Shown: positions 1 through 64,000, counted from the stretch's first letter. The stretch: DNA of 64,000 nucleotides from Brevinema andersonii (GCA_020722765.1 DYKD01000005.1:6327-70326), one strand, 5' to 3'. Notes: a model not told the origin generated them from the sequence alone. Numbers and translations: made by a program.

Positions 1-280
1 AGCGCCTACAAAATCACAGGCAGATAAGGCTATGCGCGCTTATAAGGATGTCAACATGTCTGCTATGAAGCTCTTGCGTCCTGATGGTCTCTTGGTCACT
101 TTTTCCTGTTCTTCAGGAGTGTCTGCTGAGGAATTCAAGACAGTGACTGCATGGGCAGCTTCTGATGCAGGCAGGAATGTGCAGATTGTGGAAAGACTTG
201 GGCAACCTGAAGACCACCCTGTATTACTCTCTTTTCCAGAAGGCGAGTATCTCAAGGGTCTGGTCTTGCGCGTATTATAA
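1..280 (+). CDS. rlmI: C-terminal part of class I SAM-dependent 23S rRNA m5C methyltransferase (RlmI/RlmK-like); 5'-partial, frame enters from upstream (first full codon at 2)
   Basis: Open frame from window edge to stop at 278-280. Translation '...LLVTFSCSSGVSAEEFKTVTAWAASDAGRNVQIVERLGQPEDHPVLLSFPEGEYLKGLVLRVL' matches the conserved C-terminus of RlmI-type methyltransferases (FSCS...DHPV...PEG.YLKG). Confidence 0.65.
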   Translation, partial: APTKSQADKAMRAYKDVNMSAMKLLRPDGLLVTFSCSSGVSAEEFKTVTAWAASDAGRNVQIVERLGQPEDHPVLLSFPEGEYLKGLVLRVL

Positions 281-859
281 AACCTATTTCAGGAGATGAT
301 AGTTGGATAGGAATCCAATTTTGAGCAGGTTGGATGGAGTTGTCCTTCTGGATGTTTTTCATAGTCCTTTATGGAATGAAAGGGAGCGAGGAAGAGCATA
401 AGAAAGATGCTGACTGTTGTCGTAGTTGGAATATGCCTTCCTGAACTGGCAGTTTGTGTAGTAGCTGCTGTAAAGAGACAGACAGGAACAGTTTGTATTG
501 ACATCCCTGTAAGCATTTTTTTTCAGTCCGGTTTTTTTATTGATGCTTCTACGAAAACCTTTGTTAAAACAAGGGGCATGATGGTTTATGTTTATTGGAT
601 ATTTTGTATATATTTTCAGTTTGATTTTAGGAATATCAAGATACAATAATGAATTAGTTAAAGATAATATGCATTATAAGTTGATTAGGCGTGGTTATGG
701 AATTTATAACTTAAGTAAAAAATATCAAAAAATTTGCCTTTTTTGAAAAAGATTATTATTTTGGCATTGACAATTTTTATATGGCTTCAAATGACGAATG
801 GAAGATTTGCGATAAAGGCAAACCGGTACAAGAGGAAGTTTGAAAGCTAAGGAGGATCC

Positions 860-1192
860 ATGAATCTGTATGTAGGAAATCTTTCCTACGAGGCTACTGA
901 GGATGATCTGCGCCAGGCCTTCAGCGCGTTCGGAAACGTAGCTAACGTGTCCGTCATTAAGGACAAGTTCACAAACAAGTCCCGTGGTTTTGCTTTTGTC
1001 GAAATGGCTAGCGATGCCGAGGGAAATGCTGCAGTTGAAGGTATGAACGGTAAAGACGTGCGTGGTCGTCCCGTTAAAGTTAACGTGGCTCGCGAACGTA
1101 CAGAAGGCGACCGTCCTCGTGGCGGTGGTTTCCGCGGTGGCAGGAACGGCGGAGGTGGTTTCCACAGCGGTTCTCGCGACGGTGGTTACTAA
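860..1192 (+). CDS. RRM-domain RNA-binding protein with glycine/arginine-rich tail
   Basis: RNP-1/RNP-2 like motifs (LYVGNLSY, KSRGFAFVEM). RGG/Gly-rich C-terminus. Strong RBS AAGGAGG 7 nt upstream of ATG. Followed by an intrinsic terminator. Confidence 0.9.
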   Translation: MNLYVGNLSYEATEDDLRQAFSAFGNVANVSVIKDKFTNKSRGFAFVEMASDAEGNAAVEGMNGKDVRGRPVKVNVARERTEGDRPRGGGFRGGRNGGGGFHSGSRDGGY

Positions 1193-1210
1193 ATAAAACG
1201 GTAACTCAGC

Positions 1211-1243
1211 GCCCGACCGGGTTTCCCGGTCGGGTTTTTTTTT
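1211..1243 (+). terminator. Rho-independent terminator after RRM gene
   Basis: Perfect hairpin CCCGACCGGG-ttt-CCCGGTCGGG followed by a T9 run. Confidence 0.85.
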
Positions 1244-1277
1244 GTCTTGTTTATTTCTGGTTAGGGAGGTTTTTTTC

Positions 1278-2525
1278 ATGGGACTAGATATCGGTTTTAA
1301 AAAAAATGTAGCTGAGAAGAAAATCCTGAAGAAAAACGTCTATCTTTTCGGATGGACAAGTTTTTTTACGGACATGTCCAGTGAGATGATTTATCCCTTG
1401 CTCACGGCATTCCTCAATTCTCTTGTGGCTGAAACATCAAAAAGTATAGGCGCTTTTCTTGGTGTGATTGAAGGCATAGCAGAAGCCACTTCTTCTTTAG
1501 GAAAAGTCTATTTCGGTCATATTGCAGACAAGCTCAAGAATTACAAAGCGCTTACGATCATTGGTTATGCGTTTTCAGCTCTGAGTAAGATCATATTTGT
1601 ATTCTCTACAACCTGGGGACATGTGCTTGGTGGCCGGTTCTCAGACAGGGTTGGAAAGAGTGTGCGCACTGCCCCCCGTGATGCCATCATGTCAGAATCT
1701 GTTGACAAGGATGAGCGCGGAAAGATGTTTGGCATACAGCGTGCCATGGATTTCAGTGGTGCTTTCATGGGTGGTCTGATCGCTTTGCTTCTTGTCCATT
1801 TCATAGGACCTTATTTCAAGGTTGATGGATTATTGACAACGTCTTTCTTTAAGACAGCTTTCATTATCTCCCTGATTCCAGCTGCTATCGGTGTCATCAT
1901 CCTTTTCTTGATCAAAGAACCCAAAACCTTGAAGGATAAGGATGAGAAGAAATTTGTCCCTTTGACTTTCAAGGGATTAGACAAGAAACTGAGGATTTTC
2001 CTTTTTGCTACTTTTATTTTCGGATTAGGAAACAGTTCCAACCAGTTTCTTATTCTTGTATCTCAGGATATCGGTTGGACTCTCTTCTGGTCTACTGCCA
2101 TGTATCTTCTTTATAATCTCATATCGGCATCCCTATTGCCCTATTTCGGGAAACTTTCAGATAAGATAGGCAGGAAGAAAGTCATCCTGACTGGATATTT
2201 CCTTTATGCGTTAGTCTATATCGGATTTGGTGTGTTCAAGATTCTGGATTTCAAATATGCCTTCATCGCATTATGGGCGTTCTATGGCGTCTATTCGGCA
2301 ATGACTGAAGGTGTTGAAAAGGCTTATGTTGCAGATCTTTCACCTATTGACAAGCGTGGTACTACGTTAGGCCTTTTTGCTACAATTAACGGGATCGCTC
2401 TTCTCCCTGCAAGTATCGGTGCGGGGCTTCTCTATGTCTTGAATCCTGCATTCCCTTTTCTTGTCGGAGGAGTTTTGAGTCTTGTCGCTTCTTTCATGAT
2501 TTTCATAAACAAGGAAAAGGCATAA
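1278..2525 (+). CDS. MFS-family transporter
   Basis: About 12 predicted hydrophobic segments. MFS-like motif 'GGRFSDRVGKS' (G-x-x-x-D-R-x-G-R/K) between TM2/3. Start chosen at ATG 1278 with RBS AGGGAGG at spacing 7; the track start at 1242 lies inside the upstream terminator. Confidence 0.75.
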   Translation: MGLDIGFKKNVAEKKILKKNVYLFGWTSFFTDMSSEMIYPLLTAFLNSLVAETSKSIGAFLGVIEGIAEATSSLGKVYFGHIADKLKNYKALTIIGYAFSALSKIIFVFSTTWGHVLGGRFSDRVGKSVRTAPRDAIMSESVDKDERGKMFGIQRAMDFSGAFMGGLIALLLVHFIGPYFKVDGLLTTSFFKTAFIISLIPAAIGVIILFLIKEPKTLKDKDEKKFVPLTFKGLDKKLRIFLFATFIFGLGNSSNQFLILVSQDIGWTLFWSTAMYLLYNLISASLLPYFGKLSDKIGRKKVILTGYFLYALVYIGFGVFKILDFKYAFIALWAFYGVYSAMTEGVEKAYVADLSPIDKRGTTLGLFATINGIALLPASIGAGLLYVLNPAFPFLVGGVLSLVASFMIFINKEKA

Positions 2526-2540
2526 GGAGATTATTTTAAG

Positions 2541-4244
2541 ATGGATCCAGCTACGTCCTTCATAGCCAACCTTCCAAAAAACACTCTCAAGATGATGCAG
2601 AGCCTGCAGGAAATATTTTTAGGCAATGAGAATGAACTGACAGATTCTGACAACCTTCTGAAAAGTATCCTTGACAGTGCCACTGAATATGCGATTGTTG
2701 CGGTGGACCTCCAGAAAAACATCATCACATGGAACTCCGGGGCAAAAAAAATCTTCGGTTATGAAAAGGAAGAAGTGATCGGGAAAAGGAAACTCTCTTT
2801 CCTGATTCCTGAGGAGGAGAAAAAATCCTCAACTGACAAGGAGAACATCCGTAAACAGATAGAGAAGGGTGTCTGGAAAGGTGAAACCATAAGGAAACGG
2901 AAGAATGGAAAGACGTTTTATGCCAGCATCATAGTCTCACCTTTAAAAAGTCGGAACAAAGTGATTATTGGATCAATAGCGATTATCCGTGATGTAACAA
3001 ATGAAAAGCTCTTGTATAGGGAAATTGAAGCGGCAAAAGTATTGAACGATAGCATTTTTGACTCTATCCCTTCAGGAATTGTCGTGCTGAAGCCTGATGG
3101 TGCAACTATAACAACGAATCTTGCATTCTTGGAATTTACAGGGAACCAAAATAAGCAGGTAAAAGGGAAACATCTTTGTGAGCTGTTGAACTGTGCAGAT
3201 GCACCCAATGCCTGTGATACCTCCTGTTTTCTTCCTTCCGCATTGAAACGGCTTTTATCGACTCCGAATAGATCCTTGGACATTGAAAGGGAATTCAACA
3301 TGAAAATCGGACAGAAAAGGATCCGCAGGTTTTTTCTGATAAAGATCATCAGGATGAAAGTAAGTGATGAAGAGACTCTCCTTGTCATCTTCAATGATTT
3401 TACAGAGAAGCGGCTCCTAGAACAGAAAATCCAGGGATATATGGACAACTTGAGAGCCAAGGTTGATGAGCGGACGCGTGAGATACAGAAGTCCAATAGG
3501 ATGTTCATGGAAGAGCTTGAAGTCGCGAAATTGATGCAGAAGGCCCTTCTTAAAAACCATATCAATGAGATTCCAAATTACAAATATCTTTATAAGTTCT
3601 ATCCCTCAAAACTCATTGGTGGAGATTTTTTCAATATACACAGAATCCGTGACGATTACTATTATTTCTATATTTCTGACGTCTCAGGTCATGGTGTTCC
3701 TGCAGCGATGTTGACAACCTTTTTTCATCAGGTCATCCGTGCCATGATCATCAATACGAACAGCCTTTCACCTGCACACATACTTACCCAGACGAACAAG
3801 GCGTTTGTCAAAGAAAATTTTCCAGGATCGCCTTTCGTCACTACATTTTTTTGTGTGTTGGATATCAAGACAAACAGGCTTACTTACTCTGTTGCAGGAC
3901 ATCACAATGCCATTCTTTTTAACAAGCAAGACAGGATTGTCCGTCCTTTCGGATATTTCAGCAAGCCTATTGGACTTTTGGAGGACTATGCTTTCCGTGA
4001 GGAAGTCATTGATATCAATGTCAATGACAATATTTTCCTGTTTACAGACGGGATACTTGAAGTGCTGGACATAGATAGCGGGAAAAGCTTCGGTTTCCAG
4101 CAACTGATGGATTTTGTCAAGATGCACATTGATAAGTCCGAATCTACAATTATAAAAGCCTTGATTGAATCACTGAAAAAGAGACAGGGGAGCCCACAGT
4201 TCAATGATGATGTCGCTATTCTGGATATAAAACGTGAAATTTAG
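2541..4244 (+). CDS. PAS-domain sensor fused to PP2C-type serine phosphatase (SpoIIE/RsbU family)
   Basis: N-terminal PAS/PAC-like region ('IVAVDLQKNIITWNSGAKKIFGYEKEEVIGK'), coiled coil, and C-terminal 'DVSGHGVPAAMLT'/'FTDG' motifs typical of SpoIIE/RsbU phosphatases. Confidence 0.8.
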   Translation: MDPATSFIANLPKNTLKMMQSLQEIFLGNENELTDSDNLLKSILDSATEYAIVAVDLQKNIITWNSGAKKIFGYEKEEVIGKRKLSFLIPEEEKKSSTDKENIRKQIEKGVWKGETIRKRKNGKTFYASIIVSPLKSRNKVIIGSIAIIRDVTNEKLLYREIEAAKVLNDSIFDSIPSGIVVLKPDGATITTNLAFLEFTGNQNKQVKGKHLCELLNCADAPNACDTSCFLPSALKRLLSTPNRSLDIEREFNMKIGQKRIRRFFLIKIIRMKVSDEETLLVIFNDFTEKRLLEQKIQGYMDNLRAKVDERTREIQKSNRMFMEELEVAKLMQKALLKNHINEIPNYKYLYKFYPSKLIGGDFFNIHRIRDDYYYFYISDVSGHGVPAAMLTTFFHQVIRAMIINTNSLSPAHILTQTNKAFVKENFPGSPFVTTFFCVLDIKTNRLTYSVAGHHNAILFNKQDRIVRPFGYFSKPIGLLEDYAFREEVIDINVNDNIFLFTDGILEVLDIDSGKSFGFQQLMDFVKMHIDKSESTIIKALIESLKKRQGSPQFNDDVAILDIKREI

Positions 4245-4403
4245 TCGTTTCACTCCTGTTCAGAAAGAAGAAGAATCAATCCATGAAGTGCTTATAACCT
4301 GTATCTGTGATGACTGTAACTAAAGATGGAACAAGACGGTGATGCCAAGACTCTAAAAAAGCCATGTGGTAGCAGGGATGTACACCTGAATAAAAGCTGA
4401 TTC

Positions 4404-5282
4404 TTAGATTACTTTCTGGTCAATGAGCTGTACGAATATATTGACAAGCTTTTCATCGAACTGTGTGTTTCTGTTATCTAAAAGTGTTTGTTTCGCAGTC
4501 TCTCTGTCGCGTGGCATTCTGTAGGGGCGTTTCGAAGTGATAGCGTCATAGGCTTCTGCTATGAAGAGTATCCTTGCAGTGATGGGAATCATTTCACCCT
4601 TGAGCCCTCTTGGATAACCGGATCCATCCCAGCGTTCATGATGGCAGAGTATGTCTGGAATGACATCCTTGAAAATCTCTATCCCTTTCAAGTATTCAGT
4701 TCCCAACAGCGAATGTTTTTTTACTTCCAGCATTTCCTTTGGGGAAAGGATTGTGGCCTTATGGACAATATCCATAGGGATGTTGATCATTCCGAGGTCG
4801 TGGAACATGCCACTGTAAGCGAGGTTTCCAATCAGATGTTGGTCCAAACCTGCCGCTTTTCCCAGAATCATGGCCAAACGTGCAACACGTGCGGAATGCC
4901 CCTGCATATAAACATCGCGTGATTCCAGGATTTTTACAAAGGAGACTATGAACTTGATGAAAGTCTCCTGCGAAGCCTTTAGTTTTGCTACAAGCTCTTT
5001 TTTCTTGTTCTCGGTTTCAGCCAGGAACTTGAGAGTCTGCATGTGGGCTTCTTCCAAAGACTGTATCTGTTCATAGTTGTTGAGGATGTCACGGTAATAA
5101 GTGCCAACAATCGCATCCTGTGGTTTCCCAAGGAGATTGGTGAAAGTGCTGTTGACATAAGCTATGATACCTTCTTCATCAACGGCAAGAACGCCTTCTT
5201 TGGCGTTGTTTAGGAACTGTTCAACTTTCTTTATGGATTCAACATCCTTCATGCTCTGTTCAGGAAGAATCGAGTTTTCCAT
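4404..5282 (-). CDS. PAS + HD-GYP domain protein (putative c-di-GMP phosphodiesterase)
   Basis: 'HSARVARLA' HD motif and 'HHERWDGSGYP' HD-GYP signature. Start set at internal ATG (MENSILPEQ) preceded by GAGG at spacing 6; the 40 codons further upstream in the track ORF look non-coding (AT-rich). Confidence 0.75.
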   Translation of the reverse strand: MENSILPEQSMKDVESIKKVEQFLNNAKEGVLAVDEEGIIAYVNSTFTNLLGKPQDAIVGTYYRDILNNYEQIQSLEEAHMQTLKFLAETENKKKELVAKLKASQETFIKFIVSFVKILESRDVYMQGHSARVARLAMILGKAAGLDQHLIGNLAYSGMFHDLGMINIPMDIVHKATILSPKEMLEVKKHSLLGTEYLKGIEIFKDVIPDILCHHERWDGSGYPRGLKGEMIPITARILFIAEAYDAITSKRPYRMPRDRETAKQTLLDNRNTQFDEKLVNIFVQLIDQKVI

Positions 5283-5422
5283 GGGAACCTCAAAGGTATT
5301 AATCTTAATTATTTTATATATTACTGCTTTTTTCAGTCTTTTCCCAAAAAAAGTGAATTTAATATTTTGAAAAAACAGGGCTTCTTTCTTATATTTCAGA
5401 ACCAAAACAGCAGGAAAATAAA

Positions 5423-7090
5423 ATGCATATCATAAAGAATGAACTTGAAAAAAGCCTTCAGAAAACACTGTCTGGTCTGTATGGTTCTGAGCTTGGGGGA
5501 AAGGCCGTGTTGGCACCTTCGAAAAAGCCGGAATTCGGGGAATACACGACCAATTGTGCCATGGTGCTTGCCAAAGTGCTTAAGAGGAATCCGTTGGAAA
5601 TCGCAGGAGAGATTGCATCAAAAGATATCCATAAGGGTATAGAAAAGATGGAAGCTGTCGCTCCGGGATTTATAAATATCCGCATTTCCCAGGCTTTTTA
5701 TTCACAATATCTTGGAATGGTCATGGACGGATCCTATTTTGCAACAGACCAACCAACTGAAAAAGTGATGCTTGAATTTGTGAGTGCGAATCCTACTGGT
5801 CCTCTGAATGCTGTCAGTGCGAGGGCTGCTGCAGTAGGTGATGCACTGGCACGACTCTTGAAATATACGGGACATGATGTTTTCACTGAATTTTATGTGA
5901 ATGACGCTGGAAACCAGGTGCGCTTGCTGGGGGAATCCCTTCTTTATCGGTACAGGCAGTTGAAAGGGGAAGACTCTCCTTTAAAAGAAGAGCATTACCA
6001 AGGTGAATATCTGATTGACATGGCAAAGGGAATTGCTTTTGTTGAATCGGAATTTTCTGGTTTAAAAGGGGATGATCTGGTTTCTTTCTTTAGCAGGTAT
6101 GCGATTGATTATCTTCTCTCCACACAGAAAAAAGACCTGGAAGTTTTCCGTACCCGTTTTGACCAATGGTTTCTTGAATCCACATTACATTCTGGAAACA
6201 GGCTTTCTGAATCCTTGGAAGTTTTGAAAAAGAATGGACATGTGTTTGAAAGTGAAGGCAAGCAGTGGTTCAAATCCACATCTTTTGGGGATGAGAAAGA
6301 CAGGGTTCTTGTCCGTGAAGATGGGACTCCGACTTATTTCCTTGCTGACATTGCCTATCACCATTCCAAGATCTTGCGTGGCTTTAACCGAATCTATGAT
6401 TTTTGGGGACCGGACCATCATGGTTATATTCCCAGGATGAAAGGAGCCATGCAGGCACTAGGATTCGATCCGAAATCTTTTGAAGTTTTTATTGTACAAC
6501 AGGTAAACCTTCTTGATAAAGGCGAGAAAGTCAAGATGTCAAAGCGTCAAGGAAAGATTATCCTGATGCGTGATATTGTCGCTGAAGCAGGTGTTGACGT
6601 GACAAGGTATTTCATGCTCATGCGTAATACGAGTTCCCATCTTGATTTTGACATGGAACTGGCAGTCAAACAGTCCAATGAGAATCCTGTCTATTATATC
6701 CAGTATGTGCATGCTCGGATTTGCAGCATATTCAGGCAGTCAAAAGAGAAGAATATTCCGCTTTTAACGAATACAAAGGCATTGGAAAAATACAGCTTGA
6801 ACGCAACTGAAAAAGAAATTGTGAAACAAGTCTTGATTTTCAATGAAATGGCTATGGAAGCTGCAAAGCAAATGGAACCGAACATCATGTCCCAGTATCT
6901 CTCCAATTTAGCCGCCATGTTCCATAAATTTTATAACGAATATTCGGTTTTGAATGAACCTGATCAGGATGCCAGAAATGCGAGAGCTCTTCTCATTGCT
7001 GCTGTCCGTGAAGGAATCAGAAGAGGACTTGATCTCCTGGGAATCAGCGCTCCAGAAAGCATGTCAAGGAATGAAGAGAATGAGGGTTGA
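5423..7090 (+). CDS. argS: arginine--tRNA ligase (ArgRS), with non-canonical HIGH motif
   Basis: Full-length similarity pattern to bacterial ArgRS (FVSANPTGPL..., YVNDAGNQ, GPDHHGYI, KMSKRQGK). The class I HIGH position reads N-A-V-S (5807-5818). Confidence 0.85.
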   Translation: MHIIKNELEKSLQKTLSGLYGSELGGKAVLAPSKKPEFGEYTTNCAMVLAKVLKRNPLEIAGEIASKDIHKGIEKMEAVAPGFINIRISQAFYSQYLGMVMDGSYFATDQPTEKVMLEFVSANPTGPLNAVSARAAAVGDALARLLKYTGHDVFTEFYVNDAGNQVRLLGESLLYRYRQLKGEDSPLKEEHYQGEYLIDMAKGIAFVESEFSGLKGDDLVSFFSRYAIDYLLSTQKKDLEVFRTRFDQWFLESTLHSGNRLSESLEVLKKNGHVFESEGKQWFKSTSFGDEKDRVLVREDGTPTYFLADIAYHHSKILRGFNRIYDFWGPDHHGYIPRMKGAMQALGFDPKSFEVFIVQQVNLLDKGEKVKMSKRQGKIILMRDIVAEAGVDVTRYFMLMRNTSSHLDFDMELAVKQSNENPVYYIQYVHARICSIFRQSKEKNIPLLTNTKALEKYSLNATEKEIVKQVLIFNEMAMEAAKQMEPNIMSQYLSNLAAMFHKFYNEYSVLNEPDQDARNARALLIAAVREGIRRGLDLLGISAPESMSRNEENEG

Positions 7091-8417
7091 ACATCCTAAG
7101 ATACATTCTGTAAAGGAGCTTACACTCCTTATCAAACGTGATTTGGAAAATGCTTTTTCCAGGCTTTGGGTCATGGGAGAAATCACTAACTTCAAGAAAA
7201 GCCCAACAGGACATTTCTATTTTGATCTGAAAGACGAAGTGGCACAGATTTCTGTAGCTTTGTTCAAAGGGATGGCTCTCAAAATGAACCTGGCAGGAAT
7301 CCTCGGCCTTGCCTCGCTTTCCCAGTTGGATGATTTCAGGACTGTACAGGCCAAAGTGAATGGCAAAAAGGTAAAAGTATTTGGATCCATCAGTGTATAT
7401 GAGAAATCAGGGCGTTACAATCTAATCGCTGAAATCGTTGAGATGGAAGGTCTTGGTTCCCTGCAACAGCAGTTTGAAGAACTGAAGAAGAAGCTTCACT
7501 CAAAAGGATATTTTGAACACTCAAGAAAGCGTACGCTCCCGGAATATCCTTCCAGCATTGGTATCGTGACATCTCCCACAGGCGCAGCCATCAGGGACAT
7601 GCTCAATATTCTGAAAAGGCGTTGGCCGGACATCCATGTCATTCTTTATCCTTCCCTGGTCCAAGGAAAAGAGGCCGCTGCGGATCTTGTCCAAGGAATC
7701 AGGATTTTCAATCATTATAGGAATGTTGATCTCATCATCATAGGTCGAGGGGGCGGGTCGATTGAAGACCTTTGGGCATTCAATGAGGAGATTGTCGCTG
7801 ATGCCATATATGAATCTTCTCTGCCTGTCGTATCTGCTGTAGGTCATGAGGTCGATTTTACAATCGCGGATTTCACAGCAGACCTGCGTGCTCCAACACC
7901 TTCAGCAGCAGCGGAACTGGTAGTGAAGGTGAAATCCGATGTTCTTGAAAGAATCCATCAGTATGGACAGGATATGGAAGAAGTATTGAAATCTGAAGTC
8001 TCATACTTGCGTGAAAAGCTGGTGCCCTATTCGGATTCTCATCTCAAGAAAAGCCTTTTACATGCGATGTCCCTTTTTAAGGAACGTATCAAAGCCTGTT
8101 CAGAACGCAAGATGGCCAAAGCCCTGGTCCATCTGACTGCCCAGTATGATTTGAAGCTTGGGCATGTTTCTGAGAAGCTGTTGGCAGTCATGCAGAAGAT
8201 CCGAATCGCATGGGAAAACAGTTTCCAAAAAATCTCAGACAAGTTGAATCTTCTTGATCCTTTGGATATATTAAAGCGTGGTTATAGTGTGACGTATGAG
8301 GTCGGTTCCGGTCGGATTATCCGTGATGGCGCGGATATCAGTGAAGGAGGGCTTCTCCGCACAGTGTTACATAAAGGCGAGCTTATTTCAAGAGTGGAAA
8401 GAGGTGCTGAAAAATGA
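7071..8417 (+). CDS. xseA: exodeoxyribonuclease VII large subunit
   Basis: OB-fold N-terminus (LWVMGEITNFKKSPTGHFYFDLKD), catalytic core 'IGIVTSPTGAAIRD...IIGRGGGSIEDLWAFNEE', long coiled-coil C-terminus. Start ATG 7071 overlaps argS 3' end by 20 nt; the track ORF extends further upstream in frame only because no stop intervenes. Confidence 0.85.
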   Translation: MKRMRVEHPKIHSVKELTLLIKRDLENAFSRLWVMGEITNFKKSPTGHFYFDLKDEVAQISVALFKGMALKMNLAGILGLASLSQLDDFRTVQAKVNGKKVKVFGSISVYEKSGRYNLIAEIVEMEGLGSLQQQFEELKKKLHSKGYFEHSRKRTLPEYPSSIGIVTSPTGAAIRDMLNILKRRWPDIHVILYPSLVQGKEAAADLVQGIRIFNHYRNVDLIIIGRGGGSIEDLWAFNEEIVADAIYESSLPVVSAVGHEVDFTIADFTADLRAPTPSAAAELVVKVKSDVLERIHQYGQDMEEVLKSEVSYLREKLVPYSDSHLKKSLLHAMSLFKERIKACSERKMAKALVHLTAQYDLKLGHVSEKLLAVMQKIRIAWENSFQKISDKLNLLDPLDILKRGYSVTYEVGSGRIIRDGADISEGGLLRTVLHKGELISRVERGAEK

Positions 8418-9499
8418 TAGTTCCATCATACCAGATTGCAGATTTATGGAATAAGCATAAGATCCAAGGGATAGATCTTGTTGTTGATCTTACGCCTGAA
8501 GGACTTGATTCCCATGAGATGTATCACAAGTCAATGACCAAAGAGACTTATGAGAACCTGATTTCAGGTCATACAGGTGTTTTCAATTTTGTCTATAATC
8601 CTGTACTTAAGGATTTCCTCCTCAAGAATTTTTCTGAATATTACCAACCTGCGTATCATGAACGTATCTCCATGCTCAAGATGCTCATCAGACAGTATGA
8701 AATGACGAATGAGTTTTCCAAAGGTAAAAAGACAGTCTATAAGAAACGTTTTGTAAAGAGTCTGGAAACGATCAAGGATGTTGATGGGAAAAGGATACTC
8801 GTGGAGTTCAATCAGGAAGTGGATCTCAAGGATCTGGATGTCATCCGTGTAAAATTCAACGAGGAATATACTCTCAAATATACGACGTCAGAAAAAGGGA
8901 TACTGCTGATTTATGATACGAAAGGATATGTGAAGAATCCGCAGCTTACAAAATTGCAGTTCCAGGTCAGAAAGATTTTCCATGATATAACATACAAGCG
9001 TGTCCAGTCTGCTGATGTCACCCGGGGATTTACAAGCTACTTTAAGACATTCGAGGGGAATAATCCGAAGGTTGTTGTATTCTGTGGAAGGACAGAAAAG
9101 AACGAGTATCTCTCAAAACAGATCAGGGCTTTTGATCCTTTTGTGAAAATCATCTGGGTAGAAGTGGAAGATCTCAATAAGAATGCGGACGATATTTTTG
9201 ACAAGATACTTCCAAAGCTTGGTTCTGATTATGCCTATGAGACATTGGTCTATGACCAGGAAGACAAGACAAAAGAGAATATGCCTCAGGGAGAAATCAA
9301 GGATTTGAAGGAACGAATAAATATATTGTCCCGTGATTTCACAATCAAGGAATATATAGAGATTGAGAACCATCTTATTGACAAGATGAGGAAGTTCGTT
9401 GTAAGAAACCAGTTCGCACATCTCAACAACATCTTGGATGCTTTGAAGATTTCCAAGGATATCATATTTAACAAGTTGCTGGACGGGTATCTTGACTAA
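8414..9499 (+). CDS. hypothetical protein (Lys-rich, cytoplasmic, no recognisable domain)
   Basis: 361-aa ORF. Start ATG overlaps xseA stop (ATGA) and its stop overlaps ribD start, implying translational coupling in one operon. No motif recognised by eye. Confidence 0.6.
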   Translation: MIVPSYQIADLWNKHKIQGIDLVVDLTPEGLDSHEMYHKSMTKETYENLISGHTGVFNFVYNPVLKDFLLKNFSEYYQPAYHERISMLKMLIRQYEMTNEFSKGKKTVYKKRFVKSLETIKDVDGKRILVEFNQEVDLKDLDVIRVKFNEEYTLKYTTSEKGILLIYDTKGYVKNPQLTKLQFQVRKIFHDITYKRVQSADVTRGFTSYFKTFEGNNPKVVVFCGRTEKNEYLSKQIRAFDPFVKIIWVEVEDLNKNADDIFDKILPKLGSDYAYETLVYDQEDKTKENMPQGEIKDLKERINILSRDFTIKEYIEIENHLIDKMRKFVVRNQFAHLNNILDALKISKDIIFNKLLDGYLD

Positions 9500-10604
9500 A
9501 AGCGCATTCACTTTAGAGGATATCCGCTTCATGCGGATGGCTGTTGATGAATCCATGCGACACTGGGGGGAGACTTCTCCAAATCCTTCGGTAGGAACTG
9601 TCCTTGTAAAAAACAATAAAGTCATTGGAAAATCTGTCACTGCCATTGGGGGAAGACCGCATTCTGAAGCGGCATTACTCCAGAAACTTGGCAGGAAAGC
9701 TTTTGGTTCTACAATGTACGTCACTCTTGAACCCTGTTCGCATTATGGACGCACCCCCCCCTGTGCTGAGCTTGTTGTAAAAAGTGGATTGGCAAAAGTG
9801 TTTGTCGGTATGAAGGATCCTAATCCGTTGGTCAATGGGAAAGGAATTCGTATCATCAGGAACGCTGGTATTCCCGTGGAACTTGGGCTTCTTAAGAATG
9901 AATGTGCAGAAGTCAATGAATGGTTTTTTAAAAAGTTCCATTCGCAATATCCTTATGTTATTGTCAAGGCGGCTCTCTCCTGGGACGGGAAGATTGCCAC
10001 TCAGAAAGGTGATAGCAAGTGGATATCATCAGAAGAGTCCAGGGGGCAAGCTCATTTTTTACGCAGGACTGTGGATGCTGTGATTGTCGGGAAAGGGACT
10101 GTTCTTGCTGATAATCCTTCTCTCAATGTCAGGAATATCGTTTCAACAAGAAATCCGCACAAAGTTGTCCTTGACAGGGAAGGGGATCTGTCTGCATCAT
10201 TGGAAATTTTTAAATCTTTCAAAGGGGAGCAGGTTTTCTATTTCACTTCAAAAAAATGCAAGAACCGTTTTCATAAGGTATCCCATATCCGTCATATTCC
10301 TGTTTCTATCGACAGGAGAGGGCTCAATTTGAAAGAGATCCTTCTGGCTTTGAAAGCCGAGGGAGTTGATTCGATCCTTTCAGAAGGCGGAGGATCCTTG
10401 AACGCATCTTTGTTAGAGCAAGGTTTTGTGGATAAGGTCATATTGTTTTTGGCTCCAAAACTGATTGGTGGAAAAGAGGCGCCCACTTTTTTTGAAGGGC
10501 ATGGGGCTGATACTGTGATGCAGGCTTTGCGGCTTAAGGACATTTCAGTGACACAGATGGGGAATGACATGATGCTGAAAGGTTTTCTCAGGAGGTATGC
10601 CTGA
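9492..10604 (+). CDS. ribD: bifunctional riboflavin biosynthesis deaminase/reductase RibD
   Basis: CMP/dCMP-type zinc deaminase motifs (HSEAALL, LEPCSHYGRTPPC) plus a C-terminal RibG-type reductase domain. TTG start at 9492; alternative ATG 9531. Confidence 0.85.
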   Translation: MTKSAFTLEDIRFMRMAVDESMRHWGETSPNPSVGTVLVKNNKVIGKSVTAIGGRPHSEAALLQKLGRKAFGSTMYVTLEPCSHYGRTPPCAELVVKSGLAKVFVGMKDPNPLVNGKGIRIIRNAGIPVELGLLKNECAEVNEWFFKKFHSQYPYVIVKAALSWDGKIATQKGDSKWISSEESRGQAHFLRRTVDAVIVGKGTVLADNPSLNVRNIVSTRNPHKVVLDREGDLSASLEIFKSFKGEQVFYFTSKKCKNRFHKVSHIRHIPVSIDRRGLNLKEILLALKAEGVDSILSEGGGSLNASLLEQGFVDKVILFLAPKLIGGKEAPTFFEGHGADTVMQALRLKDISVTQMGNDMMLKGFLRRYA

Positions 10605-11188
10605 TGTTTACAGGCCTGATCCGAAGTCTTGGAACTGTGGGAAGCTTTACATCTGGAAACCTGGTCATCAATGTTGATAGAGGGTTTCTCACAGGCATGA
10701 AGACAGGCGACAGTGTCGCGGTCAATGGCACTTGCCTCTCTATCACTTCCATGACTGAAAGTTCTTTCACTGTTTTCGTTTCTGAAGAGACGAAAAAGCT
10801 TACCACTGTTTCTATTCTTGGTCAGGGCTCTACTGTGAATCTTGAAACACCCATGCGTCTTGGTGACATGCTGCATGGTCATCTTGTCCAAGGGCATGTG
10901 GATGGAATAGGTATGGTTGAGGAGTTTCACAGGAGCGGGCAGGGCTGGATCTTGAAAGTCAAATATCCAAAAGAACTGGATGCCTATATTGTCCATAAAG
11001 GTTCGATTGCAGTAAACGGGATAAGCCTTACAGTAGCAAAAAAATATTCACTGGTTTTTGAAGTGGCCATCATTCCAGAAACAGTGGATCGCACATCGTT
11101 GAAGACCATAAGGAAGAATGACAAGGTGAATCTGGAAACGGACATGGTTGCAAAATATGTGGAAAGCCTTTTGAAAACCGAAAGATAA
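10604..11188 (+). CDS. ribE: riboflavin synthase alpha chain
   Basis: 'MFTGLIRSLGTV' N-terminus and internal lumazine-binding repeat (GSIAVNGISLTV). ATG overlaps ribD stop. Confidence 0.85.
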   Translation: MFTGLIRSLGTVGSFTSGNLVINVDRGFLTGMKTGDSVAVNGTCLSITSMTESSFTVFVSEETKKLTTVSILGQGSTVNLETPMRLGDMLHGHLVQGHVDGIGMVEEFHRSGQGWILKVKYPKELDAYIVHKGSIAVNGISLTVAKKYSLVFEVAIIPETVDRTSLKTIRKNDKVNLETDMVAKYVESLLKTER

Positions 11189-11203
11189 GAAAGGCGGTCA
11201 CAT

Positions 11204-12160
11204 TTGATATTGGACAAATTCCTGAAAGGTGATGGACGGGGGAAGGCTTTTTTTCTTGCACCCATGGCGGGGATTACTCATAGCGCCTTCAGAAGGCTTG
11301 TATCTGATTTTGGCGGATATGATGCGCTTTTCACTGAGATGATTCATGGACGTGCTGTTCTCCACAGAAAAAACGAGGAATCACCGTTCACTAAGAAACG
11401 GGAATGTGAAGGGGATGTCATTTATCAGCTTCTTCTTACAGGAGAAGAGAATCTCTCAGCAGTTATTGACAATATAAACTCTATTAATCCTGCAGGGATT
11501 GATTTGAATGCGGCATGTCCTGCTCCAGAAGTCCAGAAATACGGTTCGGGCTTTGCCCTTTTTATGGATCTTCCCAGATTTGCAAAAGTGTTGGAATCAC
11601 TTAGGAAATACTGGAAAGGCTCTCTTTCTGTGAAATGCAGGTTGGGATTTTCTTCGGATCATTGGGAGCCGCATTTTTTCGAAGCCTTAAAAATCATTCG
11701 GAATTCGGATATTGATTTTCTGACTGTGCATCCAAGGTTTGCTGGCGAGAAACTGAAACGTCCCGCACGTTGGGATCTGATCCCTGAAATCAAGGAACAT
11801 TCAAAAATTCCATTGATCATCAATGGTGATATTTTTTCTATGGAAGATGTCCAGACCCATCCATCAACTTTAGGATTAGCAGATGGATATATGATTGGCA
11901 GGATGGCTGCTGTAAAACCCTGGATATTCAATGAATTCCAGGGCAAGAATCCGATCATATCCTATAGGGAAGTATGGAGCCGGTTCTATGATTATGCGCG
12001 TGAGGACCTTCCTCAAGAAATGCTTCTCCAGCGTGTAAAGGATTTTACCGCTTATTTTGCAAGGAATTTTTTCTTTGGGCAGGAACTGTTTGGGCAGATA
12101 CAGCATGTGAGTGACATAAGTACGATGAGAGACCGTGTCATGGCTTTTTTAGGGAAGTAG
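11204..12160 (+). CDS. dus: tRNA-dihydrouridine synthase
   Basis: 'LAPMAGITHSAFRRL' FMN-binding N-terminal motif and TIM-barrel pattern of the Dus family. Confidence 0.8.
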   Translation: MILDKFLKGDGRGKAFFLAPMAGITHSAFRRLVSDFGGYDALFTEMIHGRAVLHRKNEESPFTKKRECEGDVIYQLLLTGEENLSAVIDNINSINPAGIDLNAACPAPEVQKYGSGFALFMDLPRFAKVLESLRKYWKGSLSVKCRLGFSSDHWEPHFFEALKIIRNSDIDFLTVHPRFAGEKLKRPARWDLIPEIKEHSKIPLIINGDIFSMEDVQTHPSTLGLADGYMIGRMAAVKPWIFNEFQGKNPIISYREVWSRFYDYAREDLPQEMLLQRVKDFTAYFARNFFFGQELFGQIQHVSDISTMRDRVMAFLGK

Positions 12161-12304
12161 CCACAGCTTGTATTGAAACCTTCGTTACAAGGGATATGAG
12201 GTCTTTTTCTGATTAGTTGATTTTGCAGTGACGTATGGATATTTTTATTTTTCCTCTCGCAGGAAAATTGATTTTTTGCCGAAGGTAGGCTTGGAGATGT
12301 GACG

Positions 12305-13141
12305 ATGAATTCCTTGAAACAAAAACTTGTAAAATTAGATGGCCTTCTCAATGGTTATAGAAATGTGGTAGTCGCTTTTTCAGGTGGAACTGACAGCACT
12401 TTCCTGCTACATCGCGTTTCTAGGCTGAAGGGTGTTTCTGTTTCTGCTTTCATTGAGGCCAACGTTTTCTATCCAAATTGGGAAACTCATGAGGCTGTGG
12501 CTTTCTGTAAAAAACATAAAATCCCATTCCATGTGGCAAGGACAGATGTCTTGAAAAACAGGAAGATTGCTGATAATCCTCCTAACCGTTGTTATCATTG
12601 CAAGATAGGAATTTTTTCATCAGCCATTAGGCTTGCAAAAAAAAAATCTGCCATTGTTCTTGATGGAACAAATCTAAATGACATGAAAGATTATCGTCCT
12701 GGTCTTAAGGCATTGCAAGAGCTTGGTGTGAGAAGCCCTTTGAAAGAATGCGGTTTCACAAAAGAGGATATTAGGAAAGCCTCCAGACAGGCTGGGCTTT
12801 CTACTTGGAAGAAGCCCGCCATGGCATGTCTTGCATCCAGATTCCCAACAGGTGTGAAAATTGATGAAACCGGATTGAAAATGGTGGGAAAAGCCGAGTA
12901 CTATCTGTGGAAAAAGGGATTCTCACAGGTTCGTGTGCGTTGGGACAACGGATCTGCCAGAATAGAAATCTTACCTGAAGAGATGGATAAAGTCGTTGGA
13001 AAGGATTCAAGAAAAGCCTTGCTTGCAGTATTCAAAAAGATCGGATTCAAGAGAGTCTTCCTTGATTTGGAAGGTTATAGGATGGGGTCAATGAATTTTA
13101 AAAGTCTTTCAGAGGATAAAAAAGGAGCCAAAATTGGATAA
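12305..13141 (+). CDS. larE: PP-loop ATP pyrophosphatase, LarE-like (ATP-dependent sacrificial sulfur transferase family)
   Basis: 'VVAFSGGTDSTFLL' PP-loop. Size and context next to a LarB-like gene. ATG 12305 preferred (GGAG at spacing 8) over track GTG 12299. Confidence 0.6.
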   Translation: MNSLKQKLVKLDGLLNGYRNVVVAFSGGTDSTFLLHRVSRLKGVSVSAFIEANVFYPNWETHEAVAFCKKHKIPFHVARTDVLKNRKIADNPPNRCYHCKIGIFSSAIRLAKKKSAIVLDGTNLNDMKDYRPGLKALQELGVRSPLKECGFTKEDIRKASRQAGLSTWKKPAMACLASRFPTGVKIDETGLKMVGKAEYYLWKKGFSQVRVRWDNGSARIEILPEEMDKVVGKDSRKALLAVFKKIGFKRVFLDLEGYRMGSMNFKSLSEDKKGAKIG

Positions 13142-13886
13142 GTACAAGCTGAATGAACTGCTTGAAAAGTACAAAGCTGGTGAGATATCATCTGATGATA
13201 TGGCTGGTTTTCTTACATCCCATGATTATACGGAAATGAAGGATGTATGTATTGACAATATGCGTGGATTGCGTACAGGCTTTCCTGAAGTGATTTACGG
13301 CGCAGGCAAGACTGCAGAGCAGATAAACACGGCTATCAAAAAAATGAGAGGTTCAAATTCAGTCATACTGATCACACGTTTGGAAGAATCTGTTGCTGCT
13401 AAAGTCATGGCCGAAAATCCGGATGCAACAGAGAACAGGAAAGCACGCACAATCAGGATAGGAAAACCCGTTCAAATGAAAGGAAAGGTCTCAGTTGTAT
13501 GCGCAGGCACGAGTGATCTTTATTGTGCTGAAGAGGCCGTTGAAACTGTGGAAGCCATGTCTGTGAATGTTTTGCGTGTTTATGATGTAGGAGTTGCAGG
13601 ACTTCACAGGTTATTGGACAGGGTGGAAGAACTGAAGAATTCAGATGCTCTTGTTGTTGTTGCAGGGATGGAAGGAGCTCTCCCCTCAGTGGTAGCTGGT
13701 CTGGTTGATGTGCCAGTCATTGCAGTTCCTACAAGCGTAGGTTATGGGGCGAGCTTTCATGGTCTGGCAGCCCTTCTTGCCATGCTCAACTCTTGCGCTG
13801 CAGGGATTTCTGTTGTGAATATTGATAATGGTTTTGGAGCTGGTTACCAAGCTGCATTGATTGCAAAAAAGAGGGATAAATCATGA
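13134..13886 (+). CDS. larB: LarB-like (PurE-fold) nickel-pincer cofactor biosynthesis carboxylase/hydrolase
   Basis: C-terminal PurE-like domain with 'VVCAGTSDLYCAEEA' and Gly-rich 'VVVAGMEGALPSVVAG'. TTG start with AAAAAGGAG RBS. Overlaps larE end. Confidence 0.65.
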   Translation: MDKYKLNELLEKYKAGEISSDDMAGFLTSHDYTEMKDVCIDNMRGLRTGFPEVIYGAGKTAEQINTAIKKMRGSNSVILITRLEESVAAKVMAENPDATENRKARTIRIGKPVQMKGKVSVVCAGTSDLYCAEEAVETVEAMSVNVLRVYDVGVAGLHRLLDRVEELKNSDALVVVAGMEGALPSVVAGLVDVPVIAVPTSVGYGASFHGLAALLAMLNSCAAGISVVNIDNGFGAGYQAALIAKKRDKS

Positions 13887-13945
13887 TCATATTGCATTAT
13901 TATTGGAAATATTGATAAAGTTTTAATTTCCCTGGAGGTCTCCTG

Positions 13946-14290
13946 ATGTCTACCCCCGCGTTTCTTGCTCCCAAAGCTCCTGTCATGTTGCATGGAGCTG
14001 ATTATAATCTTGAACAGTGGCTTGATTTTCCGGATGTCCTAAAAGAGGATATTAGGTTGATGAAACTTTCCAATATGAATGTCATGCACCTGGGCATTTT
14101 TCCCTGGTTAAAGCTTGAACCAGAAGAAGGAAAATTTGATTTCTCTTGGTTGGACAAGGTGATGGATTCCCTGTTTGAGAACGGGATTTTCACGGTTCTT
14201 GCGACTCCAAGTGGTGCCAGACCTGCCTGGATGGCTGAAAAGTACCCAGAAGTGCTGAGAGTGAACGGGATCAGACAGTGTCGATTATTT
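13946..14290 (+). pseudogene. N-terminal fragment (about 115 aa) of a GH42 beta-galactosidase; truncated remnant
   Basis: Translation 'HGADYNLEQWLDFPDVLKEDIRLMKLSNMNVMHLGIFPWLKLEPEEGKFDFSWLDKVMDSLFENGIFTVLATPSGARPAWMAEKYPEVL' matches the GH42 N-terminus. Reading frame then degenerates into T-homopolymer-rich junk (T9/T10 runs) and stops. Full GH42 enzymes are about 650-700 aa. Confidence 0.75.
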
Positions 14291-14489
14291 TCAATTTTTT
14301 TTTCTAAAAGGTTGACTTTTGCTTGGAGCATACTTATTTTTTTTTTAATAACGATAAAATATCCTGTTCGTTTTGCATCTTGATGTAATTGGAGTGACTG
14401 GTTTTTGCAATGGAGATACGCTTTGGATTTGAAGAATCAAATGTGTGTTGCTTTTAGGATTAATCAATTGTTATGATAGGAGGGTGGGT

Positions 14490-15161
14490 ATGTCAAACAT
14501 TGCATTATTGCATCTGTTGGTTGTCATGTTGCCTTTTTTGATTTTCGCTGATGAGGCGGACATAGTGTATAGCGTTCCGTCTGATGATAAGGTGGTTGCT
14601 CTTACTTTTGATGATGGGCCAAATCCAGAAGTAACACAAGGGTTCCTGGAAGTTTTAGGGAAAGAAGATATAAAAGCCACTTTTTTCTTAATTGGGAATA
14701 GGGCGAGACAGAATAAGTCTCTTGTGAAGGCATTATTTGATGCCGGGCATGAAATAGGGAATCATACTATGGATCATCTGAATCTTGCCCAATTAGATGA
14801 TAAGCGAAAGGTGAAGTTGCAGATTTCGAAGTTGCAGGCTTTGATAAAAAATATAACGGGCAAGAAACCTGATGTTTTTCGTGCTCCGTTCCTATCTTAT
14901 GATGATCATGTTTTTTTAGTTCTTAAGAATGAATCTCTCAGACCCATAAATGCATCTGTTGACACAAAAGATTGGATGGAGACCATGACTTCTGATGAAA
15001 TAGCCAATACGGTCATGGCTAAGATACATCCTGGTGCCATAGTTTTAATGCATGAACAAGCTCGTACTTTGAATGCCTTGCCTAAAATGATTTCCCAATT
15101 AAAGGAACAAGGGTATGAATTTTTGACTGTGACTGAACTTATAGGGCGAAAAAGGGAATAG
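14490..15161 (+). CDS. polysaccharide deacetylase (NodB-homology, CE4-like), secreted
   Basis: 'ALTFDDGPNPEV...ATFFLIGN...GHEIGNHTMDH' NodB motifs. Signal peptide. Start at ATG 14490 with GGAGGG RBS. Confidence 0.8.
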   Translation: MSNIALLHLLVVMLPFLIFADEADIVYSVPSDDKVVALTFDDGPNPEVTQGFLEVLGKEDIKATFFLIGNRARQNKSLVKALFDAGHEIGNHTMDHLNLAQLDDKRKVKLQISKLQALIKNITGKKPDVFRAPFLSYDDHVFLVLKNESLRPINASVDTKDWMETMTSDEIANTVMAKIHPGAIVLMHEQARTLNALPKMISQLKEQGYEFLTVTELIGRKRE

Positions 15162-15298
15162 AAACAATACCTTGACACATGGTGACAACGTACCGGCATA
15201 CCCGAAGTTTTGCGTCCGCCGTCAGGCGGTGGCATGTGTTTTTGCGATGGCTGCGAGCAAAAACCATGACAAGCAAAATTTGGGTGAGCGAAACCCTC

Positions 15299-15694
15299 CT
15301 AAATTAATTTTAGTCCGTATTTTGTATATTTTTCAAAAGTATCGTCTTGTGACATTAAAAAATAGCCCTTTTCAATTGCATACCAAATAATCATTCTATC
15401 AAATGGATCTTTATGGATATCTCTTGGTAATTTATAAAAAGATGATAATGTTTCATAATCAATATTTTCAATTGAAAAACCAGATTTTAAAATTACAGTT
15501 GGAATTTTATCAGGAAAAATTCCATTCAACTTAAGTTTGCCAATAGAGTATTTTAAGCTTATTTCAAATAATGAAATTGAACAACATACAATTTCATTAT
15601 CCGTAGCTTGTAAAACTTCTAATTCATTTTGAGATAGCTTTGAATCATCAAAAATTGAATGAAGTATGATTTGAGTGTCAATTAGTACTTTCAT
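15299..15694 (-). CDS. vapC: PIN-domain toxin (VapC-like)
   Basis: 'MKVLIDTQIIL...' with acidic PIN residues. Size 131 aa. 4-nt overlap with the upstream antitoxin gene. Confidence 0.7.
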   Translation of the reverse strand: MKVLIDTQIILHSIFDDSKLSQNELEVLQATDNEIVCCSISLFEISLKYSIGKLKLNGIFPDKIPTVILKSGFSIENIDYETLSSFYKLPRDIHKDPFDRMIIWYAIEKGYFLMSQDDTFEKYTKYGLKLI

Positions 15695-15927
15695 AACCCC
15701 AAAAGTTCATTATCAGTAATTTTAAAACCACTGGTTATTTTATATGACGCTTTGCCTTTTAATAAACCAAGATTCCGTTTTTTATTAAGATATTTTTTGT
15801 ATGGAATTATAACTCCAAGTTTTTCGTGGCTTTTTCCATATTCTATAGCGATGGTTTCACCATTTCTCACATTTTTCACAACATTAGAAAAATTTGCTTT
15901 TAAAAGGGCTATTGTCATTGTTTTCAT
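15691..15927 (-). CDS. phd: Phd/YefM-family antitoxin
   Basis: 'MKTMTIALLKANFSNVVKNVRNGETIAIEYGKSHEKLGVIIPYKKY' matches the Phd/YefM fold signature. Start set at internal Met; the track ORF extends 39 codons upstream through AT-rich sequence. Confidence 0.65.
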   Translation of the reverse strand: MKTMTIALLKANFSNVVKNVRNGETIAIEYGKSHEKLGVIIPYKKYLNKKRNLGLLKGKASYKITSGFKITDNELLGL

Positions 15928-15988
15928 GTCTAAAAGATAATATTTAAAGGACATGTTGTCAAGTAAAATTAAAAATAAAAAAAACAGC

Positions 15989-16034
15989 TTGACTTCTTTT
16001 GTAATGTTTTTGTATATTAGAAATAGACTAAAAT
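15989..16034 (+). promoter_or_regulatory. sigma70-like promoter (TTGACT-N18-TATATT) plus conserved downstream box for AraR-like regulator 1
   Basis: -35 TTGACT 15989-15994, -10 TATATT 16013-16018, followed by AGAAATAGACTAAAAT. The whole element is duplicated upstream of the paralog at 17294-17338. Confidence 0.55.
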
Positions 16035-16047
16035 GTGGAGTCAAGCT

Positions 16048-17178
16048 ATGATAAAACCAGAATTAGATTTTTCTTCAGAAATTCCCTTATATATGCAGTT
16101 GACTGAAATATTGACCACTGAGTTACTAACGAAGGGCTTTAAAGTGAATGATCCATTTTATACTGAAAAGGAATTGTTATCTCGATTTAATACCAGCTCT
16201 ATCACCATTAAAAGGGCAATGAGTATATTGGTAAAAAGGGATTTGATATATAGGCAGAGGAAGAAAGGCTCTTTTGTAAAATCACTGCAAATTGCAGAAA
16301 ATGGCAAACTGATTGGAAAAGATTTGGTAAAAACCATATTGTTCATTTTCCCGAAAACTGTCAAATATGCGGAAGTCAATTTTTTCTATTCATCCCTTTT
16401 GATGCAGATGGAGCTATCTTTAAGTTTGCGGAAATTCCGTTCTGAAATCTATACGAGCGGAGTTTCTGAAATCAAGGATGATGAAATTTTTTCCAGGATC
16501 AAGGAGAAAAAGTTTGCAGGAATTTTTCTCATAGGTGGTAGTTTCAGCAAAAAAATCGTAGATAGGGTCAGATTTTCAGGGTTACCTGCGGTCGTCGTGG
16601 ATAGTTTGGATTTATGGAGCGATTGTTATTCTATAAATATTGAAAACCTTTTAAGTGCCAAGACCATGACTGAATATCTGATACAGAATGGACATAAGGA
16701 CATTCTCTTTTTCGGGGTGAGGAATCATCCAATAAGCGCGGAAAGAGAGACCGGATTTCTTTCGGCATTAAGAGAGGCTGGTTTGGACGCTCATCCTGAC
16801 CGTATTCGCAGATGGAAGGGGTTTGAATTTGAAGGTGGTACGAGCCTCATGCAGACTGTTTTGGATGAGAGAAAAATTTTACCGACCGCTATTTTTGCGG
16901 CAAATGATGCGATGGCTATTGCTGCCATGAAAACAGCTATGATGAATGGACTGACGGTTCCCAATGATATCAGTTTTGTCGGGTTTGATAATGTTCCTAT
17001 GGCTTCTCAAATGCATCCTGGTCTGACAACGATGGATGTCCCTCTCGAAGAGATCGGGAAAAATTCAATCAGGCTGTTATTTGGTCAGATGGACAACGTT
17101 AAAATCCAGGAGCCTAATATCAGGATTAGGTCAAGATTGGTAGAAAGGGAATCAGTAAAAAAAATGGGTAACGTTTGA
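16048..17178 (+). CDS. AraR-type transcriptional regulator (GntR-family winged HTH + LacI/GalR-like sugar-binding domain), paralog 1
   Basis: N-terminal GntR HTH ('ELLSRFNTSSITIKRAMSILVKRDLIYRQRKKGSFV') and C-terminal periplasmic-binding-protein fold ('AIFAANDAMAIAAMK...ISFVGFDN'). Start ATG 16048 by analogy with the paralog (GGAG + 7 nt). Confidence 0.75.
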   Translation: MIKPELDFSSEIPLYMQLTEILTTELLTKGFKVNDPFYTEKELLSRFNTSSITIKRAMSILVKRDLIYRQRKKGSFVKSLQIAENGKLIGKDLVKTILFIFPKTVKYAEVNFFYSSLLMQMELSLSLRKFRSEIYTSGVSEIKDDEIFSRIKEKKFAGIFLIGGSFSKKIVDRVRFSGLPAVVVDSLDLWSDCYSINIENLLSAKTMTEYLIQNGHKDILFFGVRNHPISAERETGFLSALREAGLDAHPDRIRRWKGFEFEGGTSLMQTVLDERKILPTAIFAANDAMAIAAMKTAMMNGLTVPNDISFVGFDNVPMASQMHPGLTTMDVPLEEIGKNSIRLLFGQMDNVKIQEPNIRIRSRLVERESVKKMGNV

Positions 17179-17293
17179 TAAAAAAGTCAGATATTTTGAA
17201 CTTCAAGTAGCCATTCCTTTTTTTTGTCTTAATCTGCGTCTTGCTTCAGGAGAAAGTTTCAGTCTGTTTTTTTAGCTTTTTTTGAAAAAAGGC

Positions 17294-17338
17294 TTGACTT
17301 TTTTTATTATATTTAGTATATTACAAATAGACTAAAAC
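17294..17338 (+). promoter_or_regulatory. sigma70-like promoter (TTGACT-N17-TATATT) plus conserved box for AraR-like regulator 2
   Basis: -35 17294-17299, -10 17317-17322, then ACAAATAGACTAAAAC. Near-identical to the element at 15989-16034. Confidence 0.55.
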
Positions 17339-17351
17339 TTGGAGTAACTGT

Positions 17352-18470
17352 GTGACAAATTCTGATTTAGATTTTTCTTCAGAAGTTCCATTATACATGC
17401 AGTTAACAGAGATATTGACTTCTGAAATCATGAATAAAGGCTTTAAAGAGCATGATTCATTTTACACTGAAAAGGAATTGCAATCTAAATTTGATATTAG
17501 CCCTATCACCATCAAAAGGGCAATGAGCATTTTGGTTGATAGAAATCTTATTTACAGACGGAGAAAAAAAGGTTCTTTTATCAAATCATTGCAAGTTTCA
17601 AATCATAAGGGATCTGCAAAAGAGTCAGTAAAGACCATTCTTTTTCTTTTCCCTAAAACTGTCAAACATGCTGAAGTCAACTTTTTCTATTCATCTCTTC
17701 TGATGCAAATGGAATTGGCATTGAGCTTGCGGAAATATCGTTCTGAAATTCATACAAGCGGTATTTCTGAGATCAAAGATTCTGAATTATATTTAAAGAT
17801 CAAGGAGAAGAACATTGAGGGTATTTTCCTTATTGGAGGAAGTTTCAGTACGAAAATCATTGATTCAGTGAGGTTTTCGGGAATCCCTTCAGTCATAGTC
17901 GATTGTTTGGATTCATGGTCTGGTTGTTATTCTGTGAATGTTGAAAATTTCCTAAGTGCTAAGAAAATGACCGAATATCTGATACAGAATGGTCACAAGG
18001 ATATTGTTTTTTTGGGGGTTAAGAATCATCCTATTAGTGCTGAGCGAGAAACTGGTTTTCTCGCAGCATTGGAAGAGGCTGGTCTTGATGCCGATCCTGA
18101 TAAGATTCTCAGATGGAAAGGGTTTGAATTTGAGGGTGGGGCAAGCCTCATGCAATCTGTTTTGGATACGAAGAGGAATTTGCCATCTGCTGTTTTTGCT
18201 GCCAATGATGCCATGGCTATTGCGGCTATGAAAGTTGCTATGACGCATGGGTTGGTCATTCCCCGGGATATTAGTTTTGTCGGGTTTGATAATCTTCCTA
18301 TGGCTGCACAGATGCACCCTAGTTTGACTACCATGGATGTGGTACTGGAGAATATGGGTAAACACGCAGTAGAACTGATGGTGAACCAACTCGCAAATGT
18401 TGTTCCTGCAGAGCGAATGGTCAGAATAGACCCACAATTAGTTGAAAGAGAATCAGTGCTTAAGAAGTGA
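17352..18470 (+). CDS. AraR-type transcriptional regulator, paralog 2
   Basis: Collinear with paralog 1 (by eye about 70% identical). GTG start 7 nt after GGAG. Confidence 0.75.
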   Translation: MTNSDLDFSSEVPLYMQLTEILTSEIMNKGFKEHDSFYTEKELQSKFDISPITIKRAMSILVDRNLIYRRRKKGSFIKSLQVSNHKGSAKESVKTILFLFPKTVKHAEVNFFYSSLLMQMELALSLRKYRSEIHTSGISEIKDSELYLKIKEKNIEGIFLIGGSFSTKIIDSVRFSGIPSVIVDCLDSWSGCYSVNVENFLSAKKMTEYLIQNGHKDIVFLGVKNHPISAERETGFLAALEEAGLDADPDKILRWKGFEFEGGASLMQSVLDTKRNLPSAVFAANDAMAIAAMKVAMTHGLVIPRDISFVGFDNLPMAAQMHPSLTTMDVVLENMGKHAVELMVNQLANVVPAERMVRIDPQLVERESVLKK

Positions 18471-18505
18471 ATAGATTGATATTTTTATGGATTTTGGAGG
18501 TTTTC

Positions 18506-20596
18506 ATGAGAATTTTTAGTTTGATGGTTTTTAATCTCTTGCTTATTGGCACCTTGTTTGCCCAGACAGCTCAAAATATAAGTGTCAATAATTCAGTCCG
18601 TGGTTACAATACAATAAGTTTTTCACCAGCACCATCAGTTTCCCCAATGTGGTACAAGGTCTATTCTTCTCCCAATCCCATTATGAGTGTGGATGCAAGC
18701 GGTGTCAGATGTCTATCAGATCACTTTTTGGATTTATATCGTGATGGACAAGGGATTGGTGGATGGACAACAACATTTATGAGTGTTTCTGAGGTTTCTG
18801 GAGATGTCAATTCAGGAACTCATGCGATTAAGGCGACAAGTAGCGGTAATTATCAATTGTTTGCTTTTAACTGGAACAAATACATGGGGTCTGACAATGC
18901 TTCAGAGGCTACATCGCTTATCATGTATATTAAAAGATTGTCAGGTGCGACATCAGTCAAGGTGAGACTTAATTTCGTAAAAAATAATTATCAGACTTCA
19001 AATGTGACGATTTCGGGATTGACAACCTCATGGAAAAAGTATGAAATTCCGATTACAAGTTTTTCACAGGGTTGGGGGATGGCGAATTTAAAGACAAATT
19101 TAAAAACCTTAAAAGAGTTAGCAGTCATGTTTGATTCGGCGTCAGTCATCTCTTTTGATGATGTATCACTGTCTAAGGCGGTATTGACAAATTCACTTTC
19201 ATTCACCTATGGGGATCCGGCTTATGGTGTTGGCCTTGATTCGAGCGAAGGTCAATATTTCGCTGTCACTCATGTCTCGAATAACTTAGGTGAAAACAAG
19301 ACGATAGTTGCAGGGCAAAATTCCACTGTGAGTTCATACGCAAATACTCCAGTGAAAACTATTTTAGGTTTAAAAGGAGGGCTTGTTGTTGCTGAAAATG
19401 TTCCTCCTTACTGGGCTGAGGCGTCTTATTCATCAGCGGATTATATACGTATGCCTATTGATACTGATAATAATGGAGATTTTGATGTTAATCCAGGTCT
19501 TTCTGTCTCTGTCTCCAATTCTTTTGATGGTGATGGGGCCATGGCGATCTCTTATCATTCAAGTGAATGGGCTACTACAGGTATTGGGGATACCATCAGC
19601 ATAGTAAATGGGAAGGATATCTCCTTATATGATACGTTGGTATTTTGGGTAAAGGGGTTATACCTTGATTCAGAGAATTGGACTTCACCGGCAAGTGACG
19701 CTGTTCCTGCGTATAATGTCATGGAATTAAGTTTGCAGACACGGAAGCCAAGTCTTCTATCTCCATACTATATTTCTCTAAACGGGTTGACATCTGAATG
19801 GCAAAAGATATCGATTCCATTTTCAGCATTCGGTAATCCCTATCTCGGTATGGATTCATTCCAATTCTTGGTATTTAAATTTGCGGCGTATACAAAAGGG
19901 ACATTTCTGATTGATAAGATTATGGTTGAGAAAAACGGAGCCTCTCCCTCTTTTGAAGAGGCCTTTCAGGTGCTATCCGTTTATCCCAATGATGGAGCTA
20001 TGAATGTATCCTCAAAGTCGAAGATTTCAGTCCGTTTTAATCATCCTATAAGGAGTATGGGTTCTGGAATCAAGATACGTGAAGTGGCAATAACGAATAA
20101 TGTTACTAGAATAAGCAACGGTTTCACATTTAATCCGGATGCTACCATGGTGTCTGTTGACTTTGCATCTATGGATTTGCTTTTAAAGTCCGGGGTTGAG
20201 TATGAAGTTGAGGTTATGGCTGATATTATGGATGCCACGGGAAGTCCGTTAGGAACATCTTTTAAGTATCGTTTTACTGTGTCTGATGTGCTTGAGATTG
20301 GGGAAATCTCTTTTTCAGCCAATCCTTTCAATCCGGAATTGACGACGGACAATTATCTTTCTGTATTTGTATCTGATCCTGTCGCTGAAATCAAGGCTGT
20401 CTTATTTTCTCCCTCAGGGTCACCTGTCATTGTTTATGACGAAGAGAATTCCACTAAAGGGACTTCCACAGAGAAGAAGATCAAAATTACTGGAAAAAAT
20501 GCAGGGGGAGACTTTTTATCCCCTGGGCTATACATAGTACAGCTTGATGTGAATAAAGGTAAGAAGAAAGAGTATAAGACTCTGGTCATCAAATAA
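18506..20596 (+). CDS. secreted multidomain glycan-binding protein with T9SS type-A C-terminal sorting domain
   Basis: Signal peptide (MRIFSLMVFNLLLIGTLFAQ). Several CBM-like beta-sandwich segments. C-terminus 'NPFNPE...LSVFVSDPVAEIKAVLFSPSGSPVIVYDEE...GGDFLSPGLYIVQLDVN' matches the Por/T9SS CTD pattern. Start ATG 18506 with GGAGG RBS. Confidence 0.65.
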   Translation: MRIFSLMVFNLLLIGTLFAQTAQNISVNNSVRGYNTISFSPAPSVSPMWYKVYSSPNPIMSVDASGVRCLSDHFLDLYRDGQGIGGWTTTFMSVSEVSGDVNSGTHAIKATSSGNYQLFAFNWNKYMGSDNASEATSLIMYIKRLSGATSVKVRLNFVKNNYQTSNVTISGLTTSWKKYEIPITSFSQGWGMANLKTNLKTLKELAVMFDSASVISFDDVSLSKAVLTNSLSFTYGDPAYGVGLDSSEGQYFAVTHVSNNLGENKTIVAGQNSTVSSYANTPVKTILGLKGGLVVAENVPPYWAEASYSSADYIRMPIDTDNNGDFDVNPGLSVSVSNSFDGDGAMAISYHSSEWATTGIGDTISIVNGKDISLYDTLVFWVKGLYLDSENWTSPASDAVPAYNVMELSLQTRKPSLLSPYYISLNGLTSEWQKISIPFSAFGNPYLGMDSFQFLVFKFAAYTKGTFLIDKIMVEKNGASPSFEEAFQVLSVYPNDGAMNVSSKSKISVRFNHPIRSMGSGIKIREVAITNNVTRISNGFTFNPDATMVSVDFASMDLLLKSGVEYEVEVMADIMDATGSPLGTSFKYRFTVSDVLEIGEISFSANPFNPELTTDNYLSVFVSDPVAEIKAVLFSPSGSPVIVYDEENSTKGTSTEKKIKITGKNAGGDFLSPGLYIVQLDVNKGKKKEYKTLVIK

Positions 20597-20613
20597 TAAA
20601 GAGGAGTCAACTG

Positions 20614-21531
20614 ATGTTAAAAAAAATTCTGATTATTTCCTTGATCGTTTATGGGACTATGGCTTCAGGCGATGTATTTGTGGATAAAGGTGTTGGAGCT
20701 GCTTCTATCGCCATGGGAGGGCAATCGGTCGCAGTAGGGCAGGATATTTTTGCCCTGTATTGGAATCCTGGTGCTTTAGGTTTTTTAGAGGGGAACAGTA
20801 TTGGCGGTATGTATTCATATCGCTATGGACTCTCAGATATGGTCCACCAATTCATTGCGTCTGCTCTCTCGTATAATTTTATACAGGATAAATCCAAGTT
20901 TATTTTGGCTGCTGGCTATGAATCATTTGGAAGTGGGACTATTTACAACGAGGGTGTTTTGACTGGTACTGTAGTTTTTAACTTGAAAGGGAAATATTCC
21001 GCAGGATTAGCCATGAAATATATGCGATTAAGCGTAGGTGAGGATATTTCAACTTATGGTTTTGCGACCGACTTTGGAATTGATCTGCAATTAGGAGGGA
21101 TAGTATTTGTCGGGTATTCTGCAAAGAATCTCATTTCAACTCATTTGAAATATGATGGAACTGTTGGGACAACCCCCTTTGCCCGTGAGATTGTTTTGCC
21201 AATCAAGCATAAGGTGGGTATTGGGTTAAGTAAACAAAAAATCGGTAAAATAGAACTGGGAACTGATCTCCAATCTTTTAATATTGGGACGGAGCTGTCT
21301 ATACTTTCTTTTTTGAAAGGAAGATATGGTTTTTCAATAGATTTTGGTTCCATTACTGATTTGGATAGTTCTTCTATGCGTCGTATGGAACATGATTTCG
21401 GATTAGGTTTTAACGCCGGAAGGGTTAAGTTTGATTATTCTGTTTCCCTTGAAAGTGATTTGCCTTTGACCCATTTCTTTTCTGTGTCTGCGGTCTTTGG
21501 CAGCCCTAAGATTTTGAATGCATCTAATTAA
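20614..21531 (+). CDS. outer-membrane beta-barrel protein, FadL/PorV/PorQ-like (paralog a)
   Basis: Signal peptide. N-terminal 'GAASIAMGGQSVAVGQDIFALYWNPGALGF' signature of PorV/PorQ/UPF0164-type barrels. Alternating-hydrophobic strands. Lies directly downstream of a CTD cargo gene. Confidence 0.6.
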   Translation: MLKKILIISLIVYGTMASGDVFVDKGVGAASIAMGGQSVAVGQDIFALYWNPGALGFLEGNSIGGMYSYRYGLSDMVHQFIASALSYNFIQDKSKFILAAGYESFGSGTIYNEGVLTGTVVFNLKGKYSAGLAMKYMRLSVGEDISTYGFATDFGIDLQLGGIVFVGYSAKNLISTHLKYDGTVGTTPFAREIVLPIKHKVGIGLSKQKIGKIELGTDLQSFNIGTELSILSFLKGRYGFSIDFGSITDLDSSSMRRMEHDFGLGFNAGRVKFDYSVSLESDLPLTHFFSVSAVFGSPKILNASN

Positions 21532-21549
21532 TTTCATCAGGAGTTGTAT

Positions 21550-24453
21550 ATGTTAATCAGAAATAAATTAACTTTATTTGTTATAACGGTTTTCTTTTTC
21601 TTAGGAATTTCGGGTAATATACTGCTTAATGCACAGGAAGATGAAGAGACAGAGACTACAAAAGTTGAAACTGTGAAGAAGACTCCCAAACCTGCGGCAG
21701 ATGAGGAAGAGGCTGTTGTAGAGAAGCCGGCCAAAAAAGTGAAGAAGGCTCCTAAACCTGCAGTAGATGAGGAAGAATCAGATGAGGAAGAAGCTGTTGT
21801 TGAGAAGCCAGCAAAAAAAGTGAAGAAGGTTTCAAAACCAGTAGCAGATGAAGAAGAGTCAGATGAGGAAGAGGCTGTTGTTGAGAAGCCAGCAAAAAAA
21901 GTGAAGAAGGTTTCAAAACCTGCGGCAGATGAGGAAGAATTAGATGAGGAAGAGGCTGTTGTAGAGAAGCCGGCCAAAAAGGTGAAGAAGGTTTCAAAAC
22001 CTGCGGCAGATGAGGAAGAATTAGATGAGGAAGAGGCTGTTGTAGAGAAGCCGGCCAAAAAGGTGAAGAAGGTTTCAAAACCTGCGGCAGATGAGGAAGA
22101 ATTAGATGAGGAAGAGGCTGTTATTGAGAAGCCAGCTAAAAAGGTCAAGAAGGATCCAAAACAAGAAACTGCTGATGAAGAATTTGATAGTTCAAATGCT
22201 GGGCCTATATTGGAATTGGATGGGGAGGGGGGACAAATAGACCAAAGTATTACAGATGATAGTGATATAATTATTGAAGAGGAAATGATAAAAACTCCTG
22301 ATACAAAGCAGGATTCATCAACTTCAGCTAAAAAGAAGAAGCTCGTTAAAAAAACAAAAGAAAAAAAGGAGGCTTTTGGCAAGTTAGAGACTTTTGAAGA
22401 AGAACTGGGTTGGGATTATTGGTTTGGATCCGGGAATGACAGCCGTTTTAAACATGAACGAACCAAAAAAGATTCTTATGCTGGAAAATATTCATTATAT
22501 ATGGAATATGAGGTGGGGCTGAACTCTGCGGAGAATTGGATTCAAGCTGTAAGGAATTTTTCAAAGCCGTATAATATGTCTGGGAATAGAAGTCTTGTTT
22601 TTTGGCTGAAATCATCTGGAAAAGGTGGGACTTTGTCTGTAACTCTGACGAGTGCAGGAAAGTCCTATGTTTTTATGGACCATTTTGTATTATATAATCC
22701 GAATGGATGGGTAAAAGTAACTGTCCCGCTTACGGCTGCAATGAATGAGATCGATTTAAGTGCTGTTATGGGATATTCGATTGCTTTTCACGCGGGAATA
22801 CCAGTATCTGCCCTCAAAGAACAAAAAACTGCTGGATTGATTTATCCCATAAAATCAATACCCTTTAGGAATTTTCTATATATAGATGAGGTTTCTCTGG
22901 AAAAAGGAGGGAATAATTCTATTGATCCAGGGAAAATGACTGTTGACTATTCAGGCTCATTGAATGTTGCCTACAATAATAATGAATATACAGAGCCGAA
23001 TATGACATCACAATTGGCTGTGGATATTGCCCTCAATGCTGAAAAGTATGCTATTAATGCGAATCTCTCAGTCCCTGTCTCCTTTCCAGCGGAATACTTG
23101 CCTGGAACTTATGGGGATGAAGTCAGAATGCAGACTTATGATTTTACTTCTAAACAGTGGGATTGGAATTATGCCAGACCCATTTATGTCTATTCTTTGA
23201 ATGCTTCTCTTAATAAATTGAAGCCTTTTATTGACAGTATCATGTTTGGGAATTTATCTTTGGATTATGATACCCTTGCTGTTGGTGCTGTTTATAATCA
23301 AAATGGTGTAAATGCTAAGGGGACATTTCCTGATGCCTTTAAATATAGTACTTTTTATGCTAGCCAAAAGAGTGGCGGATATTCGATCGGGGGAATGGTT
23401 TCCCCCCTGTTGACACAAAAAATCCCTGGCTTGGAAATAACAACCGTTTTTCTGAATGATACGCGGAAAGGGAGGATTGTATCAGAGGATAACACTTTTC
23501 AATCGAGGGTTTATAAGAATTTCCAGAATTATGGCATTCATGGTGTTGAACGGATCAAGAATAGCAAGAAAAATAAAAAAATTGATGAGATTGTCTTAGA
23601 AGCTGCTTATTATCTTTCTTCAGAGGATAATATGGGGACTGCACTCCTTAGTCCGGATTATAGCAGGGAGGAGAATTTTGTTCCAGGCTATGTCTATCAA
23701 GGGAAAACGAATGACAGGCTTCTTACAGAAGATAATGCTTACAGGTTTGCATTGGTTTTTAACGGTATTGGCGGTCTCAACTTGAACCAGAAATTTGAGT
23801 TCAGAAAGATCGGGGCGAACTATATGGGCGTTGATACCAATACTTTGGCATGGCTTCCCTTTTTGGAATATAATGTAGGTAATAAGTTGCATGCGGAAGT
23901 TCAGGAAAATTCTGATATTTTGATAAAGTCCTATTGGAGAGATCAGTTTGGTGCTTTTTCAGAGACAAAGTTCACTATACAGAATCTTGATTTAAGTTGC
24001 CGTTTTGATTATGGTAGGCAGGATTCACGCCCAGAATATAGGTTTAAGAATATATCGGCTTCGGCAGGATATGGGCTTTATAAGTTCTATCTTTCATACG
24101 ATTTTGACTTGAGAAATTTCGAGAATATCAATTTCACTCCGGAAAATGAGAAAGGGCTTGCGCATGAACTGGGACTCCATTTCATGTTGGACAACAATAC
24201 TCTCATTAAAACAGCTTATGGTCTGTTCGATTACACTGAAAATGATTCTGTTGTCTATGATAATCAGACTTTTTATGTATATTTCAGCCATAGGATTTTA
24301 GCGAATATCGTCCTTTCAGGTGTTGCAAAGAATGTGATAGCGAATGCCCAGGAATCTGTACCTTCTATGATTTTGACAGGCAAAGAGAATTATCTTAAAG
24401 GTTCTATAGAGACCTATTCTTATTATAATCTGTTTCTCACTATAGCGTTTTAA
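21550..24453 (+). CDS. large outer-membrane protein: signal peptide + acidic/basic 27-aa tandem-repeat linker + CBM-like domain + C-terminal beta-barrel ending in Phe
   Basis: Repeat 'EKPAKKVKKVSKPAADEEELDEEEAVV' about 5.5 times. 'YAGKYSLYMEYEV...VFWLKSSGKGGTLSVTLTSAG' CBM-like domain. Last 500 aa show amphipathic beta-strand periodicity and a terminal '...YYNLFLTIAF' (C-terminal Phe typical of OMPs). ATG 21550 with AGGAG RBS. Confidence 0.55.
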   Translation: MLIRNKLTLFVITVFFFLGISGNILLNAQEDEETETTKVETVKKTPKPAADEEEAVVEKPAKKVKKAPKPAVDEEESDEEEAVVEKPAKKVKKVSKPVADEEESDEEEAVVEKPAKKVKKVSKPAADEEELDEEEAVVEKPAKKVKKVSKPAADEEELDEEEAVVEKPAKKVKKVSKPAADEEELDEEEAVIEKPAKKVKKDPKQETADEEFDSSNAGPILELDGEGGQIDQSITDDSDIIIEEEMIKTPDTKQDSSTSAKKKKLVKKTKEKKEAFGKLETFEEELGWDYWFGSGNDSRFKHERTKKDSYAGKYSLYMEYEVGLNSAENWIQAVRNFSKPYNMSGNRSLVFWLKSSGKGGTLSVTLTSAGKSYVFMDHFVLYNPNGWVKVTVPLTAAMNEIDLSAVMGYSIAFHAGIPVSALKEQKTAGLIYPIKSIPFRNFLYIDEVSLEKGGNNSIDPGKMTVDYSGSLNVAYNNNEYTEPNMTSQLAVDIALNAEKYAINANLSVPVSFPAEYLPGTYGDEVRMQTYDFTSKQWDWNYARPIYVYSLNASLNKLKPFIDSIMFGNLSLDYDTLAVGAVYNQNGVNAKGTFPDAFKYSTFYASQKSGGYSIGGMVSPLLTQKIPGLEITTVFLNDTRKGRIVSEDNTFQSRVYKNFQNYGIHGVERIKNSKKNKKIDEIVLEAAYYLSSEDNMGTALLSPDYSREENFVPGYVYQGKTNDRLLTEDNAYRFALVFNGIGGLNLNQKFEFRKIGANYMGVDTNTLAWLPFLEYNVGNKLHAEVQENSDILIKSYWRDQFGAFSETKFTIQNLDLSCRFDYGRQDSRPEYRFKNISASAGYGLYKFYLSYDFDLRNFENINFTPENEKGLAHELGLHFMLDNNTLIKTAYGLFDYTENDSVVYDNQTFYVYFSHRILANIVLSGVAKNVIANAQESVPSMILTGKENYLKGSIETYSYYNLFLTIAF
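21670..22160 (+). repeat. 81-bp tandem repeat array (five full units 21721-22125 plus partial flanking units) inside the 969-aa ORF
   Basis: Units at 21721, 21802, 21883, 21964, 22045. Units 4 and 5 are identical except for the last 3 nt. In-frame (27 codons per unit). The antisense 281-aa Ser-rich ORF (21537-22382) is an artefact of this repeat. Confidence 0.9.
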
Positions 24454-24474
24454 TCGTAGCATGAGGAGATTGCC

Positions 24475-27186
24475 ATGACCCGTAAAATCCCGGTTGCTCT
24501 CTTTTCCTTGGTTCTGTCTTTAACTTTCTTCTGTTTGAATGATATGTATGCCCAAGATGATGACTTTAGCGGGTTAAACCGATATCGTTTATCAGATTTT
24601 AACGGCAGTTTGCAAGGTTGGTTTGTTGCCAAGGAATCAGAGAGTAAAATTGTCAATGTCATGATTGCCAAACCGAATGATGTTTTTTCAGATCCTGCAG
24701 ACAGGGTTGGCAGAGGAAATGGCGTTCTCAAGCTGGATTTAAAATATGGTGTTTCTTCCTGGGAATCTGGGATGATAAAAATGCATCCTTTCGAAGCGGA
24801 TTGGTCGAAGGTGGTCGCTATTCAGTTCGATGTCTACCTTGAGGAGGGAGGTCCCAATTTATTTGCCACTCCTTTTATCATGTCTGACCAGTGGTCGAAG
24901 TGGTCACAGGATAAGAAACAGACGCCACTTACTGGAGGGGAGTGGGTGACTGTCACTTATCTTCTCAAAGATCAGGAAAATATCGATGCCACTAAGATCA
25001 GTGCCCTCGGTTTGTTGATTTGGGGTCCCATTGCTTCTCCTTACGAAGGTTCTGTATATGTTGATAATATTGTCCTCATTTCAAAAGGGGAAATGTATGC
25101 CAAGCCTGTTCTTCCTACATTGGCAATCAAGTCGAAAAAGAATATAAAAATTACAATTGACCCTTCCAAAACAGGTGGTGAAGTCAGCTCCAATCTGATT
25201 TCGCTTAATTTTGGTGGTAACATGAGTGGTGATGAACGTCTCTTGAAATATTTGAAATATGCAGGTCCTGGCGGACTTTTCAGGAGTTGGTCTTTTGGTG
25301 ATTATGGGAATCAGATGCAGGCTGTCAATCCTTCAAAAGGAAAATATAATTGGAAAGAATATGATGCTTATATAAAGGACGTCATGAATGCTGGCTGGAA
25401 ACCTTTGATTACATTGGGGGAATGCCCCTTTTGGAATGCTCCCAAGGATAGTAGCGGGAAGCCAAATGTGAAAGGACCCCCGCTAAGTTTTGAAGCATGG
25501 GCGCAGATGGCAGCAGATTTTGTTTTCCATTATAATAAGGAGCTGGGGTTAGGGATCAAATATTGGGAAATTTGGAACGAGCCTGATTTGAGCATGTTCT
25601 GGCAAGGGACTGAAGCAGAATATAACCAGTTGGTTAAACTGGCATCTGAAGCTATGAAAAAGGTGGATCCCTCAATCACAATTTTAGCAGGGGCATGGGC
25701 AAACCCTTGGTCGATTTCAGCACGTGTGAAATCGTTATTGCGGGAGGCTCCCAAAGTGGATGTCGTTTCTTATCATAACTATCTGACTTCTCCCAAATCA
25801 AAAGAGCAGGTGATTTTCAAGAAAATCCCAACTTTGGAAGCCCCTGTTTATAAGAACAATCTGTTTTTGAAGGATATTGCCAAAGAGTTGCAATTATCAA
25901 AAGTCCCTTCCATGATGGTTTCTGAGATGAATATCACTGCGGATATTAATTATGACCCAAGGATCGAAACCATGTTATATGCCATGTATTGGGGATCGGC
26001 GTTATATCATTATGTCCATCAAAATTTGGATGCAGCAGTCTATTTTGATTTTGCAAATTTCAGCTTCGGTTTGATAGGACACAAAGCCAGACCTGTTTAT
26101 TATGTTTTCCCTTTGTTGATGAAGAAAGCCATGTTCCCTGGTTCTAAGTGGCTCAAAGTGGATGGGGAAGCGATTGATTTGAAGGTTTTGGCTCTGAAGA
26201 AGGATAATTACCTTAATATTGTTGTTCTTAACACATCGCAAGAGAATGTCCAATATGATGTTTCGTTTGATATTTTGAATCCGCCGGCAATTTCAGAATT
26301 CTATCTCTATAGGTTGGATGACAAGAATACTGGTGAAAAAACAATTGGAAAAGTACCGTATACTCCCGGTATGAAATTATCGTGTCCTCCCTATAGCATT
26401 TCCGTCCTCAAAGGAAAAGTTAATCCTGAAGGTAAATGGCCTGTCTTGGCTAAATATACTCCTGCGCCTTCTCTGGGAGCTTTGGGATTGGCCTCTTCTG
26501 GGCAATTCGTATTTAATGGTGAAAAAGCCATGTTTTCTTTGGCTAAGACACCTGTTAAACTCGATGGTAGTTTAGTTGAATATGCTTCATGCCAACCGAT
26601 AAAAGTTGGCAATGCGAAGAAAGTGACTGTCGGAAAAGATGTTTGGCAAGGAACATCAGATGCCAGTGCTGAGTTCTTTTTGATGTATGATGCTAAGAAT
26701 CTCTATGTGGCTGGGCATGTAGCTGATGATGTCGCCCTATTGAATAATCAGACGGAAAAGAATGATGTTTGGAATGGGGATGGTATTGAATTCTTGATTG
26801 GTACAAAGTACAATCATAATTCGAGAGATGAACGCGGTGAATATGATTACCAGTTATTCCTTATCCCTGCTTTTAATGATAAGGGGAGTGGGGTGAGAAC
26901 CATGCTGTATTCCGCATTTGGTCAGGGAACGGGTATCAGATCGCGCGAGTTGCTTGATAGCGCCATGTCAATAAAAAGGACTGGGACAGGGTATGATTTT
27001 GAGGCCAGAATCTCCATCAAAAACTTTCCTGAGTTAGCTTCGTTCAAATCTGGTGATGAATTCAGATTCGATATCGGATTAAACGATGCGGATGTTGAAA
27101 TACGAGATGTACAGTTGTATTGGAACGCTGAAGATGGTGGAGCTTGGAATAATCCGGATTTCTGGGGCGTTGCTAAACTGAAGTGA
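24475..27186 (+). CDS. clan GH-A glycoside hydrolase (GH39/GH5-like) with N-terminal CBM-like domain and C-terminal CBM9-like domain, secreted (paralog a)
   Basis: 'YWEIWNEPD' acid/base motif and 'ILAGAWANP...VVSYHNY' pattern. C-terminal 'WQGTSDASAEFFLMYDAKNLYVAGHVADD...DGIEFLIG' CBM9-like. Signal peptide. Confidence 0.65.
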   Translation: MTRKIPVALFSLVLSLTFFCLNDMYAQDDDFSGLNRYRLSDFNGSLQGWFVAKESESKIVNVMIAKPNDVFSDPADRVGRGNGVLKLDLKYGVSSWESGMIKMHPFEADWSKVVAIQFDVYLEEGGPNLFATPFIMSDQWSKWSQDKKQTPLTGGEWVTVTYLLKDQENIDATKISALGLLIWGPIASPYEGSVYVDNIVLISKGEMYAKPVLPTLAIKSKKNIKITIDPSKTGGEVSSNLISLNFGGNMSGDERLLKYLKYAGPGGLFRSWSFGDYGNQMQAVNPSKGKYNWKEYDAYIKDVMNAGWKPLITLGECPFWNAPKDSSGKPNVKGPPLSFEAWAQMAADFVFHYNKELGLGIKYWEIWNEPDLSMFWQGTEAEYNQLVKLASEAMKKVDPSITILAGAWANPWSISARVKSLLREAPKVDVVSYHNYLTSPKSKEQVIFKKIPTLEAPVYKNNLFLKDIAKELQLSKVPSMMVSEMNITADINYDPRIETMLYAMYWGSALYHYVHQNLDAAVYFDFANFSFGLIGHKARPVYYVFPLLMKKAMFPGSKWLKVDGEAIDLKVLALKKDNYLNIVVLNTSQENVQYDVSFDILNPPAISEFYLYRLDDKNTGEKTIGKVPYTPGMKLSCPPYSISVLKGKVNPEGKWPVLAKYTPAPSLGALGLASSGQFVFNGEKAMFSLAKTPVKLDGSLVEYASCQPIKVGNAKKVTVGKDVWQGTSDASAEFFLMYDAKNLYVAGHVADDVALLNNQTEKNDVWNGDGIEFLIGTKYNHNSRDERGEYDYQLFLIPAFNDKGSGVRTMLYSAFGQGTGIRSRELLDSAMSIKRTGTGYDFEARISIKNFPELASFKSGDEFRFDIGLNDADVEIRDVQLYWNAEDGGAWNNPDFWGVAKLK

Positions 27187-27200
27187 ATTGCGGAGGTGCT

Positions 27201-27866
27201 ATGATGAGAAAATTAGTTCTACTCATATCTTGTGTGATGTTTATGTCTGGCTTTTTGTTGGCAGAGGAAGTCTCTTTTGACGGAGAATGGCCTCATTCCT
27301 GGTTTGGGGCTGGATCCGCGATCAAGGTTTATCAGACGAATACTCATATTTTTGTCAATCAAAATGAGGCCTATCAAGGAGCATCATTGAACATTTTGGA
27401 TTTGGTTCTGTTTGAAAACTCTTCCCCTTCTAAATCAGATTGTTTGGTTCTTCGCTGGATTTTTGATCCTGAAGCTCAAGCAGGTAATACTTGGACTGTG
27501 GCTGTTGTCGCACAACCAAGCTGGACTTTGTTTGATATTGATGGCATGAAATACCTCTCTTTCATGATCAAGGCAAATGTGGAAGGCTTGAATATGGAAG
27601 TATCCATCAGAGATAAGGATGACGCTAAAGCCAGTGCCGGGTGTTTGAATAAATATGTCAAAGATGGCGTAGTCGGAACAGAATGGAAGAAGGTTGTCAT
27701 CCCTCTTGAGGAATCCTATTTTTCCGGGCTTTCTTCCCTTAAAACTGAACAGATTCGGGCCATTGCCTTTGAAGATAATGGGAATTGCAGGTCTGATGTC
27801 GAAGCTGTCCAAAAAGATTGTATTTTGTACATTGATAATCTTGCATTTAAAAAGAAGTTGAAGTGA
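27201..27866 (+). CDS. small secreted CBM-like beta-sandwich protein
   Basis: Signal peptide. 'TWTVAVVAQPSW...VEGLNMEVSIRDKD...ILYIDNLAF' resembles non-catalytic carbohydrate-binding modules. ATG 27201 with GGAGGTG RBS. Confidence 0.5.
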   Translation: MMRKLVLLISCVMFMSGFLLAEEVSFDGEWPHSWFGAGSAIKVYQTNTHIFVNQNEAYQGASLNILDLVLFENSSPSKSDCLVLRWIFDPEAQAGNTWTVAVVAQPSWTLFDIDGMKYLSFMIKANVEGLNMEVSIRDKDDAKASAGCLNKYVKDGVVGTEWKKVVIPLEESYFSGLSSLKTEQIRAIAFEDNGNCRSDVEAVQKDCILYIDNLAFKKKLK

Positions 27867-27894
27867 TTTTTTATATTTTAGTTTTGGGTATTTT

Positions 27895-29232
27895 ATGAAG
27901 AATTTTTTATTATTGACATTTTTTTATCTTGGTTTTTTCAGTGTTGTGCATGCCAGTTTTGATTATTTAGGCCGTTATCCTGCCAGTGATTCCCTTGCAG
28001 GCGCTTATGTTGCTGGGGACGGTGTGGAATCCATCAACTTCAACGTTGCTGGTTTAGCTTCTGATTTTAAGAATGGTTTTTCTTTCAGATATATGGGCTT
28101 GAAGCAGGATGTTGTGTCAAAACAGGTTTCAGTTATTGGGGGAAGTCTCTTTTTTACTTCAGCCTCAGGTGTTTCTACAGGCCTTTTTATGGATTTTTTC
28201 GATGTTGCTTCAATCTATAGGGAATATTTTTTCAGTATCCCTTTCGTCTATTCTCATGCCGCTCATAAAGGGAATTCTATCAGCTACGTCGCTTTAGGTG
28301 TTGCGCTAAAAATGTTCTCGTGGTCTTCTGTTTCGGATGGGAGTGAGAAACTTTCCATACGGCCGACAGTCAATGCGGATATTGGGTTGCGTTTAGGTGT
28401 GCTTGAGACTTTCTTTTGGGGAGTTTCTGTCCGTAACCTCTTGCCTGTAACTGTTTCTCTTGATCTCAATACCTCTGCTGAAAAGATGGCACCAGAATTG
28501 ACTTCAGGATTTCTTTTCCCGTTTGTCGTCTCTCAGAGTCTTGTAGATAAAATTTCCTGGTATCTTGATTTTTCGCGGCAGTTCCAATTTGCCGAGTATT
28601 CTTCCAAGATGAGATATGCTTCTGGTATGGAGTTCAGTATGGGGAACAGCCTGTTCAAAATAAGGGGAGGCTTGGCTATTGATGACCCAGATGACGAAGC
28701 ATTTGTCTTTAAGCCTGCATTTGGTTTTGGTATCGGAGTGGGGAAAGCCTCATCGTATGAAATGGATTTAAGTTACAGGACTTCGTATGCTTCGCAATTC
28801 GGTTTTTTTAATTTTTCCGTCAAGATAGGATTTTTAGGGAAGCCTCATACATCTGAATACTCTGATGTTGGCACTGGACCATCCGCTGACAGGACTGAAC
28901 AACCAGCAGATGATATTGCTGCTGAAACTCCTATTGTCACTACAATCGAAAAAGAGAAGCCTGATAAAAACAAGATCCGTTTTTCCATGCCATCAGGAGA
29001 GTATGAAAATCCGTTTATCCTGGAGATGACCCCGCAACTAGAATGTATGTTATATCTTACTATGGATGGATCTGACCCGGATTTGGATTCTTACAAGGTT
29101 CAGTTTACGGGAAAACCCATAAAAATCAAGATTAAGAAATCGACTGTATTGAAAATACTTGTTGTTACTCCAGGCATAGAAAATGATACAATCTATACAA
29201 AGTCGTATTCTTTACTGGATGAAGGGAGTTGA
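27895..29232 (+). CDS. outer-membrane beta-barrel protein, FadL/PorV/PorQ-like (paralog b) with extra C-terminal Ig/FN3-like domain
   Basis: Signal peptide. 'ASDSLAGAYVAGDGVESINFNVAGLA' N-terminal signature. About 300-aa barrel, then an acidic linker and a 110-aa beta-sandwich tail. Directly downstream of cargo genes. Confidence 0.55.
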   Translation: MKNFLLLTFFYLGFFSVVHASFDYLGRYPASDSLAGAYVAGDGVESINFNVAGLASDFKNGFSFRYMGLKQDVVSKQVSVIGGSLFFTSASGVSTGLFMDFFDVASIYREYFFSIPFVYSHAAHKGNSISYVALGVALKMFSWSSVSDGSEKLSIRPTVNADIGLRLGVLETFFWGVSVRNLLPVTVSLDLNTSAEKMAPELTSGFLFPFVVSQSLVDKISWYLDFSRQFQFAEYSSKMRYASGMEFSMGNSLFKIRGGLAIDDPDDEAFVFKPAFGFGIGVGKASSYEMDLSYRTSYASQFGFFNFSVKIGFLGKPHTSEYSDVGTGPSADRTEQPADDIAAETPIVTTIEKEKPDKNKIRFSMPSGEYENPFILEMTPQLECMLYLTMDGSDPDLDSYKVQFTGKPIKIKIKKSTVLKILVVTPGIENDTIYTKSYSLLDEGS

Positions 29233-29237
29233 TTAAC

Positions 29238-32200
29238 ATGAAACAGTTGGTGTATTCGGTTTTAATGTTTATTTTATTGACGACAGTTGTCATATCTGCG
29301 GCTACTTTCCCTTTCCCTCAATCGAAAACTTATCCTTATGGGATTAAACCTAACAATTATACTGCCAGCCAGATGAGTAATCATATTAAAAATAATTTTG
29401 ATACTTGGAGGAGTACATATCTTGTTACAGATGCGTGTATGGATCCGGCTACAAAGAGGGTGAAGCGTCCATGGAATTCAGATGATACAGTATCCGAGGG
29501 GATTGGCTATGGAATGCTGATTTTGGTTTATATGGATAATCCAATAAATAATACACAATCTGATTTTGATGCTGTTTTTGGTTATTATGAAGATCATTTA
29601 GACGCTAATGGTTTGATGAATTGGCAGATTGGTTCTGATTGCAGTACTGTAGGAGCTAATGCTGCAACAGATGCTGATGAAGATGTTGTGCTTGCATTGC
29701 TCATGGCTCACAAACAGTGGGGAAGCTCCGGAACAGTTAACTATCTCTCAAAAGCTACAAATCTCATATCCAAATTGATGGCATCTTGTGTTGAAAAACC
29801 CACTTATTATCTGAAACCTGGGGATGTTTGGGGAGGTAGTGATTATCAGAATCCGTCCTATTGGTCACCAGCTTGGAATAAACTTTTTGGTCAAGTGAAG
29901 GGAGACTCTTCCTGGGATACAGTCACAACAAAATCATATCAAGTGCTTCGGTATTTTTATAATAATTACACTACAGGACTTGCCCCTGACTGGTGTAAAG
30001 CGGATGGCAGTAATTCGGGGTATTCTTATGACTACAAATATGATGCTTGTCGAATGCCATGGCGAATTGGTTTAGATTATCTTTGGAACGGGACAGCGCA
30101 GAGTGGGTTGGCATACAGCAACACCAAAAGGGTTGCCTCGTGGATTAATAGTTCTGTAGGAGGGAATGCGGCCAATATCGGTGATGCTTATAATTTGAGT
30201 GGCTCTAAGCTGAACGCTAATCACAACGCCAGTTTTGTCGGCCCTTTTGGTGTGGCTGCCATGTCTGATTCTTCCTTGCAGACTTGGTGTAATTCGTTAT
30301 ATGAGGAATTGCGTTCCTTGGCTATGGATGGGGGGTATTACAATGATTCCCTCAAGATACTCACAATGTTGGTCATGTCTGGTAATTTCCCTAATTTTTG
30401 GAGTGCTGGTGCTGTCAGTCCAGGCATGGATATTGTGAGTGCTTCTGTTTCACCAGTTTCTTTCACGAACAACGCAGCACGTCTCATTACAATGTATATG
30501 ACAGTTGTCGATTCAAACGGATCTATTGCCAATGTTAAAGCGGATTTGTCCCAACTTGGGGGTAGTTCAGTTTTCCCTCTTACGAATCAAGGGGGAAATA
30601 ATTGGAAAGGCTCTTATACGGTTGCGTCTGGTGTCTCTACAGGTACGAAGAATATCCTGATCACTGCCACTGACTCTTCAAACAATACACTCTCCTCGAA
30701 TGTTATCATACAAGTTTATGCCATCCCATCTACACAAACCAACATATATATGGATGCAGGGGGATTGGCTCTCCCGTCAGGCTCTCTGACTGCCTGGGGA
30801 ATTTCGGAGACAAGCGGGGCTGACGCCTATGAGGGTACCAAGTATCTCACAAAAAGTTATTCTGTTTCTGGAAGCTGGGATGGATTTGGTCTTAGCGTGA
30901 ACAATTGGGGCGGAGATGGAACTGGTTATGATTTCTCTAACTATGATTTCTTAGAACTCAGTTATAAAATGACTGGATTGGCAGGACTGTATCTGAAACT
31001 GGCTGATGCGGACCAGAATACGAATCATGTAGCCCGAGGAATGAATAGCAGCAAGATTTTCATCGGTTATTCGAATTCTTCCTATAAAACAGTGCGCATT
31101 CCTATTCAATCTTTCTTGGCTCCGGGGCTTTGGGGAGTCTCTGATGTCCGAGCTTTTGAAGTTGACTTGAGTGGACTGGATAGCGCTTCAGGCACATTGC
31201 TTTTGGATGGCATTCGTCTTTTCAAGGGGAAAGAATCTGTCGTAACATCCAGCCAAAAAAGAATTGTCTGTATTGGAGACGATATCACTGTTGCAGATGC
31301 CGGTTCAACGGGTAATGCCAGTTATCGTTATTATCTATGGAATATGCTTACGAATAATGGTTATAAAAATATTGATTTTGTCGGTTCGCACAAAGGGGTT
31401 TATGCGTCTTCGGTTTTAGGCCCATCTGCGAATGGATTAGGGACTCCTTTGAACACGGCTTTTGATCAGGATAGTGAAGGTTGGTGGGGTTTTAAGGCTG
31501 ATGAATTGGCTAATGCCATCCCTGCTCTCATGTCTTCCTACTTCCCTGATATCGCTCTTGTCCATGCTGGCCATAATGATCTGTTGGCAGGGCAGACTGT
31601 GGCATCAACAACCAATGATATGGCAAAATTGATAGATGGCTTGCGCATAAAGAATTCAAATATCACGATTATTCTTGGTCAGGTCATCATGCCTTCCTCT
31701 GATCCTGGTTCTTTGTTTGCCAACTATAGGACAGCGTTGAGCAGTCTGGCATCACAGAAAAATCGAACATCTTCACCTGTGATAATTTACGATATCAATA
31801 CTCACATGCAGGCTTCTCATCTGTATGATACTTTCAGACCGAACAATGAGGGACAAAAAGTCATGGCAACAAACTGGTATAATGCACTGATCCAGGTCTT
31901 GCCGGGTTCTAGGATGTCGATATCCAGTTTTGCAGTAACGCCCAATGTATTGACGAATAATACCTCTAAAGATATTGGTTTTACTGCTGTTGTAATTGAT
32001 TCTAACGGATCTATTACAGGCGTTTCTCTGAATCTATCAGAGTTGGGAGGTCCTGCTGCTTTGGCCATGACGAATGCTGGCGGGAATCATTGGGGCGCGA
32101 AATATACGTTACCAGCTTGGTCGTCAGCAGGTATCTGGAATATATCGCTTCAAGCCACGGACAATGATTCCTTTAAAAAAACCGCATCAACAACAATTGA

Positions 32201-34682
32201 TATAAGGGATGGGAACGGGATTTCTTTGACTTCTTTGAATGTCTCTCCTGTAACAATTACCAATAACCTTGCTCGTGTCATCACGCTATCAGCTGTTGCA
32301 ACTGATTCAAACGGTACAATTTCGGGAGTAACTGCAAATTTAGCAGCTCTTGGTGGTGGAACAGCGTTCCCTCTCACGAATCAAGGGGGAGGTATTTGGA
32401 TAGGTTCTTACACTGTTCCGCAATGGACATCTTCTGGTATCAAGACTTTGCAGTTGAAGGCTATTGATAACACTGCCCATTCCAGAAGCAATACGGTGAA
32501 TCTTACAATTGTAGATGGGCATGTCGGAATATCCCTCACTTCCCTTTCCATTGCACCCTCATCTTTTTCCAATAATCTAAGCCGGACCATAACACTGACA
32601 GCAGTCGCTACAGATACCAACGGAAGCATCACGGGTGTGACAGCAAACCTTTCGCCAGTAGGTGGTTCCACAGCGTTCCCACTCACAAACCAAGGAAGTG
32701 GGAATTGGAAAGGATCCTATACGGTCCCACAATGGACTTCTGTTGGAGTGAAGACGATTTATGTCAAAGCTATGGATAATGTAAACCATGTAGTAAGTAA
32801 CTCAAGTACTGTGACAGTTTTAGACGGACGGGAAGGAGTCTTTCTCGGATCTTTGGCAGTGACTCCATCCGCAATAACAAATAATATTTCCAGGATCATA
32901 ACGTTGACAGCAGTCGCTACAGATACCAACGGAATCATCACGGAAGTGACAGCAAACCTTTCACCAGCAGGAGGCTCTACAGTATTCCCGCTCACAAACC
33001 AAGGGAGTGGGAATTGGAGAGGATCTTATACGGTTTCTGCCGGTGTGGCAACGGGAACCAAAAATATCGTGATAAAGGCAACTGATAATTCGGGAAACAG
33101 TATTAGCAATCAGATTAATCTGGATGTATTAAGCACAACTCCTATTGGTATCAGTTTGACGGGATTATCCATAACTCCCTCGTACATATCAAACAATAAA
33201 AATACACTGATCACGCTTTCTGCTGTTGCGTCTGATTCAAATGGTACGATTACGAGTGTGACTGTCGATTTGTCCGTTTTGGGAGGAAGTGCTGCCTTTT
33301 CTCTTATCGATAAAGGTGGTAATGTTTGGTCTAATTCTTTTTCTGTGTCAGCAGGTGTATCTTCTGGAACAAACTTGATCCAATTTACAGCTACGGATAG
33401 TTCGAATTTTCAAAGGAGTGGTTCAGCTTCTATTGTTGTATATGATGCTTTAATCGGCATATCCCTTACCTCGCTTTCTATTGCCCCTTCATCTTTTTCC
33501 AATAATCTAAGTCGGGTTATAACGTTGACAGCAGTCGCTACAGATTCCAATGGAAGCATCACGGGTGTGACAGCAAACCTTTCACCAGTAGGTGGTTCCA
33601 CAGCGTTCCCACTCACAAACCAAGGAAGTGGGAATTGGAAAGGATCCTATACGGTCCCACAATGGACTTCTGTTGGAGTGAAGACGATTTATGTCAAAGC
33701 TATGGATAATGTAAACCATGTAGTAAGTAACTCAAGTACTGTGACAGTTTTAGACGGACGGGAAGGAGTCTTTCTCGGATCTTTGGCAGTGACTCCATCC
33801 GCAATAACAAATAATATTTCCAGGATCATCACAATGACAGCAGTCGCTTCAGATTCCAATGGAAGCGTCACTGGTGTGACAGCAAACCTTTCACCAGTAG
33901 GAGGCTCTACAGTATTTCCACTCACAAACCAAGGAAGTGGGAATTGGAAAGGATCCTATACAGTTGCTGCGGGTGTCGGAACCGGAACTAAAAACATTAT
34001 GATAAAGGCCATTGATAATTCCGGAAACAGCATTAGCAATCAGATTAATCTGAATGTATTAAGTACGGCTCCTATTGGTATCTGTTTGACAGGATTATCC
34101 ATCTCTCCCTCATTTATATCAAACAATAAAAATACTCTTATCACACTTTCTGCTGTTGCGTCTGATTCAAATGGTACGATTACGAGTGTGACTGTCGATT
34201 TGTCCGTTTTGGGAGGAAGTGCTGCCTATCCTCTTATAGATAAAGGTGGGAATGTTTGGTCCTCGACTTATACTGTTCCTTCAGATGTTTTGATTGGTGT
34301 AAAAAATATTTATTTTAGAGCGGTTGATAATAGTTCGCATTCTTTGACCAAAGCGATCGTTTTTGTTGTTTACGAAGGGATTCTCTCATCAGAGTTAAAT
34401 GACGTTTGGTCTCAAAATCCAGTTCGATTTGGGGATTCCCCTGAAAGTGTTAAATCGATTTCATTGAATGTCACCGCTGATTATGATGAGGTGCGTTTAT
34501 CTATATTCGATTTAGATGGTAATTTGCAGTATCAAGAAGTGATTGAAGGATCGGTCCAGAAGAAATTTACATGGGATGGTCTCAGGAGTGATGGGAAAAT
34601 GGTTAACATTGGTCCTTATATTTGGTATGTCTATGGAGATGGGCGTCAGATTCTCAAGGGCATTCTGGTTGTAATCAGATGA
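29238..34682 (+). CDS. giant secreted protein: GH8 catalytic domain + CE2-like (beta-sandwich + SGNH) esterase cassette + array of about 9 Ig-like domains + T9SS type-A CTD
   Basis: GH8 signature 'ATDADEDVVLALLMAHKQWG'. SGNH block 'IVCIGDDIT...HAGHNDL'. About 100-aa repeats 'SLT.L.I.PS.F.NN...ITL.AVATD.NG.I.GV.A.LS..GG...F.L'. C-terminus '...IFDLDGNLQYQEV...FTWDGLRSDGKMVNIGPYIWYV'. ATG 29238 preferred over TTG 29229. Confidence 0.7.
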   Translation: MKQLVYSVLMFILLTTVVISAATFPFPQSKTYPYGIKPNNYTASQMSNHIKNNFDTWRSTYLVTDACMDPATKRVKRPWNSDDTVSEGIGYGMLILVYMDNPINNTQSDFDAVFGYYEDHLDANGLMNWQIGSDCSTVGANAATDADEDVVLALLMAHKQWGSSGTVNYLSKATNLISKLMASCVEKPTYYLKPGDVWGGSDYQNPSYWSPAWNKLFGQVKGDSSWDTVTTKSYQVLRYFYNNYTTGLAPDWCKADGSNSGYSYDYKYDACRMPWRIGLDYLWNGTAQSGLAYSNTKRVASWINSSVGGNAANIGDAYNLSGSKLNANHNASFVGPFGVAAMSDSSLQTWCNSLYEELRSLAMDGGYYNDSLKILTMLVMSGNFPNFWSAGAVSPGMDIVSASVSPVSFTNNAARLITMYMTVVDSNGSIANVKADLSQLGGSSVFPLTNQGGNNWKGSYTVASGVSTGTKNILITATDSSNNTLSSNVIIQVYAIPSTQTNIYMDAGGLALPSGSLTAWGISETSGADAYEGTKYLTKSYSVSGSWDGFGLSVNNWGGDGTGYDFSNYDFLELSYKMTGLAGLYLKLADADQNTNHVARGMNSSKIFIGYSNSSYKTVRIPIQSFLAPGLWGVSDVRAFEVDLSGLDSASGTLLLDGIRLFKGKESVVTSSQKRIVCIGDDITVADAGSTGNASYRYYLWNMLTNNGYKNIDFVGSHKGVYASSVLGPSANGLGTPLNTAFDQDSEGWWGFKADELANAIPALMSSYFPDIALVHAGHNDLLAGQTVASTTNDMAKLIDGLRIKNSNITIILGQVIMPSSDPGSLFANYRTALSSLASQKNRTSSPVIIYDINTHMQASHLYDTFRPNNEGQKVMATNWYNALIQVLPGSRMSISSFAVTPNVLTNNTSKDIGFTAVVIDSNGSITGVSLNLSELGGPAALAMTNAGGNHWGAKYTLPAWSSAGIWNISLQATDNDSFKKTASTTIDIRDGNGISLTSLNVSPVTITNNLARVITLSAVATDSNGTISGVTANLAALGGGTAFPLTNQGGGIWIGSYTVPQWTSSGIKTLQLKAIDNTAHSRSNTVNLTIVDGHVGISLTSLSIAPSSFSNNLSRTITLTAVATDTNGSITGVTANLSPVGGSTAFPLTNQGSGNWKGSYTVPQWTSVGVKTIYVKAMDNVNHVVSNSSTVTVLDGREGVFLGSLAVTPSAITNNISRIITLTAVATDTNGIITEVTANLSPAGGSTVFPLTNQGSGNWRGSYTVSAGVATGTKNIVIKATDNSGNSISNQINLDVLSTTPIGISLTGLSITPSYISNNKNTLITLSAVASDSNGTITSVTVDLSVLGGSAAFSLIDKGGNVWSNSFSVSAGVSSGTNLIQFTATDSSNFQRSGSASIVVYDALIGISLTSLSIAPSSFSNNLSRVITLTAVATDSNGSITGVTANLSPVGGSTAFPLTNQGSGNWKGSYTVPQWTSVGVKTIYVKAMDNVNHVVSNSSTVTVLDGREGVFLGSLAVTPSAITNNISRIITMTAVASDSNGSVTGVTANLSPVGGSTVFPLTNQGSGNWKGSYTVAAGVGTGTKNIMIKAIDNSGNSISNQINLNVLSTAPIGICLTGLSISPSFISNNKNTLITLSAVASDSNGTITSVTVDLSVLGGSAAYPLIDKGGNVWSSTYTVPSDVLIGVKNIYFRAVDNSSHSLTKAIVFVVYEGILSSELNDVWSQNPVRFGDSPESVKSISLNVTADYDEVRLSIFDLDGNLQYQEVIEGSVQKKFTWDGLRSDGKMVNIGPYIWYVYGDGRQILKGILVVIR
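32521..34380 (+). repeat. intragenic tandem duplication: two 930-bp units (32521-33450 and 33451-34380), three Ig-like domains each
   Basis: Offset 930 bp. A 245-bp block is identical (32655-32899 = 33585-33829). Flanks are highly similar with scattered substitutions. Produces near-identical antisense ORFs in the six-frame track (32759-32995 vs 33689-33925). Confidence 0.9.
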
Positions 34683-34714
34683 TGACACGGACTGTAACTC
34701 ATCCGGAGGGATAT

Positions 34715-36784
34715 ATGACCTTACGATTAAAGGCGCATGTTTTTCTTTTCTCCTGTTTTTTTGTCTTTCTGTTCTCTTTTAGCCTGTTTGCCCAGTTAAA
34801 AGAAGCGTCAATGTTCAGCTTTGAAAGAGGCTTGAATGGATTTGATGTCTCTAAATATAATGATGCGGGATCTGGTCAGAAAATTTTCATTAACACGAAT
34901 AAGAAATTTGTTTTTTCTGGAAAACAATCCTTGGGTGTGCAACTCGATTTGGTAGGAACGAAAAAGGAACAGAGATTTATTGCCTCGGCTATTCTTGGAG
35001 AAAGGACATGGTATGCCAAGACCCTTTCCATAAAAGTCTGGTTGCCTGAAGAGATGAAGGGGAGCCGGTTTCTCGTCTTTTTTCAGTCGGCTTGGTGGGC
35101 GAATTGGGCTCAAACGAAAGATTATAATTTGAATCCTGGATGGAACACAATCAAGATTGACCTGGTTTCTATGAGCGATATCCGCAAAGGGATTGCAGGA
35201 AAAGATTATACGCCTCCGAATGATCCGGCTCGTTTTGTGGATGAGGATGGGAATGTTAACAGATTCAGGTTCAAGATTGATTTCAACAAGATGAGTACCC
35301 TTGGTTTTACCATCCTTTATACGCCGGACAGAAATGTGAAAACGACTTATTATATTGATGAAGTTACATTCACTTATGATCCGAAGGATGAGAAAATTTT
35401 CAAATTGGCCAATACAGTTGCTAAAAAATGGGAAAAAACATCTGTTTCTCTTAATGCGGGATTATATGGAGGAATCGTTAATAAGAATGTAATGGCTTTT
35501 AATTTGGATTCCATAGGGTTAAGTGATGATTTTCTAAAGAAAAAACTTAAGGATGCCGGGACTGGATTGGTCAGGACATGGGCTTTTGGTGGGTATGATC
35601 AACAGATGACCCTTGTGAATCCTAAGGAAGGTGTTTATCATTGGGAGGATTGGGATAAACTTATCAAAGCAATTTATGACGCGGGTTGGGAACCATTGAT
35701 AACACTTGGGGAGTGCCCCGCTTGGAATGGAAAGCCTAAAGGGCCACCTTTGGATTATGAAAAATGGGCGGATATGGCAGCTGCCTTTGTCCAACATTTC
35801 AATAAGGATCTTGGATATAATATAAAATACTGGGAAATTTGGAACGAGCCGGAATATTTCTGGCTTGGATCTGAAAAGGAATACAACAAGTTAGTAGCTA
35901 TTGCTGCCCCGAAGATGAAACAGGTTGATCCGAAAATTAAAATCATGGCTGGCGCATGGGCAAACCCTAACAATATCCGTGTCCGGCTTCCCAGACTTCT
36001 CGATTCTGTCGATTTGAATGCTATTGATCTTATCTCCTATCATCACTATCTGACATGGCCAGGCACTTCAGACCATGATGTCATGCAGATGACGGATGAT
36101 TTTGAGTACCCTCCTGTAATGGCACGGGAAATCTTTAAAGCTATGGGAATAAAGAAAAAACTTGATGTTATGATGACAGAAGCGAATGTGCAGGCTTCTG
36201 GGAACTGGGATCCCAGGATTTTAACGGTTTTTTGGCCTGTGTATTGGGCTTCGAGCTTGACGAAATTTATCAGGCAAAATGTACCGAGTGCTGTTTATTT
36301 CACTTTTTCCGGAACTCTTTTCGGTGCTGTAGAGGATGATATCCGTCCTATTTATAATCTTTGGCCTTTGTTGCAGAAAAAAGCGCGTATCCTGGGAAAA
36401 CGTTGGGTTTACTCCAAGTCTGATTCAGCATGGTTGGAAACTATGGGATTTATCGATGCCAACCATTTTTCCATCATGGTTGTCAATAAGAATACCGAAG
36501 GAAACGGTTATGAAACAGATATAAAGGTGAAAGGGATGCCTCTCACCTCGGCCTTGAAAGTGTGGCAGCTGAGTGATTCAAATGACGGGACACAGTCTGT
36601 TGGCAGTGTCAAAGTTATTGACGGAAAGTTCTATTACAAATTCCCCCCTTATTCGGTTACAGTGTTTGAAGGAGATTTGTCCTCGTCTTTTGACCTAAGC
36701 CTTCAGAAAAAATTTCAGTATAAGCCCAAAGGGACTAAAACTGAAATTAAGACAGGGCAAGATGGGGTGAAGTTCACACAATGA
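34715..36784 (+). CDS. clan GH-A glycoside hydrolase (GH39/GH5-like), secreted (paralog b)
   Basis: 'YWEIWNEPEYFW', 'IMAGAWANPNN', 'DLISYHHY'. Collinear with the 24475 paralog but lacks the CBM9 tail. ATG 34715 with GGAGGG RBS and signal peptide. Confidence 0.65.
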   Translation: MTLRLKAHVFLFSCFFVFLFSFSLFAQLKEASMFSFERGLNGFDVSKYNDAGSGQKIFINTNKKFVFSGKQSLGVQLDLVGTKKEQRFIASAILGERTWYAKTLSIKVWLPEEMKGSRFLVFFQSAWWANWAQTKDYNLNPGWNTIKIDLVSMSDIRKGIAGKDYTPPNDPARFVDEDGNVNRFRFKIDFNKMSTLGFTILYTPDRNVKTTYYIDEVTFTYDPKDEKIFKLANTVAKKWEKTSVSLNAGLYGGIVNKNVMAFNLDSIGLSDDFLKKKLKDAGTGLVRTWAFGGYDQQMTLVNPKEGVYHWEDWDKLIKAIYDAGWEPLITLGECPAWNGKPKGPPLDYEKWADMAAAFVQHFNKDLGYNIKYWEIWNEPEYFWLGSEKEYNKLVAIAAPKMKQVDPKIKIMAGAWANPNNIRVRLPRLLDSVDLNAIDLISYHHYLTWPGTSDHDVMQMTDDFEYPPVMAREIFKAMGIKKKLDVMMTEANVQASGNWDPRILTVFWPVYWASSLTKFIRQNVPSAVYFTFSGTLFGAVEDDIRPIYNLWPLLQKKARILGKRWVYSKSDSAWLETMGFIDANHFSIMVVNKNTEGNGYETDIKVKGMPLTSALKVWQLSDSNDGTQSVGSVKVIDGKFYYKFPPYSVTVFEGDLSSSFDLSLQKKFQYKPKGTKTEIKTGQDGVKFTQ

Positions 36785-36827
36785 CAAGATTTAAAGAAAA
36801 AAAATAAAATTATTTTTGGAGGTTCCC

Positions 36828-39800
36828 ATGAAGAAGATTTGGATGTTGGTCTTGTCCTTTTTTCTTGCTATGGCTGTCAATTCTGAGGCAGCACTCACTT
36901 ACACTGATGTTTATACTGATGCTGGAGGTTGGGCGAACCCTTCTGGATCGCTCTATGGATGGGGGTATGCTGAAGTTGATGGCGAAGGTGTTGGTGGGAG
37001 TAAATGTATAAAATCCAATTATCATGTTACCAGTTGGTATGATGGTGGTGCGATAAATATTAATAATTGGGGCGGTGATGGTACGGGTAAAAATCTCAAT
37101 GAATATGATTTTATTGAAGTGAGTTATAAGATAACCGGTCCTGCCACTCTTCTTATGTTTTTCATGGATGCAGATGGTGTCGCTGCTCACATGGCCGGAG
37201 GGATTGATACGAGTACAACAAGTGGTGGTATAGTTGTGGGTTATTCGAATGGCGCTCAAACAACATATAAGACTGTCAGAATCCCTATACAGGCTTTTAC
37301 TGGACCTGGCAGCTATGGAATTGATGATGTTAAGAATATAGCTTTTAATTTGAGTGGAGTTGAATCAGGGAGTGGGACAGTCTGGATTGACAATATCCGT
37401 GTTGCCAAAGGAACAGAAGATTTTGAGACATCTACCAATACCCGTATTTGCATCATAGGGGATTCAATAACTGAATCCAGAGAAGGAACTGAAGGGTGCA
37501 AAAGTTTCAGATATAATCTTTGGCAGAAGCTTACAAATTCCGGGTATAAGAAAATAGATTTTGTCGGTGTTCATAAAGGTGTATATACGAGTAGAACTGA
37601 TTGGATGGGTTACACTGGACACGGACAAGGGATTCCCTGTCAAACTGATTATGATCAGGATAGTGAAGGTTGGTGGGGATTTCCTGTTGATTACTTGGGC
37701 AATGCCTTGCCAGCTCATATGACTTTTTATACCCCGGATATTGCCATGATACATTTAGGGCATAATGATCTTTACTGGCAAATGATTTTGAAAGGTCAGA
37801 CAGCAGCAGAAGCTATAGCCATGACCACAAATGAATTGAGATATATGGTCCGAAATCTTAGGTTGAAAAATCCAAACGTCAAGGTCGTTATAGGTCAAGT
37901 GATTCGGATGTCATCAGGGAATGAGAATCTTGACACTTATCGCGCATTAATTCCAATTCTTGCCAAGGCTCTCAGTAATGCCGCATCCCCTGTCATCAGT
38001 TGGGATTTTAATTCTGGAATGGATCCAACATTCCTTTATGATGGAACACATCCAAATCCGACTGGTGAACAGACCATGGCAACCAATTACTATAATGCAC
38101 TTGTAAGGCTATTGCCCCCATTGCCTTCCACAGGCATTGGAATCTCTGCTGTTTCTGTTTCTCCTTCATCTTTTACAAACACTGCAGCACATCTCATCAC
38201 TCTTAATGCAACAGCTGTAGATTCCAATGGGAGTATAACAGGAGTGACTGCTGACCTCTCTTCTGTAGGTGGTTCTGCTACTTATGCTTTGTCTTCTGCT
38301 AATGGGACTAACTGGAGTGCCACATATAATGTCGCTTCCGGTATTTCACATGGTGTAAAAACTATAACGTTTAAGGCTACTGATAATTCAGGAAATACAA
38401 GGTCGTTATCAACTTCCATCACTGTTTATCCGCCTCCAGGGACATTGGATGAGACTCTTGTTTATGTTGATGCAGGTGGTCTGGTGGGAGCTAATTTTTG
38501 GGGAGCCACAGAAGTCACAACGGGAGGTCCTATTGAAGGAACAAAACATCTTTACAAATCTTATAATGTGACAACATATTGGGATGGATTTGGTTTGTGT
38601 GTGAATGGTTGGGCAGCTGGACCAACTGCAGGGATTGACTTTTCACAATATGATTTCCTCGAAATCAGCTACAAGCTTTCCGGTCCTGCAGGATTGTATC
38701 TCGCGCTGGCAGATGCTTACACAAATGGCGGACAACGGACTGCTGGTGGTGCCTCAACAGCTGGGAAAATTTATGTCGGTTATTCCAACTCCTCATATAA
38801 AACTGTAAGAATCCCTATAAACGCTTTCAAATGGAACAGTTCACCAGCTGGCGTGACAAATGTCCAACAAATCTTGATCTCATTGAGCGGACTTTCGAAT
38901 GCTACAGGTGAAGTGTATGTGGATAATATAAAACTATTAAAAGGTTCTGAGGCTTTTACAACCTCGTCCAATACCCGTATAGTATGTATTGGTGATTCTA
39001 TTACGGAAGGAATAGAAGGTACTCCTGGAACCGTCAGTTACAGACGTACCTTGTGGCATCTGATTACAAACAATGGTTTTAAAACAGTTGACTTTGTTGG
39101 CTCTTTGAATGGCTGCTGGCCTTTAAGCCCTCCGAATAATGGTCCGGCCATGCATGGAACGGGAACTCCTGACTTTGTAGATTATGATATGGATCATGAA
39201 GGCTGGGTAGGTTATCCAGCCGAATATCTGGCAAATGCCATTTCTGCTCACATGAATTCATATACTCCAGATATCGCCCTCATACACTTGGGGCATAATG
39301 ATGAAATGGGATGGCATGATTCTGTTGATAGCACAACCAACGATATTGCAAAATTAGTGGATAACCTGCGGTTTAAGAATCCGAATATAAAGATTGTGCT
39401 TGGTCAGATTATTCTTCCCTCCAGTGACCCATCGGGCTGGTATGCAGATTATCGGGCTCGTCTTGCCTCTTTGGCAACTCGCTTAAATACTGCTGGTTCG
39501 CCTGTCATTGCCTGGGATATCAACACGCACATGGGTACTGCAGGTGAAAATCTGCATGACGGAACGCATCCTAGTGTAGAAGGTGAGAATATCATGGCTA
39601 CAAATTTTTACAATGCTTTGCTTACATGGCTTCCTGCACCTGCAGGTTCTGGTCTCTCCCTATCGTCAGTCACAGTGACACCATCGAGCATTTCCAATAA
39701 TCAGGCGCATGTAATCACTTTGAATGCCACAGCCATTGATTCTAATGGGAGTATAACAGGAGTGGTTGCAAACCTCTCGTCTGTTGGTGGGTCAACATCT

Positions 39801-41189
39801 TTCCCTCTTACAAATATCGGAGGGAACAACTGGAGAGGATCCTATACGGTTGCTGCGTGGGTTACCCCCGGCGTGAAATCATTGGGATTGACAGCCACGG
39901 ATGATACATCTCATACCATAAATCAGTCAGTCTCTTTGACAGTGCTGGATGGATCAAAAGGGATTTCACTCACTTCAGTAGCTGTTAATCCTTTGTCTAT
40001 CACCAATAATGCCGCACGCATCATAACAGTCACAGCCACTGCCAGTGACACGAATGGGACTATTTCTGGATTATCAGTGAATTTGTCTGCAGTAGGAGGC
40101 TCTTCAGGTTTTCCTATGACAAATATCGGAGGAAACAATTGGCGTGCCTCCTATACAGTGGCATCCGGATATGCTGTGGGAACAAAGACTTTGACAGTGC
40201 GTGCCATGGATGATGCTGGTAACAGTAGCAGCAATACGGCTTTGCTCAATATCCTCAGCACAACCCCTATAGGTATCAGTATTATGTCGCCGTCTGTTAC
40301 ACCAACAAATATTTTGAATAATGTTCCAAATATAATAACGATTTCTGTTGTGGCTTCGGATTCCAATGGGAGCATAACAGGAGTGACTGCTAACCTTTCT
40401 CCAGTAGGCGGTTCAGCATCCTTTTCTCTTGCAAATACTGGTGGGAATAACTGGAGTGGCACATATACGGTTGCTGCTGGTGTTTCCATTGGAGTTAAGA
40501 CAATCTATATTACGGCAACAGACGATTCAACATTCAGTAGGTCTATTTCTGATACAATAACCGTAGTAGATGGAGCAAATGGCATCTCTATGACAGGATT
40601 AGTGATGTCACCAGCAGTGTTGACAAATAATAAGGATAGGTTGTTAACTGTTTCTTTGACAGTCGCTGACAGTAACGGCACTATAAGTGGTGTTACTGCA
40701 GATTTATCAAGTATAGGAGGTAGTTCAGCTCAAGCCATGAGTTCGACAGGTGGTGGTGGCTATCAAGTTTCCTATTTGGTAGATTCCAGCAGCCTCTCAG
40801 CAGGTTCCTATGCCTTGTCGATACGGGCAACAGACAATTCGGGTAATACCAGGACATTGACAACGAATATCCGTGTAGTAGCAGAAGCGCTGAAGTTGAA
40901 TACGTTCCAGATCTCGCCAAACCCACTGATTCTTTCTGGATCAAAACAGAATGGGACAGAGTTCAAGATCCTCTATTCAGCCAAGGCTGGTGCAGATGTC
41001 GCTTTTGAAGTTTATACCATTTTGGGTGAAACTGTCATTCAGTTGACGGATGAGACAGGTTCCGGAGAGATTATCTGGGATGGTAAAAATGATAAAGGCG
41101 TTCAGATCGTTTCAGGTGTCTATCTGTTATTCATGCGCGTCAACGGACAGAAGATGGAGTCTCCTGTCAAGTTCGGACTTTTGAGATGA
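36828..41189 (+). CDS. giant secreted protein: two CE2-like (beta-sandwich + SGNH) esterase cassettes + Ig-like domain array + T9SS type-A CTD
   Basis: Two 'C(I)IGDSITE...GHNDL...DGTHP' SGNH blocks, each preceded by a 'YTDAGG...NNWGGDGTG...YDF.E.SYK' beta-sandwich. C-terminus 'ISPNPLIL...VAFEVYTILGETV...IIWDGKNDKGVQIVSGVYLLFMRV' is a classic Por CTD. Confidence 0.7.
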   Translation: MKKIWMLVLSFFLAMAVNSEAALTYTDVYTDAGGWANPSGSLYGWGYAEVDGEGVGGSKCIKSNYHVTSWYDGGAININNWGGDGTGKNLNEYDFIEVSYKITGPATLLMFFMDADGVAAHMAGGIDTSTTSGGIVVGYSNGAQTTYKTVRIPIQAFTGPGSYGIDDVKNIAFNLSGVESGSGTVWIDNIRVAKGTEDFETSTNTRICIIGDSITESREGTEGCKSFRYNLWQKLTNSGYKKIDFVGVHKGVYTSRTDWMGYTGHGQGIPCQTDYDQDSEGWWGFPVDYLGNALPAHMTFYTPDIAMIHLGHNDLYWQMILKGQTAAEAIAMTTNELRYMVRNLRLKNPNVKVVIGQVIRMSSGNENLDTYRALIPILAKALSNAASPVISWDFNSGMDPTFLYDGTHPNPTGEQTMATNYYNALVRLLPPLPSTGIGISAVSVSPSSFTNTAAHLITLNATAVDSNGSITGVTADLSSVGGSATYALSSANGTNWSATYNVASGISHGVKTITFKATDNSGNTRSLSTSITVYPPPGTLDETLVYVDAGGLVGANFWGATEVTTGGPIEGTKHLYKSYNVTTYWDGFGLCVNGWAAGPTAGIDFSQYDFLEISYKLSGPAGLYLALADAYTNGGQRTAGGASTAGKIYVGYSNSSYKTVRIPINAFKWNSSPAGVTNVQQILISLSGLSNATGEVYVDNIKLLKGSEAFTTSSNTRIVCIGDSITEGIEGTPGTVSYRRTLWHLITNNGFKTVDFVGSLNGCWPLSPPNNGPAMHGTGTPDFVDYDMDHEGWVGYPAEYLANAISAHMNSYTPDIALIHLGHNDEMGWHDSVDSTTNDIAKLVDNLRFKNPNIKIVLGQIILPSSDPSGWYADYRARLASLATRLNTAGSPVIAWDINTHMGTAGENLHDGTHPSVEGENIMATNFYNALLTWLPAPAGSGLSLSSVTVTPSSISNNQAHVITLNATAIDSNGSITGVVANLSSVGGSTSFPLTNIGGNNWRGSYTVAAWVTPGVKSLGLTATDDTSHTINQSVSLTVLDGSKGISLTSVAVNPLSITNNAARIITVTATASDTNGTISGLSVNLSAVGGSSGFPMTNIGGNNWRASYTVASGYAVGTKTLTVRAMDDAGNSSSNTALLNILSTTPIGISIMSPSVTPTNILNNVPNIITISVVASDSNGSITGVTANLSPVGGSASFSLANTGGNNWSGTYTVAAGVSIGVKTIYITATDDSTFSRSISDTITVVDGANGISMTGLVMSPAVLTNNKDRLLTVSLTVADSNGTISGVTADLSSIGGSSAQAMSSTGGGGYQVSYLVDSSSLSAGSYALSIRATDNSGNTRTLTTNIRVVAEALKLNTFQISPNPLILSGSKQNGTEFKILYSAKAGADVAFEVYTILGETVIQLTDETGSGEIIWDGKNDKGVQIVSGVYLLFMRVNGQKMESPVKFGLLR

Positions 41190-41224
41190 GTTTTGAATAA
41201 AATTTTTCAAAAACGAGGTAGCTT

Positions 41225-42157
41225 ATGAAAATCAGAAAAATGCTTGTTGTTCTCGGAACGATTTTTGTTTTGTCAACACTTCTGTCAGCAGGTGGAGAAT
41301 CAGGGATGATTTTTATGCGCCTTTCCCCTGATGCCAGGGGGAATTCATTAGCAGGATCTATAATCGGAAATGTAGATACATTGAGCAGTCTGGTATGGAA
41401 TCCTGCAGGGCTTGCAAAAATGACCAAAAAAAATGTTCAATTCTCCTACACTCGTTGGATAGCCGACATGAATCATATATATTTGGCGTATGGCATGCCA
41501 CTCGTAAAGATCAAATATGGTAAAATAGCTACAAGTCTTGTCTTTTTCAGTCAAGGGTTATTGGATCAGACAACAGGTCTTGATACCGATTTGTCTGGAT
41601 TGGACTCTTATGACCTATCGTTGACTGTCGGTTATGGGAAAACATTCGGAAGTGCCCAAATTGGCGGAAGCTTGCATTATATCACAAGTAAAATTCTCGG
41701 AGAAAGTTTAAGTGGGATGGCATTGGATTTCGGGACGCAGTATGCTTTTGACAAGAAGAAAAGGTATAAGGCCGGATTTGTCTTGAAGAATGTAGGGTTC
41801 AATACCATGTCGGAATCAATGCCCATGTTAGTCCAATTGGGATTTGGCGCGAAATTTCTGCAGGCTTCTGATATTATTTTGGCCAATATCAGTGGAGATT
41901 ATGTTGTGGCAGAACAGGATATGATAGTTCGGTTGGGCATGGAATATGGAATTAAAAAAATGGTTTTTTTGAGAGCTGGGTATAAATACGAGTCCGGTTC
42001 TTCCACTTTAGGTGGGGTGAAAGGGCTGACACTTGGTATTGGCGGTAATTTTAAGCCCGCTATCGATTTTGTCAAAACATTCAATGCTGATATAACCTGG
42101 ATACCAGTTGGAGAGTTAGGGAATTCTGTTCAGTTTACAATAGGCGCGAAATTCTGA
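41225..42157 (+). CDS. outer-membrane beta-barrel protein, FadL/PorV/PorQ-like (paralog c)
   Basis: Signal peptide. 'SPDARGNSLAGSIIGNVDTLSSLVWNPAGLA' signature. Ends '...VQFTIGAKF' (C-terminal Phe). Directly downstream of the CTD cargo gene at 36828. Confidence 0.6.
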   Translation: MKIRKMLVVLGTIFVLSTLLSAGGESGMIFMRLSPDARGNSLAGSIIGNVDTLSSLVWNPAGLAKMTKKNVQFSYTRWIADMNHIYLAYGMPLVKIKYGKIATSLVFFSQGLLDQTTGLDTDLSGLDSYDLSLTVGYGKTFGSAQIGGSLHYITSKILGESLSGMALDFGTQYAFDKKKRYKAGFVLKNVGFNTMSESMPMLVQLGFGAKFLQASDIILANISGDYVVAEQDMIVRLGMEYGIKKMVFLRAGYKYESGSSTLGGVKGLTLGIGGNFKPAIDFVKTFNADITWIPVGELGNSVQFTIGAKF

Positions 42158-42230
42158 TTTAAAACATATTTGATTTAATACTCCTTGCTGACTAATTCAG
42201 TGAGGAGTATTTGATTGTTTGGAGGATATA

Positions 42231-42356
42231 ATGAGATCTAAATTTCTACTGGTGATATTCTCTTTTCTCATTTTGATGATGCAGGCTTTTGCTCAACTTA
42301 CCTATACCCCGATTTATACAGATGCGGGCGGAGATGAGTTTTGTTCTACGAGGTGA
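42231..42356 (+). pseudogene. orphan 41-codon N-terminal fragment (signal peptide + start of the CE2-like beta-sandwich) of the giant-protein family
   Basis: GGAGG RBS then 'MRSKFLLVIFSFLILMMQAFAQLTYTPIYTDAGGDEFCSTR*'. Matches 'AALTYTDVYTDAGGW' at the N-terminus of the 36828 protein. Stop lies 4 nt before the GH94 GTG start. Confidence 0.6.
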
Positions 42357-42359
42357 ACA

Positions 42360-44753
42360 GTGAAGTACGGTTTTTTTGATGATTTGAAGAAGGAATATGT
42401 GATAACACGTCCAGACACTCCCCTTTCATGGAGTAATTATCTTGGTACGACAAGATATGGGGCTATTATCACAAATAATGCGGGAGGGTATAGTTTTTAT
42501 AAGTCTGGCGCTAAAGGACGATTCATGCGAATGCGGTTCAATTCCATACCGATGGATCAGCCTGGAAGATATTTCTATTTTCACGATCAGGAGAGCCGGG
42601 ACTTTTGGTCTTCCTCTTGGCAACCCGTAGGAAAACCGCTGGATGATTATAAGACGGTCTGTCGCCATGGGACTGCTTATACTGTCATTGAATCCGAATA
42701 TTCCGGTATAAAGTCTGAAAGTACATATTTCGTCCCATTGAACCAGGATTTCGAGTATTGGCTGTTGAAAATCAGTAACAACTCTGGTAGAAAGAGGAAA
42801 CTTTCTGTTTTTACGTATTGTGAGTTTTCAAATACGTGGGATACTTCACAGGATCTGGTCAATCTTCAATATTCTCTTTTTATCACAAGGGGGACTTTGA
42901 AGGATGGTCTCCTTAGTATTTCTACAAATGATCATTTTGCTCCTAATCCGGATGGGAATTATGATTTAGACGAGTCTCGGCGTCTATGGATGACTTTGCA
43001 GGGAGCTTCCGTTGTAGGTTTTGACACAAGCAGGGATTCTTTCTTAGGTTCCTATCGGAGCTATGATAAACCATTAGTTGTTGAAAAAGGCATGTGCAGC
43101 AATAGCAACGCCTATGGTGATAACACCTGCGGAACTTTGCAGACTGATATCATTTTAGAACCTGGGGAATCGAAAGAATTGGTTGTGCTGTTAGGATTGG
43201 GGGATTCACAAATTACTGGAAAAAAAATAATTGAAAGGTTTTCTCCCATCAGGGTTGTTTATGAAGAACTTGATAAATTGAAAAAGAGTTGGCATTCAAA
43301 ACTTGAATCTTTTTCTGTTGAAACACCTGACAAGGAGTTTGATTCCTATATCAATATGTGGGCTCCTTATAACAGTATGATCACCTTTGCATGGTCTCGG
43401 GCTGCCAGTCTTGTCTATAATGGCGAGAGGGACGGTTTGGGATTCAGGGATTCAGTGCAGGATGTTTTGGGTGTGGCTCTTTCAATGCCCGATTTGGCGA
43501 AACAACGTCTTGAACTCATGTTGTCCGGTCAATTGGCGCATGGCGGTGCGATTCCTGTCATCAAGCCTTTCGATCATCATCCAGGTAAAGAGCACGAGCC
43601 ACCTGCAGATGAGCTGCGTTCTGATGACTGTCTCTGGTTTTTTAACGCGATTCCAGAATATGTGGCTGAAACAGGTAATATAAAATTTTATGAAACAGTT
43701 ATCCCTTACGCGGATAAGGGCCAAGACACTGTCTTTGGTCACATGCGACGGGCTTTGGAGTTCAACCTTTCTCGACTTGGTAAAAATAGATTGCCGTGTG
43801 GTTTGTCCGCGGATTGGAATGATTGCCTCAAGTTGGGTTATTATGGTGAGAGTGTTTTTGTCGCCTTTCAAGTGAGGTTAGGTCTATCGGTCTATGCAGA
43901 CATTGCAGATTCAATGAATCTTCACCCTGAATCTAAATGGGCGCGTTCAAATTTGGCAGAGTTAGATAAGAATATCCAGAAAGTTGCGTGGGATGGGAAT
44001 TGGTTCATCTGGGCAATAGGTGAAAATGGTCAGGTTTATGGAACAAAAGATTTCGAAGAAGGGCAGGTTTATCTCAATACACAGGTTTGGTCAATTCTGA
44101 GTGGATTTGCAAGTAAAGAACAGGCTCAAAAATCGATGCAGACCGTAAAAGAAAAATTGGCAACCCCCTATGGAGTTATGCTTTCCTATCCACCATTTGA
44201 AAAAACTTCCATTGATGTGATGAGGGCAGTTCTTTTTCTCAATGGAATTAAGGAGAATTCTGGGATTTTTGGACATACCCAAGGTTGGGCAGTAATGGCG
44301 GAGGCCTTGTTAAAAAACGGGAATCAGGCTTATTCCTATTACAGGGCAGCGATGCCTACGGCGTATAATGAAAAAGCGGAAATCCGTCAAGCTGAACCCT
44401 ATGTTCAGACTCAGACAACGTATTCCACGGTTTCTGAAAGGCCTGGTAATTCCCGCGTGTCCTGGTTGACAGGTGCGGCTGCTTGGATGTATTTTAGTGC
44501 TACCCATTATATCCTCGGCATCCAACCGGAGATTGATGGACTGAAAATTGATCCTTGTATTCCAAGCCAGTGGGATGGGTTCAAGGTCAATCGAATTTTC
44601 AGAGGCAAGAAGTTTTCAATTGTTGTTTCCAATCCTTCTCATGTGTCTGCTGGTGTAAAAACATTGACTTTAAATGGAAGAAAGATAGAAGGGAATAGAA
44701 TTCCAGTGGATATGATGCAGTCTGAAAATGTGGTAGCTGTTCTTATGGGATGA
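42360..44753 (+). CDS. GH94-family disaccharide/oligosaccharide phosphorylase (cellobiose/chitobiose phosphorylase-like), cytoplasmic (paralog a)
   Basis: N-terminus 'MKYGFFDDLKKEYVITRPDTPLSWSNYLG' is nearly diagnostic for cellobiose-phosphorylase-type GH94 enzymes. No signal peptide. GTG start. Confidence 0.75.
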   Translation: MKYGFFDDLKKEYVITRPDTPLSWSNYLGTTRYGAIITNNAGGYSFYKSGAKGRFMRMRFNSIPMDQPGRYFYFHDQESRDFWSSSWQPVGKPLDDYKTVCRHGTAYTVIESEYSGIKSESTYFVPLNQDFEYWLLKISNNSGRKRKLSVFTYCEFSNTWDTSQDLVNLQYSLFITRGTLKDGLLSISTNDHFAPNPDGNYDLDESRRLWMTLQGASVVGFDTSRDSFLGSYRSYDKPLVVEKGMCSNSNAYGDNTCGTLQTDIILEPGESKELVVLLGLGDSQITGKKIIERFSPIRVVYEELDKLKKSWHSKLESFSVETPDKEFDSYINMWAPYNSMITFAWSRAASLVYNGERDGLGFRDSVQDVLGVALSMPDLAKQRLELMLSGQLAHGGAIPVIKPFDHHPGKEHEPPADELRSDDCLWFFNAIPEYVAETGNIKFYETVIPYADKGQDTVFGHMRRALEFNLSRLGKNRLPCGLSADWNDCLKLGYYGESVFVAFQVRLGLSVYADIADSMNLHPESKWARSNLAELDKNIQKVAWDGNWFIWAIGENGQVYGTKDFEEGQVYLNTQVWSILSGFASKEQAQKSMQTVKEKLATPYGVMLSYPPFEKTSIDVMRAVLFLNGIKENSGIFGHTQGWAVMAEALLKNGNQAYSYYRAAMPTAYNEKAEIRQAEPYVQTQTTYSTVSERPGNSRVSWLTGAAAWMYFSATHYILGIQPEIDGLKIDPCIPSQWDGFKVNRIFRGKKFSIVVSNPSHVSAGVKTLTLNGRKIEGNRIPVDMMQSENVVAVLMG

Positions 44754-44804
44754 TCCAGGATGAGCCATGAGCCTCTTTTATGATTACCCGTTGGAGGGAT
44801 GTAT

Positions 44805-47800
44805 ATGAAAAAGGAAGTTGTAGCGCGTCTTGTCTTTGCCTCCTTTCTGTTTTTGGCAAGTAATCTTTTGGCTGGAGGGACTAACTTTCTTGGCATCTAT
44901 TCTGATACTGAGAGTCGTGTGACTGGAACTTGGGATAACCAAGGATGGTTGGTTGAAACAAATGGAGGATACGAAGGTGTGAAACAGTATTGCTATCATG
45001 CTGTTTCCAGTAACAATTGGGATCGTTTCGCTTTGAATTTGGACAATTGGGGGTTGACTGTCTTTGATGCACGTGCTACTATTGCCTTGCGATTGGCATT
45101 CAATGGACCTTCTGGAAGCGATGCTGATTATTGGACTGTCCGTCTTTTAGATGCAAATGGCATCTATGGAAATACTGTCACTATGCCACTTTCAGTCGCT
45201 TATAAGTTGACGAACATTCCCGTTTTCACGCTCACCAATGGTACTGGAATCTCTTTGTCTGTTCTTCGGGAGATAAGATTCGATATTCATACGACTTCCT
45301 TCTCATCCACCAACCTTTTTTATCTGGATAATATTTTCTTGGTAAGGAAATATACGAATCTTGACTCATTTAAGATACGTCACGATAAAATGGCAGTTGT
45401 TTCCGTGTATGAGAAGATCGAAGTGGAGGCCTTGGATATTAATAAAATACCGGTCGGCGATTATTCTGGTACTGTGACATTGGATACGTCGGGAACAGCA
45501 TCAGCGATCTCCTGGATTTCAGATCCGAGTAATAAAGGCTCTTTCGGCGATGCAGGAATTTTTTCAGACAAGGCTTATTACACTTTTTCACCCTTAGATA
45601 AGGGGACTGCTACCTTTTACCTATCTGATGATTTGGCAGAAACGAATGTGAATATAGACATTTTCCAGCCTTCTCCCAGTATTGCTGATGATAATACAGA
45701 GGGAGTCATGAACTTTTATGACAGTGCCGCAATGTCTGGTGGTTGGTTAATTGATGATTTTGAGGATGGGGATAACTATAATTTTGAGCCAATTACAACC
45801 AATTTCAGATGGATGGGGATCACCTGGGATAACTACGGAGGGTCTGGGTCATCTGTACATGTCACTAACACTAATATTGCTTATTTTGGGTCTCGAAGTA
45901 TGAAATGCCGTTATAATCTTGGTGCTAATGGGCATAATGGTGGTTCAGGGGCATACCTCAATGACCATTGGGATAAATGGAACATATCCCAATATAGTTT
46001 TATTCGCTTCTGGGCGAAGGGGGATGGACATCCGATCTCAATGGTTGTTGCAACATCCAATATTTCAGATTTTGATCTTTATCATAAGGATATTGGTGAT
46101 TCTCAACCTAACTGGACCGAGTATCTTCTTTTGTTTGATGAATTTGCGCAATACGGATGGGGAGAATCCAAGCCTTTTGATTTGACACAAGTAAGAGCTT
46201 TGGAGTTCAGACCTTCCAATAAGGTGGCTAATGAAACAGGATGGTTTTTTGTTGATAATGTGATTGTGGGACCTCAATTTTTTGAAATCAGCCATGATGG
46301 GACTGCAGATCTCGATACATGGGAAAATATTGTCGTCAAAGTGAAAACACTGAAAGGTGTCAATACAAATTATTCAGGACTTGCGACACTTTATGTGGAA
46401 AGTCCCTATTCAGGTGTCATTTCATGGACAAACACATCCTATAATAATGGCATTTTTACATCTTTAGGATCAGGCAAGGCTACTTACCATTTTGTCCCTG
46501 CAGATAAGGGTGTTGTCACATTGAAAGTTTCAGGGAATGTGCCTGATCTTGTAGATCTTGGTGCTAAAGCAGTATATGACATGTCTGACAACAATGCGGA
46601 TCCGCGCTGGTTGGCTATTGGCGAAGTCCTTGCCATCACAAACACTTCCCCAGCGTCCGCAGAGATGAATGTGTCGATTGATGCCAATATCGACATCTAT
46701 TTTAACAAGTCTCTTTCTTCTATTACTATTACAACGGCTAATCTCTTTCTCTACAAGGTTTCCACTATGGAGCGTGAACCTGTTACCTTGAGTCTCCCCC
46801 AATCCAATCTTATCAGGATAGATCCTGTCAATAATCTTAGTGTAGGGGAGCAATATCGCGTCTATGTCACAACGAATGTCTATAGCGTTGACAGTCTGAA
46901 TCTGCCGAGGCTATCTTATTGGATTTTTACAGTTGAAAGCTTCTATTATGTCAATGATGACAGTCTTTCAGGGGATATTTTTTGTACGGCAGTGGGAAAT
47001 GATGCCAATGATGGCTTGAAGCCTTCAACTCCTAAACGAAATATAATGTCTATTGTTTCAAATTATACCATCCCTCCAGGGAAAATAATTTATGTTGACA
47101 CAGGAATCTATCCCGAATCTGTTAGTTTGACTAATGACAATGGGACAAACGGGGCTTATGTCACTTTTCAAGGCAGTACGAATGGGACAATCATTGACCC
47201 TCCTGCTGGTGATGCCATTTCTTTAAAACGTGCTAAATATGTAAGTGTTAAGAATTTTCAATGTACTGGTGCAGACAATGGGATAAAACTTTATCGTGAT
47301 GCCAGTCATAACCAGATCAAGGATAATCGCTGTTATAAGAACAGTTCATCTGGTATTTTGATTGGTGAAGTGAATAATACTCGGGCAAGTAGCAATATCA
47401 TTTATGGTAACTCTTGCTATTCGAATAGTTATCATGGCATTTTTCTTGGTGCACCTAATGAATTAGCTTTACATCGGAATGTTGTGACGCGTAATAGTTG
47501 TTATGATAATGGATATTCCGGCATCTTTTTACAGTATTCGGACAATAACTATATTTCACAGAATATTTTGTATGGGAATAATACGAATGGGATGAATGCC
47601 GCATTACTTGTTTTACAAGATGCTGATTATAATCTTATTGAAAATAATCTCTCATTTTCCAATAAATTATCAGGATATGAGTTTAATTCATGTGACGGTA
47701 CTGTTGCGAGAAATTGCATAGCTGTAGGGAATGGACAATATGGTTTTGTTGCGAATCCTGCACAAAATGTGACTTATTCTTTGGCGTGGAAGAATGTAAA

Positions 47801-48746
47801 CGCTCCTTCTTCTCAAGTCAATGGTGGCAATTTCATTTCTGGGGAGGGATGCCTTACTAACAATCCTTTATTTAGCTCTAATAGGAAAGATTTTCACCTT
47901 AAGTATCAGTCTCCCTGCCAATTGAGTGGTTTTACAAATAAGGCAAAATCTACAATAGGGAGATATTCCTTTTCTGTGAGTGCAGATGATAAGGGTAAGG
48001 ATGCTCCTTCAACTTATAGTAACTTCTTTTTGTCGACTTATTCCGGATCCATTCCGGGAGATGGAGTGATCTACTTCAAGTTCCCTGCCGGGTTTAGATT
48101 TGGCTCTCTATCTGTTTCAAGTTCAAGTAGATGGGGCGGGATCAAGGGGGGCTTTATCCCAACCTATCTGGGTAGCGGAATCGTTCGTATTGCGAGGGAT
48201 GGGACAGGAACGGCTTCCATAGCCGGTGAATCTGAAAATATTATCATTACAGGTGTTACAAATCCGTCAGTATCTTCGTCTAATTATAGAATACGAATGT
48301 GGACTGAAGATGCTCAGGGCAATATCATCGATTCTTATGAGGATAGCAATGATTTCATGATAGAGAGTGAAATATTCTCCTTGCTTTCAGTTGTCAAGTC
48401 AGTCTCCAATTTCTCATTGAATGGAGTAGGAATAGTGCGCCCACTTCCAGGGACAACAGTGACTTGTAAGATTACATATTCTAATACGACATCTGCAGCC
48501 ACCCGTGCCCCTGTAATTTTTGATAAGGTTTCTTCAAATGTCTATTTTATCACGAATGGCAGGATGGCTCCTCCAGGATGGGTTATGGACTGGTCAACAA
48601 ACCGGTTTCCGATCCAATCGTATCACAGTCCCCATTATGGGGTTTTCCCCATTAGTAATGTTAAAATCAGATGGGTGCGTTGGAGAAATGCCTCCGTGCC
48701 TGGTTTTGATAAGGATTTCCTTGTTTACAAGGTTGTCGTAAGGTAA
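44805..48746 (+). CDS. secreted right-handed parallel beta-helix repeat protein with C-terminal DUF11-like domain (paralog a)
   Basis: Signal peptide. Repeated 'N.I.GN.CY.N...GI.L' beta-helix coils (pectate-lyase/NosD-like). C-terminal 'LPGTTVTCKITYSNTTSAATRAPVIFDKV' DUF11-type repeat. ATG 44805 (GGAGGG at spacing 6). Confidence 0.55.
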   Translation: MKKEVVARLVFASFLFLASNLLAGGTNFLGIYSDTESRVTGTWDNQGWLVETNGGYEGVKQYCYHAVSSNNWDRFALNLDNWGLTVFDARATIALRLAFNGPSGSDADYWTVRLLDANGIYGNTVTMPLSVAYKLTNIPVFTLTNGTGISLSVLREIRFDIHTTSFSSTNLFYLDNIFLVRKYTNLDSFKIRHDKMAVVSVYEKIEVEALDINKIPVGDYSGTVTLDTSGTASAISWISDPSNKGSFGDAGIFSDKAYYTFSPLDKGTATFYLSDDLAETNVNIDIFQPSPSIADDNTEGVMNFYDSAAMSGGWLIDDFEDGDNYNFEPITTNFRWMGITWDNYGGSGSSVHVTNTNIAYFGSRSMKCRYNLGANGHNGGSGAYLNDHWDKWNISQYSFIRFWAKGDGHPISMVVATSNISDFDLYHKDIGDSQPNWTEYLLLFDEFAQYGWGESKPFDLTQVRALEFRPSNKVANETGWFFVDNVIVGPQFFEISHDGTADLDTWENIVVKVKTLKGVNTNYSGLATLYVESPYSGVISWTNTSYNNGIFTSLGSGKATYHFVPADKGVVTLKVSGNVPDLVDLGAKAVYDMSDNNADPRWLAIGEVLAITNTSPASAEMNVSIDANIDIYFNKSLSSITITTANLFLYKVSTMEREPVTLSLPQSNLIRIDPVNNLSVGEQYRVYVTTNVYSVDSLNLPRLSYWIFTVESFYYVNDDSLSGDIFCTAVGNDANDGLKPSTPKRNIMSIVSNYTIPPGKIIYVDTGIYPESVSLTNDNGTNGAYVTFQGSTNGTIIDPPAGDAISLKRAKYVSVKNFQCTGADNGIKLYRDASHNQIKDNRCYKNSSSGILIGEVNNTRASSNIIYGNSCYSNSYHGIFLGAPNELALHRNVVTRNSCYDNGYSGIFLQYSDNNYISQNILYGNNTNGMNAALLVLQDADYNLIENNLSFSNKLSGYEFNSCDGTVARNCIAVGNGQYGFVANPAQNVTYSLAWKNVNAPSSQVNGGNFISGEGCLTNNPLFSSNRKDFHLKYQSPCQLSGFTNKAKSTIGRYSFSVSADDKGKDAPSTYSNFFLSTYSGSIPGDGVIYFKFPAGFRFGSLSVSSSSRWGGIKGGFIPTYLGSGIVRIARDGTGTASIAGESENIIITGVTNPSVSSSNYRIRMWTEDAQGNIIDSYEDSNDFMIESEIFSLLSVVKSVSNFSLNGVGIVRPLPGTTVTCKITYSNTTSAATRAPVIFDKVSSNVYFITNGRMAPPGWVMDWSTNRFPIQSYHSPHYGVFPISNVKIRWVRWRNASVPGFDKDFLVYKVVVR

Positions 48747-48783
48747 TTGTATGATTGATGTTTTGGCTAATAGGTGAGAAGAG

Positions 48784-50661
48784 ATGAAACAGGCTGGTAT
48801 ATGCTTTATATTGTTTTTTTTGCCAGTTCTCTTGTTTTCATCACAAGATTATTATGTTAATGATGGGACACTGAGTGGGGATGTCTGGTGTTCTGCTGTT
48901 GGCGCTTCAGGGAATGATGGGTTGTCAACAGCCACTCCCAAGAATTCGATTATGGGAATCATAACTAATTATAAGTTATATCCTGGTGATATCGTCTATG
49001 TTGATACGGGAACTTATAATGAAAAAGTTGTCATCGGAACAAATGACAGGGGCAATACGAACAACGTTCTCTCTTTTATAGCCAGCTCTAATGGAGCTGT
49101 GATAGATTCTCCCACTAGTGGTTCTGAAGCGGATTCTTCCATTGCCTTAAAGCCTGGTCATTATTTGAAAATAAAAGGGTTCAGGTTAACAGGCTCTTAT
49201 GCTGGAATCTTTATGTGGAATGACTCGAAACACAATCTGATTCAAGGGAACTATATTTATAAGAATACAACAGACGGAATCAAGGTGGGAAGACCTGGCA
49301 GTGATCGGGCATACAGTAATATCATTTATGCTAATCAGTGCTTTTCAAACGATGGGAATGGGATTTATCTGAGTAGCCCAAATGAATTGTGGAAACATGG
49401 TAATCTTGTATCACGGAATAACTGTTTTGATAATAAGGTAAGTGGAATACTTGTCTATTACTCTGATTACAACTTGATTAGTCAGAATATTTTGGAGGGG
49501 AATAATATTAGTGGATCAGGTGGTGGGGCCTTGAATCTTGATGGGAATGCTGATTACAATGTTATAGAATATAATACCTTGTTTTCAAACAAATTATGGG
49601 GATTTTATGTTGCATCAGGAACAGGAACAATCCTGAGAAATTGTATCAGTGTTGGGCATCAGCGGGGTTACGAGGCAAATAGCGCACTCTCTGTCACCTA
49701 TTCTGTATCCCATAAAGATGCATATAATGGGGCCTCGGTTAATGGTGGTAACTTTTTAAGTGGAACTGGTTGTATGACGAATAATCCGAATTTCGGGAAT
49801 ATGCCAAATGATTTATGGTTAAAGTTTGATTCTCCGTTAATAGATAAAGGAACAACGAATAAGGCTAAGTCTTCAATAGGCCGTTTTGCAGCTTCAGTAA
49901 CACCGGTTATCCTCAATGCTTGCAGTTCAACTACCCATACTAATAGTTTTGTGACAACTTATGCAGGCTCTATTCCGAAAAATGGGAATATTATGTTTAA
50001 GTATCCATCATCGTTCTCTTTTGGGACTTTAGCTGTAACCACGACAAGTCGATGGGGAGGAACACCAGGAACTTTTTCTGTTACGGCATTGGGTGATGGG
50101 CTTATCCGTATTTCAAGGGGTAATGATGGGACCTCAAGCACTCCTGGAGAAGCAGAAAACCTGATCATTTCGGGCATTGTTAATTCATCATCTCCCTCCA
50201 ATAGGTATAGGATTTCATTTTGGACCACTACCTCCAATGGTGATATGATCGACTTCCCGGATGAATCGAATGAGTTTCGGATTACGAATGGCGCTTGTGT
50301 CTCTCCTTCTTTCTCGCTTTCAAAAAACATATTGAATATTTTGCCAGGTGGTTCTCCAGTCCCTGGAGCTGCAATAGAATATAGGATAAAGTGTTCAAAT
50401 ACCAGTGGTTCAACCTTAAGTAATTTAATTGTTGTGGATAAGCTCCCGGCATACGCGGCCTATATCACGAATGGGGTAACCTTCCAATCCGGATGGACCA
50501 ATTCCATAGCAACGAATCCAACCCCTGTCCAGACATACGAGAGTTCAGATTATTTTCAGTTTACGAACTTATTGTCAAATGTCAGATGGGTTCGATGGAA
50601 GAAGAAATATATGAATCTGAATGAATCTGCAGAGTTCATATATAGGGTGGTAATAAAATAA
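48784..50661 (+). CDS. secreted parallel beta-helix repeat protein with DUF11-like C-terminus (paralog b)
   Basis: Collinear with the C-terminal 600 aa of the 44805 protein (beta-helix block + shared about 250-aa C-terminal region). Signal peptide. Confidence 0.55.
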   Translation: MKQAGICFILFFLPVLLFSSQDYYVNDGTLSGDVWCSAVGASGNDGLSTATPKNSIMGIITNYKLYPGDIVYVDTGTYNEKVVIGTNDRGNTNNVLSFIASSNGAVIDSPTSGSEADSSIALKPGHYLKIKGFRLTGSYAGIFMWNDSKHNLIQGNYIYKNTTDGIKVGRPGSDRAYSNIIYANQCFSNDGNGIYLSSPNELWKHGNLVSRNNCFDNKVSGILVYYSDYNLISQNILEGNNISGSGGGALNLDGNADYNVIEYNTLFSNKLWGFYVASGTGTILRNCISVGHQRGYEANSALSVTYSVSHKDAYNGASVNGGNFLSGTGCMTNNPNFGNMPNDLWLKFDSPLIDKGTTNKAKSSIGRFAASVTPVILNACSSTTHTNSFVTTYAGSIPKNGNIMFKYPSSFSFGTLAVTTTSRWGGTPGTFSVTALGDGLIRISRGNDGTSSTPGEAENLIISGIVNSSSPSNRYRISFWTTTSNGDMIDFPDESNEFRITNGACVSPSFSLSKNILNILPGGSPVPGAAIEYRIKCSNTSGSTLSNLIVVDKLPAYAAYITNGVTFQSGWTNSIATNPTPVQTYESSDYFQFTNLLSNVRWVRWKKKYMNLNESAEFIYRVVIK

Positions 50662-50692
50662 TAATGCAATTCATATTCCAAAGGAGTTTTTG

Positions 50693-53140
50693 ATGTTATA
50701 CGGACGATTTGATGATCTTGAAAAAGAGTATGTGATTGATAGACCCGATACGCCTTTGCCATGGCTGAATTATCTGGGGCAGGATGAGTTTTTCGGTCTG
50801 TGTACCAATACGGCAGGTGGGTACACTTTCTGGAAAGATGCAAAACTACGTAGGCTTACAAGGTACAGGTACAATAGTGTTCCCTATGATTCCGTAGGAA
50901 GATATCTTTATGTGAATGACAATGGGACGGTCTGGAATCCCGGATGGAAACCTGTCAAACGGAAACTTGACAAATATGAGTGTAGGCATGGGTTGGGGTA
51001 TACTCGTTTCATCTCATCTGTCGACAATGTTGAAGTGGAAATGCTTGTTTTTGTCCCTCTTGCCAAGAATATGGAAATCTGGAAAATCACTGTGCGCAAC
51101 AAGTCCAACAAGTTTAAGCATATAGACCTTTTTTCCTATCAGGAATTTAATTTTTATGATGCTTTAAATGATATGACTAACTTTCAACGTACTTTTTCCA
51201 TTGGTGAAGTAGAAGTTGAAGGAAATGCCATATATCATAAGACGGAATATAGGGAGAGACGCAATCATTATACCATGTTTGCATCCACAAAAGATTTGGT
51301 CGGGTTTGACACTTCTCGTGACGTATTTGTCGGTGTTCATAATGGTTTGCATGAAGCAAATGTCCCGTTCTCCGGTAAATCGACCGATTCTATGGCTTTT
51401 GGATGGAATCCAGTGGGAAGCCATCATTTGAAAGTTTCGCTTGAACCTGGGCAGGAAGAGTCTTTTGCTCTTATGTTGGCATATATAGAAAATGAGGAAT
51501 CTGAGAAGTTCGATGCGTCTGGAGCGTTAAACAAACGCAAGGGGCGTGAGCTGTTAAAAGAATACTCTGATATCAACGTTGTTGATGCGGAGTTTCAAAA
51601 ATTGTGTCAGTATTGGGATGACCTGTTGTCCAAATTTAAGGTGAATAGCCCCAATGAGCATGTGAATAGGATGCTCAATATCTGGAATCAGTATCAATGT
51701 ATGGTCACTTTCAATCTTTCGCGTTCCGCCTCCTTGTATGAATCCGGAATTGGGCGTGGCATGGGGTATAGGGATTCAAACCAGGATGTGCTCGGTTTTG
51801 TTCATCTGATCCCAGAGAGGGCAAGAGAAAGAATCCTTGATATCGCGGCTACACAGCTTTCTGATGGTACTTGCTATCATCAGTATCAGCCACTCACGAA
51901 AAAGGGAAACAAGGATATTGGTGGTGATTTTTATGATGATCATCTTTGGCTGATCCTTTCCACAAGCTCCTATATCAAGGAGACTGGAGATCTTTCCATC
52001 CTGGATGAAAGGATAGGATATGCTGATAAGACCTATTCCAATCAGATGGGAAAAGAGAGCTTGCTACATCATCTGGAGACATCTGTTGCATATACTTTGG
52101 CAAAACGTGGACCACATGGATTACCTCTTATCGGGCATGCGGATTGGAATGATTGTCTGAATCTGAATTGTTTTTCTCGTGAGCCAAATGAGAGTTTTCA
52201 GACTGCTGGTGATGTCCGTGACTCCAAGGCCGAATCCGTCATGATTGCTGGCCTTTTCCTATACGCCACTCGTGAAATGGAAGCTCTCTATTCTTTCATG
52301 GGCAAAGGGGATGATGCACAAAGGATGCAATCCAATTATAAGACAATGTTAGAATCCGTTGAGTCTCAGGCGTGGGATGGCGAATGGTATTTGCGTGCCT
52401 TTGACGCGTCTGGTCATCCCATAGGAAGCAAGCAGAATGTTGAAGGGAAGATTTTCATTGAAAGTCAAGGATGGTGTGTATTGGGAGGTGCTGGGTTTTC
52501 AAATGGTCGTGCTACGAAAGCGTTAGAAAGCGTTCATAAGCACCTTTTTACTAAAAATGGAATTATGTTACAGCAACCCCCTTATTCAAAGTATTATCCT
52601 GAATTAGGAGAGATCAGTTCTTATCCACCAGGAGTCAAGGAGAATGCCGGTATTTTTGCCCATAATAATACTTGGATAAATTTGGCTCTTTGCCAGCTTG
52701 GTTTGGGGGATCGTGCTTTGGAATATTATCTTTCAATTTGTCCTTCTGCTAAACAGGATCAGATAGAAACCTATAGGTCAGAACCCTATGTCTATGCGCA
52801 GATGATTGCTGGTAAGGATGCTCCCTGTTTTGGAGAGGCAAAAAACTCTTGGCTAACTGGAACAGCTGCTTGGACATTTTTAACAGCCAGTCAGGGATTG
52901 ATGGGGGTTAAACCTCAATTTGATGGATTAATGATAGACCCTTGTATTCCTAAAGATTGGGACAATCTTGAGATTATTCGTGAGTTCAGAGGTCACGTCT
53001 ATATCATCACTATCAAAAATCCTGATAAGGTGTCAAAGGGAGTGGTTAAGGTTGTCATGGACGGTGTAACTCTCAGTAGCAACATTTTACCTGTTAAGGG
53101 TGCTACGCAGACTCATCAAGTTGAAGTCCTGTTAGGTTGA
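50693..53140 (+). CDS. GH94-family phosphorylase (paralog b), cytoplasmic
   Basis: 'MLYGRFDDLEKEYVIDRPDTPLPWLNYLG'. Collinear with paralog a. ATG 50693 with AAGGAG RBS at spacing 6 (track start TTG 50690). Confidence 0.75.
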   Translation: MLYGRFDDLEKEYVIDRPDTPLPWLNYLGQDEFFGLCTNTAGGYTFWKDAKLRRLTRYRYNSVPYDSVGRYLYVNDNGTVWNPGWKPVKRKLDKYECRHGLGYTRFISSVDNVEVEMLVFVPLAKNMEIWKITVRNKSNKFKHIDLFSYQEFNFYDALNDMTNFQRTFSIGEVEVEGNAIYHKTEYRERRNHYTMFASTKDLVGFDTSRDVFVGVHNGLHEANVPFSGKSTDSMAFGWNPVGSHHLKVSLEPGQEESFALMLAYIENEESEKFDASGALNKRKGRELLKEYSDINVVDAEFQKLCQYWDDLLSKFKVNSPNEHVNRMLNIWNQYQCMVTFNLSRSASLYESGIGRGMGYRDSNQDVLGFVHLIPERARERILDIAATQLSDGTCYHQYQPLTKKGNKDIGGDFYDDHLWLILSTSSYIKETGDLSILDERIGYADKTYSNQMGKESLLHHLETSVAYTLAKRGPHGLPLIGHADWNDCLNLNCFSREPNESFQTAGDVRDSKAESVMIAGLFLYATREMEALYSFMGKGDDAQRMQSNYKTMLESVESQAWDGEWYLRAFDASGHPIGSKQNVEGKIFIESQGWCVLGGAGFSNGRATKALESVHKHLFTKNGIMLQQPPYSKYYPELGEISSYPPGVKENAGIFAHNNTWINLALCQLGLGDRALEYYLSICPSAKQDQIETYRSEPYVYAQMIAGKDAPCFGEAKNSWLTGTAAWTFLTASQGLMGVKPQFDGLMIDPCIPKDWDNLEIIREFRGHVYIITIKNPDKVSKGVVKVVMDGVTLSSNILPVKGATQTHQVEVLLG

Positions 53141-53559
53141 TTTTTTAATATATTAATGCCCCTTCATTATTTATCTTCATCGGCAATCCTAAAAACCTGT
53201 TTTCTGGAATTTCCTGTGAAGTTGGGTGAAGGAAATACGCATACAGCTTTCTGAAAAAAAACAAGACGCAGGGTTAAATATTTCGGTTTTCATGCGCACA
53301 AGACGGAAATGTTAGTGATTGAAGCGCGTTATAATGTGCATATTCCAATGATTGATGAGTAGCATGTGTAACTGAACGGGATCATTAACAGGTTGTATGA
53401 TGCTTGCACAGGGGGGACAAGGAACAGAGGGATTCCGGTTGCATGACCGCCATCAGGGAAGTGAATATAAAATCAATGCTTTTTCCTTATTAAAAAAATT
53501 TGGGAATTACTGGATTGTTTTGTAATTTGTAGTTATGATCTGGGAATAAGGATACCCTA

Positions 53560-53708
53560 TTGCGAAACATTGAACGGGTCTTTAACAGTCCTTCTTTCAA
53601 CAAAATGCTTTCTACTGAAACAATCCGGAGCAGAAGATATAAGTCTCCACTCAGTCTGATCATGTTTGATATAGATCATTTCAAGTTGGATAATGAAAGT
53701 CATATCTG
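53560..53708 (+). pseudogene. internal fragment of a GGDEF-domain diguanylate cyclase gene (remnant)
   Basis: Translation 'RSRRYKSPLSLIMFDIDHFKLDNESHI*' matches the conserved R..RY..PLSL.M.DIDHFK.IND..GH block of GGDEF domains. Truncated before the GGDEF catalytic loop. No start codon or RBS. Lies in a 560-bp non-coding stretch. Confidence 0.6.
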
Positions 53709-53725
53709 AAATAAAAGGAGTGCTG

Positions 53726-54154
53726 ATGAAAGTAAAGAAAGGTAATGTAAAAGGATATCATCTTCTTGGATTGCAGAAGGATGAACTGCTTTATGAGACG
53801 CTCGTTGATTATTGCAGACAGAACCATATTCACAACGGTATGATCCAGGGTATTGGTTCACTGCAGATATTGAATCTGGCATATTATGATCAGACGAAAA
53901 AGGAATATGTGAACCTTTCAAGGAACGAACGGGTTGAGATTGTAAACATGACAGGTGATATCAGTATCAAGCAAGATCAGATTTTTGTACATGTGCATCT
54001 TTCTGTTTCAGGACGTGATACTAAGGTTTATGGGGGGCATCTCCTGCCGGAATCCTCTGTTTTTGCTGCGGAAGTGACAATTGTGGAATTTGATGGAGAA
54101 CCGTTCGTGAGGGAATTGGATGCGGAAACAGGGCTTTCCCTGTGGAATTCTTAG
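53726..54154 (+). CDS. PPC/DUF296-domain protein
   Basis: 'GYHLLGL...EILNLAYYDQ...HVHLSVSGRDTKVYGGHLLPESSVFAAEVTIVEF' pattern of PPC (DUF296) proteins. AAGGAG RBS. Confidence 0.6.
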   Translation: MKVKKGNVKGYHLLGLQKDELLYETLVDYCRQNHIHNGMIQGIGSLQILNLAYYDQTKKEYVNLSRNERVEIVNMTGDISIKQDQIFVHVHLSVSGRDTKVYGGHLLPESSVFAAEVTIVEFDGEPFVRELDAETGLSLWNS

Positions 54155-54172
54155 GGACAAAGGTGTGATGTT

Positions 54173-55015
54173 ATGTCCAGAATGATCAATGTAAAAAAAA
54201 TTTATGATGTTGTCAGGAAAGGTGTTGGTGACAGTAATTTTTTTCTTCCTCCTTATGTCAAACAGAAGATAAAAAACTCGGCTGCCAAAGAAAAAAATGC
54301 TTCTGCGAAAATGGCTTGTGAGCTTATCAGAAAAAATTATGAGATGTCTGAAAAGAACCGCACTCCCATTTGCCAGGATACGGGTTTGATTGTGGTAATG
54401 CTGGAAATAGGGCAGGATGTGGTCATCAAGGGGGGGGACCTGCATGATGTCATCAACAAAGCCGTTGCTGACGGTAGTCAAGAGTCTTATTTGAGGAACT
54501 CTATAGTTGCAGACCCTTTCCAACGGGTGAATACAGGAAATAATGCTCCCGCAGTCATACATACGGAAGTCGTGAAAGGTGACAAGGTGAAGGTGACTGT
54601 CATGCCAAAAGGTGGTGGAGCGGAGAATATGTCTTTTGTCAAGATGCTCTCACCCTCCGCTGGTGTTGAAGGTGTAGAGGATGAGGTTGTTGCATGGGTG
54701 AAAAAAGCAGGAACAAACCCCTGTCCTCCCATCATTGTTGGTGTGGGAGTAGGTGGTAATTTCGAATATTGTGCCATGCTTGCAAAAAAAGCCTTGCTCA
54801 GGAACGGTCCAAACAGGAATTCCTTCTATAATAAACTGGAGCAGAGGCTTTTCAAACGGATCAATGCTTTGGGCATTGGGCCACAGGTGCCGCAAGGCGG
54901 CACGGGCACTGCGCTGGCCGTTCATGTGGAGTCCGCACCCTGCCACATTGCCACTCTCCCGCTGGCTGTGAACATCAATTGCCATGTCTCCCGTTACAAG
55001 GAATATCTCCTATGA
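54173..55015 (+). CDS. class I (Fe-S) fumarate hydratase / tartrate dehydratase family, alpha subunit
   Basis: 'CQDTGLIVV' and 'MPKGGGAENMS' motifs of the class I hydro-lyase catalytic domain. Confidence 0.8.
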   Translation: MSRMINVKKIYDVVRKGVGDSNFFLPPYVKQKIKNSAAKEKNASAKMACELIRKNYEMSEKNRTPICQDTGLIVVMLEIGQDVVIKGGDLHDVINKAVADGSQESYLRNSIVADPFQRVNTGNNAPAVIHTEVVKGDKVKVTVMPKGGGAENMSFVKMLSPSAGVEGVEDEVVAWVKKAGTNPCPPIIVGVGVGGNFEYCAMLAKKALLRNGPNRNSFYNKLEQRLFKRINALGIGPQVPQGGTGTALAVHVESAPCHIATLPLAVNINCHVSRYKEYLL

Positions 55016-55515
55016 AAGCAGTGAAACTCCAGTTGCCATTACAGCCAGCGGACATCAAACGGCTCAAAACAGGGATGTTTGTTCTTCTTAGCGGAACTGT
55101 CTATACTGCACGTGATGCGGCCCATAAGAAAATAGTCCAGGCTATTAAAAAGAAGAAGAAATTGCCGTTTGATTTGCAGGGTGCGGCCATTTATTATGTC
55201 GGGCCAGCGCCGTGCCCGCCCGATCGGACGATCGGGCCCTGTGGCCCCACTACAAGCTACAGGATGGACAAGTATGCTCCCCTGCTTATGCAGAAAGGTG
55301 TGCGTGTCATGATCGGTAAAGGTGAACGTAACGATGAGGTTGTCAGGACCATACAGGAGACTGGCTCAGTCTATTTTGTAACTGTGGGAGGAATCGCTTC
55401 CTTGCTTGCAGAAAAAGTGATTAGCAACAGGCTTGTGGCTTTTCCAGAACTGGGACCAGAGTCTGTCAGGGAACTGGTCATAAAGGATTTTCCCTGTTTT
55501 GTCAAGAATATCTGA
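55012..55515 (+). CDS. class I fumarate hydratase / tartrate dehydratase family, beta subunit
   Basis: 'GTVYTARDAAHKK...YYVGPAP...MIGKGER' swivel beta-subunit pattern. ATG overlaps the alpha stop (ATGA). Confidence 0.75.
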   Translation: MKAVKLQLPLQPADIKRLKTGMFVLLSGTVYTARDAAHKKIVQAIKKKKKLPFDLQGAAIYYVGPAPCPPDRTIGPCGPTTSYRMDKYAPLLMQKGVRVMIGKGERNDEVVRTIQETGSVYFVTVGGIASLLAEKVISNRLVAFPELGPESVRELVIKDFPCFVKNI

Positions 55516-55563
55516 TTTGAGCTTAAAGAGGAGAGGAAGGCTTTTTTCGGTTTTTCCAAAAAA

Positions 55564-55592
55564 CTTGACATCTTCCGGTTTTTTGTGTATCA
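55564..55592 (+). promoter_or_regulatory. sigma70-like promoter TTGACA-N17-TATCAT, possibly giving a leaderless transcript for the MBL-fold gene
   Basis: -35 TTGACA 55564-55569, 17-nt spacer, -10 TATCAT 55587-55592. The ATG at 55601 is only about 9 nt downstream and has no RBS. Confidence 0.4.
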
Positions 55593-55600
55593 TTAAGCCA

Positions 55601-56512
55601 ATGGAAAATGCATTGAAAAAACTTGTTTCTGTACTTCTCTTTTCTTTCCTGCTTTTTCTCGTTCTCCCCATTATGGCAGGTGAGCGCTCTCAGGTGCTTG
55701 TTCAGTTTCTTGATGTCAAAAATGGCAACGCTGTTTTTATTACCACCCCGTCTGGAAAAAATGTCCTTGTCGATTCAGGTGATGGTACTGATGGTCTTCT
55801 TTCCTGGTTCCGTTCCAAAAGCATCAAAAGAATTGATTATGCGGTGATTACATGTCCTGATACAAGAAATATTGGCGGTTTCTCGGAACTCATCAGTGGC
55901 GGTATGGATATTGGTGAGTTTTTTGCACCTGATGTGTATGGCGCGCCTTCTGCTTTTGAATCCTTGTTAGAAGAGATCATGTTGAAACAGGACGAGCTTG
56001 CATCAAGTGGTAACAAGGAATCTGCCATTATGGATGCCCTCAATAACAAGAAACATTTTGAATTTCAGAACATAACGAGCGGGTCGGTTCTTCCTTGGGA
56101 TCAGAATATGTCTGTTGCTGTTATCGGTCCTTATCAGACTTACAGGAATACCAAGGCAAACCTTGACAACAATTCTCTTGTATTGAAGATGACTTACGGA
56201 ACTCATAGCTTCCTCATGACTGGGAACATGCAGGCTGAAGCATGCAGGGATTTGACCAAACTTGGCAGCAAGATCCAGTCTACTGTCTTGCAGATTCCCA
56301 GCAACGGTTCGGGGTTTGCGGTTTCAGACCCATTTTATCAGAAAGTGGCCCCTAAATATGCAATAGCCCAGACAGGATCTAAAGGTATTGTGGCTACAGG
56401 AATTTCTTCTGTATTGAACGCACAAGGAACTGTTGTTGTTTCTACTGCTGAGAAAGGTGCTGTTGTTCTCAGTTCGGATGGTATCACCTTGAATGTCAAA
56501 ACTGATAAATAA
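55601..56512 (+). CDS. secreted MBL-fold (ComEC/lactamase-B-like) protein with all metal-binding residues substituted
   Basis: Signal peptide. 'VLVQFLDVKNGNAVFITTPSGKNVLVDSGDG' ComEC-type MBL N-terminus. The HxHxDH position reads 'CPDTRN' (55853-55870). The 'KVGHHGS' position reads 'QIPSNGS'. Confidence 0.6.
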   Translation: MENALKKLVSVLLFSFLLFLVLPIMAGERSQVLVQFLDVKNGNAVFITTPSGKNVLVDSGDGTDGLLSWFRSKSIKRIDYAVITCPDTRNIGGFSELISGGMDIGEFFAPDVYGAPSAFESLLEEIMLKQDELASSGNKESAIMDALNNKKHFEFQNITSGSVLPWDQNMSVAVIGPYQTYRNTKANLDNNSLVLKMTYGTHSFLMTGNMQAEACRDLTKLGSKIQSTVLQIPSNGSGFAVSDPFYQKVAPKYAIAQTGSKGIVATGISSVLNAQGTVVVSTAEKGAVVLSSDGITLNVKTDK

Positions 56513-56521
56513 GAGGAGGTC

Positions 56522-57367
56522 ATGAGCATGACCAATATTTGGTATTATATCCGCGATGAGATTCTGATGTATGTTTACGATAATCTCATTGTTGTCAATT
56601 TAGAACTCATCAAAGGGATATTCCTGGCTCTTGTCATTCTCCTGGCAGGATGGATTGTAGGAAAAATTGTTGAATTGGTTATCAAGCTGATTCTTAAAAT
56701 TGTCCATTTTGACGATATCTGTGACAGGACAGGAATCACGAAACTTATGGAAAATGGTGGTATTCATAACATCCCCTCAAATGCGGTTGCTGTGTTTTTC
56801 TATTGGATCATACTTCTCATAACTTTTGTTCTGGCTATTGATAAGATCCTCTCATCAAGTTCATTCCAGGCGATCATGGTCCTTATCAAGTTCATACCTA
56901 CCGCTTTCCTTGCCCTCCTTATATTGATCATCGGTCTTGCTCTTGGTTATTTCTTTTCCAAGATGATCAAGGGATTTGTCATCAATACAGGCGCAGGAAC
57001 AAAATTTTCTGTTTTTCTCGAAAAGGCTTTTTTTGTCGCATTTGCTGTTTTCACCGTCATGCTGGCACTCCAGAAACTGGGTGTGCCAAGGATTGTCACG
57101 GCCTCCATTATTGACAACCTCATCAAGTTCGGTATCATTGGTGTTGCCATAGCGTTCGGTATAGGTACAAAAAATTTCGCAGAGGATTTCCTCTCTTATT
57201 TCAAGATCATGTCCGCTTTCCCGAAAGGTTCGGAAATTCTCATTGATGGGGAAAAGGCCATTGTCAAGGAAATTCGTCTTTTCCATACTCTGCTCTATAT
57301 GGAAAAGGGTATCATGGATCTTCCCAATGCGACGTTGTCCAGGAAGATTGTTAAGAAGATAGTCTAG
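56522..57367 (+). CDS. mechanosensitive ion channel, MscS family (probable)
   Basis: Several TM helices followed by 'ILIDGEKAIVKEIRLFHTLLYMEKGIMDLPNATL', resembling the MscS beta-domain. Confidence 0.5.
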   Translation: MSMTNIWYYIRDEILMYVYDNLIVVNLELIKGIFLALVILLAGWIVGKIVELVIKLILKIVHFDDICDRTGITKLMENGGIHNIPSNAVAVFFYWIILLITFVLAIDKILSSSSFQAIMVLIKFIPTAFLALLILIIGLALGYFFSKMIKGFVINTGAGTKFSVFLEKAFFVAFAVFTVMLALQKLGVPRIVTASIIDNLIKFGIIGVAIAFGIGTKNFAEDFLSYFKIMSAFPKGSEILIDGEKAIVKEIRLFHTLLYMEKGIMDLPNATLSRKIVKKIV

Positions 57368-57376
57368 GAGGATCCC

Positions 57377-57901
57377 ATGGCCTTGAACAACCTGTTCACA
57401 TCCAAGGAAGATGAGGAAGTTGCAAAAGTACTCGGCAAAATCAATATCTTTGAGGATCTCACACTCATGGAACGTGTGAAGATTTCAGCTTATTTCCGAA
57501 AAAAGAACTATCCTGCAGGTATTGCCATTTTTCATGAGGAAGACAAGGCAGACCGCATGTTTGTCATTCGTGACGGCGCAGTGCGTGTCACCAAGAATGT
57601 TGGTGGCGAAGAGAAGACTCTTGTCAACCTGGTGGATGGTAACTTTATCGGTGAAATGGGGCTTCTTGAGGAATCCCCAAGATCTGCCTCTGTTTTTGCC
57701 ATTTCCAATGTGGATATGTTGGAGTTGTATAGGGTCAATCTGCTTCAAATTATAAAGAAACATCCTGATATTGGCGTAAAAATAATGTTCAACCTTGCAA
57801 AAATACTGTCTCAACGTATTCGTCAGTCAGGCGACCGAATCAAGGATCTTCTAACTTGGGAATACCTGCGGAAAGATAGCGACGATAAAAAGAACGATTG
57901 A
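57377..57901 (+). CDS. cyclic-nucleotide-binding domain protein
   Basis: 'FIGEMGLLEESPRSASVFA' cNMP-binding phosphate-binding cassette. AGGAGG RBS. Confidence 0.75.
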   Translation: MALNNLFTSKEDEEVAKVLGKINIFEDLTLMERVKISAYFRKKNYPAGIAIFHEEDKADRMFVIRDGAVRVTKNVGGEEKTLVNLVDGNFIGEMGLLEESPRSASVFAISNVDMLELYRVNLLQIIKKHPDIGVKIMFNLAKILSQRIRQSGDRIKDLLTWEYLRKDSDDKKND

Positions 57902-57911
57902 GTCTCCCTCA

Positions 57912-58664
57912 ATGAATATTCTTCTTACAAACGATGATGGCATAGAAAGTTCCTCCTTGCAGCCCCTTGCTGCTAAGTTGCGTAAGTTGGGAAGGGTGAT
58001 GATTGTTGTTCCGGATCAGGAACGTAGTGGTGCAAGCCATTCTATCACCCTTTCAAAACCGTTGCGGTTGGTTCCAATAAAAAAAGATGTTTATACTCTG
58101 GATGGGACTCCCACAGACTGTGTTGAAGTTGTCCTTCAGGGTGGATTGGGAAAAATAAGGATCAACCTTGTCGTGTCCGGTATCAACAGAGGACCTAACC
58201 TTTGTGAAGATGTCTTCTATTCCGGAACTGTAGCAGCTGCACGTGAGGGAGCATTGTTCGGTATCCCTTCCCTTGCAGTCTCATTGGATTCTTTTGCTGG
58301 AAAACCTGATTATCGTTTTGGCATAAGCTTTGTTACAAAGTTTATTGCTGAAAACAGTTTTTATCCAGGTCAGCTTCTCAACATAAATATTCCGGATCTT
58401 CCTGCTGAAAAAATCAAGGGTGTTGCCATGACTCGTCTTGGTTGGCGGAGGTACAAGGATGTCCTTTACAGGAGGAAAGACCCTTGGGGAAATCCATATT
58501 TCTGGATGCAAGGGAAGGGAATCACATACAGCAGGAATAATGGTGATGATTGTGCTGAAGTCAAGAAAGGCTATGTGAGCATAACTCCCCTCGGTCTTGA
58601 TCTTACAAACTTGACTGATCTGGAAATCCTTGGAAAGAAGCTTAAAGGGGTGACACATGGCTGA
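57912..58664 (+). CDS. surE: 5'/3'-nucleotidase SurE
   Basis: 'MNILLTNDDGIES...' N-terminus and 'GINRGPNLCEDVFYSGTVAAAREG' motif. Confidence 0.85.
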   Translation: MNILLTNDDGIESSSLQPLAAKLRKLGRVMIVVPDQERSGASHSITLSKPLRLVPIKKDVYTLDGTPTDCVEVVLQGGLGKIRINLVVSGINRGPNLCEDVFYSGTVAAAREGALFGIPSLAVSLDSFAGKPDYRFGISFVTKFIAENSFYPGQLLNINIPDLPAEKIKGVAMTRLGWRRYKDVLYRRKDPWGNPYFWMQGKGITYSRNNGDDCAEVKKGYVSITPLGLDLTNLTDLEILGKKLKGVTHG

Positions 58665-59370
58665 AAACGCGCTTTTAAAAAATGGGATCATGGCTTACAA
58701 TGACAAGCGTTACAAGGATGCGCTGAAATATTTCAAAAAGTACCACGATAGTGCCAAGGATGGAAAAGCCGCGGATTATCATTTTTTTGCCGGGCTGGTC
58801 TATATTAGGATGGGTGATCTGGATAGTGCTGTGGATCATCTACGAAAACTGGTGAAGGTCAAATTGCCAGTGTCTGAAGCGTTGCGTCTGCGTATGCTGT
58901 TAGGATATGTATATTCTTTGAAAGAGAATTTCAAACTTGCAAAAGAGATATTCCAGTCTGTCTTGAAAATTGAGCCTGAACATGTTCAGGCTCTGGCAGC
59001 CCTTGGATTCGTCTTATACAAACAGGGCAATGTGAAGGATTCCGTCAAGCACCTGAAAAAAGCCGTAAAAGCTGACGAGAAAAATCCGAATGCGCATAAC
59101 TCCCTTGGATATATCTATGCTACTGCTGAAGACAAGTTTGATCTCGCTTTGAAGGAATGCGAGACAGCCCTGACCCTTAAGCCGGACTATCCTGCTTATT
59201 TGGATTCCATGGGTTGGACTTATTACAGGATGGGAAACCTCCCGCTTGCGAAAAAATTCCTTACTGAGGCCCTGGACAAGCTTCCTGACAGTGACGAAAT
59301 CAGGGATCATTTCCGGGAAGTCGTGGTAAAGGAACTTGCGCAAAAGAAACACAAGGACAGGATCGACTAA
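58657..59370 (+). CDS. TPR-repeat protein
   Basis: Multiple 34-aa TPR-like repeats (W-LG-Y-A-F-A-P pattern). Overlaps surE end. Confidence 0.6.
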   Translation: MAENALLKNGIMAYNDKRYKDALKYFKKYHDSAKDGKAADYHFFAGLVYIRMGDLDSAVDHLRKLVKVKLPVSEALRLRMLLGYVYSLKENFKLAKEIFQSVLKIEPEHVQALAALGFVLYKQGNVKDSVKHLKKAVKADEKNPNAHNSLGYIYATAEDKFDLALKECETALTLKPDYPAYLDSMGWTYYRMGNLPLAKKFLTEALDKLPDSDEIRDHFREVVVKELAQKKHKDRID

Positions 59371-59443
59371 ACTTGCGGTCCTTGGGTTTTTTACAGTTTG
59401 ACTTCTCATCATTTTTTATTATATTAAAGCACGTTATCAACAC

Positions 59444-59517
59444 GGTGAATGTAGCTCAGTTGGTAGAGCTCCAGATTGTGGTTCTGGCTGTCGCGGGTTC
59501 GACCCCCGTCATTCACC
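59444..59517 (+). tRNA. tRNA-His (anticodon GTG) with genome-encoded G-1; no encoded CCA
   Basis: Hand-folded cloverleaf: acceptor GTGAATG/CATTCAC, D-arm GCTC-AGTTGGTA-GAGC, anticodon arm CCAGA-TTGTGGT-TCTGG (GTG at 34-36), T-arm GCGGG-TTCGACC-CCCGT, discriminator C73 pairing with G-1 (59444). Confidence 0.85.
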
Positions 59518-59594
59518 CATTTCCAATGTATTCTTCACTTCATAAAAATTTCATCCCTTAGATGTTCTTTACGTAACGAGGTTTTTACTGTGCA

Positions 59595-60557
59595 ATGAAC
59601 CGTTTTATCGTGGTTTTGACATTCTGCGCTTTCACCCTGGTCTTGCCCCATGTCATTCATGCGGAAACCAATGGTAAGCCTGTAGTCACTGTAAAAGTGG
59701 ACAAAAAGGAGATGGTCATAGGAGATCATCTTAAGTATGATGTCAATGTTCTTTCTCCTGCTGACTTGGCTGTTGTCTTTCCTGCATTGGAAGAGAAACT
59801 AGGGCATTTTGACATTCTCTCAAGATCCCGTGTTCAGAAAAAAGTGAATTTTGGGAAACAGCAGCGCATCTCACTCAATCTTGTGATTAGTGTATATGAC
59901 CGTGGCGAATATACGTTGCCGGCTTTTCCTGTCATGTATATTGACAAGTCCGGTACAACAAATGTGGCTGTCTCGGAAGCTGTCAAAGTGAAAGTGAACG
60001 GTGTCTTGAGTGGACGCATCTCTCCAAAATTGCGGGATGTAAAGCAACAGGAAAGGCTGGCAGACCCGTTTTTGTGGCTTAAGATACTTCTTCTTTTACT
60101 CCTTGCAGCAGGAGGATATCTCCTTTACAGGTTTAGGGACCATTTTTTCAAAAAGAAACTTCTTCCTGTTATTGCAAAACTTGAACCTGAACTTCCTCCA
60201 GACATTGAAGCCTTGAACAGGTTGAACGATGTTGTCCAAAGAGATGTCCTAGGGCAGTCCGGTTTGAAGGAATATTACAGCATCATCAATGAGATCATAC
60301 GTCATTATCTGCACCGTGTCTATGGACTGGTAACTCTGGAACGCACGACTGATGAGATCGTTTCAGATATGAGACGATTGGCTCTCTCTTCATCCTTACA
60401 TGATGTGATTGCGGATTTCCTCATGGATAGCGATTTGGTCAAGTTTGCAAAGAGTGTCCCTTCAAAGAATGAAATCAATGGTTTTCTGGAAATTGCTTTT
60501 TCCATTATTGAACAGACAAAGCCAAAAGTGGTCCAGCCAGCAGGAGAAGAAGCATGA
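59595..60557 (+). CDS. hypothetical secreted/membrane protein, first gene of the Bat (aerotolerance) operon
   Basis: Signal peptide and an internal TM segment (WLKILLLLLLAAGGYLLY). Stop overlaps batA start (ATGA). Confidence 0.5.
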   Translation: MNRFIVVLTFCAFTLVLPHVIHAETNGKPVVTVKVDKKEMVIGDHLKYDVNVLSPADLAVVFPALEEKLGHFDILSRSRVQKKVNFGKQQRISLNLVISVYDRGEYTLPAFPVMYIDKSGTTNVAVSEAVKVKVNGVLSGRISPKLRDVKQQERLADPFLWLKILLLLLLAAGGYLLYRFRDHFFKKKLLPVIAKLEPELPPDIEALNRLNDVVQRDVLGQSGLKEYYSIINEIIRHYLHRVYGLVTLERTTDEIVSDMRRLALSSSLHDVIADFLMDSDLVKFAKSVPSKNEINGFLEIAFSIIEQTKPKVVQPAGEEA

Positions 60558-61558
60558 GATTTGTCTATCCCTGGGTTCTTCTTCTCCTTGTAACGCTTGT
60601 TCCTTTTTTTATATGGTACTATTTTTTTTCTAAGATAAAAAGGGAGTCTTTCATAAGATATACGCGCGTCAAGGATCTGGGAAAAAAAGGACGCAAGAAG
60701 AAATGGAAAATCCTTGATCTACTCCCTAAAATTCCTGATATCTTGAAAGTTCTGGCTCTTGTATTCGTCATTATTGCGCTTGCCCGTCCTCAGTTGGGAC
60801 AACGCTATATTGACAGATATGCAGAGGGATATGATATCATCCTTACGTTGGATTGTTCCCAGTCAATGGCTGCTCAGGATTTCAAACCGAATAACAGGCT
60901 TACTGTTTCAAAGAATGTCATCTCCAAATTCATCAAGGGAAGGAAAGAGGACCGTATAGGGCTTGTCCTTTTTGGAAGTGAAAGCTATGCGCAGGTTCCT
61001 CTCACTCTTGATTATAACATGCTCCAACAGGCTCTTAAGAATGTCAGATTTGGTATTGTCGATGGCTCTTCCACTGCTATTGGAATGGGGATTGTCAACT
61101 CCGTTAACAGGTTGCGTCATTCAAAAGCAAAGAACAAGCTTGTTGTCCTGCTTACGGATGGTGTCAATAATGCTGGTGCTGTGGATCCCCTCACTGCGGC
61201 TCGTATAGCCCAGGCTCTTGACATTAAGATATATACCATCGGTGTGGGAAGCAAGGGAAAAGCTTATATTGAAATGGATACACCACAAGGAAGACAATCC
61301 GGTTACATTGATACGGATATTGATGAAGCGTCTCTTACTGAAGTGGCTCTCATCACAGGTGGCCAGTATTTCAGGGCTTTCAATCCCTCAGCTTTGGAAG
61401 AGATTTATGCGCGTATCGATAAGCTGGAAAAGACCAAATTCAAGGTTCGTGAATATGTAAATTACAACGATATTTTCTCGCCCTATGTATGGATCGCTCT
61501 CCTGCTTCTGTTGTCCGCTCTCCTTGTCAGGGATTTCCTGCTTAGGAGGATCCCATGA
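60554..61558 (+). CDS. batA: von Willebrand factor A domain membrane protein BatA
   Basis: N-terminal TM, 'ALARPQ' motif, vWA MIDAS 'DCSQSM' and a C-terminal TM. Canonical BatA layout. Confidence 0.75.
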   Translation: MRFVYPWVLLLLVTLVPFFIWYYFFSKIKRESFIRYTRVKDLGKKGRKKKWKILDLLPKIPDILKVLALVFVIIALARPQLGQRYIDRYAEGYDIILTLDCSQSMAAQDFKPNNRLTVSKNVISKFIKGRKEDRIGLVLFGSESYAQVPLTLDYNMLQQALKNVRFGIVDGSSTAIGMGIVNSVNRLRHSKAKNKLVVLLTDGVNNAGAVDPLTAARIAQALDIKIYTIGVGSKGKAYIEMDTPQGRQSGYIDTDIDEASLTEVALITGGQYFRAFNPSALEEIYARIDKLEKTKFKVREYVNYNDIFSPYVWIALLLLLSALLVRDFLLRRIP

Positions 61559-62619
61559 TTTATTTTGCTGATAAGGCTTTCCTTTATGCCATTCCTCTCA
61601 TTCTTGTAGGTCTTGTTTTTCTGCTTTTTTTGATTTTCAAAGGACGTAAGAAGCGTATTCTACAGTTCATGGAACCACGCTTCATTGAACATCTTATAGA
61701 TCAGAATACGTTCAAGTTGCAGAAAATCAAGGCCATCCTGCTTGTACTCTTGTTTGCCTTCATGTTTATCGCATTGGCAAGACCGCAGTGGGGTGAGAGA
61801 AAACAGAATGTCCAGTCACGTGGACTTGATATCATTGTAGCCATGGATACATCCACAAGCATGCTTGCTGAGGATCAGAAACCGAACAGGTTGGAATGTG
61901 CCAAACATGCTCTTTCTTCATTCATTGATCTTCTAAGAGGTGATCGGATCGGTGTGCTTACTTTTGCAGGGACCAGTTTCCTGAACTGTCCGCTTACACT
62001 CGATTATGACGCTGCAAAAATGTATCTTGATATCATAGATGAATTTTCAATACCGATCCAGGGAACTGAGTTGGGTGATGCCATCCGTCGCAGTATTGTC
62101 GCATTCGAGTCAGGAGAGGACAAGTATAAGGTTCTTGTTTTGATCACGGATGGCGAAAACCATGGAAAGGATGTTTTTGAAGCTGCGAAAGAAGCCAAGA
62201 AAAACGGCATCATCATTTATACTGTCGGTATCGGATCTGATGCTGGTGAACCAATCCCTTTGAGGGATGAAAACGGGATTATAAAAGGTTACAAGAAAGA
62301 TCGAAGCGGAAAAGTCGTCACAACCCGTCTGGATGAAGAGACACTTATCAAAATTGCGACTTTGACGGGTGGAAAATACTATCATGCTACAGACAGTGAA
62401 AAAGAACTGGTCCTCATTTATGAGGATCTCCAAAAAATGGAGAAAAAGGACTTAAAGGCTTCCTTGCTGAACAGATATGAAGACAGGTTTATCTGGTTCC
62501 TTTTTCCCGCATTCCTACTTCTTGTACTGGAAATGTTCCTTCCTGAAGTCACATGGAGTTTCAGATTCCAATTGCCTGAAGGTCTTGTTCGGATCTTCAG
62601 GAAAAAGGGGAAAACATGA
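61555..62619 (+). CDS. batB: vWA domain membrane protein BatB
   Basis: 'ALARPQWG', MIDAS 'DTSTSM', two TM anchors. Overlaps batA. Confidence 0.75.
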   Translation: MIYFADKAFLYAIPLILVGLVFLLFLIFKGRKKRILQFMEPRFIEHLIDQNTFKLQKIKAILLVLLFAFMFIALARPQWGERKQNVQSRGLDIIVAMDTSTSMLAEDQKPNRLECAKHALSSFIDLLRGDRIGVLTFAGTSFLNCPLTLDYDAAKMYLDIIDEFSIPIQGTELGDAIRRSIVAFESGEDKYKVLVLITDGENHGKDVFEAAKEAKKNGIIIYTVGIGSDAGEPIPLRDENGIIKGYKKDRSGKVVTTRLDEETLIKIATLTGGKYYHATDSEKELVLIYEDLQKMEKKDLKASLLNRYEDRFIWFLFPAFLLLVLEMFLPEVTWSFRFQLPEGLVRIFRKKGKT

Positions 62620-63347
62620 GAGTCTTTTTGATTGCTTTCATATCCTCTCTCTTTTTTGTTTCAGGAGTTTTTGCATCCGCTTATCATGACAATGAAAGGG
62701 GTAACAAGCACTACAAGTCTGGCAAGTATAATGAGGCTCTTTCTGCTTATGGGGATGCGTTATCAAAAAAACCTGAACGCGCTGAAATTATCAACAATCA
62801 GGCGAACAGTCTCCATCACCTGAATGACAATGAGGCTGCCATACTCAAATACCAGGAAGCCTTGAAACATACAAAAAACAGCAAGTTGAAGAGTCGGATT
62901 TTTTATAATATGGGGAATGCTTATGCGAAGTCTGACAGGATGAAAGAGGCTGTCAATTCCTATATGAACGCTCTCAAGTTCAATCCTAATGACCAAGATG
63001 CCAAATACAACCTTGAACTGGCCCGTATCCTCATGCAGACAAATCATCAACAACAACAGCAGCAGAATGGAAAAGGGGATGACAAGGATAAGGATAAGAA
63101 AAAAGGGCAGAAGGATGACGAACAAAAAGATAGTAACGATAGCGACCAGCAGAAGAACGAAGGTAAGGATGGCGATCAGGATGATAAACAAGAACAGCAG
63201 AAAAAACCTAAACCTGGAGAAATGTCCAAAGAAGAAGCTGAAAATGTCCTGAACGCTGTTCTGGATGATGAAAAGAATACACAGCGGAAAGCGAAAATGG
63301 AAGAAGCCAAAAAGTCTGGCAGGAAAAGTGTGGAAAAGGACTGGTAA
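62616..63347 (+). CDS. batC: TPR-repeat protein BatC-like with Q/D/K-rich low-complexity tail
   Basis: Signal/TM segment, then TPR repeats, then poly-Q and 'DKDKDKKKGQKDDEQKD' tail. The antisense 202-aa ORF in the track is an artefact of this low-complexity region. Confidence 0.65.
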   Translation: MRVFLIAFISSLFFVSGVFASAYHDNERGNKHYKSGKYNEALSAYGDALSKKPERAEIINNQANSLHHLNDNEAAILKYQEALKHTKNSKLKSRIFYNMGNAYAKSDRMKEAVNSYMNALKFNPNDQDAKYNLELARILMQTNHQQQQQQNGKGDDKDKDKKKGQKDDEQKDSNDSDQQKNEGKDGDQDDKQEQQKKPKPGEMSKEEAENVLNAVLDDEKNTQRKAKMEEAKKSGRKSVEKDW

Positions 63348-63389
63348 CACGGAATGGAAAAATCGTTTCAATCATATTATCTTAAAGGG

Positions 63390-64000
63390 ATGAAAAAAAC
63401 ACTTGTCACCCTGTTATGGGTCTGTTTGTTCCCATCATTCCTTCTTGCCAATGTCACGGTCACTGCCCAGGTTGACAGGAATGTCGTTGGTGTGGGACAG
63501 ACATTTGTTTATGAGATTACAGTCAGTGGCTCTGCTGATGTGGGCAATCCTGCTGTAAGCCCGCCCGAAGGATTTCAGGTCGTCTCTCAAGGTTTCAGCC
63601 AGCAGATTTCCATGGGATCAGGTGGGACGACTGTATCTAAGACATACAGGTTGACAGTGCAGGTTGGTGCTGAAGGCACTTATTCTTGGCCTCCTGTCAA
63701 GGTTACTCATCAGGGACAGACTTACGAATCTCAACCTGTAGAAATCAAGGTCGTGCCTGCCGCACAGGCCCCCCCCCCACCGCAACAGCAGCAGAGTGCG
63801 CCAGATCCTTTTGGACAAGACCCTTTTGAGGCGCTTATGGGTGGTCGTCGTCAACCACAGCAGATACATGCACGCTATGTGGCAGTTCCAGAAAAAAGGA
63901 GCTGTTATGTCAATGAGGAAGTGCGCGTCACTTACAAGCTTTATGTGACTGCCAATGTTGCGTTGGGGCAGCTCGCTCCACCAACGGAACTTGCGGGATT
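63390..64000 (+). CDS. batD: BatD-like protein (3'-partial, continues beyond window)
   Basis: Signal peptide 'MKKTLVTLLWVCLFPSFLLA'. 'VTAQVDRN.V.VGQ.F.Y.I.V' BatD-type N-terminal domain. Pro/Gln-rich linker. No stop before window end. Confidence 0.6.
   Translation, partial: MKKTLVTLLWVCLFPSFLLANVTVTAQVDRNVVGVGQTFVYEITVSGSADVGNPAVSPPEGFQVVSQGFSQQISMGSGGTTVSKTYRLTVQVGAEGTYSWPPVKVTHQGQTYESQPVEIKVVPAAQAPPPPQQQQSAPDPFGQDPFEALMGGRRQPQQIHARYVAVPEKRSCYVNEEVRVTYKLYVTANVALGQLAPPTELAG

Follow-up and report, generated by a model that had tools for sequence, protein, structure and literature searches.

In a 64,000-nt stretch of DNA assigned to Brevinema andersonii (GCA_020722765.1, DYKD01000005.1:6327-70326; hereafter the window, in which positions are counted from the first nucleotide), we find a gene whose predicted product joins a CBM11/CIA30-type beta-sandwich to a large outer-membrane beta-barrel. 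The gene is the last member of a conserved three-gene outer-membrane cassette, which encodes a secreted protein with a C-terminal domain (CTD) of the type 9 secretion system (T9SS), a PorV/PorQ-like barrel and the CBM-barrel protein, in that order. Judging from this context, we suggest, at about even chances, that the protein is the conduit by which oligosaccharides cross the outer membrane in a glucan utilisation module that is linked to the T9SS and not of the Sus type.

Protein architecture

The open reading frame lies on the plus strand, as do all features described below, and it is real, as the initial annotation had it. It spans 21544–24453 and 969 aa if translation starts at a TTG, or 21550–24453 and 967 aa if it starts at an ATG; an AGGAG ribosome-binding site is found 7 nt upstream of the ATG, and the public record for the same protein gives a length of 967 aa. 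All the parts that had been listed at the outset were found, in the order signal peptide, charged tail with a repeat, CBM-like beta-sandwich and C-terminal barrel. An assembly chimera could be ruled out, as the CBM-barrel architecture recurs in seven further complete proteins and two fragments from independent assemblies.

As read from the translation, a Sec-type signal peptide occupies residues 1–28 (21550–21633; MLIRNKLTLFVITVFFFLGISGNILLNA, followed by QEDE). By inspection it has an n/h/c pattern ending in LNA before Q, and no lipobox cysteine is present in the translated signal peptide region. Residues 29–285 (21634–22404) form a free tail in which 51% of the residues are K, R, D or E and 17 are proline, a composition from which the tail is probably disordered. 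Within it lies a tandem array (21698–22162; Tandem Repeats Finder score 720, 92% matches) of an 81-nt unit encoding 27 aa, EKPAKKVKKVSKPAADEEELDEEEAVV, in which a basic block is followed by an acidic block. The 5.7 copies agree with the approximately 5.5 acidic/basic copies claimed earlier, and at the protein level they appear as five full 27-aa units (residues 58–192) with degenerate flanks. The middle copies differ from each other by just 2–5 nt, and because the copies are nearly identical their number could be mis-assembled.

The array was not found in P0002, the closest homolog (46% identity). The corresponding region is coiled-coil-like by inspection in P0004–P0006, and the tail is missing from P0011, P0014 and P0018, a third of the family, all of which retain the CBM and the barrel. 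The tail is no family-wide feature and differs among lineages. Comparison by eye with P0002, P0004 and P0005 points to a short semi-conserved hydrophobic/acidic motif at its terminus (ILELDGEGG...DSDIIIEEEMI), and a search of the tail for a TonB box returned short acidic and hydrophobic motifs of loose resemblance (DSDIIIEEE in the protein itself, GVIMFNDD in P0004 and GVIIFDDA in P0005).

The CBM-like module is real, and in the AlphaFold model (pLDDT 88.6, pTM 0.85) it is a beta-sandwich of the CBM11/CIA30 type at approximately residues 286–452 (22405–22905), with the family motifs YW.GSG, NW, GGT and IDE. The top PDB matches of the model in Foldseek are the CBM59 module of 1wky, CBM11 (1v0a and 6r3m, with whose beta-jelly-roll the modelled fold agrees at a TM-score of 0.62–0.67), CBM30, CBM4 and CBM22, with CBM59, CBM11 and CBM30 the nearest. 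When a family profile was compared with PDB sequences, the best match was CtCBM11 (1v0a, E=0.0017). Pfam CBM_11 matches five of the ten family members, and its cutoff of 27 bits is exceeded by P0011 (32.7 bits) and P0018 (39.8 bits); the sandwich of the protein itself gives no Pfam CBM_11 match at E<=1 and stays under every Pfam CBM threshold. By Foldseek, the fold is just as close to two relatives that are not lectins, CIA30 and FlaA1, a protein of the spirochaete flagellar sheath.

CtCBM11, from Lic26A-Cel5E of Clostridium thermocellum (1v0a/6r3m), and the CIA30/galactose-binding-like superfamily have the beta-jelly-roll fold in common with the sandwich, at a sequence identity between CtCBM11 and the sandwich of approximately 11%. 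In the profile alignment to 1v0a, Tyr53-Trp54 of CtCBM11 aligns with the near-invariant NW motif of the family, and Tyr53 lines the ligand cleft; at such divergence the remaining ligand residues have no reliable mapping. The present module is joined to a membrane barrel and not to a glycoside hydrolase. The predicted ligand of the domain is a glycan.

Approximately residues 466–967 (22945–24450) make up the predicted transmembrane barrel, a region of 502 aa with about 23 long antiparallel strands by DSSP on the AlphaFold model and a strand pLDDT of about 80. As 23 is an odd number, at least one strand must be mis-called, and the barrel of the model probably has 22 or 24 strands. Substrate-specific transporters and ushers have barrels of such a size, 22–24 strands, while general porins have 16–18. 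The whole-protein model, made from a 10-sequence alignment, is of moderate quality (pLDDT 67.9, pTM 0.62), with low-confidence stretches within the barrel at residues 510–543, 570–583, 762–788 and 934–952. No match to the barrel was obtained in Pfam, NCBIfam or PDB sequences; in Foldseek, the 50 PDB matches listed are all outer-membrane beta-barrels (TM-score 0.2–0.45). The protein ends in a beta-signal strand, YYNLFLTIAF (24421–24450), and in all nine complete homologs the last residue is likewise a Phe, preceded by a strand in which hydrophobic residues alternate. The earlier proposal of a BAM-type barrel with a terminal ...TIAF is supported by a model that predicts a barrel and neither a sandwich nor a solenoid, and by the conservation of the terminal Phe. 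By its modelled fold and conserved beta-signal, the protein is probably a BAM-inserted outer-membrane protein.

The initial annotation had further pictured a surface receptor whose own barrel holds out a glycan-binding module by means of a flexible stalk, and this geometry fails. The repeat precedes the CBM, and only about 13 residues join the CBM to the first strand of the barrel, so the repeat is a free N-terminal tail and no stalk. Presentation of the N-terminal module at the surface would in addition require autotransporter-like export, of which there is no indication; from the default topology of outer-membrane proteins, the CBM would instead lie within the barrel lumen or where the barrel opens to the periplasm.

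Operon and family

The gene belongs to a run of packed same-strand genes headed by a regulator with a GntR-type HTH and a LacI-type sugar-binding domain (17352–18470, Pfam), with gaps of -61 to +35 nt as far as position 42157. The regulator is followed by a 709-aa protein, here called protein X (18467–20596), which has a signal peptide, an uncharacterised N-terminal part, a Big_5 Ig-like domain (Pfam) and a C-terminus resembling a T9SS type-A CTD, ...SPGLYIVQLDVNKGKKKEYKTLVIK. This C-terminus matches TIGR04183 at E=0.0037, which is under the cutoff. The same CTD-like motif ends the equivalent protein upstream of the PorV-like barrel in every homolog locus where the contig reaches that far (L001, L002, L004, L006, L008 and L009).

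Next comes a small outer-membrane barrel of 305 aa (20614–21531), which ends 18 nt upstream of the gene for the CBM-barrel protein. It matches the NCBIfam PorV_fam model NF033709 (58.1 bits, E=1.1e-15, with the cutoff of 90 not reached), and its only PDB sequence match, to PorV (6h3i_F, E=6.7e-6), covers the first 88 aa. On these similarities we call it PorV-like, a distant relative of PorV/PorQ. The downstream neighbour is a GH39-like enzyme with a C-terminal CBM9 (24475–27186, Pfam), and the position first assigned to the gene, between a small outer-membrane protein and this enzyme, is thereby confirmed.

The window holds three PorV-family barrels. The one at 41225–42157 passes the NF033709 cutoff (138.8 bits against 90) and matches PorQ at E=6.5e-28; it directly follows a 1457-aa esterase, the C-terminus of which matches the C-terminal part of PorU (E=8.3e-15). 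The other, of 445 aa (27895–29232), carries an extra C-terminal CHB_HEX_C domain (Pfam CHB_HEX_C_1) and was matched at E=1.6e-19 by an HMM built from eight PorV-like cassette partners, namely the one of the window and those of seven homolog loci. Besides the GH39-like enzyme with CBM9, the window encodes a GH8, SGNH esterases and two GH94 proteins without signal peptides, and several of the operon proteins bear T9SS-type CTDs. None of the 16 operon ORFs matches a TonB receptor, a plug or SusD, and no inner-membrane sugar transporter gene is present in the operon. Since neither SusC/SusD nor a TonB-dependent receptor is encoded in the operon, the idea that the protein could be its missing uptake or capture component is reasonable.

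The family comprises approximately 10 clusters among 1.84 billion representatives; it is an undescribed and rare family of outer-membrane barrels, and no general route for cellodextrin uptake. A PorV-like homolog is encoded directly upstream of the CBM-barrel homolog in seven of seven loci. The two proteins have diverged in step (43% identity for the PorV-like barrel against 46% for the CBM-barrel protein in L001, and 20–28% elsewhere). The initial annotation also named a search for homologs beside CAZyme clusters as a check, and CAZymes do adjoin the homolog in every locus recovered: the loci contain GH9 with CBM9, CBM9 proteins, GH8, GH44, GH3, GH94 and LacI-type regulators, the latter in L001 and L004. 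A CBM9-bearing protein is encoded directly downstream of the homolog in L002, L005, L006 and L009–L011, and L009 also contains a PorP/SprF gene. Among the genes tabulated for the homolog loci, none matches SusD. The CBM11-like type of module is also found in secreted multi-domain proteins.

Discussion

[quoted passage not shown] In our reading, the cassette is part of operons that break down hemicellulose or glucans of the beta-1,4 and mixed-linkage types and that also encode cytoplasmic GH94 phosphorylases. PorV/Q-like barrels would anchor enzymes and binding proteins on the cell surface, where the polymer would be cut, and the 305-aa barrel would be the probable cognate anchor of protein X. 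Cello- or gluco-oligosaccharides freed in this way could then pass the outer membrane through the large barrel, and the CBM-like domain ahead of its first strand may bind the chain inside the lumen or where the barrel opens to the periplasm, and so serve as a ratchet or as a filter for specificity. The charged tail would reach into the periplasm, with possible contact to a partner through its short hydrophobic/acidic motif. The domain architecture, the conservation of the beta-signal and of the cassette, and the CAZyme context are observed, and the folds of barrel and CBM come from models; what we infer in this scheme is transport as such, the nature of the ligand, the position of the CBM relative to the membrane and any complex with the PorV-like protein.

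The genomic context makes the protein a candidate for the functional analogue of SusC/SusD that the initial annotation proposed. The protein is no member of the SusC or TonB-dependent family, as it is without a plug, receptor-barrel or SusD match: neither PF07715 nor PF00593 was matched in Pfam/NCBIfam by the protein or by the 10 family members at E<=1. The SusC-like TonB-dependent transporters of Bacteroidota, which have SusD/SGBP partners, likewise place a large barrel of the 22-strand class in a co-regulated glycan operon beside binding and hydrolytic surface proteins. The parts are also laid out in similar sizes, a barrel of about 500 aa coming after an N-terminal globular domain of about 165 aa, and the TonB-dependent transporters ZnuD, OprC and Fiu are among the Foldseek matches listed. 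In contrast to these systems, the protein is not accompanied by SusD, the motifs in its tail resemble a TonB box only loosely, its N-terminal domain is a CBM-type beta-sandwich, its partner would be a PorV/Q-like barrel, and its lineage is apparently outside Bacteroidota.

By its description, the closest functional precedent is the "atypical cellulose PUL" chu_1276–chu_1280 of Cytophaga hutchinsonii, a T9SS organism, which encodes the outer-membrane proteins CHU_1276 and CHU_1277, the SGBP-B-like CHU_1279 and the endoglucanase CHU_1280. In that cluster, non-SusC/D outer-membrane barrels of an uncharacterised family are needed for cellulose use together with a CBM-type binder and a cellulase, and the available part of that report describes neither a CBM-barrel fusion nor a PorV-like partner (PMC12016534). 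The role of the Cytophaga cluster is shown by knockouts, whereas the present protein is known from genes and models.

An alternative, which we consider unlikely, is that the protein is a surface-display anchor, an oversized autotransporter-like barrel that exports the CBM and tail to the surface, where the protein would bind glycans instead of forming a channel and its CBM would attach the cell to cellulose or glucan; this is the originally proposed geometry minus the stalk. After the signal peptide come a soluble module and then a C-terminal barrel with its terminal Phe, formally the order of type Va autotransporters; the secreted multi-domain proteins that share the CBM11-like module would fit such a location, and so would the tail, with its charged, proline-containing and near-identical repeats. 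Fast-evolving repeats of this kind are frequent in surface proteins. Adhesion to the substrate, moreover, matters in contact-dependent cellulolysis (PMC12016534). However, a barrel of 22–24 strands has about twice the strand number of the 12-strand autotransporter barrel, there is neither a match to the Pfam Autotransporter family (PF03797) nor a helical pore linker, and the few residues that join the module to the barrel leave no room for a linker across the pore and a stalk. The tail, at the free N-terminus, cannot serve as the latter and is dispensed with in P0011, P0014 and P0018, and the cassette already has a dedicated CTD-bearing surface protein.

[quoted passage not shown] The PorV-like gene always adjoins that of the CBM-barrel protein, the PorV that is its only PDB sequence match comes from the SprA-PorV complex, and the lowest E-values among the matches listed by Foldseek for the whole model belong to SprA chains; the CTDs in the operon and the PorP/SprF gene of L009 point the same way. 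Yet the TM-scores to SprA are just 0.17–0.20 and are equalled by other barrels, the family profile returned no SprA chain among PDB sequences at E<=10, and SprA, with about 2,000–2,400 aa and 36 strands, is far larger than the 502-aa barrel. Kinship to CBM11 and the constant CAZyme neighbours favour a glycan ligand.

The adjacency of protein X and the PorV-like barrel alone accounts for the PorV-like gene by the logic of cargo and anchor. Cognate PorV-like barrels have been proposed to hold the CTDs of specific cargo, as for PorZ/PorQ, PorU/PorV and the type B CTDs with PorP/SprF-like proteins (PMC10202324). In these pairs, small FadL-fold barrels of the PorV family are likewise encoded beside CTD-bearing genes, and the esterase with a PorU-CTD-like end upstream of the barrel at 41225–42157 gives the window a comparable pair. 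Unlike T9SS cargo and anchors, the CBM-barrel protein lacks a CTD, ends in a barrel and is no PorV-type barrel. We point out that the PorV-like neighbour may serve the upstream CTD protein alone, unrelated to the large barrel.

Finally, an envelope tether or structural porin like OmpM, SlpA and Omp-alpha, a general porin with an N-terminal region spanning the periplasm to the wall or inner membrane and only incidentally in a glycan operon, is very improbable, for while the tail is long, charged and of TonB-spacer-like composition, the equivalent region of P0004–P0006 coiled-coil-like with a weak SHOCT match in P0004, and the matches listed by Foldseek include SlpA/SDBC barrels, no SLH, OmpA-like, LysM or other wall-binding domain is present in the protein or family members, a third of the family has lost the tail and kept CBM and barrel, and linkage to a CAZyme operon in seven of seven loci is unexpected of a housekeeping tether.

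Returning to the oligosaccharide conduit, a bolder version, which we regard as a long shot, is a class of glycan importers in which a CBM-type sandwich replaces the plug of TonB-dependent transporters, sitting within a barrel of about 22–24 strands or where this opens to the periplasm, and binds the incoming glucan. Together with a PorV/Q-like barrel and a surface binding protein delivered by the T9SS it would form a Sus-like uptake machine made from T9SS parts, in a lineage with Spirochaetota MAGs as its nearest named relatives, and with the short conserved tail motif as a possible handle for gating by a periplasmic or inner-membrane partner.

In conclusion, the locus offers a concrete and testable candidate for the passage of cellodextrins, namely a barrel that carries a glucan-type binding module in the same polypeptide and whose gene is tied to those of a CTD-bearing surface protein and a PorV-like barrel, in operons that end with cytoplasmic cellodextrin phosphorylases. 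If the proposal is true, it would represent a second, non-TonB architecture of glycan capture and uptake, and T9SS anchor modules would have been reused for nutrient-uptake complexes. The three-gene cassette would then be an annotation marker of glucan utilisation loci in uncultured lineages where PUL prediction based on SusC/D fails.

Gene structure and charged tail

The CBM-barrel gene lies in a reading frame at 21544..24453 on the + strand. The initial annotation had paired a length of 969 aa with position 21550; the reading frame is real, but the ATG at 21550 gives 967 aa and the 969-aa product begins at a TTG at 21544. An AGGAG is found at the usual distance 5′ of the ATG, and the public NCBI record identical to the protein, from an 83-kb contig, is 967 aa long. 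A signal peptide (aa 1–28) is followed by a charged tail including the repeats (aa 29–285), a CBM-like sandwich (aa 286–452) and a barrel from aa ~466. As no Cys lies close to the cleavage site, the protein was rejected as a lipoprotein, and since the same architecture occurs in independent assemblies it is neither an assembly chimera nor a frameshift product.

The roughly 5.5 acidic/basic repeat copies noted initially correspond to a tandem array at 21698–22162, which Tandem Repeats Finder resolves into 5.7 copies of an 81-nt unit with 92% matches. At the protein level there are five full 27-aa units (aa 58–192) with degenerate copies on both sides, each unit being made up of the basic block EKPAKKVKKVSKP and, after it, the acidic block AADEEELDEEEAVV, and charged residues make up 51% of aa 29–285. 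The central copies differ from one another at only 2–5 nucleotides, and for this reason we take the expansion of the array to be recent, while near-identity of this degree also means that the assembled copy number could be wrong. Two antisense reading frames on the minus strand, 21537–22382 (281 aa) and 21752–22078 (108 aa), translate into repetitive, S/F/A-rich sequence; almost certainly they are by-products of the tandem repeat and not genes. The repeat had been proposed as a flexible stalk for the CBM-like module; however, it is N-terminal to the sandwich, which is linked to the first barrel strand by only ~13 residues, so that the repeat forms a free N-terminal tail and not a stalk.

Folds of the barrel and of the CBM-like module

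A structure model of aa 270–967 from a 10-sequence alignment (pLDDT 67.9, pTM 0.62) consists of a beta-sandwich followed by ~23 long antiparallel strands reaching the C-terminus, with a strand pLDDT of ~80. All 50 matches listed by a Foldseek search of the PDB are outer-membrane barrels, among them SprA, AlgE, the TonB-dependent transporters ZnuD and OprC, the FimD usher, porins and MtrB. Because the TM-scores are 0.2–0.45 across such diverse barrels, the C-terminal part is, as modelled, a generic transmembrane barrel of no specific structural family. Neither the barrel search nor the family-profile search returned a sequence relative of the barrel among solved structures, and the protein has no Pfam or NCBIfam match. 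The beta-signal is conserved: a terminal Phe behind an amphipathic strand is present in all nine complete family members. A soluble sandwich or solenoid in place of the barrel, and a terminal Phe not conserved in homologs, had been named beforehand as refutations of the predicted outer-membrane barrel, and neither was found.

Modelled alone with 15 sequences, the N-terminal module reached a pLDDT of 88.6 and a pTM of 0.85. Its fold matches the CBM59 module of 1wky, CBM11 (1v0a and 6r3m, TM 0.62–0.67), CBM30, CBM4 and CBM22, and also CIA30 and the spirochaete flagellar sheath protein FlaA1. CtCBM11 is the best PDB sequence match of the family profile (E=0.0017), and Pfam CBM_11 is detectable in five of ten family members, scoring above threshold in the homologs P0011 and P0018. 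The designation CBM-like therefore stands for the modelled fold and for a distant CBM11/CIA30 kinship, with glycan binding a putative property. Two other hits of the homolog search, P0007 and P0009, carry 4–5 tandem copies of the CBM11-like module on the N-terminal side of radical SAM and SPASM domains, an odd architecture for a module called carbohydrate-binding.

A small family and its lineage

An exhaustive phmmer search of 1.84 billion cluster representatives gave 20 hits in total, comprising seven further full-length-like relatives, two fragments and sequences that share the N-terminal module alone. Identity to the query is 46% for P0002, ~28% for P0004, P0005 and P0006, and ~22–25% for P0011, P0014 and P0018. 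Word-indexed searches with the sequence or a 10-sequence profile returned the query alone; as they overlooked P0002, they are silent on family size. Family-alignment scans of genome and metagenome contigs added no further loci, and neither the CBM nor the barrel part has a relative among the other reading frames of the window. A 797-aa reading frame after the PorQ-like gene at 41225–42157 was considered as a paralog and is a GH94 phosphorylase. All named members are annotated as hypothetical proteins, including P0006 (HMA99478.1), from a "Spirochaetota bacterium" MAG. The CBM-barrel protein truly belongs to this very small family of unannotated outer-membrane proteins.

The tail varies among these homologs. 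That of P0002 is acidic/basic but different and without repeats, the corresponding segment of P0004–P0006 is coiled-coil-like by inspection, and in P0011, P0014 and P0018 the signal peptide runs almost directly into the sandwich. The charged tail is no trait of the whole family. A short hydrophobic/acidic motif N-terminal to the sandwich is semi-conserved among the long-tailed members, and one may speculate that it serves as a TonB-box-like handle.

For ArgS (5423–7090), one relative is 76% identical and the others at most 56%; most of its nearest named relatives, at 44–48% identity, are labelled "Spirochaetota/Spirochaetes bacterium" MAGs, and a few Firmicutes come equally close, which tentatively suggests a Spirochaetota affiliation. 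Against GTDB species representatives the best ArgS match has 45% identity, and the labels are mixed. T9SS is usually held to be a trait of the Bacteroidota/FCB group. Yet the window and the homolog loci, for all the Spirochaetota labels on ArgS relatives and on P0006, are rich in T9SS-type C-terminal domains (CTDs) and PorV/PorQ-like genes, and one of the distant loci, L009, has a PorP/SprF-like gene.

The operon and a conserved cassette

From 17352 to 42157 the genes are packed on a single strand, with spacings between -61 and +35 nt. A GntR/LacI-type regulator (17352–18470) is followed by a 709-aa Big_5 protein with a T9SS type-A-CTD-like end (protein X, 18467–20596), a 305-aa PorV/PorQ-like barrel (20614–21531) and the CBM-barrel gene. 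Then come a GH39-like enzyme with CBM9, a CBM30-like protein, a PorV-like barrel with a CHB_HEX_C domain (27895–29232), a 1817-aa GH8 and SGNH-esterase protein, a second GH39-like enzyme, a 1457-aa double SGNH esterase with a PorU-CTD-like end (36816–41189) and a PorQ-like barrel above the NCBIfam cutoff (41225–42157). Beyond these, two GH94 genes of the cellobiose/cellodextrin phosphorylase type (42360–44753 and 50690–53140), whose products have no signal peptide, lie on either side of two large parallel beta-helix proteins (44799–48746 and 48784–50661) with similar C-termini (...VRWVRW...V[VI][RK]). No reading frame in the operon run matches a TonB-dependent receptor, a plug or SusD.

At the operon head, 16033–17178 and 17352–18470 are tandem paralogous regulators, each with a GntR-type HTH and a LacI-type periplasmic-binding-protein sugar sensor. 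GC content is 0.35–0.36 at 14000–18000, just 5′ of the CAZyme operon, against ~0.40–0.44 elsewhere, and the drop lies around a CE4 polysaccharide deacetylase gene (14445–15161) and the regulators. Further along, a single tRNA-His (GTG) gene at 59445–59518 has a TPR gene (58657–59370) before it and a batA/batB-like VWA pair (60554–62619) downstream.

Encoding contigs were recovered for seven homologs. In all seven, a homolog of the 305-aa PorV-like protein is directly upstream on the same strand, its divergence paralleling that of the CBM-barrel protein. The next gene upstream, in the six loci with enough contig, always encodes a secreted protein of 460–753 aa, and these proteins share a CTD-like end, ...PGxYxV...K.YKTxVIK. 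Homologs neighbour CAZyme genes: a GH9+CBM9 enzyme or a large CBM9 protein is directly downstream in most loci, and GH94, GH3, GH8, GH44 and LacI-type regulators are found nearby. The CBM-barrel gene is the third member of this cassette, as conserved as the other two, and the cassette is a T9SS-flavoured outer-membrane unit within glucan utilisation operons. In L009, a run at 1536–5275 of two further small PorV/UPF0164-like barrels and then a 648-aa protein is upstream of a GH8; the 648-aa protein has no Pfam match and no detectable relation to the CBM-barrel protein, and the run may represent another cassette built along similar lines.

It has been proposed that particular T9SS cargo proteins are held by their CTDs through cognate PorV-like barrels, examples being PorZ/PorQ, PorU/PorV and type-B CTDs with PorP-like proteins (PMC10202324). 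This proposal accounts for the adjacency of protein X and its PorV-like barrel. Two of the three PorV/PorQ-like small barrels in the operon are directly 3′ of CTD-bearing proteins, namely protein X and the 1457-aa esterase, and together these look like locus-encoded cargo-anchor pairs attaching CAZymes to the surface.

Proposed function of the CBM-barrel protein

Both the enzymes encoded and the relationship to CBM11 indicate beta-1,4 and mixed-linkage glucans, with side activities on hemicellulose. The cytoplasmic GH94 phosphorylases imply import of oligosaccharides and, as the operon has no other large outer-membrane channel, we favor the barrel as an outer-membrane conduit for oligosaccharides freed by PorV-anchored surface proteins, a reading to which we give about an even chance. 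Oligosaccharides freed at the surface would pass through the barrel. At its periplasmic mouth or in its lumen the CBM-like domain would bind the chain, serving as a filter or ratchet, with the charged tail extending into the periplasm. The architecture, the modelled folds, the conserved beta-signal, the cassette and its link to CAZymes are results of the analysis; transport, ligand, topology and any complex are inferences.

N-terminal soluble domains of outer-membrane proteins are periplasmic or plug the lumen unless they follow an autotransporter-type route, and because this is the usual location the CBM would by default be expected there too. We regard it as unlikely that the barrel anchors the CBM for surface display. 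Loop-length parity of the modelled strands points to neither side of the membrane for the CBM, since DSSP counts an odd number of strands (23) and confidence is low in the N-terminal barrel loops. The constant neighbourhood with the PorV-like barrel would suit a T9SS accessory or attachment platform forming a complex with that partner; we consider this quite improbable. An envelope tether or structural porin, for which the long charged tail might speak, is very improbable in a protein so consistently placed beside glucan-degrading enzymes.

The conduit we favor would work most like a SusC-type polysaccharide utilisation locus component. In predicted function it would also resemble the still uncharacterised outer-membrane proteins CHU_1276 and CHU_1277, which belong to an atypical cellulose locus in Cytophaga hutchinsonii (PMC12016534). 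Among cellulolytic Gram-negatives without a Sus system, the passage of cellodextrins through the outer membrane is acknowledged as an open question (PMC6851124). In tests of family membership the protein lacks the plug and receptor barrel of TonB-dependent transporters and the features that define autotransporter, SprA and OmpM/SlpA proteins, and so belongs to none of these families. Of the initial annotation, which had suggested a SusC/SusD functional analogue, the observation is confirmed and the interpretation partly supported. In the literature we found no description of a fusion of a CBM11-like module with a large barrel or of the cassette; the protein would be a component of the outer membrane belonging to a glycan locus. 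If the CBM is in truth the ligand-binding plug of a TonB-independent importer, the finding would weigh clearly more.
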